A stretch of 64,000 nucleotides of DNA from Heterodontus francisci (Eukaryota). Below the pieces are notes generated by a model. That model was not told the origin of the DNA, did no database searches, and saw nothing but the letters and a program-made list of their open reading frames with translations. The translations under genes were made by a program, and so were the position numbers. Shown in pieces: positions 1 through 64,000 of this stretch (position 1 is the stretch's first letter; every line of letters begins with the position of its first letter). The DNA lies in assembly GCF_036365525.1 (NCBI RefSeq), contig NC_090376.1, positions 112,275,651 to 112,339,650 on the forward strand, read 5' to 3'.

Positions 1-2481
1 CTACTATTTAAAGGATGAGGTGCTGATGAGGCAGTGGAGACCTCCTCACAGACCTCAGACAAAGAGTGGACAGTAGTTCACGGGGTAGTGGAAGCCTCAA
101 CCTGCAATAAATCATGCACTCCTAATTCCCATACTGGCTTTTGGGGAACTGTTCAGCAAAGTGCTAATACATTGTGTGGGATCCCTTCCGAAAACAAAAG
201 AGGGCTACCAGTATCTTCTCACCATTATGGATGTGGCTACCCAATTTCCAGAGGCTATCCCTCTGAGAAATATCTCTGCCAAGGTAGTGGTGGAGGGGCT
301 AACCCAATTCTTCATCTGATATGACCTGCCTGCTGAGATCCAGTCAGATTAGGGCAGAAATCTTATGTCCAATATTTTTCCAAATGTCATGGGTAATCTG
401 GGCATAACCCAGCTAAAGTTCTCAGCCTACCACCCACAATCACAAGGGGCTTCGGAGCAGTACCTCCAGACCCTAAAGACAATGATCAGGGCGTACTGCT
501 ATGAGTACCCCCATGACTGGGACATAGGGCTGGGATTTCTTCTGTTTGCTACCAGGGACTCACCCAATGAGTTCACTGGCTTTAGTCTCTTTGAATTGGT
601 TTATGGACATGGGGTGAGAGGTCCTCTAAAACTAATCAAGGAGAGGTTTTTAGGACACAGGGGACAATTTTCCCTCTTAGACTACATCTCCATATTCTGA
701 GGACGGCTCATGAGAGCCTGCGCAGTGGCTCAGGAACACCTAAAAACTGCACAGACAACTATGAAAAGACAGGCGGATAAACATACCAAGGCCAGAACAT
801 TTCAGCCCGGAGACCATGTGTTAGTGCCAATATCATTGGAGAGAGAACCATTGAAAGCCCGGTTCAGTGGCCCATACAGAATAATAAAGAGAATTAGCCA
901 GGTGAATTATATAATTGACACCTCAGATCTTTGGAAAAATCAAGGTCTGTCCACATCAACATGTTAAAACAGTATCACAGCCGGGAAGGGGACAAACAAG
1001 CACAGGTCTGTATGGCAGTCAGGAAGGAGGAAGGTGAAAGGGACAGTGAGGATGAGTTAGAGGGAGGCCTGGAGGATTCCCAAATCGAACCCCCTACCAT
1101 CCGGTTAGCTAACACTGAAATGTTAGGGGAATTAGACACTGTACTCTCCTATTTAAATGCAGAACAGAGAGGAGACCTAACAAGGCTGCTCAGAGCATTT
1201 AAAGAGATCTGCAGGGACAAACCAGGGTGCACAACCCTAACCCTACATGGTGTGCATGTAGGAGAGACCCCTCCCATAATATAAAATCCCTATCGCCTAG
1301 GTCCCAGGAAACTAATGCAGGTTTGGGAGGAAATTCAGTATATTCTGGAGCACAAGCTGATTGAGCCCAGTCTGAGCAGTTGGAGTTCCCCAGTTGTGCT
1401 TATGCCCAAATCAAATGGCTCAACCAGGCTCTGCATTGATTAGAGAAAGATTAATGCAGTGACCAGAGCTGATTCTTATTCAATTCCCCGCCTGGAAGAG
1501 TTTATAGATAGAGTAGGAAACGCCATCTGCATAACCAAAATAGACTTGTTAAAAGGGTACTGACAGGTTCCCTGAACCACCCAAACTAAAGAGATCTCAG
1601 CTTTTGTCACCCCAGACAGCTTATTTCTGTGCCGAGTAATGCCCTGTGGATTAAGAAATGTCCCAGCCACCTTCCAAAGGCGGATGAACCAGGTAGTGGC
1701 TGGTCTGCCCAGCTGTGTAGTGTACCTGGATGATCTGTTAATGTACAGTGACACCTGGGGGATCACTTAGACCAGTTAGAAGCCCTCTTCCAAAGGTTAC
1801 AGCCAGCTGACCTCATGGTAAATCTTGAAAAGAGCGAGTTCGCTAGGGCATTTGTGGGTCAAGGGCAAGTGTTGCCCGGAGAAGCAAAGGTACAGGCGCT
1901 GATAGATTTGCCCATCCCCATGACCAAACAGGAAATAATGCAATTTTGGGGGCTGTGTGAGTTTTACTGCAAGTTCGACCCAAACATCAGTCCCACTGGC
2001 AGACTTATTGGAGAAAAAAGCAAAGGTAGTGTGGTCAGGGAAGTGTCAAACAGTTTTTGAGAGGCTGAAAGCCATTTTAACCAATGAACCGGTGCTGGAA
2101 GCTCAAAACCTTAGCAAACTAATTAAAGTGGCAGTGGATGCTAGTGACCTAGGGGTAGGTGCCGTCCTGCTCCAAGATGATGAGTCAGGATTTGAGAGAC
2201 CAGTTGGGTATTTCTGCAAAAAAATAAACAAACATCAAAGGTGATGTTTTACTGTGGAGAACAAAGCCCTGGGACTGTTGCTGGCTCTCAAACATTTTGA
2301 GCTATATGTCCAAAATGGATATAGAGAGACTGCAGCTTATACCGACTACAATCCTTTGAGCTTTCAAAACCCAGAATGCCAGGCTTTTTCGTTGGAGCCT
2401 GCTTCTGTAACCTTACCACCTAAAGATTATCCACATTGCAGGGAAAAACAATGCAATCGCTGACGCTTTATCTAGGGTTTA
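1..2481 (+). pseudogene. Gypsy pol (integrase, RT, RNase H) with many stops and frameshifts
   Basis: ORF fragments 365-700, 710-967, 931-1284, 1815-2060, 1957-2244 and 2254-2463 are collinear with pol domains. Confidence 0.88.
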
Positions 2482-2637
2482 GCTCAGCATGGAACCATCC
2501 CGGATATAAAAAGAACTGAACCAGAGCATGGCTATGACAGTGAGACTGATGAGTGTGTGTGTACAGTTTCTTTTTAAATCTGAGACCTCATAATAAAATG
2601 GTCCTGGCATCACATTTCATTTCACGTGGTAGGGAGG

Positions 2638-3301
2638 TGTCACGCCAACTTGCTTTGTTGAATGATAATTTTCTTTAATCCACGGACTGGAGATCTGAAT
2701 TTATATTTTTTCAAGAAATTTTAAAAAGAACAGCTAAAAGATGACTTTGCTAGCAGTTTAAGATGGCCACCTAATTTGGAGATGAAATGTCTGATCACTC
2801 CCAATAAAAACAAAGACGCAGGAAGTCTAAGAGAACTGCTGGTTCTTTTTCTTTCAGCAAAAGAAATACTGCTAACTACTACGCTTGAATCACTGAATGA
2901 CTGTGATGTGACAAGCCCCTCCCCATCTACCTCTTCAAACTAAAAGCCTCAGGACCACTGAATTCAGCTGGAAGCCAGCTGAATCATCAAACCCCACAGA
3001 CTGTATACCTCTTTTCCTATGGATTCTAATTCAACCAATCTACCTTTCCCCACTCTGTAACCTATTTGCGTGTGTGTAAACCTCTAGTGGGAGGGGTGTG
3101 TGTGTGTGAGTGTAAGTTAACACATAGGTTATCCTTTTTATTAGTTCGGTTTCGCTACAATAAAGTTAACCACTTTATTAAACACATGTAAACCTCTCCA
3201 ACTGGTTCTTGCCAGTACATCCAAGAATTAAACCTGTTGTGGTCAAACAAGGAGAGGGAAAAGAGGGAAGCCCTTCGACCCCTCCTCACTTGACTGTAAC
3301 A
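2638..3301 (+). repeat. 3' LTR of the Gypsy element
   Basis: Starts TGTCAC directly after purine-rich GGTAGGGAGG, ends TGTAACA, and has AATAAA ~140 bp before the end. Confidence 0.8.
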
Positions 3302-3460
3302 CTCCTATTTCTATGCTTACTAGCATGTGACACTGGCAGTAATCCAGAGATTACTATATTGGAGGTTCTGCTTGCTAGTTTGTTTCCTAGCTCTCTAGCA
3401 GGTCCTCATCCCACTTCCTACCTATATCATTGGTACCGATATGGACCATGACCTCTGACT
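3302..3460 (-). mobile_element. CR1 ORF1 (SGNH esterase) fragment, the target of the LTR insertion
   Basis: Reverse complement resembles the CR1 ORF1 segment (VHIGTNDIG...SKVVISGLLPV) seen at ~5140-5265 and ~44880-45010. Confidence 0.65.
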
Positions 3461-3464
3461 GCCT

Positions 3465-3710
3465 CAGTAATGGCACCATGAAACTATCATCAATTGTTGT
3501 AAAAATGCATCTGATTCACTAATGTCCTTCAGGGAAAGAAATCTGCCTTGGCTTGCCTTACATGTGACTCCAGACCCACAGCAATGTGGTTGTCTCTTAA
3601 CTTCCCTCTGAAATGGCCGAGCAAGTGATTCAGTTCAAGGGAAATTAAGGGCAACAAACGCTGGCCATACCAGTGGCGTCCACATCCAATGAAAGAATGA
3701 AGAAAAAAAT
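3465..3710 (+). mobile_element. SINE body and tail (family whose tail matches the LINE at 59370-62800)
   Basis: Ends ..caagggaaattaagggcaacaaacgctggcc..gtccacatccaatgaaagaatgaagaaaaaaa. Body matches the minus-strand copies at ~33650-34150, ~38400-38640 and ~62950-63240. Confidence 0.7.
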
Positions 3711-3745
3711 GGGTCTGCGTTGGCACAGTGGGTATTGGGTTCTGA

Positions 3746-3933
3746 CGCCATCGATGGATTCCTTCAGGAGCAGTGCTGTATCAATGTGGCCATCAAAGCA
3801 CCCAGCGACAGGCCAGTGAGATTCATCAGTAGGAAGGTCTTCCACTGTCTCAACATCCAAATGGTCTGCAACCACAACAAGATCTTCCTCCATGTTTGCA
3901 CTCGCTTTCCATGACTCCTTCATCCTTACCAGT
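3746..3933 (+). pseudogene. PIF/Harbinger transposase fragment (upstream piece of a gene split by the CR1 insertion)
   Basis: Translates to VAIKAPSDRPVRFISRKVFHCLNIQMVCNHNKIFLHVCTRFP..HDSFIL, the HARBI1-type DDE core. Confidence 0.8.
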
Positions 3934-4529
3934 GCCGTCCACATCCCATGAAAGAATAAAGAAAAAAATGGGCCTGCATTGGCACCATGGGTATTGGGTT
4001 CTGACTAACCTGAAGTCGGGGATGGCGGCAGCAGACGTGGAAGGAGTTGGGAGTAGAACCAGACCTATAAAAGAAAGAGCGGGGCTCGAGGCCCTTCACT
4101 AACCTGAAGTCGGGGACGGCGGCATCGGACTGTCTGACTGTTTCTGCGCGTGCTCTGTTTGGATTTAGTGTAAAAAAAACGAACAGTGACATCACTTAAA
4201 TTCTGTGCACTGATTGGTTGGTGGGCAGCAGCTGTTATTGTTTGGGGATAACTGTGATTGATCGGAGTTAAAAGAAAGGTTCCTTTTAAATTAAAGCCCT
4301 AGGATAACTACCTGTAAATTTTTAGTTTTTACTGGCTATACTAGTGCTGTTTGCATGGAGTGAGGCTGTAAGTTAAGTGTGGGTATTTTCGTTGGCTGGG
4401 GGCGGTGGAAGGTGCTCAGTGGTCTTTTTCTTTCTCAGCCTTAAAGGTACACGCAATAAAAGTTGATTGTAAATAGCTGGTAAGTTATTACTCTAGCAAG
4501 TTTTTTTTTTCATTGTAAAAGTAAGTAAC

Positions 4530-5478
4530 GTCAGGGCAGCTTGGCCAAGCAGAATGTACCTCCTGTGCAATGTGGGAAGTCGTGGACGTGCCATGTGACC
4601 TTGGCAAGCATGTCTGCAGAAAGTGTCTCTGGTTGCAGAAGACTGAGCTTCGGGTTTCGGAGCTCGACTGGCGGCTGGAGTCACTGTGGCGCATCCGCGA
4701 GGTGGAGGACTACGTGGATGGCATGTTTCCGGAGGTAGTCAAGCCGGTGCCTAGGCAAGCACAGTTGGGGATGGTGACTGGGTGGCTGCCGGATGGACAA
4801 AGAAATCAGGGCACGTAGTGCAGGAATCCCCAGAGGACATCACACTTTCTAACCGGTTTTCAGTTCTGAGTACCAATGAGTGAGAGGGTTCCTCTGGAGA
4901 ATGCACCGAGAGTCATGACTGGAATGTCATGGCTGACTCGGCTGTGCTGGGATGGAGAAAAAGGGACAAGAGGACAATATTGGTAGGGGATTCTATGGTT
5001 AGAGGAACAGATAGGCATTTCTGTGGTCGCAGACGTCATTCCAGGATAGTATGTTGCCTCCCTGGTGCAAGGGTCTTGGATATCACTGAGCGGCTACAAA
5101 GTATTCTGGAGGGTGAGGGTGCACCCGGAGGTCATGGTCCATGTTGGTATCAATGATATAGGTAGAAAGAGAGATGAGGTCCTGCAAAAAGAATTTACGG
5201 AGCTAGGCAGCAGATTAAAACGTAGGACCTCAAAGGTTGTAATCTTTAGGTTTCTTCCAGTGCCACGGGCTGGTGAGTATGTGAATAGAAGGTTAGAGCA
5301 GATGAATGCATGGTTGGGGAGATGATGCAGGAGGGAGGGCTTTAGATTCTTGGATCACTGGGTCTGTTTATGGCGAAGGTGGGATCTGTATATGATGGAC
5401 GGATTGCACCTGAACCAAAACGGGACCAGCATCCTTGCTGGGAGGTTTGCCAGTGCTGTTGGTGGGGGTTTAAACTAA
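4530..5478 (+). pseudogene. CR1 ORF1: CxxC..CxxC zinc finger, leucine zipper, GDSL/SGNH esterase
   Basis: Motifs ECTSCAMWEV..HVCRKC, LRVSELDWRLESL, ILVGDSMVRG, VHVGINDIG and DGLHLN, with stops and frameshifts. Confidence 0.88.
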
Positions 5479-5616
5479 TTTGGCGGGGGATGGGATACAG
5501 AGTGGAAGCAGAGTAGGGGGTGTTGTACAATCAAATATAAATGTGAAGCTAAGTCAGTCCGGAGGACAGAGTAAATGTAGACCTGTTAAGGCTCAGGCAA
5601 ATAATGCAAGGCTGGA

Positions 5617-8420
5617 TTGTATCTATTTTAATGTAAGGAGTCTTACTAATAAGGCAGATGAATTGAGAGTGTTGATTAACACATGGGAATATGATATTAT
5701 TGCTATCACTGAGACATGGTTGAGGGAAGGGCAGGACTGGCAGCTTAATATCCCAGGGTATGGAATCTTCAGATGTGATAAGAGAGGGGGTAAAAGAGGA
5801 GGTAGCATCGCACTGTTGATTAAGGAGTCAATTACTGCAGTAAGGAGGGATGATATCCTAGAAGGTTCCTCTAATGAGGCCATATGGGTAGAACTTAAAA
5901 ACAAAAAGGGAGCTATTACTTGGCTGCGAGTGTACTACAGGCCTCCAAACATTCAGGCAGTAGTAGAGGAGCAGATATGTGGGCAAATCTCAGAGAGGTG
6001 CAAAAATAATAGGGTAATAATAGTAGGGGATTTCAACTCAGTAGGGCAGCTCACCACCACCTTCTCAAGGGCAATTAGGGATGGGCAATAAATGCTGGCC
6101 TGGCCAGCGATGCCCACATCCCATGAATGAATAAAAAAAAAATTAGAGGGGATAATATTAGTACAAAAAGCTTAAAGGGAGTGGAATTCTTCAAGTGCAT
6201 TCAGGACAGCTTTTTGAGCCAGCACGTAGAGAATCCTACAAGAGGAGGGGCAGTACTGGACCTAATCCTAGGGAATGAAGCCGGACAAGCGGTAGAAGTG
6301 GCAGTGGGGGAGCATTTCAGGGATAGTGACCATAACTCTGTAAGATTTAAGGTTGTTATGGAAAAGGACATAGAGGGACCAGAAATAATAAGAGTACTGA
6401 ATTGGGGGAAGGCAGATTGCAATATGACAAAACAGGATCTGGCCAAAGTGAACAGGGAGCAGCTTCTTAAGCCTACATCAGACCAGTGGGAGTCATTTAG
6501 AAGGGAAATTGTGAGGGTTCAGGTGCAGCATGTTCCTGTAAAGGTGAAGATTAGGACCAACAGGTCAAGGGAACCCTGGATGTCAAGGGATATAGAGGAT
6601 TGGATAAGGAAAAAAAGGAGGCTTATGGCAGATTCAGAGTGCTGAAAACAGCGGAGGCCCTAGAGGAGTATAGAAAGTGTAGGGAGGTACTTAAAAAAGT
6701 AATTAGGAGAGTGAAGAGGGGGCATGAAAAAACACTGGCAGACAAGATAAAGGAAAATCCCAAGGCGTTTTATAAGTATGTTAGGTGCAAGAGGATAACC
6801 AGGGAAAAAGTGGAGCCCATTAGGGATCATAGTGACAATCGGTGTGAGGAGCCGGAGGAGATAGGGGAGGTTTTGAACGATTACTTTTCATCTGTGTTCA
6901 CTGTGGAGAGGGACGATGTAGATGTAGTGATCAGAGAGGGGGATTGTGATATACTTGAACAAATTAGCATTGTAAAGGAAGAAGTATTGGCTGTATGAGT
7001 GGGCTTAAAGGTGGATAAATCCCCAGGCCCAGATGAGATGTATCCCAGGCTGCTATGTGAGGCAAGGGAGGAGATAGCTGGGGCTCTGACAGAATTTTTA
7101 AGATCCTCTCTGGCCACAGGAGAGGTGCCAGAGGATTGGAGGACAGCGAATGTAGTACCATTATTCAAGAAGGGTAGCAGGGATAAACCAGGTAATTACA
7201 GGCTGGTGAGTCTAACATCAGTGGTAGGGAAATAATTGGAAAAAATTCTGAGAGACAGGATTAATCTCCACTTGGAGAGGCAGGGATTAATCAGGGATAG
7301 TCAGCATGGCTTTGTCAGGGGGAGATCATGTCTAACAAATGTGATTGAATTTTTCGAGGTGGTAACTAGATGTGTAGATGAGGGTAAAGCAGTTGATGTA
7401 GTCTACATGGACTTCAGTAAGGCTTTTGATAAGGTCCCACATGGCAGATTGGTTAAGGAAGTAAAAGCCCATGGGATCCAGAGTAATTTTGCGAATTGGA
7501 TTCAAAATTGGCTTAGTGGAAGGAGGCAGAGGGTGATGGTCGAGGGTTGTTTTGTGAATGGAGGCCTGTGACCAGTGGGGAACCACAGGGATCGGTGCTG
7601 GGACCCTTACTGTTTGTAGTGTACATTAATTATTTAGACATGAATATAAGAGGTATGATCAGTAAGTTCGCAGATGACACGAAAATTGGTGGTGTCATAA
7701 ATAGTGAGGAGGAAAGCCTTAGACTACAGAACAATATAGATGGGCTGGTAAGATGGGCGGAGCAGTGGCAAATGGAGTTTAATCCTGAGAAGTGTGAGGT
7801 GATGCACTTTGGGAGGTCTAACAAGGCAATGGAATATACAATGGATGGTAGGCCCCTTGGGAGTACCGAGGGTCAGAGGGACCTTGGGGTGCTTGTCCAT
7901 AGATCACTGAAGGCAGCAGCACAGGTAGATAAGGTGGTTAGGAAAGCATACGGGATACTTGCCTTTATTCGCCGAGGCATAGAAGGTAAGAGCAGGGAGG
8001 CTATGTTGGAGCTGTATAAAATGCTGGTTAGGCCACAGCTGGAGTATTGTGTACAGTTCTGGTCACCACACTATAGGAAGGATGCGATTGCAATGGAGAG
8101 GGTGCAGAGGAGATTCACCAGGATATTGCCTGGGATGGAGCATTTCATTATAAAGACAGACTGGATAGGCTGGGGTTGTTTTCCTTGGAGTGGAGATGGC
8201 TGAGGGGGGACCTGATTGAGGATAGAATAGATAGGAAGAAACTTTTTCCCTTAGCGGAGAGGTCAATAACTAGGGGGCATAGATTTAAGGTAAGGGGCAA
8301 AAGGTTTAGAGAAGAGTTGAGGGAAAATTTTTTCACCCAGAGGGTGGTTGGAATCTGGAACCACTGCCTGAAGAGGAGGTAGAGGCAGGAACACTCATGA
8401 CATTCAAGAAGTATTTAGAT
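5617..8420 (+). pseudogene. CR1 ORF2: APE endonuclease and reverse transcriptase
   Basis: Motifs YFNVRSL..IIAITETWL, YRPP, GDFN, SDHN, KSPGPD, NYRLVSLTS, DFSKAFD, PQGSVLGP, KFADDTK and VRPQLEYCVQFWSP. Confidence 0.92.
6040..6142 (+). mobile_element. Short 3' tail of a second LINE family inserted into the CR1 endonuclease
   Basis: ggcagctcaccaccaccttctcaagggcaattagggatgggcaataaatgctggcc..cccatgaatgaataaaaaaaaa interrupts the ORF after GDFN and matches the reverse complement of ~59375-59465. Confidence 0.85.
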
Positions 8421-8575
8421 GAACACTTGAAACGCCATAACATACAAGGCTACGGGCCAATTGCAGGGAAATGGGATTAATTAGGACCAGTGCTTGATGG
8501 TCGGCGCAGGCACGTTGGGCCAAAGTGCCTGTTACTGTGCTGTAAAATTCTGACTCTATGACTCTCTATGACACT

Positions 8576-9110
8576 ATCCTTCACCAGTCCAGGTTGTCTC
8601 AGATCTTCACTCCATCTCCTTGAAGAGATGGCTACTGCCTCCCTCAATGGAAGCCCGAGACAGAGGCACAGAGACAAAACAACTAATGCCACCTGCTCAG
8701 CAGGACAACAATTAAACAGGCCATCGGGTTTCTGAAGCTGCGATTCTGGTGCCTGGATCGGTCAGGTGGCACCCTCCAATACCCTCCTACAAGGGTATTG
8801 GCCATTGTGGTGGTCTGCTGCACTCTCCATAACATGGCCCTCCAGAGAGGTGTGGATCTTGAGGACAGTGAGGCCCTGGAAGGAGACAGCTCATCAGGGG
8901 AGGAGCAGGAGGTAAGAGAGGAGGAGGAAGAGGGGTGGAGTGAGATAACACTGAACAGAGAGGTGCCCCTTTTGCATGACAAGGTGACCTCCTCCTGCCA
9001 CCGTCTGGGAAGAGGACCTCCCTCCCCTCCCTGAAGACAACTAGCAGCCTCAGTGACGGCTGCCATGGAGGTCTACATGAGCTCCACACTGGATCTAACC
9101 CACTGTTTTT
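8576..9110 (+). pseudogene. PIF/Harbinger transposase C-terminal fragment (continues 3746-3933)
   Basis: Translates to ILHQSRLSQIFTP..RTTIKQAIGFLKLRFWCLDRSGGTLQY..IVVVCCTLHNMAL, followed by an acidic tail. Confidence 0.82.
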
Positions 9111-9239
9111 TTCAAACCTACAGGCTGTAAGAGGACAGGAAACCTGTCTCCAAACAAATTAAGGCTTTCCCACTCAAAAATTACAATCTGAATCAGCTTG
9201 ACAGACGTGGCAGGTTTCAGACCAAAAACCCATGATAAG

Positions 9240-9675
9240 ATATTAGGACAAATGTAGGTCAGTTTTTAAACAGCATCTTAATGAAAGAGAGAGAGGTAGA
9301 GAGGCGGAAAAGTTTATTGAGGGAATTCCAGGGCTTGGCCTAGGTAGCTAAAGACATGGCCACCAATGGTGGATTGATTAATGTCGAGGATGCGTAAGAG
9401 GCCAGAATTAGAGCAACACAGAGTTCTAGGAGAGTTGTAGGGCTAGAAGAGGTTACAGAGGTAGATAGGTGTGAGGCCATGGAGGGATTTGAAAACAAGG
9501 ATGAGAATTTTAAAATTGAAGCGTTACTGATTCTGGAGCCAATATAGCTAAGTGGGCATTGGAGTGATGGGTGAACGGGACTTGGTTTGAATTAGGTTAT
9601 GGGTAGCACAGTTTTGGATGAACTCAAGTTAATGGAGAATGGTAGATGGGAGGTTCACCAGGACTGTATTAAAGT
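9240..9675 (-). mobile_element. L2 LINE 3' fragment
   Basis: Minus strand reads LELIQN..TKSRSPITP..FNFKILILVFKSLHGLTPIYLCNL, typical of the L2 ORF2 C-terminus. Confidence 0.8.
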
Positions 9676-10212
9676 AGATCAGGGGTTGGCAACCTGCAGC
9701 TCTGGAACGGCTCCTTGGGGTCTGATATGTAGCTCCCGAGCGGCTCCCAAATGAACACATCTTTCAAACATTGACTGCAATGTGTTTTCAGAGAATTGTT
9801 CCCCCAATGTGCTCCCAATGCAGAAACATTTTTTAAAAATCATCAGCTGTCTAAAAATTTCTGCCTGTCGAGTGCTTCACCAGGAAAAATGGCGTCCTTC
9901 ACAATCACCTGCCATCCAATCATGTGAGTCACGTGCAAGCAAGCACATTAATCAATAAAATATTTCACTCACGCTGGCCCTGGTTGGTCTGTTCAAAAAA
10001 CTAACCCAAAATGGCACATTCTGATTGGTCACCGTATTCACAACCTGATTCATCGGCATTAATGGGTTAGCACTCCATGATTGGCTGGATCTACAATAAG
10101 TAGGGTGCTAATTGGTCAATTGTAACAAAAATTCTGTTGATGGTCTTGATGCTGTGCTGGTGAGCACATGCAGATAGTCGCATTAATCAATAATGGAGCG
10201 CACTCACTCTGG

Positions 10213-11152
10213 AATCAAAACAGAAAGTGCTGGAAATACTCAGCAAGTCTGGCAGCGTCTGTAGAAAGAGAAACAAAGTTAGTGTTTCAGGTTGATGATC
10301 TTTCATCAGATCGGGCAAAGATTAGAAATGTAATAGGTTTTGAGAAAGTGAAAGGGGGGGCGGTGGGGGTGTTGTGGTAGGAAGAACAACAAAAGGGAAT
10401 GTTTGTGATAGGGCAGAGGGCAGGAGAGATTAAATAACAAAGATGTCATGGAATAAAAGGCAAAGGGAGTGGTAATAGTTGAATTAAAAGACAAAGCATT
10501 TGTCCAGCGAGAGTGTTAATGGCAAAATAACGAACAGCTCTGTCCGAAAGCAAAAGCATGAAAAACAAGTTTAAGACAGCCGCATAGTAAAAAAAAAACA
10601 CAATCAAAATAGCGATCATGGTCTGAAATTGTTGAACTCAATATTGTGTCCAGAAGGCTGTAAAGTGCCTAATCGGAAGATGAGGTGCTGTTCCTCGAGC
10701 TTGCATTGAATTTCACTGGAATACTGCAGCAGGCCGAGGACAGAAATGTGGGCATGAGAGAAAGGTGGGGAATTAAAATGGCAAGCTTTCGGAAGCTTGG
10801 GGTCATGCTTGCGGACTGAGCAGATGTGTTCCACAAAGCGGTAACCCTATCTGCGTTTGGTCTCCCTAGTGTAGAGGAGACTGCACTGTGAGCAGCGAGT
10901 ACAGTATACTCAATTGAAAGAAGTACAGGTAAATCGGTGCATCACCTGGAAGAAGTGTTTGGGGCCTTGGATGGTGACGAGAGAGGAGGTAAAAAGGAAG
11001 GTGTTACACCTCTTGCGATTGCATGGGAAGGTGCCGTGGGAGGGGGACGAGGTATCAATGGTGATGGAGGAGTGGACCAGGGTGTTGCGGAAGGAACAGT
11101 CCCTTCAGAATGCTGATGGGGAGGGAAGGAGAAGATGTGTTTGGTGGTAGCA
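10213..11152 (-). mobile_element. Penelope-like element, 5'-truncated (GIY-YIG C-terminus and 3' region with a degenerate hammerhead motif at 10277-10313)
   Basis: ORF 10616-10834 (EHICSVRKHD..HFNS..KLEEQHLIFRLGTLQPSGHNIEF) matches the copies at 47985-48215 and ~60740-60947. Confidence 0.88.
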
Positions 11153-11272
11153 TAATGCTCTGGCTCTGGTGTTGAGGCTGTGTTGGTGAGCATGTGTGTC
11201 ATGTGCAGGCAGGCAGATAAATCATTAAAGGAACAAACTTACTCTGGTCTTTGTTTTGGGGCTGCTTTGGAA

Positions 11273-13085
11273 ATGGCTGCAAAGAAGAGAAGAATTGAGA
11301 GGAAAATCAAGAATTCCAAGATAACTGGACTGATTCATTTGCATTCATCCCAAATTCGGCTGACTTCCCTGTGTGTCTCATTTGCAATGAGTAATTCACC
11401 AACAAGAAAGTAAATCTTGAGAGATACTTCACTAAAAAGAACAGTGCCTTAGCCGAAAATTATCCAGCTGGAGATCCCCAAAAGAAAGCGGTGGAGGAGC
11501 TGAAGAATAAGAACAAATCTAGGAACACATTCGCAAAGTGGGTGAAATCATCAGGTAGCTCAACTACTGCTAGATTTGTGGCAACTCAAGAGATTGTGAA
11601 ATGAGGAAAGCTGTTCACAGATGGCGAATATGTAAAAGAGTGCTTTATCAAAGTCTCAGAGCAGCTGTGCAGTGATTTTAAAAACAGAAACAAAATTATT
11701 CAAAATTAAAGACATGCCTTTACCTGTGAAGACTATGGAAATGGCCACAGAAATCACCCGCCAGCAGATTGGGGATATAAATTCAGCTTTATGCATCTCA
11801 ATTGCTTGTGCAATGTTGATAATATTGCACAGATTGCTTTTCTTTGCAGGTATGTGAATTCCAAGGGATCCCAAGAGGAGCTCATTGACTTGGTGCCCCA
11901 TTAAAAACAAACAAGGGAGGAAGATATTTTCTCAGCTATTATTGACTGCCTAAAGATGAAAGGAAAACATACCGACAATGTAATTTCAGTCGCTACTGAT
12001 GGGGAGCCAAGTATGAGAGGGACAAACAAGGGTTTTCTTGCTCTGTTGCAGAAAATGCTGGATCACAATGTGATATCATTTCATTGCATAATTCACCAAG
12101 AAGCATCCTGCACCCAAACATTTCCTCCTGAGTTCACGGTTATGAATATAGTTAACAAAGTAATGGCGAAAGGATTAAACAACCTGTAGTTCTGTGAACC
12201 TCTTAAATAGGTCAACTGTCAATATGCAGACATTCTTCGCCACAACAAGGCATGTTGATTTTCCAGAAGGAAGAGTTCTTGTGTGTTTTTCAACCTGTTT
12301 GGAAGAAGTGAAGGTGTTAATGCAAGAAAAGGGCTGTGACTATGCAGAGTTATTAGACTGGCTGCTGAAAAACTAAAGGAAAGGGAAACACAGCTTTCTC
12401 ATTTTTGGAAGAAGTACTTTCATTTGAGCTCAAGTTAACACTGTTTGCAAATGGCATCATTTGCTCCCTTGCTTACTTCCCATTTGCAAAACAATTCAAA
12501 GAACAGGTAGACTGTATAATTGATAAGGAAAACCTAAAAGATGTGATTCTGAAAATGTAAGAAGCTTTTGCAGGACATTTTCAGGAATTTAGAAAGGAAA
12601 GAGCAACTTTACAATTTGTGTTCAAACCTCTTGAAGCAGACACCTCGGCACTCAACATTTTAGCATTTTCAGAAGTGAGCAAAGCAGAATTAGAACTTGA
12701 ACGGGCAGATTTGCAAGGCAAGGACATATGAGCCTCAATTCAAAAGTTTGGTAACGCAATTTGAAGATCTGGAAAGAGAGAAATCTACCTTGGCACTTCA
12801 ACACAGGTGGGCTAAAATGCATGATCTTAAAAAACAAGACCAAACTTTGTTTAAAGCTTGGAATTCTTTGTCAGATAGTTACTGTAAATTGAAGAGATGC
12901 GCATATGGCATACTGTCTGTAGTTGGATCTACTCACCTGTGTGAAGAGCTGTTTTCAAGTATGAATTTCATAACAAGCAGGTTGAGAAGCCAATTGAATG
13001 ATGAAAGATTATAGGCCTGCTTGAAAATGAGAACGACAGCGTACTGTCCAGATATGAAACAATTCTCCAAAGAAATCACGTTAAA
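11273..13085 (+). pseudogene. hAT transposase (GTF2IRD2/EPM2AIP1/ZBED5-like group), disrupted
   Basis: Motifs MAAKKRR.., PVCLIC, FTDGEYVKECF, SVATDGEPSMRG, FHCIIHQEA and GSTHLCEELFSSMNFI..RSQLNDERL. Confidence 0.88.
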
Positions 13086-14055
13086 GTAAGTTATTCTTTC
13101 TCATTTAAGGAAGGAGATACTATTAATTAAATGGCTTGTTTCAATGTTTGAAACTTTTACACATTGTACTTGTAAAAAAGCATCATTCAATTAGCAACTT
13201 ATTGTCAAATGTTTTAAAATGTTGTTGATAAACATATGTCCTTTTTCATTGATAGTTAATACATGTATGTTTATGAGCATCAATGAAATGGTGTTACATA
13301 GAAATCCATAAATGTGTTTCTGTCTTGTTTCTCATTATTATTGGCGCTTGAGTAACAGCATTGCGGCTCTTAAGATATTCTGTTTTCGATTAAATGTTTA
13401 AAAATGGTTCTTCTTGTCATTAACGGTGCAGACCAATGGAATAGTTGATCAAATCGAATAGTGCATCAATCAAACTTACCCATCACATGAAAAAAGGAAG
13501 TCTCTCTCTGATTTTCAGTCATATTCTGATTTGTTTTCTTCTCATATTTTATATATTAGTTGACCTACTATGGCATTGCTTGTGGATGCAAAAATTAAAA
13601 CATGGACAACTGTCTGTCTCCTTGTCTTGCATTGTCAAATTATTTCTGTCTTCCTATAAATTTTCTATTTTTATTTATTCAATCTTTCTCCTCTCTTATT
13701 GGCTCTCACTTGTCACTTCTTTGTCTTTGTTTCTTTGGGCTGAATTTAATGAGCCTATTGCAGGTCCCAGCAGCAGACCCGAAAGTGGACATCGTCCCCA
13801 CTAGTTAAGTGTGCAGCAGGCCCAGTGCAATCAAGCGGCGGGCAGCCACTTAAATAATGGAGGCGCGGGGGCCTATCATGTGATGAGGGAGGGATTCAAG
13901 GTGCCGAATATGGCGTCAGATGACTCCAGAGCAGCTGCTGGCACCATATTTAAAGGCCTGCCAGCCCTGCTTTCATCGCTGTCTCATACATATTTGCTGT
14001 TTCATGATCTCTGCTGAAGCCATAGCTGGAGTAACTCCTGGACCCCCCACGACCT

Positions 14056-15767
14056 GATGAAGGACACCCCAGGACGGCAGAGGCAAGACACAGGTGGCTC
14101 CACAGTTTAGCAATGCCTCCCTCGAGATTCTCCTCCAAGCTGCAAGGTAAATGTGGGAGGTAATTTTCCCCAGCGATGGCAAGAAGAGGTTCTCCCACCT
14201 GACCAAGAAAGACGGGGGGATGATCACAGCGGGGGTCAGCAGCTGTGGGGTCATCCCCCCAAACATGGGTCCAGTGTCGCAAGAGGGTCAATGACCTCCT
14301 TCATTCTGCCAAGGTGAGTGCTCCACACCCCTATCCTTTTTAGGGATCGCATGTGGCTACACAGGAGGAAGTGTGACATGGGGAGGGAGGCACCACAAAG
14401 GCACTGACAGAGTGGGTTAAGCATCATCTCATCCTAACAGATGCATGGATGCATCTCGGCCACAGGCCATCTTCTTTCACAGCTCATCCCCATTAACTCC
14501 ACTGACAGCTGATATGAGGATGAGCTGTTTAGGAAACCCCAGCAGGGGACGAGGTGCTGCCACTTGCAGAACTATCATGTTGATCTCTCTGCGAAGTATG
14601 ACCATTTCCCTCTTTCCACTAATAGAACAAGAGAGCCCGTATCATCTGGGAGACATTGTGGACTGGCAGAGGAATACCAGACATCCAGCCTCTCTTGACA
14701 GCTGAAGTGGAGGCACTGGAATTATTATGGACTCAGGGAGGCTGCTTAATAGCAGATGATGAAACTGGAGTCTCTGCGCAAGAGAGTGAGGATTGTCTTC
14801 AAATGACATACAGTTTATTTCCAAGATCCGCATCACGCATGGTTGGCATGATGAGATCTGCACAGCCTAACCCACACATGTTTATGTTCTCTCATGTAGG
14901 TCGGCATTTGCAGAAGACTGCAGCAGAAGGGGGAGATCATTCAACCTCTGAGGAGCAGCAGTCAGAGGAAGCATTGTCACATGACTCTCCTTCACCTTCC
15001 ACCAGCGCAGATACTTTCACCTCAGTTGGTTTCCACTCAGCTCTTGAATCAGGGTCACCAGCTTGTGAGAGCACCGCACACACGCTTGAGCAGCTGGATG
15101 AGGCTGAGACAGCCAAGGCCTCTGGCCCCAGGCTAATGACAAGCCTCTGTTATAGGCAACACAGGGCATGCCAGATTTTCAGACAGAGGTAAGGCAATAT
15201 CGGGCGGAGATGCCAGAGGCCATGCGGATGATGGAGCCATGCCATGAGTGCTGCCATGTCTCAGATGTGTGAGCGCATGGCTTCCTCCACCGAGAGATTG
15301 ACAACCCTCATGTAGAGCCAGATCTCGCAGATGCATGCAGACCTGCACACCATCGTCTTGGCCATAAGCTTGACACAGCTGTGGTAAGGTGAGAGAAGGA
15401 CAAGGCCCAGGGATTCTTCTCCAGCACCTCATCCTTCTCTGGTCAGCAGATAGGTTCAAGTGAGTCTTGAAAGGGAGGAGGAGAGCCTGACCTCCACAGC
15501 TGAGGGCTCCTTCAAGTTGCTCTGAGTGTGGACAGTGGCTCCTCAGCCCTTCCACCGGTCAGCCCAGTTCCAGCAACCGCAATGCCTGAGGAGAGTCCGG
15601 CACCTGTGCAGGAAACCTTAAGGCAGGCAGGACCCTCCAGGCCTCAGGCAGCCAAAGAACAGCTGCCAAAGTTTCCCAGGCCAAGGGGCGACCTAATCAG
15701 CAGCCTGCCTCCAGCCCAGGTGCTGTTGCGGAGTTTACACCTTGTTGAAGCATTCAAAAACATGTAA
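14056..15767 (+). pseudogene. Harbinger Myb/SANT-like DNA-binding accessory gene (intron-containing), decayed
   Basis: APQFSNASLEILLQ..EVIFPSDG..TWVQCRKRVNDL, then a donor aag/gtgagt at ~14313 and Ser/Glu-rich downstream segments. Confidence 0.75.
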
Positions 15768-16085
15768 AGAAAACCACCTAGACACACTGGGCTTTCATGG
15801 GTATTTGAAATATTCCATTTTCTGTCTTATAATTTTTTCTTCGCTTTTGAAGTTAACTTTCATTGTGGAAAATGCTTATTCTTTCATTCCTTAATTGTGA
15901 GATGCTAACTTCACCCTTCTCCCTCACTAGGCTGCCAGTGTAGGAACAGCCCTCATTTGGTCAGTGTCCCCCAGGGGCCATAGTGTATGGTTAAGCTGGG
16001 CGCTAGGCAAAGAACCCAAATAGAAAGGAGGCAACAGACTCAGTGCATTGTGGTGAGTCTTTATTGATTTCTCTCTGAGAGGCCA

Positions 16086-17200
16086 TCATGGTATCTGGAA
16101 ACGGGTAAGTATAAGACTGTCTTTTGCCTCCTTGGCCCGTCGCTCAATGTGCCTGGACTCCACTGCAAGGGGTTCAACATTCAGTGCTGCTTGGTCATCA
16201 CCCTCCTCCACGTCCTCCTCGTCGGTTGAGGATTGGCGGTCAATCATGTCCTTGCCATGCAAGGCCTCACCCCTCTGCAGTGCTAAATTTTCAGAGCACA
16301 GCAGACCACCGCCATGTATGAGACCCCCACTGCAGGGCTCCACTGGATCAATCAAGGCACTGGAATCTCATCTTTAGCAGCCCAATGGCCTGGTTGATGG
16401 TTTCTCAGGTAGATGGTGGCAAGTTATATACCTCTCGTCTGTTGCTGTGTGAGAGTTCCTCACAAGTGTCAATCGCCATGGCTTCAATACATCCCTGAAG
16501 GTGAGGGGGGGTGCCTGAAAAGCTGTGTTACCTGGGACTGTCGAAGTATGTAGGTGTTGCGACTGCTTCCCAGAAAGTACACACACACCTGCAGGAAATG
16601 CTTCCGGTCATTACAGACCAGTTGAACATTGATGGAATGGAAACCTTTTCTGTTCATGAAGGTGGCTAGCTGATCCATTGGAGCATTGATGGCTACATGG
16701 CATGCAGTGTATCACACTTTGCACCTGGGGAATTCCAGCGATGGTCTCAAGTCCAATGGCCCTCTTGGACTGACTGTCAGGGTTGGTCCAGTAGCGCACA
16801 TAGTCGCGGCTTTCATGAGCAAAGCATTGGTCATCTCCTTGAAGCAGCGGTGGGCTGCTGCCTGATAGATGCCACACATGTGCCCAGTGAATCCTTGGAA
16901 TGATCCAGATGTATAAAAGTTGAGTGTCATTGTGATTTTCAAGGTCACTGCCACAGGGTAACCACCTAATCCCATAGGTTGCAACCCATCCTGAAGCATG
17001 ATGCATAAGTCGATGATGGCCTCCCTGGAGAGCTGTAGTTTTCACTGACAATTCACTTGGACACTTGGACATTTGGAGGTAGTTGATTTGAATCCGGTAC
17101 AGTCTCTGGCACAGGTGGGCCCTTCGTGGCATGGCTGGCTACTGCAGCTTTTGTTGTGGAGCTGCCTCCTGGCCCTCCCTCCGCTGGAGATGCTGCATCA
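16086..17200 (-). pseudogene. Harbinger (HARBI1-type) transposase, disrupted
   Basis: Motifs LNFYTSGSFQG, FMNRKGFHSINVQLVCN, YILRQSQV and an acidic C-terminus ending LILTRF. Confidence 0.88.
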
Positions 17201-18273
17201 CGCTACAGGGGTTCACATAGACCTGGTGTATGAGACCCATTCCAGGTGATCAGTAAACCTCCAAAGTGCTTTCCTTGCAGAGATGAAGTTGCCTTGGGAC
17301 CTTTGCCTTTGCTATTCCTCTCGGCTGTCTCACTATTGACCCTCAGAGCCCACCATTGCTGATAGCCAACCCTCTCACCTGATAATATGGCCACCCGACC
17401 CTCTCACCCAGCTGTATGGTCATCCGGTACTGCCACTCAAGACGAAGCCATTCCTGTGCAAACCACCCAAGAGCAAGCCTGCCTTGGCAGAGTACCCAAG
17501 ACCAAGTCCCCCTGTCATACAGACCACCCGAGACCAAGCCCACCCGTGCAGACCACCCGAGACCTAGCCCACCCGTGCAGAGTTTAAAGCACTGCAGGCC
17601 GACAATGGCCTCCACTTCCTCCTCTTTCCCTATCTACTACTGGTCATGGCTGCCTACCCGCCGTGGCACTGAGGCCTCACCTCGGTGCCGCCAGCTTTCA
17701 ACAGCTGGAGATCTGAAGGTACGTGAGGGCTGCACGTCATCCATTGAATTCCAAGTCCCTCATTGAATCACGATCAATTTCATGCCTATGTATTAAAAGT
17801 AAGCATTCTGCAGTGTCGGGGTGGTGAAGCCACCTTGGTGTTTTCCCACCAATGTCTAAATTCAGAAGTGATGTCACAAAGTCATATTTCTGGACGGACT
17901 CATCCGACGCTATTCTCCAGCCCCCCTCGCTTTCATTCCTGCTCCAAACGGTCTCACTAAATTCAGCCCTTTGTGTCCAACTCTTTGTCTCTCTATGTAA
18001 CCTTGTCTTTCCCTGGGCATTTCCTTGGGCATTTTCCTGGGCAGGTTTGGGAGCAAGAGTGTGGAGCTACAGCATGAGGTGGACTTGCGAGGGATGAAGA
18101 GATGGTAAACTTTTTATGACATAGATAAATTTAATCCACAACACAGAATTAGAGCAAATCGCATTTAGATTTTCTATTTTAGTCCCAATATTGATCCATG
18201 AATGATGATTAATAGAAATACAAGTTTCAATTTAAGGACTGGAGCTTTTGAAATATGAATATAATATCATATT

Positions 18274-19130
18274 TAATCTAATTACAAAATTATAAGTAAT
18301 TTAAATTCAGCATTTTCAAAAATAATTAGTGGGCCATAAATAATTATAATGTAGCTATTCCATTCAGGACTATTGTACTGAAAATAAAGAAAGCAGAAAT
18401 CAGTGAAAATATTTTACATTGGATGCATAATTGGTTAACCCAAACAACCCACAGGGTTGTGGTACAGGAATTATCATCTGCCTGTTGGAATGTTACAAGT
18501 GGAACATAGGAAACATAGAAACATAGGAGCAGCTGGTAGGCCATTCAGCCCTTCGAGTCTGCTCGGCCATTCACTGGCTGATCGACTGATCATCTACCTC
18601 AACGCCACTTTCCTGCATTATCCCCATATCCCTTGCTGTCATTGGTATCCAGATAGCTATTGATTTCTATCTTGAACATGCTCAATGATTGAGTTTCCAC
18701 AGACTCTGGTGTAGAGAATTCCAAAGATTCATCAACCTCTGAGAGACGAAATTCCTCCACATCTCAGTCTTAAATGGCCTTACCCTTATTCTGAGACTAT
18801 GGGCTGGATTTTACCTTAGGCGGACGGGAATTTGGCATCAACGTAAATCAAAGGGCTGAATAGCCTACCAGCTGCTCCTATGTTTCTATGTTTCCTATGT
18901 TTCACTTGTAACATTCCAACAGGCAGATGATAATTCCTGTACCACAACTCTGTGGGTTCTTTGGGTTTACCAGTGATGCATCCAATGTAAAATATTTTCA
19001 CTGATTCCTGCTTTCTATGTTTTCAGTACAATAGTCTTGAATGGAATAGTTTCATTATAATTATTTTTGGACCACTAATTATTTTTGAAAATGCTGAATT
19101 TAAATTACTTATAATTTTGTAATTAGATTA
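18274..19130. repeat. 280-bp inverted duplication (arms 18274-18553 and 18851-19130)
   Basis: The arms are reverse complements with scattered substitutions. ORFs 18457+ and 18816- share the peptide WYRNYHLPVGMLQV.HRKHRNIGAAGR. Confidence 0.95.
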
Positions 19131-20498
19131 CGGGTCCCCGGGCTTTAACTGTCCCGAGGCAGGACTTCCACCCGCTTGAGGGAGGAAGCCCCGCCACAGT
19201 GAACTGCCGGCCAATCAGCAGGCTGGCAGCTCATAGGCTCATAGTCCCAGCAGCACCGCCGGGAGCGGTAGCCACTGCTGGGACTGCAGCCCAGATGACA
19301 ACATGGAGCCAGGAGGGAAGGTAAGTTGGGTATACCTCACCAGGGAGATCGGTCATGCCCTGGTGAGGCTGCAGTGGTCATTTGGGGGGAGGGTGGCATC
19401 TTGGGCCCGGGGGTGGGTTGGGAGGTGAGGGCGGCCCTCAATCGGGCACCCTGTGCCCAACTGTCATGGGCACCCCCCCCACCCCGGCACGCGGAAAGGC
19501 CAGCAGCTATCACTGGGCGGCATTTCACGTCCCCAGCTCGCCCGCTTGCCACGGGTAAAATACCTGTGGAGGCAGGCGAGGGCCCTTAAGTAGCCATTAA
19601 GTAGCCACTTAAGGGCCTTGATTGGCCTTGGGCGGGCGGGCCGTTTTCCCCAAACCCCCCCACCCCCACCTGACTGCCGTAAATTTGACCGGAGGCAGGA
19701 GCGGGGCGGATAGGCCTCCGGAGACTCCCGCTCAATTTTACACTGCCCCCATCTGCCCTCATGCCACTATCCGACTTGCTGAGGCAGCGTGAAATTCAGC
19801 CCTATATCCTCTGGTTCTAGACTCACCAGCCAGGGGAAACATCCTATCTACATCCACCCTATCACGCCCTGTAAGAATTTTGTAATTTTCAATGAGCTCT
19901 CCTCTCATTCTTCGAAACTCTACAGAATACAGACCCTGTTTCCTCCATCTCTCCTCATAGGTCAATCCTGCCATCCCAGGGATTAGTCTGGTGAGCCTCC
20001 GTTACATTCCCTTTGTGGCAAGTATATCCTTCCTTAGATGAGGAGTCCAAAACTGTATACAATACTCCAGGTGTGGTCTCACCAAGGCTCTATACAATTG
20101 CAGCAAGATTTCTTTACTCCTGTACTCAAAATCCCTTATGATGAAGGCCAACATACCATTTGCCTTCCTAATTGCCTGCTGCACCTGCATGCTAGCTTTT
20201 AGTCACTCATGAACAAGGACACACAGGTGCCTTTGGACATTGATATTTCCCAAACTTTCACCATTTGTGAAATACTCTTTCTGTTTTTTGTACAAAAGTG
20301 GATCACTTCACACTTATTCACATTATATTCCATCTGCCATGTTCTTGCCCATTCACTTAGCCTGTCCAAGTCCCCCTGAAGCCTCCTTGCATCCTCCTCA
20401 CAACTTACATTCCCACCTAGTTTTGTATCATCAGCAAGTTTGGCGATATTACATTTGGTCCCCATATTCAAATCATTTATATAGATTGTGAACAGCTG
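18500..20498 (-). mobile_element. CR1 3' half (RT to 3' tail), interrupted by a Harbinger MITE
   Basis: Tandem aacatag(g/a) tail at ~18503-18525 and motifs KLADDTK and VRPHLEYCIQFW. The sequence is continuous across the MITE. Confidence 0.88.
18801..19802. mobile_element. Non-autonomous Harbinger element (MITE-like)
   Basis: TIRs GGGCTGGATTTTAC / GTGAAATTCAGCCC with TSD TAT and a GC-rich non-coding interior. Confidence 0.88.
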
Positions 20499-20547
20499 TG
20501 GAAAGGGAAAGATAGGGCCAATTAGTGACCAAAAAGGAGACCTTCTT

Positions 20548-22716
20548 AACATAGAAATGTGGATAATAGGAGCAGGAGTAGGCCATTCGGCACTTCGGGC
20601 CTGCTCCGCCATTCAAAAAAGATCATGGCTGATCGTCTAATTCAGTACCCTGCTCCCGCTTTCTCCCCATATCCCTTGATCCCTTTGGCATTAGTAAATA
20701 TCTCTATCTCCTTTGTGAATATATTTAATGACTTGGCCTCCACTGCCTTCTGTGGTGGAGAATTCCACAGGTTCACCACCCTATAAATGAAGAAATTTCT
20801 CCACATCTCGGTTCTAAATGGCATACCCCGTATCCTGAGACTGTGACCCCTGGTTCTGGACTCCCCAGTCATCGGGAACGCCCTCCCTGCATCTAGCCTG
20901 TCTAGTCCTGTTAGAATTTTATAGGTTTCTATGAGATCCCCTCTCATTCTTCTAAACTCCAGTGAATATAGGCCTAGTCGACCCAATTTCTACTCATATG
21001 TCAATCCTGCCATCCCAGAAATCAGCCTAGTAAATCCTTTTTGCACTCCCTCCATGGCAAGAACATCCTGCATCAGATAAGGAGACCAAAACTCAACACA
21101 ATACTCCAGATGTGGTCTCACCAAGGCCCTGTATAACTGCAGTAAGACATCCTTGCTCCTGTACTCAAATCCTCTTGCAATGAAGGCCAACATACCATTT
21201 GCCTTCCTAACTGCTTGCTGCACCTGAATGCTTGCTTTCAGCGACTGGTGTACAAGGACACCCAGGTCTCATTGCACCTCCCCTTTTCCCAATCTATCAC
21301 CATTCAGATAATAATCTGTTTTTCTGTTTTTACAACCAAAGTGGATAACCTCACATTTATCCACATTATACTGCATCTGCCATGCATTTGTCCATTCACC
21401 CAACTTGTCCAAATCACATTGGAGCCTCTTTGCATCCTCCTCACAGCTCACATTCACCATCCCCACCCACCCCCCACCCCCCCAGCTTTGTGTCGTCTGC
21501 AAATTTGGAAATGTTACATTTAGCTCCCTCACCCAAGTTATTAATATATATTGTGAATAGCTGGGGCCCAAACACTGATCGCTGCAGTACCCCACTAGTC
21601 ACTGCCTGCCACCCAGAAAAAGACCCATTTATTCCTACTCTCTGTTTCCTGTCTGTCAACCAATTCTCAGTCCATGCCAGTATATTACCCCCAATCCCAT
21701 GTGCCTTAATTTTGCACACTGGGCGGCACAGTGGTGCAGTGGTTAGCACTGCAGCCTCACAGCTCCAGGGACCCGGGTTCGATTCCAGGTACTGCCTGTG
21801 TGGAGTTTGCAAGTTCTCCCTGTGTCTGCGTGGGTTTTCTCCGGGTGCTCCGGTTTCCTCCCACAAGCCAAAAGACTTGCAGGTTGACAGGTAAATTGGC
21901 CATTATAAATTGTCACTAGTATAGGTAGGTGGTAGGGAAATATAGGGACAGGTGGGGATGTTTGGTAGGAATATAGGATTAGTATAAATGGGTGGTTGAT
22001 GTTCGGCACAGACTCAGTGGGCCGAAGGGCCTGTTTCAGTGCTGTATCTCTAATCTAAAAAGCCTCTTATGTGGGATCTTATCAAAAGCCTTCTGAAAAT
22101 CCAAATACACCACATCCACTAGTTCTCCCTTATCTATTCAATTAGTTACATCCTCAAAAAACTCCAGTAGATTTGTTAAGCATGATTTCCCTTTCATAAA
22201 CCCATGCTGACTTTGTCCAATCCCATTTATGCTTTCCAGGTGTTCTGCTATCACATCCTTTGTAATAGACTCTAGCATTTTCCCCAGTACTGATGTAAGG
22301 CTAACTGGTCTGTAATTCCCTGTTTTTTCTCTCTCTCCTTTTTTCAAAAGTGGGGTTACATTTGCCACTCTCCAATCTGTAGGAACAGCTCCAGAGTCTA
22401 TAGAAATATTGGAAGATGACCACCAATGCATCCAATATTTCCAGGGCCACTTCCTTTAGTACTCTGGGATGTAGATTATCTAGCCTTTAATCCCATTAAT
22501 TTCCCTAGCACTATTTTTTTACTAATACTGATTCCCTTCAGTTCCTCCCTCTCATTAGATACTTGGTTCCCTAACATTTCTGGGAGGTTATTTGTATCCT
22601 CCATTGTGAAGACAGAACCAAAGTATGTGTTTAATTGTTCTGCCATTTCTTTGTTCCCCATTATAATTTCCCCAATTTCTGACTGTAAGGGACCTACATT
22701 TGTCTTCCCTAATCTA
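20548..22716 (-). mobile_element. CR1 RT region to 3' tail, inserted into an older plus-strand CR1
   Basis: ORFs 22138-22431, 21269-21595, 20990-21223 and 20642-20986 are CR1 RT fragments. The flanks join as GKIGPISDQKGDL|VEAEGIA. Confidence 0.88.
21721..22060 (+). mobile_element. tRNA-derived V-SINE (HE1-like)
   Basis: A/B-box head (tggtgcagtgg..ggttcgattcc), V-domain gtgtggagtttgca..ccgggtgctccggtttcctcccaca, and CR1-like tail gggccgaagggcctgtttcagtgctgta. Confidence 0.9.
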
Positions 22717-23120
22717 ATCTTGTGGAGGCAGAGGGCATAGCTAAGGAAGGGATGCTGCAAATGTCACAGTAAAGGAGGAAGTAGGAAAAAAATTGGACAG
22801 GACAAAAGTAAAGAAAAGGCATTTAAAAGATTGGCAATGCTGAAAGTAGAAAAGAGACCCAGTCTGAATGGGATGCATCCTAGTTTGCTGAGGCATGGAA
22901 GGGTGGAAATAATGGAGATTCTGGCCACAATCTTCCAAACCTCTTGGTTATGGGAGTGGTGCCAGAGGACTGGAGGGTTGCAAATATTACACCCCTGTTT
23001 AAAAAGAAGATGGGATAAATCTGGTAACTATAGATCAGTCAGCCTAATGTTGGTGCTGGGATAACTTTTAGAGACAATAATCTGGGACAAAATTTATTGT
23101 CACTTGAAAAAGCATGGAAC
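22717..23120 (+). mobile_element. Old CR1 ORF2 fragment (its upstream piece is at 20499-20547)
   Basis: Motifs LKVEKRPSLNGMHPSLL, PEDWRVANITP and NYRSVSL. Confidence 0.7.
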
Positions 23121-23169
23121 ACCAAATAAATGACAGCTACCTATAGCTTAATGCTTAATATAAGATTTT

Positions 23170-25900
23170 TTTCTAATCCCATATCCCCTATAACTCTTCT
23201 CTTATTGCCCATAATGTTTCCTTAGCTCCTCTGCTCTACATAGTACCTGATGGAATGCATTTGTATTATAGCCCCTTAGTAATGTCTCTGAATATATTTG
23301 ATTTCTGTCTGTGCCTACGCAGCTAACAGTAATTGCCAAACCATCATTCTTACTACTTTTTTTGCCACGTTAAAGTCTGCCTTCTTGTAGTTAGAAGTCT
23401 TCATTGTACTCACATTTTCTATCATGTCTTATTTTAATTTGAATTATATTATGGCTTCTAGTTCTTTGCCTTTAACTAATTCAATCATTCTTTATTAATT
23501 GCATAACAGCAAGTCTGGCAAGTCTAGCATTGTTCGTCTTTGTAGCTTGCATAACCGTTCGAGTCAGTTAACAGTCCATAATCATGTCCAGAAATAGTCA
23601 TCCACTTTCCTTATTCCTAATATAATGTTCCAAACTAATCCCTCATGAGCTTCCTTAAACATTTTTGGATTTGAGCATCAGATGCCCTATCTATATCTTC
23701 TGTCTGATTGGGTAGTCAATAACAGACTGCTGGGACGCTTTTTCTCATTGAGCCAGCCTTGGTGCTGTTACCATCGTGTCATACGAAGTCACTCAACTTC
23801 CCATTTATTTTCCCTTTCATCCCTCTGTAAAAATCAGTAGTCTTGAAAATTTCTCAATTATGTGTATATATGAAATGAGGTTTCTGTGATTCCTTCTTGG
23901 GCATAAACTTCCAGACCCCTTACATTGTGCAGGGGCTTCTGACATTTTTGCATACTTCTTTGTGGCAGTCATTTTCCCTCTTTTTTATCCTAGCCTAGCC
24001 TACTTATCACTATTGCCATCTACAATTGCAACCACATGGCTCCCCTTCTCAGTTACCCTGCTTTCCTGTTTCCTTTCTATCTTTCTTCGTGCCTGACAAA
24101 ATATCTCAGTTAAAGCATTGAATTGCTGCTTTCTTCCCACAATTTACTAGCTTAATTCCTCCTCAAAGGATATTAGTGTCTGTTTGGTTCAAATGAAACC
24201 TGTCCCATCGGTTTTCCTGCCACAGAACTTGTTTCAATGTCATAGAAATGTACAACCCTCCTTTTTAAATCAACTCTCAACACACTTGTTGATATGTTTC
24301 GACTGGATCTCCCTTACCAGCCTAGAACACTGCACTGGGAAAAATCCTGAAAATGTTAACTCGAGGTTCTACTTTTCGATCTAACCCAATTCCACAAACT
24401 TTCAAAATTCCTTTGCAACATCCTCGCCTGCTCGCTATGGGCTGAATTTTACCAGCCCCTCGACTACCAGTTAAATTCTGCAGGGAGAGGTCCGCCTTGA
24501 CCCCCGACGTCGAGATGGGCCCACCACATATTACCAGCGGTGGGGGGGCCTCAGTGCCGCCCAGCACCACCCCCCACCCCCCCGCCGCATGGCAACAGGC
24601 CCCTCATCTAAATATGTAAATACACAGTAATGATATGTTAATTGACCTACCTGTAGACGGCGGCCATCCCACGCTAATTTTACAGCTGCTGTTTGTGCTT
24701 TGCGTGCCTTCGGAACTCCATATGGAGTTCCAAGGCGAGAACCTGGTGGGGAGGGGGGAGGAATAAAATTTTCAGGGCGGGAGGGGTGGAGGAGCGGGGA
24801 AACAATTTTAACTGGCTGTTAAAATTGTAGTCATGATTTAAAAAGAGAAATTAACCAGTACGAGTGTTAAGTCGGCCAACATCTTTTTTGTTGGCAAGGG
24901 GTTGAAGGGCAAACGTTAGAAGGTTTGGGGGAAACTTCAGGTAGGGAAAAAGGCAAGTTTTGTCAATGAGGCCCAATTAAAAGACCACTGGAGGGGTTGG
25001 GGAAGGGCCCCCATATCATTATTATCTGTTAATGAAAAATAAATGCATACTATACCTTTAAAAATTACATTTACTTCTAAGGGCTTAAAGCCCTTTAAAA
25101 ATGGCGACGGCGCCTGTGCGGTGGCACTGGATGCCATTGCCAGGGACGCGATAGCCGCCCCTGATGGCATTGAGAGGGCCGCTCTGCCCCCTCTATTTAA
25201 ATCAGCCCCTGTGCATAATATCGTGGGATACGATGCACGATTAAAATCCAGCCCTACAATTCTACTGGTTCCTACAACAGCTATGATTTCTGCCTACTCA
25301 CTCTCTTTTTCCAGAAACTTTTCCAGAGTCCATTAAATTCTGTTATCCTGGCATCTACAAGGCAATATATAATTCTGGACCATGTCATGATTGCATTAAT
25401 AACTATCTATGTCTTTATAGTTCCATTGGTTTCATTTGCCAAGTCATATTGATACTAGCACTCCCCATTTCCCACCCCCCACAGGTAGCACTTTATTCTG
25501 TGGTACTATATTATTTCTCATAATTTCCATTCCCATGTCACTGTCCTTGTTTACATCCCTACCATACAATTTCAAACCCACATTGTTTCCTGTATCGTCT
25601 CTACCTGAATCATCTTTTCCTCTTGGTGTATGGTCACCCAATTCATTTCCTCTGACCCACAATGCCACCCCTCTTACAAACGGCACTTCAGAAACCTTTC
25701 TCCCTCCTGTTGTATGGTGTCTCTACCTGCTTCTCAAGCTCAGTGACTTTTTGTTTCAGTTAAACCACTTGGAGATATCTCTTACACACATGCTTGTCCT
25801 GGATGCTGATGCTTTTCAGAGGCTTCCACGTGATGGAAGCTGCGTACACACAGCACTGGTTCCCACTATAAGGCCACCCTAAATGGTTCCAGAAATAAAT
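23170..25900 (-). mobile_element. Highly decayed CR1 remnants (ORF1 and endonuclease region)
   Basis: Patchy similarity to CR1 ORF1/APE on the minus strand (e.g. ~24180-24260 resembles the esterase C-terminal region). Boundaries are uncertain. Confidence 0.45.
24439..25254. mobile_element. Non-autonomous Harbinger element (MITE-like)
   Basis: TIRs GGGCTGAATTTTA / TAAAATCCAGCCC with flanks TAT/TAC. Confidence 0.85.
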
Positions 25901-27599
25901 GTAAATAAATGTGGCTTCAAGCCAACTACACTTTAGTGCCAAACATTTTCTTACGCAGCTGGCCTCTTGCATTTTATGTTGTTCTCAAAGGACCACAATC
26001 ATCACCTCAATTGCCACTGTTGGAGTATGTTCAAGTAGAAGTGTTGCCCATTTTCTAACTCTTATTTTTGCAATCGGTCCAGATTCAACCCTTTTCCTTT
26101 TAAAGGACAACAATGGTCCTGGTTTGCAATGCTCTCCACATATAGTCTGGAAGGTGTCTTGTGCACAGGGATTATGTCCATTTTATTCCTGTTCTAGCAG
26201 ACACTACACTTTATTGATCAAACAAATTTCCTAGCAAATCCACCGATTGTTACATCTGTTTTCACCTGTCCTATCCCTCTATTTAAATTCCATCTATATC
26301 ATATATCTTTTTCTTCTTTCTTTAATTCTTTTGTCTGTCAACTGACCTTTGAATTCTTGCTCATGTTTTTGCATGTTGAATTTCAGTTGTCTCCGAAATC
26401 GATCAAATTTGCAAGTTTTAAAAGAACTGACAGTTCAGCAGAGCATATTTCCATTTTGGCTGCTCATATTATGTGGAAATACTCTTTAGTCTGTTTTTTC
26501 TCAATTCTTAATTTCAGCTGTCATGTTATAGTGGTCTGGCTGCCTCACTGCGGGGATTCTTTAGATTTCCATCTGAACCCTCATTGCATTGACTACCAAT
26601 AATTGTCTCCCACTGAGCTAAGTTTATGAAAGATTGTACGAGAAAAGTTATGTGGGTTGTACCAGATCCCATTCCATGAAGGGCCAGGATCCAAATGTGT
26701 GAATGACAAAAAGGCTTTGTGAATTGGAAGGTGAGGTAGTAATTTAAAGGATTGGACAAGGCCAGGTCATGAATGTTTTGCATGCAGGATAGTCCCTTCT
26801 CTGCAATCTTTGTTTTCCTCTTGAACAAAGGAAATCATCAGCCAGTTTGTTTAAGCATTCAAATGGTGGAAGAAAGCCAGCAACTGTTTAAATGATTAAT
26901 TAAGGTGAAAGGCCAAATCCCTTAGTAAAGGACAATATTATGGTTGAAAGGAATTTTTAAAAAGATGAGCCAATCAATAAGTAAGGATTAGACTGCACCA
27001 AAGTGTTTTTAAAAGTCTGGAAATTGTTGGAATAGAATTTCTGATGACCTAAAGTTCCACAGATCTATCAGCCAGGGAAAAGGTGAGTTAAAGAACAAAT
27101 TCTTTGCTGACTATTGATTTCAATGTAGTGGGAGTATAAGGAAAAGGAAGAGTGTGTAGATTGGTTTATTTGGAGCAGAGAAGGAACCATTGAGGGAAAT
27201 TCAGAGCAACACTAACTGTATAGAAAAAAAATGGAGAACAGGCGGAGGTAGAGTGAGCTTGGTACTGAGAGGTGAAAGGGATTACATCTACCAGATGACA
27301 AGATTTTCTTAAATCCTATCCAGAGTGCGAGAAGTCCTAAAATAATACCTTCAGATAGGAGATTGGAATTCAAGCCTTGGGTGGACAAACTTCAATAGTT
27401 AAGAATTACTGGAGGAAAAAGATTTTTCACAATAGGAGACCACGTTTCTTAGAGGCAGATTTAGCATGGAGGATATATGAGAGGTCACGTGGCGTCAGAA
27501 AAGATAGACAGACCAAGATTGTTATGAAAGACCAAGGGTGAAAACATTAATGGTAAGAGGTGTAGCTACCTTTATCTTATAGATTACATAATCGTCCTA

Positions 27600-28975
27600 T
27601 GCTCTCTCGATTGGGAACCGTTCCTTTGGATTGGAAAGTTGTGCACATCATTCCACTGTTTAAGAAAGATAAGAGAGGGAAACCAAGGAATTGTAGACCA
27701 CCTAGCCTAACAGCTGTTGCCGGGAAATTGCTATCATCTATAATTAAGAATAGGGTGAATGATCACCTTGAAAATTTTCAGCTGATCAGACAGAGTCACC
27801 ACAAATCTACAGTAATGAACTGGAAAATGGCTATGGATGTTGTTTATATGGACTTCCAGACATTTGATAAAGTCCTTCAGAAAAGACTGCTAGTTAAAGT
27901 TGAAGCTCATGGAACTGAAGGCAAATTATTGACCTGATTAGGAAATTGGCTAAGTGGCAGGAGATAGTGGGGATAATGAGCAGTTACTCCAATTGACATA
28001 ATGTGACTTGTGGTGTCCCACAAGGATCTGTGTGGGGGCCTCAACTATTCACCGTATTTATTAATGACTTAGATGGTGGGATAGGAGGCCACATATCTAA
28101 ATTTGCTGATGAAACAAAGTTAGGTGGCATCGTAAGCAGTGCAGATAGAAGCTTGACATTATAAAGAAATATTGATAGGTTAAATGAATGGGCAAAACAC
28201 TGGCAAATGGATTTCAATGTAGGCAAAAATGTGAGGTCCTCCATTTTGGACCTAAAAAGGGTAGAACAGGGTACTTTCTAAATGGTGAAAAACTAGTCAG
28301 AGTGGAGGTTCAAAGAGATTTCAGGGCCCAGGTACATAGATCATTAAAATGTTACAAACAGGTATGGAAAATAATCAAAAAGGCTAATGGAATACTGGCC
28401 TTTATATCGAGAGGACTAGAATAGTAGGGGGTAGAAGTCATGCTTCAGCTGTACAAAGCTTTGATTCAACCACATCTGGAGTACTGCGAGCAGTTCTGGG
28501 CACCACACCTTAGGAAGGATATAGTGGCTTTGGAGGGAGTGCAGTGTAGATTTACTCCAAGGGTAGCTCGAGGAGCTACACAAACTAGGCTTGTATTCCC
28601 TGGAATTTACAAAGTTAAGGAGTGATATGATCAAAGTTTTCAAGATACTAAAAGGAACATATAGCATAAATTTCCACTGGTTTGTGAATCTAGAACTGAG
28701 GCATAGTCTAAAAATTAGAGATTGACCTTTCAGGAGTAAAATTAGGCAACACTTCTTCATGCAAAGGGAGGTAGAAGTTTGGAAATATCTTCTGCAAGCA
28801 ACAATTGATGTTAGATCAATTGTTAATTGTAAACTGAGAGTGATAGATTTCTGTCAGACAAAGGTATTAAGGGATATGAGGCAAAGACATAGAGTTAGGT
28901 CACAGATCAGCCATGATCTCGTTGAATGGCAGAGTAGGCTCGAGGGGCTAAATGGTCTACTCCTGTTCCTAAATT
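27600..28975 (+). mobile_element. CR1 RT region to 3' end, decayed
   Basis: Motifs VPLDWKVVHIIPLFKK, DVVYMDFQTFDKV, GVPQGSV, KFADETK and [14 protein letters not shown], plus a CR1 3' UTR. Confidence 0.88.
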
Positions 28976-31900
28976 CTTATAAAAATATGCTGTTGGATAG
29001 ATCATTACATTTGCTAAAAGCAGTATGTTCACTAGTATTTCCCACCTGAATAAATAACCCTCAGTTGAAACCCTTTGTATTGTAGAAGGGTAACCAGATT
29101 GAGTTTCTGATCCAGTTAATGATTGAGTCACTAGCTGAGAGAGTAGGACTCAGTGGTTGCCTCTGGTAGGTAAAAGAAAGAGTGTGCCAAGAGATCCCCA
29201 GGTGGAGAGTTCCATATACTTAAGTTTTAATATATTCCTTTGTGGGTATAGCAGGATTATACAAAGGCAAATTGACAATGGAACAGTGCCCTGGTCAGCA
29301 ATACGACATTCTATAATAGTCAAATATTTCGAGTTGAATTTGCACTCTCAGATCCAGTCGCAGTGGGAGAGGCCGGCAATGCGTCGGGAACACGAAAGAT
29401 TCAGCAGCTCATTTGTCAGTGGCTTTCTCGCCCGGCCTCTGCATTTGCATCTGACATTCGAGATTCCTGACCAATTAAAGTAGATGGGTGTGTTTACCAA
29501 CCGCATCAGTCTGTTTCAGCTCCAGTATTTGAAGGGACCCTGTGAGGGTTCGAATTAAATCATTATAGAAGTCTTACGACAGAGCCAGGAACTGCACAAA
29601 TGGAGTCTCATTGTGGCAAGGCAGCACCCCACTTCAGTAAGGCGCCCCTGGATGTGATACTGCAGGCTGTAAGACCCTGCAGGGAGATTCTGTTCCCCGC
29701 AGACAGGAGAAAGAAGGCAGCCCCTGAAAAGAAACAGGCGTGGTTGGCAGGGGCCAAGGAGGTCAGCAGTAAGAGACTGGTGCCTTCCTTCCTGGATACA
29801 AGAGGTTCAATGACCTGATCAGGGCCGGAAAGGTGACTGGCATGGCACATTGAAGTACAATGCCACTCATGCTGAATCCCCCAGCTTTCACCTGAACATC
29901 ACTCCTCATACCAGCACACCTTGCAGGTGCACCCATCCCTCTGTCTCTCAAGGCACCTCCTTACATCCCTATCTGACCAGCCACCACTAGCACTCATTCT
30001 CATCTTATTGCAATGTCACATGCATCCCTCATCCACAATGCTCCACAAATGTTGTCCTTCTATCCTTTTAAAACATTACACCTCACACTCTAGGTCTCTT
30101 CCTCTTCTTGCAGGGGAAGACAGCACAGAACACCTAGGAGAGGCAGAGAACCAGCGATGGCCTTCCAGTTATAGCCACCTTGCAGAGGAAGAGGGGATGG
30201 AGATGAGCAGGGTCTCCTCACCCCTGACGATATCATAGAGCCACATGGCAGACTACATTCACTCATATGGATTTGTTGCCAGCAGCCACTGAAATATGAT
30301 GACTTGCACAATGATAACTTTGAACCCTCTTGCCTTGTCCGAACTAATTCATGTCTTTCATCCCACACAGGTCCTCAAGCGTCCCTCAAGAGATGATGCC
30401 AGAAGAGGATGAAGACTCCTCAGAGGAGGTCACTCACTCTGAGGATGCACAGCCACAGGACTCATGCACACCCTCCACCAGCTCAGTTAATCACATCTTG
30501 CTGGGCTGATCAAGACTGGTAGTTGGGTTGAGATATGGCATCTCACACATCAAAAGTTAGTAGGAGCAGGTGTTGGAGATAGGGTACAGTAGTGGAGAGC
30601 CCCCATCAGCAGGTGCAGGACATTACAAGTTCTGCTCAGCTGGACACAGATGCTGATCCTCAGGGGTTGTCGATGAAGGGGACAATACTGGAGAAGCAGC
30701 AGAAAATGGGTGAGGTTCAGTCAGCCATTCCAACTGCACTGTGCATGATTGGAGAGAGATTGGAGGAGTGCATCTCTAGCATGAGTGCCATGATGTCTCA
30801 GGCCTTCTTGCTGATGTCTACGTCTATGGAAAAAGTGGCCACCTACATGGGGCATCAGACATGGCAGTCCACCGAAGTCATGCTGGCCCTCACACTCAGA
30901 CTGCCACCTTAGTGAGGGTTGAGGAAATCCTCACCTTGGTCATTCAGCACCTCACTGATGTGCAGCAAAGTTCTCTCTAGCTCTTGGCCAGTAGAAGAGT
31001 GGAGGTCAGCCATGAGAAAGAAGATGCAGAAAAGGCACATAGAAGTGGGGACTTCATTCAAAGCATTTCCATGTCTGTCCTCTGGCACCCCCTTAATCAA
31101 AGCCCCACATGCTGTCTCCTGTCTTGATGACTGAGTCTGCCCCTGCACAGGTAGGGCAGTCTTTGGCGAAGCCCTCATGGGGTCCAAAATACAGAGGGTG
31201 TCGGCTAAGAGCTTCTGACGAGTCAGAGCAGGATCCAAGCAGCCTGCCTCTAGCCCTGCAGAAGCCACAGTGGTTGCATCACGTAGGAGCAGTAGAAAAA
31301 GGAAGAGAAAGGATTTGTAGTTGCATAAGGGTGTTCACTTGGGAGTTTAGCATTAGCTAAAGGAAAGCAATGGGTGTCTGTGAGAGAGGTGAAGTGTTGA
31401 TTGTGGGACTGATTTGTGCTGAGGGCTTGGGGTGGAGCACAGTGGTTTCAGAATTTGTGTGCTAGATGGCTACACTGCCTCAGATTAACTGACCCATGCA
31501 TGAATCAGTCCATCCCAAGTATCCCTGCCAGCTAAGTGTGTGGCTTCAGGTACCCTCACCATTTCAGGCTCCTCTTCCTCCTGCTCCTCTGGTTGCTCTT
31601 CCTCCTCTGACAAAGATACAATGCATTCATCACCTTCAGGGAGACCACTATCATTCTGGAAACCATTGCTGGTACACACTGGGTTCCCCCAGATCTGTCC
31701 AGGCACCTGAATCTCATCTTCAGCATCCGGATTGTTTGCTAAATGACAGCTTTGTTACTCATGTGGCTTCTATTGTACTTTCTCTGGACAGCTATGTTTT
31801 GGCTGCTAACAGGTGTCATCAACCACATCTTTAGAGGGTAGCCCTTGACTCCAAGGAGCCATCTGTTGATTCTGTTTCAAGGTGTGAACATCTGTGGGAG

Positions 31901-32110
31901 ACTTGACTGGCGCATGATGAATGCATCATGGCAGCTCCCTGGGTATCTTGCACAGCCATGCGTGATAATCTTTCAGTGATTGTAGACCAGCTGAACATTG
32001 ATTTAGGTTGATGAATACTCCTGGGTGATCTGTGGCATCTTGATTACAGCAAGTGTGCTGCCTATGACTCCCTGGACCTATTGGAATCCAGCCAGAGCAG
32101 CAAATCCATG

Positions 32111-32147
32111 AGTTCTGATGAAAGGTCACAGACCTGAAATGTTAACT
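32111..32147 (+). ncRNA. Minimal type I hammerhead ribozyme motif
   Basis: Core CUGAUGA and GAAA, stem II AGGUC/GACCU, stem I AGUU/AACU. Stem III CG has decayed to TG. Confidence 0.7.
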
Positions 32148-32208
32148 CTGCTTCTCTCTCCACAGATGCTGCCAGATCTGCTGAGTATTTCCAGCACTTT
32201 GTGTTTTT
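32111..32208 (+). mobile_element. Short hammerhead-bearing Penelope-derived insertion inside the Harbinger transposase
   Basis: Begins AGTT-CTGATGA-aaggtc-aca-gacct-GAAA-tgtt-AACT. Flanked by aaatc(c/g)atgag at 32102-32112 and 32209-32219. Confidence 0.8.
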
Positions 32209-33649
32209 AAATCGATGAGCCCTTTCATTCTAACTGGCCTCATCAGCAATGGTGCACATAAGCACTGACCCTGGCAAACAAGGTATCTGTCACCTGTGAG
32301 ATGCACATATAGCCAGCAGGTTGTGAGATTTGACAAATAGCACCAACAGATCCTTGGAAGGAGTTGGAGGTGAAGAAATTAAGGGCTGTGGTAACCATGA
32401 CTGCCACTGACAATGTGTGCCCACCTGGTCCACTTGGCAGTAGGTCTTCTTCCAGGAGGCTGCAAATGTCAGCAACCACCTGACAAGAAAGTCTGACCCT
32501 CCTGATATACTGGTGCTTAGTCACATTAAGGAAGCTTATCCTCTGTCTGGATACCCTGGAATTGGAGGCATTGTCTCCTGCGAGTTCGACCTCTGAGTTT
32601 ATTCCCTCTGCCCTGTGGATCATTGAGGAGAGATTGCTGCTGCTCTTGTGCCTGTTGGTTTTGCTGCTGCTGCTCTTGGTCCTCATTTGAGGTTCAAGGT
32701 AGAGCTGCATAAGTGACTACATATTGTTGTGAAGGCTGACAGCTGGAAAATGCAGACCAAAGGCAAAACTTCTAAGGTAGAGAAATAACCTCCGAAGTAT
32801 TGGAAACCACCTCCAAAGCAGTGAAAGCACACTCCCAGACAAATCATGTAAGCCTTTCAACTAGGCAAGAAAACAGCTGTCAGATCTCAGAATAATTTAA
32901 AGTCTTTCTTGCCTGTCAATTGTTTAGCCCTGTCGATTCCAGCTGTCCTCTTGCTTTGTTTTACCTGGCAGGTTCCAGGAAGCCTGGGAAACTCATGCAC
33001 ACAGAGTTAAAGTCAGAATGCTGGGTTAAAACAGCAGTTAGTGAGCAATTTACATATCTACATGGCACATTCACCTGTCCAACAGAGGTTTCCTACGTGC
33101 TTAAGAACACGCTTGGATTAAAGGTTAAAGGCCATGGGTTCCTGCTGGCTTCCGGTTATGCTGACAGTTTCAGCTGTTTTAACTTCCCACCCACCTTGAC
33201 AGGTTAAACCCCTCCCCATTCAAACAGTCAAGATTTAAAAATAAAGTTTGATAGGTGGTTGAAGAAACATAGGAACAAACATATGGGATTAGGACTACTG
33301 CTTGTGTGAAGGATCAACATCCTGTTTCCAAGTTGTAATTTATATCTGATAATTTTTTTGGATTGTTATCCATTTTTACTGATGTAGAAATTTTTAAAAA
33401 ATGTCAAATTATGTTGTGTTCGATGTCAAGTTACATTAGTCTTGTTCTGTATTGGTAAGCTGATCTTTGGTGTTTAGGTCCTGGAAATAGAAGCAGAACA
33501 TATTGAACAGAACGTGGGGAAACCAAGCTAAAAGGAAACTTTTCCCTCTCACATTTCATTCACTGTTCTCACTGTTCTCAACTTTTGATGGTGTAGGAAT
33601 CCTTTGAACACCACTATCCAGGAATGAGTAGCTAGTCAGTGTCTTTTTT

Positions 33650-34150
33650 TAAAATTGTTTTTTGGTATGTGTGCAATGCTGGCAAGACTGCATTTATTGC
33701 CCATTTCTAGTTAGGCGCGGGCTAGGGTGAGGACAAGAACAGTCCTTGAACTGCTGAAACCTTGTTGTGATGGTGTCAATTTTATTCTCATTGCTGAACT
33801 ATGTAGCAACTATTTCTAATTGGGTGGCTGACAAGTCCATTTCACAATGCATTAAGAGTCAACCATGTAAAGAGAGTGGAGTCAGGAGTAGGCTGTACTG
33901 AATAGTGGTGAAGGCACTCTTCCCTCTAGCAATAATATAAAAGCAAAATACTGTGGATGCTGGAAATCTGAAACAAACACAAGAAACGTTGGAAATACTC
34001 AGCAGGTCTGGCAGCATCTGTGGAGAGAGAAGCAGAGTCAACGCTTCAGGTCAGTGACCCTTCTTCAGAACTGGCTTCCCTCTAGCAAGTTGGGTTTCCA
34101 GATCAATCTGGAAACCTTCATTTTGGGGGGATACCAGCCCATAATTTATG
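33650..34150 (-). mobile_element. Decayed SINE (same family as 3465-3710) hosting a hammerhead mini-element
   Basis: Contains the tail motif gctggcaag..gcatttattgccc and the body motif ttaagagtcaacca. Confidence 0.6.
33933..34074 (-). mobile_element. 142-bp hammerhead-bearing Penelope-derived insertion
   Basis: Perfect 14-bp TSD cttccctctagcaa (33919-33932 and 34075-34088). Hammerhead motif at 34036-34072 reads AGUU CUGAAGA agggtc act gacct GAAG CGUU GACU. Confidence 0.88.
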
Positions 34151-34929
34151 TCTAGATTGTCAATAAAAAATTAAGCAAAATAGATTTTTAAAAATTAAAG
34201 AAATAAATAAAAAAACAATAAACAGGAAACAGTAAACAGCAGAAAGCAATGATGGAATTTTGAAGGCGAGAAAAAAATGATTAAGAGGATCAGAGGAAAG
34301 GAAAAGATGGTAAGAAAGGAGATGAAATGTTTGAAAGCCAAAGAAGAAAGCTTTATAGACACTGACCTCCTGCTTTTGAAAGAAAATTTATACAAGGAGA
34401 CAGCAACAGGAAACAGGACAAAGATGGCTATGAACTTGAAAGTGTCCTGATTTTCTGTTCTTACTAAGCTGTTTGAATACATCATTCATAATTGCCAACC
34501 ATCACCATACAATATACCTATGGAGTAATTTTAAGGGTCTGTAATACCAGAGGACCATGTTCTTGATTGAACATTTGGATAATTGTTGGCTGTACGTGCT
34601 AGGATTTCTGATATGCATTGTCAACTGCTGAGTGACTTTGCTGGAAACATTGACTTCTTAGGTATTCACCCAACCCAGTCTAAAGGAGCATGAATGTTTG
34701 GTTCTCCACCATTATCTAGCCGCTGGGGGACTGGGGGTGGGGTGGGGGGTTGATCCTTACAGTAAACGTTAACCATGATCCATGCACATGCTTTGCTAGT
34801 GTGGATTTGACAGAAACACTGGATAAAGAGAAGATACCAGGTGGTGTAGAAATTTGCAGAAAGACCCCAATACATTCTTAATGCATCCGAAGTGCAGTTA
34901 TGTAATGAAATCTGAGAAACAACATCTTT

Positions 34930-36869
34930 CATAAATATTGTAGGCTATTTTATTGCATATGGCTATTGAGACAGCATCCAAGATCAATACAGATATAGTA
35001 CAATATACTATTCTAAATCAATTTTTCATCTTCCGGCAGCATTACATTCAACCTTATATACAATATATACAACGGAAGACACAGCAAGATATGTTAAAGT
35101 TACAATTATCTCTTGTCTGGTCACAAGAAATATTACATAATTATTTTTCCTGACATCCCAAAACTAAAAATGGTAACATGAAAACACTGCTGTTACATAG
35201 TTCAGGGTTTATGCAGCATCATGGAGAAAAGGAAACACACCCATTGAACTGAAATGAGCAAAATATACAAAAAGCAAACTTTGCAGACACACTAATGAAC
35301 ATTGTAACTAGCAATTACAGTTATGTATTAAATTGCGTTCCAAACTGTAAACTAAGGATGTAAAATATTGCATACAGTTTGATTTGTACATTTAAATGTT
35401 TGATACAGTGAAGCTATGAAAATTGTATTTAGTGGCAAGTGATCACTTATCTCAGTACATTCCATACTTTGTTATTGTCTCAGGTAATGAAATTTGTAGT
35501 TAGCATTTTTTCTTTCAGTGCCATTGTTATAAAAGTGGCTTTTAACACAGATTCAGCCACTTTATCATCAAGATCAATTCCAGCCTGTTTTTACCTAATG
35601 TAAAAATAGGCAATGCTCACCGTACAGATCTTCTTTGTACAGTATATTTACACACACCATTAGGCATAACTATAATAGAATTGACCTCTCGTGGAATACA
35701 GAGACCTTGCCACAGGTCTGTCATGAAACTTCAATTCCTTGCATTGCAGAAAATCATGTCTACATTCAGAATTTTCTGGCACTTTCATTAGCTGTTCCAA
35801 TAATAATAAATAAATCAGCAGAAAGGTTTTGTGGAACCACATTCACCAAAGCAGTATTGAACAGTCCCAAGTTCTGCAATCAATATAAGAAGCACTCATG
35901 GTTAAGAAACAGCAAGAACACTATCCTCTATAAATCTTATAAACAGAAAACACTGACTCCCCTCTGAAGGAATCAAACTTGCATTTTAAATAAGCTGTAC
36001 AGTTGACAATGTTTTGCATTCAATTGCATTTAATATTTACATTCTGATGTAGCTCAAATTATGTTAAGATCCTTATCGCCCACATTCGTAATATCACATC
36101 ATCTCTCCTTGTAATGACTTACTGAAGGTTACCATCCTGGTTTTAATGAAAGCTCTTGTCTGCATCTTGATGGATCTTTCAATCCAAGTCCATGACCTGA
36201 AATTGCACTTTTCTTTCCTCCTATCTGTCAGACCATTTTTTTAAAGTTAGGCTTAAGCTACTCAACATTGGATGCTTGTTGAATGGCAAGCCCAAAATTC
36301 TGGCTCATCACACAGTTACAATATTTTCAAGACATTAAACATGTTAAGGCCGAGGGCTTGTGTCTCGGGAGTTCAGCAGCGATAAAGCTAAGTTTGTGCT
36401 CCTTCTCCCATAAAAGGCTGACATTAGTATTTAAAAGAGGTAGGATTTATATCAGGTCAGTAACATTCCAGTTCAGTCAGTTTCTGATGTGAGAAGCATT
36501 TCAAAAAGGTAATGTGGTCAAGGTGTTACCAGACTGGGAAAGCTAAGTAATAGAAATTGGCTGTATCTCAGCTTAAAGAAAGGCTTAACTGGCAACAACT
36601 AATATACTGCTAAATAAGTACTGCTTCAGTGCACTCCACCTAGAAAAGGAAGAGGATGATCGATATCCATAACAGAAACTAATGAGGCAGAAAGCTTCCT
36701 TGTCCTTGAAGGTATGCAGTGTGTTGCAGTGTTATAACGGTCTCGAGGCATTATTGGTTACCCATTCACAATGAGGAAAAAAGGTAAACTTGAGCAGCAT
36801 TCCATAAAAGGTCTTTGCTGAGCAGCATTGCTTCTGTGAGGTTTCAGTGACGTTGAAGGGTCTGTCAGT
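34930..36869 (-). other. Candidate terminal exon(s) and 3' UTR of an unidentified minus-strand transcript
   Basis: About 2 kb of AT-rich DNA with no recognisable TE. AATAAA on the minus strand at 34949-34954. Strong acceptors ttttcttttgtttag (exon start 36869) and cctcttccttttctag (36639). No recognisable protein. Confidence 0.3.
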
Positions 36870-38399
36870 CTAAACAAAAGAAAAACATTGCTTGAAACAA
36901 TATTTCACAATATTATCTTAGCAATTTAGACATTCACACATGTTGATTTTGCTTAGATGGTTCTTTGCAGTTTTTCTTCCCTTAATAAACTTTTCAGACA
37001 CACCAAAGGCTTGGATAACACGCTGCATCTATTTCCAGTGTTAGAGCCAGTATCCTTTTATCCCTCTCCCAAAAGTTGTTTGGTTAGCTATCTAAGCACA
37101 ACATTAATTCACATGGGAAATGTTGCTTTCAAGGCAATGTTTATTTCTGCTGCAAAACAGGAGTTTAAGGATTAAGACCAGGAATTTAGAAAGCATTGCA
37201 AGTGGGTGGGATTCAGAATGCAAAGAACATTTGTATAACATGCATTGCAGCTTCAATTACACGATTCTGCAAAGAGCATCTAAATTAACAGAGGTATCTG
37301 AATAGTCTGCAGGTTAGAGACAGGAGTCAAAATACTCCATGAAAACAGGCCTAAGCATTGATTAGAATGTGATTTTAAAGTGTAGCCTACAGAATTTGTA
37401 CTCTGCTTAAAAAAAAAACACATTTTATTCTTTTTTGAAAATAACAGAGATTGACTGGAGTTGTGAACTGTGTCTAACTTTTGTACCTAGTGCTCTAATT
37501 TGCCATGTCAAGATACATAGCTTTATCCTTTCAAGTTTTTTGTACCATTCTACTCGAATGATACTTGATAGATACAATTAAGTCTAAAAACAAACGATTC
37601 AAGTCTCAAAAAGATTCTAGTCTGACCTGTAACCCAAATGAATAAAAACAGTGCATAAGCAGTGAGAAGTTTCTGGAAAGTATGGAGCTGGTGTTTACAA
37701 TGGGAATACTGTGCTCTAAATATTACTGTTGGCACAAGTTCTTTTCAATTTCCTAAAGTGCAGTTATCAGGAGCTTGGACACAGACTTCTTTTGTTTTTC
37801 GACATCCTATTGAAATTTTAACAAAAGAAATCCAGAACATAATGAGTATCAGATGCAGAACAATCTGCCACGAGAAAGTCAAACCCTTGAAAGAAGGTTT
37901 TTGAAACATATGGCCACAAGGAAAACATTTAGAGGTGAAACTGGTCTATGTCCGCAGTACAAAATGTGCTTGTAGCGAATCTGCAGCCGATTTTTCACCG
38001 CACCCGTTCTTTCCACTGAAGTTCACAGAACAATATTTCAAACTCTTTTTGGAAGCTTGATTCCTAGTCTCACTGTCACTTTCACTTGGTTGGAAAATAA
38101 AAGTCTTGGTAATATTTTCCAATTCAATGGGAAATAAAAACAGGCGCAGCAAAACATCAGCAGCCGATTCACTCAGAGCCCGTTTCGTGCTGCTGGCATA
38201 GGTCAAATTCACTTCCTCAGAGTACATCCCTATAATCATCAACTGGCAGCCTGCAGCCTACAAGGCAGCATGCATTATATGGTTCTTTTGCTAAAAGAGA
38301 TCCCTAGCCAACACATGTTATATAGATTTCTCAGAATAAGAGGTGAGAAAAAAGAGTATGGGCACACAGCTCCTATTTTTCATTTTGAGTTGTTCTCGG

Positions 38400-38640
38400 G
38401 ATCTGACAAATTTGTCCATGCCTAGGTGCCTGAGGTGGACAACCTCTTCAGAAGGTATTTACAGTCAACCATGTATAGTGTGAGCTCAGTCACATGTAGA
38501 TCAGACCAGATCAAGATGATTGGTTCCCCTTCCCTGAAAGGGATCAGTGAACCAGCTGGGGTTTTACATCAATCCAACATCATTCATAGTCATTTAAATC
38601 ATCAATTACTGAATTAAGTTTCACAACTTGCCATAGCTAT
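38400..38640 (-). mobile_element. Decayed SINE (family of 3465-3710)
   Basis: agtcaacca..agtcacatgtag..ccttccctgaaagggatcagtgaaccag matches the ~62950-63100 copy. Confidence 0.6.
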
Positions 38641-39189
38641 TGTATAATGTTATTTTTCATGTTCAGTTAATCTGTTTAGATTAAAACACATTGTCTGTTT
38701 GAATTAGCCTTTTCCTTACACTCTTAAATCTAGGTAATTTCAATCACACAGTATATTTAATTAAGGACAGTGGCCGTGAGCAAAAATTTACCCAAGTGCT
38801 GAGAATAATACATCCAAAGCCAAACCACCTCGACAGAAAGTACAGGCTGCATTGTTACTATACTATACATGGTAACAGTTACTGTAAGGGAGCTTTAAAT
38901 AGGTATTGCCCAGCATGACTCAGCAAGATGTTAATAAATTCATGCAGCAGCTACAAGGTGTGGCATACAGTGCACATTTTTTTGCTGGAATGTTGAGAAT
39001 CAACACAAAACAAACACTAGCTGGATTATAAAGGATTTTGCTGAATCATCATCACAAGAAGAATCAGTAATGGAAATCCGCAAGATAAATTACTGTAGAA
39101 AACAGTGACATTGTGTGAAATCAGTATATTCTTACTAATTATGACCCATGATATCACATACTTCCTTCTTAAACATTAATTTGACAGAG

Positions 39190-39560
39190 TGGTAGCAGTC
39201 ATTCCTCTGGAGCCAGAACCTCCACTCCAGAGACTTCAGCACATAATCTAGGCTGACATGCCAATGCAGTACTCGGAGTGCTGCACTGTCAAGAGGTGCT
39301 CTCTTTCGGGTGAGACATCAAATCACGGCCCCATCTACCATCTCAGGTGGCTGTAAAATAACCCATCGCACTATTTGAAGAGCAGCATTCTCCTAGTGTC
39401 CTGGCTAATTTATTCCTCAACCAAAATTGCTGAAACAAAATTAACTGGACATTTTGTGGGATGTTGCTATATACAATTCGGCTACATTTCCCTACATTAC
39501 AGCAGTGACTACACTTCAACAGTACTTTGGAGCATTCCAAGGCCATGAAAGATGCAGTTC
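39190..39560 (+). mobile_element. Deu-domain SINE (SacSINE1/AmnSINE-like)
   Basis: gcacataatctaggctgac..gcagtact..gctgcactgtc..gaggtgc..tctttcgggtgagac..gcactatttgaagagcag..gtgtcctggc resembles the DeuSINE core as I recall it. Confidence 0.75.
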
Positions 39561-39890
39561 ATGATCACAACATACAAATAGATGAGAGAGGCCATTCAGC
39601 CAATCTTCTATGGATAGAAAGTTTAAGACTAGAGTTTCCAACGGGCTTCATTTTAACGAGAGCATTAAATAACTCAAAATCTAACCAATAAGTCACATGA
39701 ATCATCCAACTGGATCTTAAATAAATGAAGTTTTATCTTCACTGCTCTAACTGGAAGACCATTTTGGTTACTCTCTGCGTGAAGGAGCTTCTTCCTGTTA
39801 TCTGTCCTAAGTTGACCTTTCACCAATAATAGCCAAAGCCCCCGATACTATTGGTGGGGTCAACTTTGATTTATACCCTTTACTTGATTT

Positions 39891-40541
39891 CTTCTACTTC
39901 TTCTGTGGCCTCCTTGTCTCGAGAGACAATGGGTAAGCGCCTGGAGGTGGTCAGTGGTTTTTGTAGCAGTGCCTGGAGTGGCTATAAAGGCCAATTCTAG
40001 AGTGACAGACTCTTCCACAGGTGCTGCAGATAACATTGGTTGTCGGGGCTGTTACACAGTTGGCTCTCCCCTTGCGCTTCTGTCTTTTTTCCTGCCAACA
40101 GCTAAGTCTCTTTGACTTGCCACACTTTAGCCCCGCCTTTATGGCTGTCCGCCAGCTCTGGCGATCACTGGCAACTGACTCCCACGACTTGTGATCAATG
40201 TCACAGGGCTTCATGTCGCGTCTGTAGACGTCTTTAAAGCGGAGACATAGACAGCTGATGGGTCTGATATTAGTGACGAGCTCGCTATACAATGTGTCCT
40301 TGGGGATCCTGCCATCTTCCATGCGGCTCTCATGGCCAAACCATCTCAAGCGCCGCTGGCTCAGTAGGGTGTAAATGCTCGGGATGCTGGCCACCTCGAG
40401 GACTTCTGCGTTGGAGATACGGTCCTGCCACCTGATGCCAAGGATTCTCTGGAGGCAGCAAAGATGGAATGAATTGAGACGTCGCTCTTGGTTGACATGC
40501 ATTGTCCAGGCCTCGCTGCCGTAGAGCAAGGTACTGAGGAC
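39891..40541 (-). mobile_element. RTE LINE 3' fragment, an older diverged copy of 51540-54264
   Basis: ORF 39951-40529 (LYGSEAWT..CSTCGRVCHSRIGLYSH) aligns to the C-terminus of the 877-aa ORF. Possible tgattt TSD. Confidence 0.92.
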
Positions 40542-41740
40542 TGATTTAACTTAGCATAAAGGCCTCCTCTCACATTCATCTACAGAGCAACAGCATGGCC
40601 AGGTTTCCCTCAAAACCCAATCTTCTCATGCAATGAGTCAACCTAGCAGCTCTTCTTTGTGCTGCTTTCATTTGCAATCGAAACAGGACACTATCAACAC
40701 TATGAATGACTGCCCCTGATTTGTACTCTAGTTGTTGCTTTCATACCTCTGCACTTTCTCGCTGTGTAAAGTAGCAGAAGGATTTACAGAATGATTAACA
40801 GTTGGACAGACCTTTATGGCCATAGCCATCTTTATATTAACCAATAGGATGACTGGACCGATAAGCACCCACAACCCATGTGATGAGGGGGAGCCACAAA
40901 TGCACATACACTGGACACAAGTATCCTGGTGGATGTCAACCCAGAATTCAGAGCCAGAGCTAGAGCTATGGTTTCCACTCGCCAGGACTGTCAAGAGCAG
41001 AGTTTGAACCCTGCACCTACTGACCTCAGGCAGAATCACAGAATCGTTACAGTGCAGGAGGAGGCCATTCGGCCCATCGTGTCTGCACTGACTCTCTGAA
41101 AGAGCAATTCCCACAGTTCCATTCCCCTGTCTTCTCCCCATAACTCTGCACATTCTTCCTTTTCATAAACCTGTCTAATTCTCTTTTGAATGCTTCAATT
41201 GAACCCGCCTCCACCATGTTCTCAGGCAGCACATTCCAGAACTTAATTACTCGCTGCGTGAAAAAGTTTTTCCTCATGTCGCTTTTGCTTCTCTTACTAA
41301 ATTCTTTAAATCTGTGCCCTATTGTTCTCGATCCTTTCACGAGTGGGAACAGTTTCTCTCTAGCTACTCTGTCCAGACACCTCATGATTTTGAATACCTC
41401 TATCAAATCACCTCTCAGCCTTCTCTTCTCCAAGGAAAACAGTCCTAACCTCTCCGATCTATCTTCATAACTGAAATTCCTCATCCCTAGAACCATTCTC
41501 GTGAATCGTTTCTGTACTCTTCTCAATGCCCTCACGTCTTTCCTAAAGTGCAGTGCCCAGAACTGGAAGCAATATTCCAGCTGAGGCCGAACTAGTGTCT
41601 TATTCAAGTTCAACATAACTTCCTTGCTCTTGTACTCTATGCCCTTATTAATAAAGCCCAGGATACTGTAGGCTTTATTAACTGATCTTTCAACCTGTCC
41701 TGCCACCTTCAATGACTTATACACATAGACACCTTGGTCC

Positions 41741-41884
41741 AGTTCTGATGAAGGGTCACTGACCTGAAACATTAACTCTGCTTCTCTCGCCACAGATGCT
41801 ACCAAACCTGCTGAGTATTTCCAGCATTTCTTGTTTTTATTTCAGATTTCCAGCATCTGCAGTATTTTGCTTTTATTTTATTAT
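41741..41884 (+). mobile_element. 144-bp hammerhead-bearing Penelope-derived insertion
   Basis: TSD acacct(t/a)ggtcc (41729-41740 and 41885-41896). Starts AGTT CTGATGA agggtc act gacct GAAA catt AACT (41741-41777). Confidence 0.88.
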
Positions 41885-43040
41885 ACACCTAGGTCCCTCT
41901 GCTCCTGCACCCCCTTTAGAATTGTACCCTTTATTTTATATTGTCTCTCCATATTCTTCCTACCAAAATGAATCACTTCATATTTCTCTGCATTGAACTT
42001 CATCTACCACCTGTCTGTCCATTTCACCAACCTGCCTATGTCCTTTTGAAGTTCTACACTATCCTCCTCAAAGTTCACAATGCTTCCAAGTTTTGTAGCA
42101 TCTGCAAACTTTTGTGCCCTGTACACCAAGGTCTAGGTCATTAATATATAGCATGAAAGCAAGGGTCCCAACACTGATCCCTGGGGAATTCCACAACAAA
42201 CCTTCCTCTAGCCCAAAAAACATCCATTAACCACTACTCTTTGTTTATTGTCACTCAGTGAATCTTGTATCCATGTTGCTACCATCCCTTTTATTCCATG
42301 AGCTACAAGTTTTCTCATGTCTGTTGTGTGGCATTGTATCAAACACCTTTTGAAAGTCCATGTACACCACATCAACAGCGTTGCCGTCATCAACCCTCTC
42401 TGTTACCTCCTCAAAAAACTCCAGCAAGTTGGTTAAACATGATTTTCCCTTAAGAAATCCATGCTGACTTTCCTTAATTAACTTGCATTTGTCCATGTGA
42501 CTACTGATTTTGTCCCGAATTATTTATTCTAGACGTTTTCCCACCACTGAGGTTAAACTGACTGGCTCTGGTACCACCCCGAGTCTAAGAAAGACTGAAA
42601 AATTATGGCCAGTGCCTCTGCGATTTCCACCCTCACTTCCCTTAGTATCCTTGGATGCATCTCATCTGGTCCTGGCTTTTTATCCACTTTAAGTACAGAC
42701 AGCCTTCATTTTTTATCAATTTTAAACCCTTCTAGTGTCTGACCTGCCTCCTCTTTCAACATTGCCTGGGTTGCGTCTTCTTCCTTGGTAAAGACAGATG
42801 TAAAGTATTCATTTAATACCTCAGCTATACCCTCTGCCTCCATGTGTAAATCCCCTTTCTGGTCCCTAATCAGCCCCTCTCCTCCTTTTACAACCTTTCA
42901 CTATTTATATGCTTATAGAAAACTTTGAGATTTCCTTTAATGTTAGCTGCCAGTGTCTCTTTTCATGCTCTCTCTTTGCTTCTCTTATTTGCTTTTTCAC
43001 TTCCCTTCTGGACCGTCAATATTCAGCTGGTTCTCAATAG

Positions 43041-43383
43041 TATTTTATTTTATTTATTTATTTCAAGATACAGCACTGAAACAGGCCCTTCGGCCCACCG
43101 AGTCTGTGCTGACCATCAACCACCCATTCATACGAATCCCATATTCCTATCACATCCCCACTTGTCCCTATATTCCCCTACCACCTACCTATACTAGGGG
43201 CAATTTATAATGGCCAATTTACCTATCAACCTGCAAGTCTTTGGCAGTGGGAGGAAACCGGAGCACCCGGCGAAAACCCACATGGTCATAGGGAGAACTT
43301 GCAAACTCCGCACAGGCAGTACCCAGAATCGAACCCGGGTCTCTGGAGCTGTGAGGCTGCGGTGCTAACCACTGCTCCACTGT
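43041..43383 (-). mobile_element. V-SINE (HE1-like)
   Basis: Reverse complement of the 21721-22060 element, with an A-rich tail. Confidence 0.9.
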
Positions 43384-43760
43384 ACCTAGCATCTGTCATT
43401 AGCACATTTTTTCTTCTTTAAATTAATCTCTACCTCTTTGGTCATCTAGGGAGCTCTGGATTTGTTTGCCCGACTTTTCCTCTTCGAGGAAACATACCTT
43501 GACTGTGCCCGAACTATCTCTTCTTTGAAGAGAGTGCATTGTTCATCTATTGGTTTTCCTGCCAGCTTTTGACTCTAATTTATTCTCCCCAGCTCCATTC
43601 TTACCCCATTGAAGTTGGCCTTTCCCCAGTTAATTATTCTTGCCCTGGATTGCTCTTTGTCCTTTTCCATAGTCAGCCTAAACCTTATGATACAATGATC
43701 ACTAACCCCTAAATGCTCTACTACTGATACTTGATCCACTTGGCCCACCTCATTCCCAAG

Positions 43761-45886
43761 AACAGTGTGCAGATTGCAAGCTGAGTGTGGAGTTTCGAGT
43801 TTGTGAGTGGGGATTTTAAGTGTTGTTATCTTGATAAATGGTCTGCAGTTAGCATTTAACTGGGATTTACCCTCTAGATAAAGCAGGGTTAAGAAAGTAA
43901 AGCAGGGTTAAGAAAGTAAAGTAAGTTTCTTACAGTCTTAGGCAGGGATTAACAGGCTCTACAGCAGAGTAGCTGATTAGTTAAGCAGCTGACCAGTCAA
44001 ATCTGGTTGCTGCACTTTCAGCTTCAAAAGGTATAAACACAGAGGTCTGGATGCAGCCTGCAAACAGTGTGCAGATTGCAAGCTGAGTGTGGAGATTTGT
44101 GTTTGGTGAGTGGCGAGTTCAGTGACGGGGGGAGGAGGTGCTCCATTTTTCAACTTTTTTTCTACTTTTTTAACCCTCCGCAATTTGGTTCTTGCTTCGG
44201 TGCAGTGGAAAGAGCTGTTTGGTGAGTAATTGGTAAGCTATTCTACTTATAATAAATAATCTGTAAAGTTAAGGTATGGCAAGGCAGCTCTGCCGAGTGG
44301 AATGTACAGCCTGTGGCATGTGGGAAGTCATGGACGCACCATGTGTCCAAGACAAATACATCTGCAGTAAGTGTTAGCAGCTGCAGAAGCTTGAGCTCTG
44401 GGTTTCGGAACTCGAGTGGCAGCTGGAGTCACTGTTGTGCGTCCGGGAGGCAGAGAACTACGTGGATAGCACGTTTAGGGAAGTGGTCACGTCGCAGTTT
44501 AGGAGCATGCAGACAGATAGGGAATGGGTGACCGCCAGGCAATCTAAGAGAACCAGGCAGGTACTGTAGGAGTTCCCTGATATGACCTCACTCGCTAATC
44601 GGTTTTCCATTTCGGATACTGTTGAGGGTGATGGTTCCTCAGGGGAGTGTAGTCAGAGCAAAGTTTGTGGCACCGCAGGTGGCTCAGTTTCACAGGAGGG
44701 GAGGAAGAGGAGTGAAAGAGCAGTAGTGATAGGGGATTCGTTAGTTAGGTGAACAGACAGGTGTTTCTGCAGTAGTAAACGTGGCTCCAGGATGGTGTGT
44801 TACCTCCCTGGTGCCAGGGTCAAAGATGTCACAGAACAGCTGCAGGACATTCTTCTGGAGGAGGGTGAACAGCCAGTGGTCGTGGTCCACATTGGTACTA
44901 ATGACATAGGTAAGAAGGGGGATGAGGTCTTGAAAGCAGATTTTAGGGAGCTTAGAAGGAGATTAAAAAGCAGGACCGCAAAAGCAGTAATCTCAGGATT
45001 ATTCCCAGTCCAACGTGCAAATGAGCATAGGAATAGGAGAATTGAGCGATTGAACACATGGCTCGAGAACTGGTGTAGGAGGGAGGGCATCAGATTTCTG
45101 AGACATTTTATTTTTGGGACCAGTTCTGGGGCAGATGGAACCTATACAAGATGGACAGGTTGCATTTTAGCAGGACTGGGACGAATATCCTTGCAGGGAG
45201 ATTTGCTAGTGCTGTTGGGGAGGGTTTAAACTAAATTGTCAGGGGGATGGGAACCTGGGAGGGAGCTCAGATTGGAGGGAAGCAAAACTGGTAAGTTGCC
45301 AGGGGTGTGGGAACCAGGAGCAAGTATCAGAGAGGAATACTAAGGTGCACAAATATTGGGGGAGATAGATAACACTGGAGTAGGGAATAGTAAGTTATTA
45401 AGTGGGGTCAGAGTAAGGGAGAAAGTAATAAAGTCTGAATCAGGGTTAATGTGCTTGTATGTGAATGCACAGTGTGGTGAATAAGACTGGTGAGGTACAG
45501 GCGCAGATTGCCATGTGGAAATATGATGTTGTGGCTATAATAGAGACCTGACTCAAAGAAGGGCAGGATTGAGTGTTACATATTCCTGGATACAAGGTGT
45601 TCAGGAAAGATAGGAAAGGAAAAAAGGGGGAGGGGTGGCAGTATTAATTAAGGAGAACACTGCAGTGCTGGAGAAAAAGGATGTCCCAGCGGGGTTGAGG
45701 ACAGAATCAATTTGGCTAGAGTGAAGGACAAAAAAGGTGCGGTTACATTGCTCGTATTGTCTATAGGCCACCAGCTAGTGGGAAGGACATGGAGGAACAA
45801 ATTTGCAAGGAAATTACAGAGAGGTGCAAAAATTATAGGGTAGTTATAATGGGGGACTTTAATTATCCAAACATAGACTGGGATAA
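43761..45886 (+). mobile_element. CR1 5' half (5' UTR monomers, ORF1, N-terminal endonuclease), head-to-head with 41032-43763
   Basis: ORF1 starts MARQLCRVECTACGMWEV at 44277, with VIGDS and VHIGTNDIG. The APE ends at IMGDFNYPNIDWDN. A 5' UTR repeat occurs at 43761 and 44063. Confidence 0.88.
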
Positions 45887-46544
45887 TACCACTAAGCCAA
45901 AGACTTGCTCTTGTACTCTAGTGACTCAGCAAAATAATTCAAAATTCTATGCTCTTTGCTTATTGTTGCTGCACCATGATTTGCTGTGTTAAATGGTGAG
46001 ACTTCAATCAATAATAGCATATGTCAGTCTTATAGCAAAATGAGGAAACTCTACAGCTGCTGGAAGGGTCTACCCGGAATGCATACTTGTACATCCACTA
46101 CTGCAGCAACTAGCTGGTGGAACCAGAATTCCATGTGGTAAGGTGCAAGTCAATGCTGTGGTAAGGGGATTTCGATGGTAAATTGTGTTGCTGACTGTGC
46201 TTCTCCTGAGGAGTTGGTTGTACCTGCTGAGGGCATAATGAAGGTTCAAATTAGTGCTCATCAGTTGTCTAAAGGTAAGCGAGGGCTCTTTGGAGTCAGG
46301 GTGGCTCTCTGAAAGTCATTCCTCTGTGTTAGACTCAACAATCAGATATCAAAGTCAGGCAGGTCCAGAACACTGTGGGGTCCTGCTGGATGGATTGGTG
46401 GCCTGAATTAACCAATAGAATCTGTTGGGGTACATTTGTCACTAGGGGTCGGGATTCTCTCTACTTAGTTTCTGATAACCCTGAAAGTTTTAGCTGGACA
46501 AGCACTGCAAACTTACCAGTGCTCTGGGCTGGTTGGTGACATGG

Positions 46545-46660
46545 ATTTAGCTGGTTGCAGGGTTACGGGGAGAAGGCGGGGGAGTAGCAGTAGGAGAATT
46601 GTTAATTCGGAGAGCCGAATGGCCTTCTTCTGTGCTGTAACAATTTTATGATATGATGGT
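46545..46660 (+). mobile_element. CR1 3' UTR fragment
   Basis: ggttacggggagaaggcggggga..gccgaatggccttcttctgtgctgtaacaattttatgat. Confidence 0.65.
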
Positions 46661-47692
46661 CCCCAAGACTTGCCCCAAGTCTGATCCAATCTGGACTTGA
46701 GTAACTGAGATGTGCTCCTCTAGGGATAGGGATAGCAAACAGAAAATCTACTTGCAAGTAGTCTCAGCAACTTGGTTTGGGGACTCAAACATGCTGTGTG
46801 ATAACATTCTATACATATTGGAATTCTATGTGGCCAAAAAAAAAATCAACACTGCACAATTTTGGAACATTTATTAAAAGTCAGTTCATAAACAGAGATC
46901 TCCTAAAATAGAAAACATTATGTGAAAGTAAACACTGGCGAAACTCCAGTAAAACTGATCTCCAGCAAACACTTACAGCTGCAGAAATACTGAAGTTTCC
47001 TATAAATCTCACATTACATGTGCATTGTACAACAGTGGCATCATTTTGAAATGTTATATAAACTACAATTGTAGGGTTACAATAAAGTAACCAACTTCTG
47101 AATGAAGACTTTCAGAACTTTCCATTGTTTCATTGTTTGAAAGTGGAAAATTGGAGCAGAAGGTGAAGTGTACTTCAAAAACCAGCAGCAGTAATACTTT
47201 ATGCTCAGTGTCCTTCACATAACACCCTGAAGCTTTAAAAGGTGATTGGAGGAAACAGAGCAAGCAGAAAGAGATAATTTTACAAGAGGCAACAGTGGGG
47301 CGCGCTCAAAGTAGATTTTGAGATGGCTTTTGAAAAGGTCGGGAGAATAGCAAGGAAAAACTTTCCCAACTATAACATAATGTTTCATATGTGCAGTACT
47401 TCACCACATAGGGTGAGGGAGTGGGGGTACAGAAATAAAGTTTTCAAAAGTTTTGTTTTCCTCAAAGCTTTTGCTTCAACAGTGCAGCCAGTGCAATCAA
47501 CTGGTTACAAGGTAAAAGACAGAAAGTTTCAATACCAGACACTTGCGACAATTGCACTTTGACTACACATTTACAGAAACACATTGGCCTCATTCAGAAT
47601 TAAATAAGGTTTGGGTCATGTTGGAGACTGTTGGTATTTTCACAAGTTTTATTTTCAAGGATTTGTTTCATTGCTGTATATAACTTTATATA

Positions 47693-48263
47693 CGGGGGGG
47701 GGGGGGGCAAGAGATAACAAAAGAGGTGTTGATAGGACAAGGTCACAGAGAATAACTGACCAGAAGGTCACGGAACAAAGGCAAATGGTATGTTAATGGT
47801 GTGCTGAAAGACAAAGCATTAGTACAGAGAGGGTGTCAATTGACTGTAAAATGAACAGCCCTGGCTCCAAGCACAAACATAAAAAAAAAACAGTGGGTGG
47901 CCACAGTAGAAACAAACTAAACAAACTAAAATAAAATAAACAAATTAAAAAGAATAAAGAACTAAAAATAAAAAGGGGGGCCCGTCATGCTCTGAAATTA
48001 TTGAACTCAATGTTCAGTCCGGCAGGCTGTAGCGTGCCTAATTGGTAAATGAGGTGCTGTTCCTCGACTTGCGCTGATGTTCGCTGAACACTGCTGCAAT
48101 CCCAGAACAGAGATATGAGCATGAGAGCTGGGGGAGTGTTGAAATGGCGAGCAACCGGAAGCTCGGGGTTATGCCTACTGACTGAGCGGAGGTGTTCCGT
48201 AAAGCGGTCACTCAAACTGCATTTGGTCTCCCCAATGTAAAGACCACCACATTGTGAGCAGTG
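47693..48263 (-). mobile_element. Penelope-like fragment (GIY-YIG C-terminus and part of the 3' region)
   Basis: Translates to YIGETK..SDRFTEHLRSV..ELPVARHFN..EEQHLIYQLGTLQPAGLNIEFNNFRA. Confidence 0.88.
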
Positions 48264-48881
48264 TATTAGTATTACGAAGTAACTATATTCGTAACTAATA
48301 ACGAATTTAGTATTACAAAGTAAGTATTTTGAACACAGATGATAATCTTTTGAGTTAATACATATAGAGTATTGGGGAAAACAAAACTTGAGGGATGAGG
48401 CAAAAAAAAAAGAAACAAAGGTTGTGGTTGTTTAGCGTCTTGGCCATGAATTAAACAGCTACTGAAGGTATGAGATTTTATATTCTAAGAGGTAGAAATG
48501 ACCCATTTCCTCTAACTTGGTTTACATGGTTTTGATTTTGTCTTGGGACATAGATACACTCACAACCAGTCCTCTAAATCCACTAGAGTTATGTGCTACT
48601 TTGTCTTACAACAAATCATGGTATTTCTCCACTTCCCTCATGGGGCTTGGACTACGTCAACACGAGAGAGAAGACAAAAAAAATCAGGAAGTAGAAGAAT
48701 ACTACAATGTTAACTACAAATTTTAACAAAAAGAATGATAGTTTACAGGGATAGAACAATTTCTGGAAGGCATAATACATAAGAGTATGAACAGAATATG
48801 TTAAATTAAAACCGATCACCACCCCACTATGCTTCTTTCCTCCCCCTCATTAAAAAAAGGCTGCGCTTGCTGACAACGCTA

Positions 48882-48895
48882 CCACTAGGTGGCGC
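48882..48895 (+). promoter_or_regulatory. CTCF consensus-like motif
   Basis: CCACTAGGTGGCGC closely matches the CTCF core consensus. Binding is not demonstrated. Confidence 0.5.
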
Positions 48896-49440
48896 TGCAG
48901 TGGCACATGCGCAAATGCAGCCTGTGCCACTAAAATGTCACAGTCTGCGACTTCAGGCAGCTGCCAAGACTAAAGATGGCACTGCTCAAATAATCACACG
49001 AAGTCAACCTGACCTGAACACATGGCAGCACACAATGGCGGGAGGGAGAAAGCGAGCGAGCGGGCCGGCAGGGAGCGGAGCGGGCCGGGCCCGGGGACTA
49101 GGGGGGGGCGGTGATGGTGAGGGGAGCGGAGCGGGCTGGTGAAATGGGGGGAGAGCGGGGGGCGGGGGGAGCGGAGCAGGAGCAGGCCGGGGAGGGGGTG
49201 AGCAAGCGGGCCGGGGACAGGGTGGGGGGGGGGGTGGTTGTGCGGCAGAAAGAGCGGAGCGGCCGGAGAGAGCAGCGAGGGGGGAGCGGAGTGGCCGAAA
49301 GAGCGTAGCGGCCGGAGAGAGCAGCGAGGGGGGGAGCGGAGCTTGACGCATGGGTGAATACGTGAGCGTTGCATTGCTGTATGCGTAAAGCGCATGTGTA
49401 GAGGCTGACCAGTTGCGTTGCCCAAAGATGCACACGTTGC

Positions 49441-49853
49441 ATAAACTCGGATTGTTTTCACTGGAACGACGGAGGTGGAAGGGCGACATGATAGAGGTTT
49501 ACAAAGTTATGAGCGGCATGGACAGAGTGGATAGTCAGAAGCTTTTTTCCAGGGTGCAAGAGTCAGTTACTAGGGGACATAGGTTTAAAGTGAGCGGGGA
49601 AAAGTTTAGAGGGGATGTGCGAGGCAAGTTCTTTACACAGAGTGTGGTGAGTGCCTGGAACTTGCTGCCAGGGGAGGTGGTGGAAGCAGGTATGATAGCG
49701 ACGTTTAAGAGGCATCTTGACAAATACATGAATAGGATGGGAATAGAGGGATACGGACCCCGGAAGTGCAGAAGGTTTAGTTTAGGCAGGCATCAAGATC
49801 GGCGCATGCTTGGAGGGCCGAATGGCCTGTTCCTGTGCTGCACTGTTCTTTGT
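49441..49853 (+). mobile_element. CR1 3' fragment with well-preserved CpGs, inside the unclassified element
   Basis: Translates to KLGLFSLERRRWKGDMIEVYK..TRGHRFKV..FFTQSVVSAWNLLP, followed by the tail gggccgaatggcctgttcctgtgctg. Confidence 0.9.
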
Positions 49854-51539
49854 CACGTGATGACGTCATCGGCGCATGCGCTAACCAGTCCTAGCAAGTC
49901 GGAACGCAGCGCACACGCAGAGAGCAGGAGCCAGTCTGCGCAAGTGCACACCTTGGTGCAGCCTGATGACGTCAGTGGCCGGCTGCGTTGTCAGGAATCA
50001 CTTTGTTAAAAAAAACTTGAGATCACGGTAAATAGTAATATAAACTATAATGCAGCTGCACTTAATAGAATTTCATTTAGTGGTTGAACAATTTTGTATC
50101 ATGGAAGGAGGAATTTAAAACACAAAAGTAAAAACGATAAAAAGTGTAAGACTGCAGCAGCATTTGTGTTTGCAATATGAGCATTGTGAAAAGGCAAGTT
50201 CAAAAGACACCAAGATGTTAATTTAGCAGGTGATTAAGTTCAATTAATTTTATTCCCAAATCCCACTTAAAAGTGTTAATCGGCAGTTGTGATATTAAAA
50301 ATGATTTAATTCAATTCATGGATTTATCTTTTATGCAACATTGCACAAAAGCAAAAAAAAAAATTATTTATGTGGATGAAAGAAAGTTAAGGAGGATAGA
50401 AACTGATGGGTCAAAGTTAGGTTGTTGAAGTTTCGATTCAGTTTATTTATTTTTTAAAAAAGCATTTCCCAGCATGTCCTAAAGTTGTTTCAACTCCATA
50501 TTTTATTTAGGGCAACAGATGCCAGTACCATTTCAGATGCTGCACTTTCCCCTGCCCTTCTCCATTTTGAGCATTTTATCCGAAGCACATGGTGAAAATT
50601 GCTTCTTTTGTACACTGTGACACTTCAGAGTAGCAGAAAGGAGTGAGATTGATCAATGACCTTCGAAAGGCAAGCTTATGGTAGAAACACCCTATATACT
50701 AAAAAAAAAGTTTGCATATCTAATAATTAGTGATCCTCAGGAAAAATCATGTAAAGCGGGGAGGGGGGGGGGGGGGTGGTGGAAACAGGGGTGAAGTGCT
50801 ATTTACATGATTAATTCATGGCAAATAGCCCAGCAACGACTCAAGTATTTCATGCACAAAGCATTTCAATAAGCATGAAAGCAAACTCATGCATTTTCTT
50901 GGTGATGACTGCAGTGCTGTTGCAACTGTTACCCAGTTGATAAGTCATCATTCACTTCTGTCAGATTTCCATTACACAGCACAGATAGATAACTAACTCA
51001 TTTGTTTGTCTTGCCTTTACCTAACCTACTCATTCACTTCCAGTCTTACCACTAACTAGTTCATTTGCAGCGTTGATAACTGCTTCATTTAAGCCTTTGA
51101 CAACACAAAGACATAAAAGGTCGTTACTAAACCAAACAAACTATAGCTCAATGTGATTTCATACATTTCTCATGAGTCATCAGAGAGCAATTTTAAGACT
51201 TAAAAGAACAACATGATTTTCCTTTGAGCACCGAAGATGAAGTGAATGCAGCTTTCAAACTATTGGGGGAAAGGTTTGTTCGTGTTGCACTGCTTCTAGA
51301 GGTACTATGCAGACTTGCATCAATTCCCCTGGGGGACAGGAAACACCAGGGTCAGGGGGGTGGGGGGCATTCTCCACTGATATGCCTTCCTCGGGGAATC
51401 AACAAAGTCTGCTTGAAGCTGCACTACATGAATGAATGTCTCCTTCACTAAGTTTTTATTTAATAGTTGTAAATATTATGTAATTTTTTAAATTATCAAG
51501 TAGAATTAGATAAATAAGCAAATTCATAGGAACTGCATT

Positions 51540-54264
51540 CTTTCTTTTTTTCTTTTGGGCCTCCTTATCTCGAGAGACAATAGATACGCGCCTGGACGTG
51601 GTCAGTGGTTTGTGAAGCAGCGCCTGGAGTGGCTATAAAGGCCAATTCTGGAGTGACAGGCTCTTCCACAGGTGCTGCAGAGAAATTTGTTTGTTGGGGC
51701 TGTTGCACAGTTGGCTCTCCCCTTGCGCCTCTGTCTTTTTTCCTGCCAACTACTAAGTCTCTTCGACTCGCCACAATTTAGCCCTGTCTTTATGGCTGCC
51801 CGCCAGCTCTGGCGAATGCTGGCAACTGACTCCCACGACTTGTGATCAATGTCACACGATTTCATGTCGCGTTTGCAGACGTCTTTATAACGGAGACATG
51901 GACGGCCGGTGGGTCTGATACCAGTGGCGAGCTCGCTGTACAATGTGTCTTTGGGGATCCTGCCATCTTCCATGCGGCTCACATGGCCAAGCCATCTCAA
52001 GCGCCGCTGACTCAGTAGTGTGTATAAGCTGGGGGTGTTGGCCGCTTCAAGGACTTCTGTGTTGGAGATATAGTCCTGCCACCTGATGCCAAGTATTCTC
52101 CGAAGGCAGCGAAGATGGAATGAATTGAGACGTCGCTCTTGGCTGGCATACGTTGTCCAGGCCTCGCTGCCGTAGAGCAAGGTACTGAGGACACAGGCCT
52201 GATACACTCGGACTTTTGTGTTCCGTGTCAGTGCGCCATTTTCCCACACTCTCTTGGCCAGTCTGGACATAGCAGTGGAAGCCTTACCCATGCGCTTGTT
52301 GATTTCTGCATCTAGAGACAGGTTACTGGTGATAGTTGAGCCTAGGTAGGTGAACTCTTGAACCACTTCCAGAGCGTGGTCGCCAATATTGATGGATGGA
52401 GCATTTCTGACATCCTGCCCCATGATGTTCGTTTTCTTGAGGCTGATGGTTAGGCCAAATTCATTGCAGGCAGACACAAACCTGTCGATGAGACTCTGCA
52501 GGCATTCTTCAGTGTGAGATGTTAAAGCAGCATCGTCAGCAAAGAGGAGTTCTCTGATGAGGACTTTCCGTACTTTGGACTTCGCTCTTAGACGGGCAAG
52601 GTTGAACAACCTGCCCCCTGATCTTGTGTGGAGGAAAATTCCTTCTTCAGAGGATTTGAACGCATGTGAAAGCAGCAGGGAGAAGAAAATCCCAAAAGGT
52701 GTGGGTGCGAGAACACAGCCCTGTTTCACACCACTCAGGATAGGAAAGGGCTCTGATGAGGAGCCACCATGTTGAATTGTGCCTTTCATATTGTCATGGA
52801 ATGAGGTGATGATACTTAGTAGCTTTGGTGGACATCCGATCTTTTCTAGTAGTCTGAAGAGACCACGTCTGCTGACGAGGTCAAAGGCTTTGGTGAGATC
52901 AATGAAAGCAATGTAGAGGGGCATCTGTTGTTCACGGCATTTCTCCTGTATCTGACGAAGGGAGAACAGCATGTCAATAGTCGATCTCTCTGCACGAAAG
53001 CCACACTGTGCCTCAGGGTAGACGCGCTCGGCCAGCTTCTGGAGCCTGTTCAGAGCGACTCGAGCAAAGACTTTCCCCACTATGCTGAGCAGGGAGATTC
53101 CACGGTAGTTGTTGCAGTCACCGCGGTCACCTTTGTTTTTATAGAGGGTGATGATGTTGGCATCGCGCATGTCCTGGGGTACTGCTCCCTCGTCCCAGCA
53201 CAGGCATAGCAGTTCATGTAGTGCTGAGAGTATAGCAGGCTTGGCACTCTTGATTATTTCAGGGGTAATGCTGTCCTTCCCAGGGGCTTTTCCGCTGGCT
53301 AGGGAATCAATGGCATCACTGAGTTCCGATTTGGTTGGCTGTATGTCCAGCTCATCCATGACTGGTAGAGGCTGGGCTGCATTGAGGGCAGTCTCAGTGA
53401 CAGCATTCTCCCTGGAGTACAGTTCTAGGTAGTGCTCAACCCAGCGGTCCATCTGTTTGCGTTGGTCAGTGATTTTGTCCCCCGATTTAGATTTGAGGGG
53501 GGTGATCTTCTTGATGGTTGGCCCAAGAGCTCTCTTCATGCCATCATACATTCCTCTGATGTTTCCGGTGTCTGAGGCCAGCTGAATATGGCTGCATAGG
53601 TGTTGCCAGTAGTCGTTTGCGCAACGCCTAGCTGTTCTTTGTGCAGTACTTCTGGCTGCTTTAAGTGCTGCGGATGTTAAAACGCTGGGGGCTTTCTTGT
53701 AGTTCAAAAGTGCAATGCGCTTAGCGGCTATGACAGGTTCCAGCTCTTCATTATGAGATTGAAACCAGTCTGCATTTCTCTTCGCACTTTTGCCGTAGGT
53801 GGTCAAAGCTGACTCATAGATGGCGTCTCTGATGTGGGCCCACTTGGTCTCAGCATCCCCTGTGGGAGTGTTTTGAAGGGCTGTTACAAGTGAATTTAGA
53901 AATTTTTGTAACAGCTGTGGGTGAGAAATTCTGCTCGTGTTGATGCGCGGGTGGCCCTTCTGCTTGGAATGATGCAACTTCTTTGGTCTGAGTCTAACCT
54001 TGCTGCACACCAGGGAGTGGTCGGTGTCGCAGTCCGCACTGTGGAAGCTGCGTGTGATTTGAACACTGTTTAAGGCGGCTCGCCTTGTGACAATGAGGTC
54101 TAGCTGGTGCCAACGACGTGATCTTGGGTGCCTCCATGAAACCTGGTGACAGGGTTTAGTGTGAAAGAACGAGTTGGTGATGCAGAGGTTATGATAGGTA
54201 CACAACTCAAGCAGTCTCTGCCCGTTCTCATTCATCCTTCCAACGCCATAGCGCCCAAGGCAGG
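51540..54264 (-). mobile_element. Young 5'-truncated RTE-clade LINE
   Basis: Perfect 12-bp TSD aggaactgcatt (51528-51539 and 54265-54276), a short 3' UTR and an A-rich (aaag) tail. Confidence 0.95.
51602..54235 (-). CDS. RTE ORF: partial APE endonuclease, reverse transcriptase and C-terminal C2H2-like motif (N-terminus lost by truncation)
   Basis: Uninterrupted 877 aa with NENGQRLLELC, DTDH, KAPGKD, NYRGISLL, FIDLTKAFD, GVKQGCVLAP, LFADD and CSTCGRACHSRIGLYSH. Confidence 0.93.
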   Translation of the reverse strand: MNENGQRLLELCTYHNLCITNSFFHTKPCHQVSWRHPRSRRWHQLDLIVTRRAALNSVQITRSFHSADCDTDHSLVCSKVRLRPKKLHHSKQKGHPRINTSRISHPQLLQKFLNSLVTALQNTPTGDAETKWAHIRDAIYESALTTYGKSAKRNADWFQSHNEELEPVIAAKRIALLNYKKAPSVLTSAALKAARSTAQRTARRCANDYWQHLCSHIQLASDTGNIRGMYDGMKRALGPTIKKITPLKSKSGDKITDQRKQMDRWVEHYLELYSRENAVTETALNAAQPLPVMDELDIQPTKSELSDAIDSLASGKAPGKDSITPEIIKSAKPAILSALHELLCLCWDEGAVPQDMRDANIITLYKNKGDRGDCNNYRGISLLSIVGKVFARVALNRLQKLAERVYPEAQCGFRAERSTIDMLFSLRQIQEKCREQQMPLYIAFIDLTKAFDLVSRRGLFRLLEKIGCPPKLLSIITSFHDNMKGTIQHGGSSSEPFPILSGVKQGCVLAPTPFGIFFSLLLSHAFKSSEEGIFLHTRSGGRLFNLARLRAKSKVRKVLIRELLFADDAALTSHTEECLQSLIDRFVSACNEFGLTISLKKTNIMGQDVRNAPSINIGDHALEVVQEFTYLGSTITSNLSLDAEINKRMGKASTAMSRLAKRVWENGALTRNTKVRVYQACVLSTLLYGSEAWTTYASQERRLNSFHLRCLRRILGIRWQDYISNTEVLEAANTPSLYTLLSQRRLRWLGHVSRMEDGRIPKDTLYSELATGIRPTGRPCLRYKDVCKRDMKSCDIDHKSWESVASIRQSWRAAIKTGLNCGESKRLSSWQEKRQRRKGRANCATAPTNKFLCSTCGRACHSRIGLYSHSRRCFTNH

Positions 54265-54399
54265 AGGAACTGCATTAATTCATGACATTATAACACAAAA
54301 AAAGTTTTAGTATGGACACAGAAAAGCTATTGTGGCCCTTGATGAATTAAATTCGGGGAGTCAACAATGACTCAGCTGATACAGTGGGTCTTGAACCCA

Positions 54400-54560
54400 C
54401 AACCTAGGACTTGAGCACAAAAACCTAGTGCAGTACTGAGGGTGTGTTGCATTGTCAGGGATATTATCTTTTGAATGAAATGTTAAATAGAGGTTCCGTC
54501 TGCCCTCTCTGGTGGATGTAAAAGATCCCATGGCACTATTTCAAAGAGGAGACGGAGAGT
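54400..54560 (+). mobile_element. DeuSINE fragment, cut by the adjacent MITE
   Basis: gtgcagtactgaggg..tgttaaatagaggttccgtctgccctctctggtggatgtaaaagatcccatggcactatttc. Confidence 0.75.
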
Positions 54561-54562
54561 TT

Positions 54563-55535
54563 GGGCTGAATTTTACAGACCCCCCCCCCCCACGTCAGGG
54601 GCCGTGATGGGCAGGGCCGGAAAATGCTTCCAGCAAAGGCCCACCACGGGCCTCAATGCCGCGAAGGCCCGGCCCGATATTTCCAGTGGTGGCGAGGCCT
54701 CGTGGCGGCCCCCCCCTCAGTGACAGGAGAAAAATTTACATATGTAAGTTTATTTAAATAAATGAATTGATAACGTACACGGGTGAGGAGGGGGGAGCAG
54801 GTAAGTTTTTCAGTGGGGAATGTGGGGAGCGGCATCAGTGTAATTTCATTAGTCTAGGGGGTGGTGGGAAGGGGTAAAGTTTAAAGTTGATAAACTTTTG
54901 GGGAGGGGAAGGTCAGGAGCACAAGGTAAGTGTTTGGGGTGAGGGGGAAGAGGGCAGGTCATTAATTCTGTGCTTATTGGTGAGGGGAAAGAGGGTCAGG
55001 ATCACTTTATTTAATTTTTTAAAATCAGTATTACTTTAATTAATGCCCAATTAAAGGTCTCTTCCCACCACCAGTATTAGCCCAGTGGCAGGCAGGCCAC
55101 TCGCCACACAGGAAGCATAACACGCAAAACCATGCAGGGTTGGTTGTTTGCTGGCTCCCGGGGGAGGTCCCTCATTCAAAGACTATCAAGGGACCCGACA
55201 TCGGGAAGAAGGGACCCGACATCGGGAAGGGGGGACCCGACATCGGGAAGGGGGCACCCGCTGAGAGCCAGCCCCTGCTCTTGCTGCCGACTCCCTCCAA
55301 ATCCCTCTCCATGACCCCCTTACCACCATCACACCTGTGGCCTGGGTCCATTGACAATCCTGGGTCTCAGGTGGGTGCATTACTGGCAGCGGCCACCACC
55401 TCCACGGTGGCACTGCTGAGTAAAAGAGCTGTCGGCTTCCAATTAGCTGGTTGCTCTCAGCAGGTGGGACTTCCGTCCTCAGGGTCCTTAATCCCGGGGA
55501 GGGTCTTCTGCTGCCCAGTTAAGTGCCTGATTGGC
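54563..55535. mobile_element. Harbinger MITE-like element, right end missing or rearranged
   Basis: Left TIR GGGCTGAATTTTAC. The interior resembles 24439-25254 and 18801-19802. Confidence 0.7.
55188..55260. repeat. 21-bp tandem repeat, ~3.5 copies
   Basis: Units of RRGGGACCCGACATCGGGAAG. Confidence 0.9.
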
Positions 55536-55965
55536 ATATTCAGCCTGGTTCTCCATTTTATTATCAACCTGACATCTGTCAAACATACTTTTTTTCTGCT
55601 TCATCTTACTCTCTGTCTCTTTCATCTTCCAGGGAGCTCTGGTTCTATTTGTCCTACCTTCCCCTCCTCCCCACCTCATGGGAATGTACCTTGACTGTAT
55701 CTGAACCATGTCCTCTTTAAATTAGAGTTTTGCCTGCCAATCCTTATTCCAATTTACTTGGGCCAGATCCGTTTGCACCCCACTGAAACTGGTCCTCCTC
55801 CAATTACTTATTTTTGCTTTGGACTTCTCTTTGTTCTTTTCCATTGCTAACCCAAACCTTATGATACTACAATCACTGTTTCCTAAATGTTCCCCTCCTG
55901 ACACTTGACCCACCTCATTCCCTAGAACCAGATCCAGCAATGTCTCCTTCCTTTTACTAGGATAC
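55536..55965 (-). mobile_element. CR1 endonuclease-region fragment
   Basis: Translates to LLDLVLGNEVGQV..HLGNSD..IIRF. Confidence 0.8.
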
Positions 55966-56329
55966 GTCTCCTTGAATGAAAACAAACAAAATGGGAACAA
56001 TGAAACCTCACAAGAAGCAACAAACTCAAGATTTTTTCTTTATTGGTCCTGGTTGTCCTGGTTTCTCTCTTTTTCTTCTGTGGTCAGGTCTGTGTTCAGG
56101 ACCATGTGATCAGGTCAGTTTAATAGGAAGCACAGATTGGAAAGGGAAAATGAATGAAAGATACAGAAAGAAATAAATGATATAGAATGAGCTTAATAAA
56201 ATCAATGTGCATTGAAAAATATCAGAAGGTGGAATTGATCGAAAAGGAACAAAATAAAACTTAAATGGAAACAAAATAGAAAAGTAGAGGAAAGGATGGA
56301 TAATGGTAAGAAGGAAAAGAAAGATTTAA

Positions 56330-56835
56330 TGAGGAAATGCAACAATAAGTTGTATCTATATAGCATCTTTAATATAGAATAACATCCCAATGTACTTCAT
56401 AGAGGCAAAAATCAGACAAAAATGGATGTTACACTACTAAAGGAGATAGATATTATGCAAGGTCAGAGGTGTTTTTTTTAAAGGAGGGCCTTAAAAGAAG
56501 AGGGAAGTGAAGAGGTACAGTGGGCTAGAAAGTGTACTCCAGGTATGGAGCCCAGACAGCTCAAGGTACAGCTGACAAAGGCAGGGTGAAAGGAGAGAGG
56601 ATGCACAGGAATTAAGAGTCAGAGAAACAGAGCTCAAGGACAATTGTAGGTCTGAAGGAGGTCAGACAAATAAAGAGGATATAACATAGTTTCAGAAAAA
56701 GATATACAAAAAGGAAAACTACTTCCTTTATTGGGAATTGGTAAGAAGTCAGTTGCAATCTGAGAATTAGGAATGGGCAATAAATGATGGCCTGGCCAGC
56801 AACGCCCACATCTCATGAAGGAATAAAAAAAAAAA
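56330..56835. mobile_element. Decayed L2 3' remnant (-) followed by a LINE 3' tail (+, 56765-56835)
   Basis: Resembles 9240-9500, then aattaggaatgggcaataaatg..gcccacatctcatgaaggaataaaaaaa. Confidence 0.6.
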
Positions 56836-57255
56836 TTGCCTAATTACCCAAAGTAGAGAACAGTTACACCTTCTGGCTCAGAGTATTTAGTAATCATTGC
56901 ACTCTGCAATTTTGTGAAATGTTCTTGAACGAATGCAAAATTCTTCACTTACAATTTCTCATTTTACTAATAGAAGTTATAAACCAGATTCGAGATTCCA
57001 ACTTCATCCCCTGAATCTCTGTTTTTCTGACTCTAACATTTAACTACTCAAGGGTTTGTTAGAGGAAATGGTTTTAAAACACAAGAATTATCATACACCA
57101 GTACCGGAATTTCAATGGCACAGCTAACTTCCCCATGTTGTTTATGGAGTTCTTTTTGCAATTTTATTTTTAAAAGGATGCTTTCAGAGGCTGTATTAAT
57201 ATGCAAATATATCAAAAATTATTTGAGTTCAATTTAACTTAAATGAGGAATTTAC

Positions 57256-57396
57256 CATTCTCATCTGTTGTTTTGGTGATGTAATCTCAAATTGTACTTT
57301 TATGTATACAGCTGTTGCTTGTTCCTCTGTTTCCCATTCCCTATGCACACCAAGTGCAGCCTCGTCCTCATCTTCCAAACAACAGATACAACTTTC
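57256..57396 (-). other. Candidate 141-bp exon (phase 0-0) of an unknown transcript
   Basis: Acceptor ctcaacag/ and donor ATG/gtaaat flank an open frame ESCICCLEDEDEAALGVHREWETEEQATAVYIKVQFEITSPKQQMRM. No homolog recognised. Confidence 0.25.
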
Positions 57397-58399
57397 CTGT
57401 TGAGCAATTTTCAAAAACTCTTTTGAACAGTGACTGGCAGAATGTGTTATTACTCATCACTTGTCAGGCTTATTGATTTAGTTTCATCACTTTGCTATAA
57501 TAGTTGGGTAGCAGGTTCACTGCCCTAACCATTACCTGCCATTCCCTCATTAAATGAGTGACTAACATCATTTGATATTTCACAAATTATTTCCTGGGAG
57601 GGCTGCTGATTGGGGGGGGTGGGGGTGGGGGTGGTGATGGTTTGCGGAGGGGAGAACAAGGGATGGCTTACTTTTGGCTTTCACTTTGGGAATGGCTTCT
57701 CGTGTGTTGAGTATTGAGTGTCCCAGTTCAGCGTCTGTGAGGCATATTTGCAACACCTGCTTTTAAGAGCTGCATAACTAGTAACCTAGAAGCAGTGAGA
57801 TCAGCTAACCTTGCCATCAAGGCAGTTTTTGCTGAACTAGATTCTTCTTTTTCAATTCCATATGGTCAAATATCCACTGCAAGATATAGTCTGGAATCTT
57901 GCTTTGGATACAAATGTTCCCGAGTAATATCAACCCAGGACCTTCAGGGAATTAAAACAAAATCTGAACTATATAACATATAGCTTTACTATGTTGAAGG
58001 TGCTATATAAATACAAGTCTTTGCTGTTGAAATGGCCAAGGAAGTCATTCAAGTACTAGAAGATCTTTTTCAACAGTAAATTGAGCTGCTGCTGCTCAGA
58101 TGTTTTCAAAACCTTACTTTTGCAGTTTGAACTTTACAAGACGACCTCGAGCGACTGCACAATTCTCTAATTGTAGATGTTATAGGTGAAAGCATCTGTG
58201 TTCAACCTACATATTCTAGAGTGATTAACTGTCAAGAGAATGAGGTTTTGACAATAAGGCAGAAGGTAGGTCTGCACTTCCTCTATCCAGTGTTTCTCCA
58301 ACCACCAACACCCACCCCCATCCCAGTAATTAGCTGAAAAGAATTATTAAGCTGTTTGCAAGAGATAGCTTTAAAACCTGCACTGTAATTATCAGCGAT

Positions 58400-58625
58400 A
58401 CTGCCTTTTGGATCAGACGTTAAACTGAAGGCCCCATCTGCTGCTCAAATGGACATATAAAAACTGCAAGAGTAGGGGAGTTCTCCCGGTGCTGTGTTGA
58501 AAATCACCAAAACTGATCATTGATTGTGTGGCCTGTGTATTCAAACTAGCTTCAGCATTTTCATAGAGAGCAGTGATGATACTTCAAAATCATTAATTGG
58601 CTGTAAACCAGGTTGGGACATCCCA
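58400..58625 (+). mobile_element. DeuSINE remnant
   Basis: tgccttttggatcagacgttaaactgaaggccccatctg..aagagtaggggagttctcccggtg. Confidence 0.65.
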
Positions 58626-59953
58626 AGCACACAGAGTTTCTACATAGCTACACGGTAGATACTCAAAAGTAAATGTGCTTTCTGTAGTCATTCTATGGCT
58701 TTCTCTCCCCATGACCCCGCACCCACCCCACAAACACTGACTACATAAATGTTTACAAGCAATTGGGAAGATATCATTTATAGCACGGAGCAATTTAATC
58801 TGCTATTCGCTCTCAAACTTCATTAAGGTGGACAATAAACAGTTAACTCCAGAAAAGGCAACAGCTGTCTTTTCTGTGCCTGATTCTGATTTACATACAG
58901 CAGTAAATACCTGAGGTGACAAGCAGATTACAACAGCAGCAAGCTAATTGAATGGCTGTACAATATTTACCATAGGTACTTTTTGGAAGGAGTTCCTGCC
59001 CTGCCTCAGGATTATTTTCAGTCAACACAAAGGGGTTTTCTTGGAGGATTCAATGATACAGTAGCCCTTTACTAATACACTGGTCACACCGGTACACTGG
59101 TCATCATAGTTCACGTGTTCAAATGACTCCCACATTTATACATGAGCTAACTGAAATATCCCTTCTGGCAGTGACCCACCCCTCTGTTGCACATTAATTT
59201 TATATATTCCCAAGTGAATGTTACAGTTAACACTCACTAGGTGCTGGTATTCTGTGATTATAAAATTGTTGTGGCTAAATTATCAATGAAACTTATGGAA
59301 GGTTCAACATAATTTTGAAATAACATGCTTTCTGGATTATTTTGCAACTATAAAAAATTATAAGTTTCTCTTTATATTTGTTCATGGGATGTGACCATCA
59401 CTGGCAAGGCCAGCATTTTCTGCCCGTTCCTTAATTGCCCTTGAGCAAGAGGTGGTGAGCTGCCTTCTTGAACCGAACCATGTGGCGCAGGTACACCCAC
59501 AGTGTTGTTAGGGAGGGAGTTCCAGCAACAGTGAAGGAATGGCGATATAGTTCCAAGTCAGGATGCTGTGTGACTTGGAGGGGAAGTTGCAGATTGTGGC
59601 ATTCCCACGCATCTGCTGCCCTTGTCCTTTCAGGTCATAGAGGTCACGGGTTTGGAACGTGCTGTTGAAGGAGTCTTGGCGAGCTGCTGCAGTGCATCTT
59701 AGATGGTACACACTGATGTAACTGAGCAGCAGTGGTGGAGGGAGTGAATATTTAAAGTGGTGGAATATTAAAGGGGTGTCGATTAAGTGCGCTGCTTTGT
59801 CCTGGATGGTGGTTGAGCTTCAAGTGTTGTTGGAGCTGCACTCATCAGGAAAGTGGACAGAATTCCATTCCATTCATGACTTGTGCCTTGTAGATGGTGG
59901 ACAGGATTTGAGGGAGTCAGGCGGCGAGTTAGTCGCAACAGAATTCCCAATCT

Positions 59954-61306
59954 CCAATTGCTTCCAATTTCCACCATTCTCACCTTCACATGGTCTATCT
60001 GCAACACTTCCCTTCCCTTCCTCGACTTCTCTGTCTCCATCTCTGGGGATAGGCTGTCCAGTAATATTCATTATAAGCCCACTGATTCCCACAGCTACCT
60101 TGACTACACTTCCTCACACCCTGTTTCCTATAAGGACTCCATCCCATTCTCCCAGTTTCTCTGTCTCCAACGCATCTGTTCTGATGATGCAACCTTCCAC
60201 AACAGCGCTTCTGACAGCCCTTTTTCCTCAACCAAGGATTCCCTCCACTGTGGTTGACAGGGCCCTCAACTGTGTCCAACCCATTTCTCGCACTTCTGCC
60301 CTCACCCCTTCCCCTCCCAGAACTGCAAGAGGGTTCCCCTTGTCCTCATTTTCCACCCCGACTAGCCTCCACATCCAAAGGATCATCCTCCTGCCATTTC
60401 TGCCACCTCCAGTGTGATGCCACCACCAAACAGATCTTCCCTTCCCCTCCCCTCCCCTGTCAGCATTCCAAAGGGATCATTCCCTCCAAGACACCCTGAT
60501 CCACTCCTCCATCAGTCCATACACCTTGTCCCCTTCCCACGGCACCTTACCATGCAATGGCAGGAGGTGCAATACCTGCCCTTTTACTCCTCTCTCCTCA
60601 CCAGCCAACCCCTAAACACTCTTTCTAGGTGAAGCAGCGATTTACTTGTACTTCCTTCAAATTTAGCATACTGTATTCGCTGCTCACAATGCGGTCACCT
60701 CTATATTGGGGGGACCAAATGCAGATTGGGTGACCGCTTTGCAGAACACCTCTGCTCAGTCCACAAGCATGACCTGAACTTCCGGCTGCTTGTCATTTCA
60801 ACTTACCTCCCTGCTCTCATGCCGATATTTCTGTGCTTGGCCTGCTCCAGTGTTCCAGTGAACATCAACAGCAGCACCTGATCTTTTGATTAGGCACTCT
60901 ACAGCCTTCTGGACTTAAAATTGAGTTCAACAATTTCAGAGCATGACCTTTTTTATTATTGTATTTTATTCTTTTACCTTGTGCCTGCCTTAAATTTGTT
61001 TTCTCCTGTTGTGCTTTTGGACAGAACTGCTCATTATTCTGTCATTAACACTCACTCTAGACTCCTGCTTTGTCTTTCACACAACTATTTACACTCTCTT
61101 TGCCTTTGTCCCATGGCATCTCTCCTGCCCTCCGCCCTATCACACACCTTCCATTTTGTTCTCTTCTCCACCTCCCCCCCACCTCTTTATTTCTTAAAAC
61201 CTAATGCATATCTAATCTTTGCCAGTTCTGATGAAAGGTGACAGACCTGAAAAGTTAACTCTGCTCTCTCCACAGATGTTGAGTATTTCCAGCATTTTCT
61301 GTTTTT
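59954..61306 (+). mobile_element. Penelope-like element, 5'-truncated: RT thumb, GIY-YIG endonuclease and 3' region with hammerhead motif
   Basis: LPFLDFSV..YKPTDSHSYLDYTSSHP..SIPFSQFL, CNGRRCNTC, YCIRCSQCGHLYIG.TK..DRFAEH and LGTLQPSGL. TSD attccc(a/g)atct (59943-59953 and 61307-61317). Confidence 0.92.
61224..61260 (+). ncRNA. Minimal hammerhead ribozyme motif in the Penelope 3' end (sense orientation)
   Basis: AGTT CTGATGA aaggtg aca gacct GAAA agtt AACT. Confidence 0.65.
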
Positions 61307-62949
61307 ATTCCCGATCTTTGACCTGCTCTCGTCGCCAGTGTTTACATGGTTGGTCCAGTTAAACACTGGTCAACCCTGGTAACCCCCAGGATGTTTATGG
61401 AGGGGGAATTCAAGGATGGTAATGCCATTGACCATCAAGGAGAGACGATTATATTCTCTCTTGTTTAGGTGGACATTGCTTGGCACTTTTGGGGCATGAA
61501 TGTTACTTGCCACTTCTCAGTTCAAGCCTGACTATTGACGAGGTCCTGCTGCATGTGGTCATGGACTGCTTCAGAATCTGAGGAGTTGTGAATGGTGCTG
61601 AATACTGCACAATCATTAGTGAACATCCCCACTTCTGACCTTATGTTGGAGGTAAGCAGCTGAAGATGGTTGGGCCTAAGACACTGCCCTGAGGAACTCC
61701 TACAGCGATGTCCTGCGGCTGAGGTGATTGACCTCCAACCATTATTCTTTGTGCTAGGTTTGACTTCAACCACTGAGAGTTTTCCCCTCGATTCCCTTAG
61801 ACTTCAATTTTGCTAGGGCTGCTTGGTGCTGCACTCAAGTTAAAAGCTGCCTTGATGTCAAGGGAAATCAATCTCACCTCACTTGTGGAGTTCAGCTACT
61901 TTGTCCACATTTGGCCCAAGGCTATAATGAGGTCTGGAGCCAAGTAGCCCTGATGGAACCCAAGCTGAGCATCGGTGACCAGTTTATTGCTGAATAAGTG
62001 CCACTTGATGGAGGTGTCATCGACACCTTCCATCACTCTGCTGATGATCGAGAGTAGATTAATGAAGCAGTAATTGGCCTGATTGGATTTGTCCTGCTTT
62101 TTGTGGATAGGTTATAGCTGGGCAATTTTCCACATTGCTGGGTGGATGCCTGGGTTGTAGCTGTACTGGAACAGCTTGGCTAGAGGCACAGCTAGTTCTG
62201 GAGCACAAGTCTTCAGTACTACAGCTGGGATGTTGTCAGTACCCATAGCCTCTGCCGTATCCAGTGCCTTCAGCCATTTCTTGATATCGCAGAGTGAATC
62301 GGATTGGCTGACGACTGGCACCTGATGCTGGGAACCTCAGGGGGAGGCTGCGATTTATCATCCACTCGGCACTTCTGTCTGAAGATGGTTGCGAATGCTT
62401 CAGCTTTTTCTTTTGCACTGATGTGCTGGACTCCTCCATCATTGAGGATGGGGATATGTGTGGAGCCACCTCCTCCTCCTCTTGTTAGTTGTTTAATTAT
62501 CCACCACCATTCATGATTGGATGTGGCAGGACTGCAGCGCTTTGATATGATCTGTTGGTTGTGGGATCACTTAGCTCCATCACATGCTGCTTTCGCTGTT
62601 TGGCATGCACGTAGTCCTGTGTTGTAGCTTCACCAGGTTGGTACAGTTTTAGGTATGCCTGATGCTGCTCCTGGCATGCTTGCCTGCACTCCTCATTGAG
62701 CCATGGTTGATCCCTTGACTTGATAATAATGGTGAAGTGAGGGATATGCCAGGCCATGAGGTTTTAGATTGTGGTTGAATACAATTATGCTGCTGCTGGG
62801 GGTGGGGAAGCAGGGAGTGATGGCCCACAAACCTCCAGATGTTAGTGAGGAGGTCTTTGCATAGTCGGCTGGGCAGGGTGTGCCTTTGTTATTTCCGATG
62901 TTCGGTCGATACCAGTTTTAACCACTTATTTTCTACAGCAGTTTGATAC

Positions 62950-63240
62950 AACTAGGCCATTTCAGAGGGTAGTTAAGAGTCAACCACATTGGTTTGGATC
63001 TGGAGTTAAATGTAAGCCAGATCAGGTAAGCAGAGTCCCTTCCCTAAAAAAGACATTAGTGAAGCAGATGGGTTTTTGCGTTAATCCCACAGTTTCATAG
63101 TCACCATTACTAAGACTTTTACTTCCAGTTATATTAATTGAATTTAAATTCTACCAGCTACTGTGGTGGGATCTGAACTCATGTCTATGAAGCATTAGTC
63201 CAGGCCTCTGGACTACTAGTCCAGTAACATTACCAATCTG
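62950..63240 (-). mobile_element. tRNA-derived SINE (family of 3465-3710), head and body
   Basis: Minus strand reads ggtaatgttactggactagtagtccagagg..gagttcagatcccacc (A/B-box-like), followed by the family body. Confidence 0.7.
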
Positions 63241-63624
63241 CTTCTGTTCCCAGTAAAACAATACGTAGTTACAAGTACAGAGGGAAACAGTCTGTAGCAA
63301 GACACAAAACTGTAACACACTAAGGTGACATCATAAAACAGCATATTGACACGTCTTAACCCATTGGTGCCTTGTAATCTGGAGTACAAATATATTTATA
63401 CAGATTTCATGAAATTTTGCATTTTTGATCGTCAGCAAACACCTGCATTTTGTGAAAACATGAATGTTGTGTCAGATAATTAGCAAACCAATGGTAATCC
63501 TGTGCAATAAATATAGGTAACAGCAACCGATGAGCCGCACCTAAATTTTCTATATTTCTAACAGTAATCGTAGTGTCCCTCCCACCATTCCAGGAGCCTA
63601 CAACAGTCTCTATACCCAGATATC

Positions 63625-63845
63625 AACTGTGGCTCAGTGGTAACACAATACACCACTAAATCAGATGGTTGTGGGTTCAAGCCCTACTCTATTGATTTCA
63701 GTGCATAATCTAGTCCAACATAAATCAGTGCAATATTCAAGGAGTGCCTGTTGGAGGTATTGTCTTTTAGATGAGGCATTAAACTGAGGCCTAGTCTGTA
63801 CCATCATAGTTCTCCCAGGAGGTGTCCTGACCAATAATATTTAAC
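63625..63845 (+). mobile_element. DeuSINE remnant with tRNA-like head
   Basis: ctgtggctcagtggtaac..gtgggttcaagccc..gcataatctag..ggaggtattgtcttttagatgaggcattaaactgagg. Confidence 0.7.
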
Positions 63846-63849
63846 CCCA

Positions 63850-64000
63850 TGTTACGGCCACGTGGTGAGGGGTGTGAGAGGATCCCCCTGTTGCATTCCC
63901 ACCTGACTGCAAGGTTTAACCCCTTGGTGTTTTATTTAGCAAATAAACAGACACCAACAGTTTTTCTTGTAGGTTTAAAACAGAAGATCAATTATTTATT
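63850..64000 (-). repeat. 3' end of an LTR related to 2638-3301, running off the window
   Basis: Reverse complement ends cccctcaccacgtggccgtaaca (compare cccctcctcacttgactgtaaca). AATAAA lies ~145 bp from the end, as in the first LTR. Confidence 0.6.

What the first reader, a model, noticed from the sequence alone, without database searches (positions are those of the whole stretch)
32111..41884. Family of ~100-145 bp TSD-flanked mini-retroelements that begin at a hammerhead ribozyme (Penelope-dependent, retrozyme-like)
Seen: three separate insertions (32111-32208 +, 33933-34074 -, 41741-41884 +), each inside a different host TE and each flanked by its own 11-14 bp direct repeat. All three begin within ~2 nt of the 5' arm of a motif AGUU-CUGAWGA-[stem AGGUC/GACCU]-GAAA-CGUU-AACU. 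The same unit forms the 3' end of the coding Penelope copies (61224-61306 and 10213-10313). Known: Penelope-like elements carry minimal type I hammerheads with a palindromic stem III, and non-autonomous hammerhead retroelements (retrozymes) occur in other animals. Inference: random 5' truncation should not give the same boundary three times. Either this is a discrete non-autonomous element mobilised by Penelope RT/GIY-YIG, or the ribozyme fold sets the RT stop point. The boundary lies upstream of the predicted cleavage site, so simple self-cleavage does not explain it. The repeat itself may already be in libraries as a Penelope fragment.
Basis: partly seen in the sequence, partly recalled or inferred. 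Interest (0 to 1): 0.8.

Follow-up and report, generated by a model that had tools for sequence, protein, structure and literature searches.

The report
Penelope stubs starting at promoter site
These short repeats are not a separate mini-element but by-products of a known jumping gene, and their shared starting point most likely marks where the jumping gene's RNA begins, which offers a way to test how such elements copy themselves.

Summary
The three short TSD-flanked insertions are real. They are stubs of an abundant Neptune-type Penelope-like element whose 138-nt unit (+1 = window 41741) is both the 5' UTR at the head and the repeat at the tail of full copies. The fixed 5' boundary is real: among 99 copies chosen by their 3' tail alone, 31 start at -3..+5 (2.6 expected) and only 6 at -100..-4. 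They are not a separate lineage: short and long copies interleave on a tree (19 changes, shuffles 16.7) and share identical sequences. There is no peak at the hammerhead cut (+34). A conserved TATA-like box at -30 and an initiator-like motif at +1 point to +1 as the transcription start. The 3' ends (~+101, ~+138) match the two internal RT start sites known from another Penelope-like element. Best reading (0.68): RT primes near the RNA's 5' end and runs off it, like strong-stop DNA. The RNA start is inferred, not shown; no raw reads were available. The scan noted the same pattern in another genome (e1-7858714).

The parts
32111..32208 (+). Short copy, unit +1..~+98 (ends at the inner RT-start class), inside a repeated host element
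32102..32112 (+). Left TSD (11 bp; right copy 32209-32219, 1 mismatch; last 2 nt overlap unit +1,+2)
33933..34074 (-). Short copy, unit -2..~+140 (carries the tail)
34075..34088 (-). Exact 14-bp TSD (other copy 33919-33932)
41741..41884 (+). Short copy, unit +1..~+144 (carries the tail), inside a LINE-like host
41726..41740 (+). Left TSD (15 bp with 2 mismatches, inner 12 bp with 1; right copy 41882-41896)
41741..41777 (+). Minimal type I hammerhead-like motif (stem I, core, stem II, GAAA, decayed palindromic stem III); predicted cut after 41773
   Evidence: sequence; covariation of pair +13/+25 over 217 copies
41841..41878 (+). Tail (~+101..+138) between the two classes of 3' end
59960..61315 (+). 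5'-truncated long copy: broken RT C-terminus and GIY-YIG, 3' UTR, unit from 61224 (5' limit approximate)
61194..61199 (+). TATA-like box at -30..-25 of the long copy; initiator-like YYANWYY centred on 61224
10208..11153 (-). 5'-truncated long copy of an older subfamily; unit +1 at 10313, motif decayed

Best explanation
The short copies are dead-end reverse transcripts made from the same master RNAs as the long copies of a Neptune-type Penelope-like element. SHOWN: the unit is the head (5' UTR) and the tail repeat of the full element; about half of the copies that reach +5 stop at -3..+5; short and long copies share subfamilies; 3' ends fall at ~+101 or ~+138; TSDs peak at 14 bp. INFERRED: Pol II starts at +1 (TATA-like -30, initiator-like +1). 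The RT/GIY-YIG protein nicks the target and primes inside the RNA at +101 or +138, as shown in vitro for anole PAc. On a linear RNA that starts at +1 it runs off the 5' end after 100-140 nt, and the product is joined to the second target strand, often through microhomology or a few nt of trimming. Priming both target strands, one at each site, gives the head-to-head pairs. Long copies need the RT to continue upstream of +1, either by transfer to the tail repeat or on a circular or tandem RNA; the data do not separate these. The stubs lack the -30 box and so are probably not re-transcribed.
For: Cliff of 5' ends: per-nt stop rate 0.47% over +6..+104, 7.4% over -3..+5, 0.10% over -270..-4 (99 copies). 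Across four samples chosen without the 5' part: 51 of 182 at -3..+5, 12 of 182 at -100..-4. Genome-wide exact counts: 28,647 for a 44-mer at +3..+46 against 13,976 for one at -20..+24. In 102 distinct long copies -30..-25 reads T96 T84 A91 W98 A93 A85 %, with variable positions beside it, and YYANWYY has its A at +1 in 88. Head copies: the unit is followed by a 924-codon open frame with RT and GIY-YIG. L279 starts at +4, runs into the ORF, is internally deleted and ends at tail +137, the shape of a whole-mRNA copy. No clustering of short against long on the tree; similar nearest-neighbour distances (P=0.19). Head-type sequence past +135 (6 nt or more) in 9 of 66 short and 3 of 24 long non-head copies. 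In 34 of 99 C1 copies with an inverted partner, the partner never carries the tail (0 of 34; 27 of 34 end at +93..+112). PMC11167929 shows two internal RT start sites and an uncleaved RNA template for PAc.
Against: No RNA start was observed: only assembled contigs were served. No extra-G cap signature in solo copies (G before +1 in 4 of 12). The -30 box is an imperfect TATA match, and the initiator consensus is degenerate and also matches at -17 (40 of 102) and -80 (27 of 102). Ends spread from -4 to +5, with +3 as frequent as +1. A few ends cluster upstream at -23/-25 and -14. PAc is a Poseidon element and this one is Neptune-type, so its biochemistry is carried over by analogy. The tree rests on 131 columns, with 3 of 43 branches starred. 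Tail asymmetry is not absolute: 2 of 32 pairs in other loci carry both tails.
Confidence: 0.68

Rival explanations
1. RT stalls at +1 on a longer RNA because of the ribozyme fold or a protein bound there; the boundary is a stop, not an RNA end.
For: The boundary coincides with the 5' arm of stem I; the fold is under selection (pair +13/+25 goes A-U, G-U, G-C across subfamilies); half of the copies pass the boundary.
Against: RT copies 3' to 5', so a fold should stop it at its 3' side (+25..+37), where ends are few (1 of 99 at +31..+37). No stable upstream structure is shared by four subfamily representatives. Does not explain the conserved -30 box at fixed spacing.
Confidence: 0.13
2. A discrete non-autonomous, retrozyme- or SINE-like element that propagates from its own short copies using Penelope proteins.
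For: Discrete ends, TSDs and very high copy number (52,495 exact tail matches). Retrozymes derive from pLTRs in other vertebrates (10.64898/2026.07.22.740005).
Against: Tree interleaving and identical short and long sequences; no column differs at P<0.16. Short copies turn over with the long subfamilies. Head-to-tail short arrays are nearly absent (1 among 239 hits, none in C1). Stubs lack the -30 box. Ends do not follow the cut site.
Confidence: 0.06
3. The boundary is a 3' splice site (branch-like TTTCTAAY at -15..-8, YAG ending at +2), as in D. virilis, where the intron ends at the 5' end of helix I; the stubs would come from a spliced or splice-processed RNA.
For: TTTCTAA and TTTGYCAG are conserved in about 90% of long copies; +3 is the commonest single start (20 of 86); PMC4209133 reports the intron/helix I overlap.
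Against: No shared first-exon sequence upstream of the stubs. Element-derived A+1/G+2, and in some copies -2/-1, lie inside clear TSDs (L004, L011, L014, L050, window 33933). The branch A would sit only ~11 nt from the AG. No peak at the branch point.
Confidence: 0.07
4. The template is a short RNA fired from the tail promoters of the many truncated long copies (Pol II read-through into host DNA, or a U6-type Pol III RNA ending in the T-runs at +98 and +135), copied in trans.
For: Every long copy keeps the -30 box and +1; PMC2377424 shows that the 3' pLTR of D. virilis Penelope can drive transcription; T-runs lie at both 3' end classes.
Against: Long copies share the same 3' ends, so these are priming sites; head-type sequence past +135 is as common in short as in long copies; PAc needs RNA ~55 nt past the start sites, which only head RNA supplies; stubs are no more diverged than long copies.
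Confidence: 0.06

Closest known systems
EN+ Penelope-like elements, Neptune/Nematis type (Craig et al. 2021, PMC8557442)
   Same: Single ORF with RT and C-terminal GIY-YIG, CX4CxxC linker motif, partial tandems (pLTR), adjacent inverted 5'-truncated copy, 30-40-bp tail at one end only.
   Different: That paper describes a high degree of 5' truncation. A sharp pile-up of 5' ends at one predicted start site, making ~100-140-bp stubs the commonest product, was not in the passages I read.
Anolis Poseidon PAc (Frangieh et al. 2024, PMC11167929)
   Same: Two internal RT start sites bounding the tail, about 100-140 nt past the hammerhead; both target strands extended; uncleaved RNA used as template.
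   Different: In PAc the ORF begins at the hammerhead; here the main ATG lies ~+173. PAc showed no strand difference in start site in vitro, whereas paired arms here almost always use one site each. The genomic 5' end distribution was not analysed there.
[quoted passage not shown]
   Same: Short helix I, extra nucleotide between 9 and 10.1, palindromic 15.2-16.2, mostly dispersed single copies tied to truncated PLEs.
   Different: The motif begins exactly at the predicted RNA start; the youngest subfamily has CCGAAGA in the core; insertions do not start at the cut site.
Non-LTR retrozymes (PMC7761336; bioRxiv 10.64898/2026.07.22.740005)
   Same: Non-coding, hammerhead-bearing, pLTR-related, dispersed monomers exist.
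   Different: Retrozymes are defined by tandem units with hammerheads and circular RNAs, and form their own families; these stubs are solo or head-to-head and do not form a lineage.
Adineta vaga Pen2a and D. virilis Penelope pLTR promoters (PMC3846280, PMC2377424)
   Same: Promoter within the pLTR; TATA plus Inr-like motifs proposed for Pen2a; inverted pLTR, tail and solo pLTRs.
   Different: D. virilis uses an internal TATA-less promoter with a 5' UTR intron. The A. vaga paper explained head-to-head repeats by self-priming on an antisense template; the data here fit a sense template.
Minus-strand strong-stop DNA of LTR retroelements (recalled, no call)
   Same: Works like it: priming near the RNA 5' end, run-off at the end, a terminally repeated segment that could accept a transfer.
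   Different: Target-primed and already attached to the chromosome; no tRNA primer, integrase or true LTR. The strand transfer is inferred only.

Membership tests
EN+ Penelope-like element | Single ORF with RT and C-terminal GIY-YIG | tested here: met
   924-codon open frame in L137-L140; RVT_1 E=4e-6 and GIY-YIG E=1.7e-4, both just under the curated cut-offs
EN+ Penelope-like element | Partial tandem pLTR, inverted 5' copy, 30-40-bp tail at one end | tested here: met
   L138 and L144 tandems at 99.5% and 99.1%; 34 of 99 with an inverted partner, 0 of 34 partners with tail
Neptune/Nematis rather than Penelope/Poseidon | CX2-5CxxC motif between RT and EN | tested here: met
   CX4CxxC upstream of the GIY-YIG in the L138 protein; definition
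Neptune clade | RT phylogeny within Neptune | not tested
   No reference PLE proteins were fetched
Minimal type I hammerhead | Conserved core, helices I and II, palindromic 15.2-16.2 | tested here: met
   217 copies: helix II pairs 94-98% kept, one covarying pair; helix I pairs 89-96% kept but without covariation; 15.2-16.2 CG in 141. No Rfam hit
Minimal type I hammerhead | Self-cleavage | not testable with these tools
   Needs an in vitro assay; core variants CCGAAGA (76) and CTGAAGA (33) outnumber CTGATGA (60)
Non-LTR retrozyme | Head-to-tail tandem units each with a hammerhead | tested here: not met
   1 same-strand short pair among 239 hits, none in the C1 sample; sampled loci only, so rare arrays elsewhere are not excluded
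Non-LTR retrozyme | Own non-autonomous lineage | tested here: not met
   19 label changes against shuffled mean 16.7; identical short and long rows
Non-LTR retrozyme | Small circular RNA | not testable with these tools
   Only contigs were served
TATA/Inr Pol II core promoter | TATA-like box at about -30 and initiator at the start (consensus recalled) | tested here: met
   both motifs imperfect or degenerate
TATA/Inr Pol II core promoter | Capped RNA starting at +1 | tested here: inconclusive
   No raw reads; no extra-G signal in solo copies

The most novel reading that the evidence does not exclude
Penelope-like elements replicate through a target-primed strong-stop step. RT primes ~100-138 nt from the capped 5' end, runs off, and must transfer to the identical repeat at the RNA's 3' end to make a long copy; a second transfer rebuilds the promoter-bearing pLTR. 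The tens of thousands of stubs are failed transfers, and head-to-head pairs are twin priming at the two start sites of one RNA. This would give a mechanism for pLTR regeneration and a retrovirus-like step in a telomerase-related retroelement.
Probability: 0.3. Interest if true: 0.8.

Novelty: new variant of a known kind. Interest (0 to 1): 0.5.

Why it matters
How Penelope-like elements build their pLTRs, tandems and inverted repeats is described as unresolved (PMC2377424: no obvious mechanism for pLTR regeneration; PMC8557442: still undefined). If the cliff at +1 is the RNA start, the genome holds a very large natural record of RT run-off products. That record fixes the template as a sense, uncleaved RNA and makes strand transfer against circular template directly testable with the existing in vitro system. 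In practice it also warns that such stubs can be mis-annotated as a SINE or retrozyme family. As a new mobile element family the finding does not hold.

Tried and rejected
Rfam scan of the window: no hammerhead at E<=1, only a weak tRNA-like hit. RNA evidence: 22 runs listed, all contigs; 4 laid on L138:1900-3100. Summed depth rose about 20-80-fold between the bins at -53..-13 and +30..+70 in three runs, but contigs cannot show starts and divergence upstream confounds this, so it is not used; no GT-AG joint among the 15 joints shown (25 not shown). Cap-G test: G before +1/+2 looked enriched (18 of 31) but almost all of it is in inverted junctions, where the other arm can supply it; solo copies show none. 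Peak at the hammerhead cut: 6 of 182 ends at +31..+37. Of these L165 is a unit split by a later insertion, and L158 shares that insertion's end. Cleavage at the GUC just before +1 (a type III-like register) rejected: older subfamilies have GCC there yet the same boundary, and no stem I can form. wrongly dropped two head copies (L243, L263) as duplicates; one search corrected this to 99 copies (only L196 dropped). The TSD length table (mode 14 bp, 19 of 47 TSDs of 10 bp or more, microhomology included) comes from the 97-copy run. The tree used 55 of the 99 (30 short, 25 long) plus 2 window copies; 44 with other 5' ends or head structure were left out. The first search used the whole unit as query and was not used for the end histogram. 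PMC12602865 (Neptune in killifish) held nothing relevant. Pfam did not name the host ORFs at 32243-32716 or 41050-41736. Dfam and Repbase could not be searched. Earlier-findings look-ups by sequence and by genome returned nothing.
Full report
Numbering. +1 is the A of AGTT at window 41741; there is no position 0 in the text, though scripts report -1 as 0. The window lies in a 6.0-Gb genome, G000. I call it shark-like from recalled repeat content only.

1. Observation. The three short insertions, their TSDs (11 bp with 1 mismatch, 14 bp exact, 12-15 bp with 1-2 mismatches) and the two longer copies ending in the same unit are all present. Empty-site homologues confirm two insertions; the host of the third was not identified. 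The motif is a minimal type I hammerhead as described in PMC4209133 (parts 1-2 of 4 read). Over 217 copies, helix II pairs are kept in 94-98%, and pair +13/+25 is G-C in 93, G-U in 61 and A-U in 49, tracking subfamily. Helix I does not covary and so gives no evidence either way. None of the five window copies is intact, and Rfam found no hammerhead.

2. The parent element. A protein search listed 150 matches, several in open frames of 924 codons. Twelve were fetched. L138 and L144 are partial tandems whose upstream repeat is 99.5% and 99.1% identical to the tail. At the head the unit +1..+138 is followed by the ORF, with the first ATG near +173; at the tail it is followed by host DNA. The protein has RT, GIY-YIG and a CX4CxxC linker, which marks Neptune/Nematis and not Poseidon (PMC8557442, passages and section 10 read). 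The unit is therefore the 5' UTR and also the terminal repeat. A 31-nt tail motif has 52,495 exact matches. Forty 10-kb stretches at arbitrarily chosen positions gave 26 unit hits in 11 stretches, roughly 390,000 genome-wide (bootstrap 180,000-650,000).

3. The 5' boundary. I took the first 100 tail matches on contig C1, chosen with no regard to their 5' side, and dropped one segmental duplicate. Of 99: 24 extend past about -270 or to the edge of the stretch, 1 ends at -270..-101, 6 at -100..-4, 31 at -3..+5, 16 at +6..+34 and 21 at +35..+104. The stop rate per nt is 0.47% downstream, 7.4% at the boundary and 0.10% upstream; 2.6 ends were expected in the 9-nt window, P about 2e-26. Three further samples agree: 4 of 26 (arbitrary stretches, inverted arms counted separately), 10 of 28 and 6 of 29 at -3..+5, with 2 each at -100..-4. 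Genome-wide, a 44-mer at +3..+46 occurs 28,647 times and one at -20..+24 13,976 times, although the first has more CpG. Plain random truncation is excluded. There is no peak at the predicted cut (+34): 6 of 182 ends lie at +31..+37, one shown and one likely due to a later insertion.

4. No separate lineage. A tree of 32 short and 25 long copies over 131 columns needs 19 label changes; the shuffled mean is 16.7, and 478 of 500 shuffles were as low. Two sets of identical sequences mix short and long, and no variable column differs at P<0.16. Support is weak (3 of 43 branches starred), but the starred branches alone force 6 changes. Head-to-tail short arrays, which define non-LTR retrozymes (PMC7761336, passages; bioRxiv 10.64898/2026.07.22.740005, parts 1-3 of 5, supplements not seen), were nearly absent.

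5. What sets the boundary. In 102 distinct long copies, -30..-25 reads T-T-A-W-A-A at 84-98% while -24, -21, -19 and -16 vary, and YYANWYY has its A at +1 in 88. The motif definitions are recalled, and the initiator also matches at -17 and -80. The spacing is that of a TATA/Inr promoter. A TATA plus Inr-like pair was proposed for a rotifer pLTR (PMC3846280, passages), and the D. virilis pLTR holds the promoter (PMC2377424, parts 1-3 of 4). L279 starts at +4, enters the ORF, is internally deleted and ends at tail +137, as a copy of a whole mRNA would. Against: no RNA start could be observed, solo copies carry no extra G, ends spread from -4 to +5 with +3 the commonest, and a branch-point-like TTTCTAAY with YAG also lies at -15..+2. 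A splice site is disfavoured because stubs share no upstream exon and several keep +1/+2 or -2/-1 inside clear TSDs.

6. The 3' ends. They fall in two classes, about +98..+108 and +135..+141, in long copies too (19 and 13 of 32 ORF-selected copies, counting ends of +83..+110 as the first class). In anole PAc, RT starts at two internal sites that bound the tail, needs RNA beyond them, extends both target strands and uses uncleaved RNA (PMC11167929, parts 1-2 of 4). Here 34 of 99 C1 copies have a head-to-head partner inside one insertion, often with one TSD around both, and none of the 34 partners carries the tail. In other loci 2 of 32 pairs carry both tails. A tail at one end only is already described. 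The near-strict one-site-each rule fits twin priming on one sense RNA (inference). Head-type bases past +135 occur in 9 of 66 short and 3 of 24 long non-head copies, so both classes appear to be primed on a head-type junction.

7. Mechanism. Most likely (0.68): RT primes 100-138 nt from the RNA's 5' end and runs off it, and the product is sealed as a stub. Long copies need continuation upstream of +1, by transfer to the tail repeat (strong-stop-like; the novel case, 0.3) or on a circular or tandem RNA as proposed in PMC4209133. Rivals: RT stall at the fold (0.13), splice-defined end (0.07), separate retrozyme lineage (0.06), tail-promoter short RNAs (0.06).

8. Novelty. The element type, hammerhead, tail, inverted pLTR and internal priming are known. 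Seven literature searches turned up no report of 5' ends piling at a pLTR start site or of a strong-stop model for these elements. The library lacks most subscription papers, and Dfam and Repbase were not available. The scan's own note e1-7858714 reports the same pattern in another genome; it is an unchecked AI note, seen after my reading was fixed, and is not independent support.

Verdict: real feature, wrong family label. It is a new variant of a known kind, of moderate interest (0.5) because it makes an open question about Penelope replication testable.

Noticed in passing
L138:2377-2469 (unit +56..+148): A 30-codon upstream ORF from an ATG at +56 (and from the hammerhead-core ATG at +8 in the older subfamily) is in frame with the main ORF and stops just before it; a strong 3' splice-site-like motif lies just before the main ATG. 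An intron removing the RT start sites from the translated mRNA is possible but untested.
   Followed up: partly
L138, L144 and C1 sample: The youngest, most abundant subfamily has CCGAAGA in place of CUGAUGA in the hammerhead core, yet keeps helix II with a G-C pair.
   Followed up: partly
L165, L158, L004: Another repeat ending in TTCAGCCC sits at about unit +33 in three unrelated loci, apparently a DNA transposon that targets the TTA/TAA in the hammerhead; it mimics ends at the cut site.
   Followed up: partly
G000:C1:23221480-23228103: Three promoter-unit matches spaced 3,290 bp apart, suggesting a full tandem array of the element.
   Followed up: no
L205, L212, L226, L236: A few 5' ends cluster at -23/-25 and -14, possibly a minor upstream start or preferred join.
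   Followed up: no
L137, L139, L140: Full-ORF solo copies beginning at +110 or +119, i.e. an ORF flanked by tail repeats as described for old Drosophila copies; L139 and L140 are one duplicated locus.
   Followed up: partly
window 51602-54274 (-): 890-codon open frame of an RTE-like LINE (label recalled), with a 89% identical 3' fragment at 39888-40541.
   Followed up: no
window 47730-48431: A third Penelope fragment (GIY-YIG end and part of the 3' UTR) without a detected unit.
   Followed up: no
window 21725-22049 and 43066-43386: Two copies of a tRNA-headed SINE, 91% identical.
   Followed up: no
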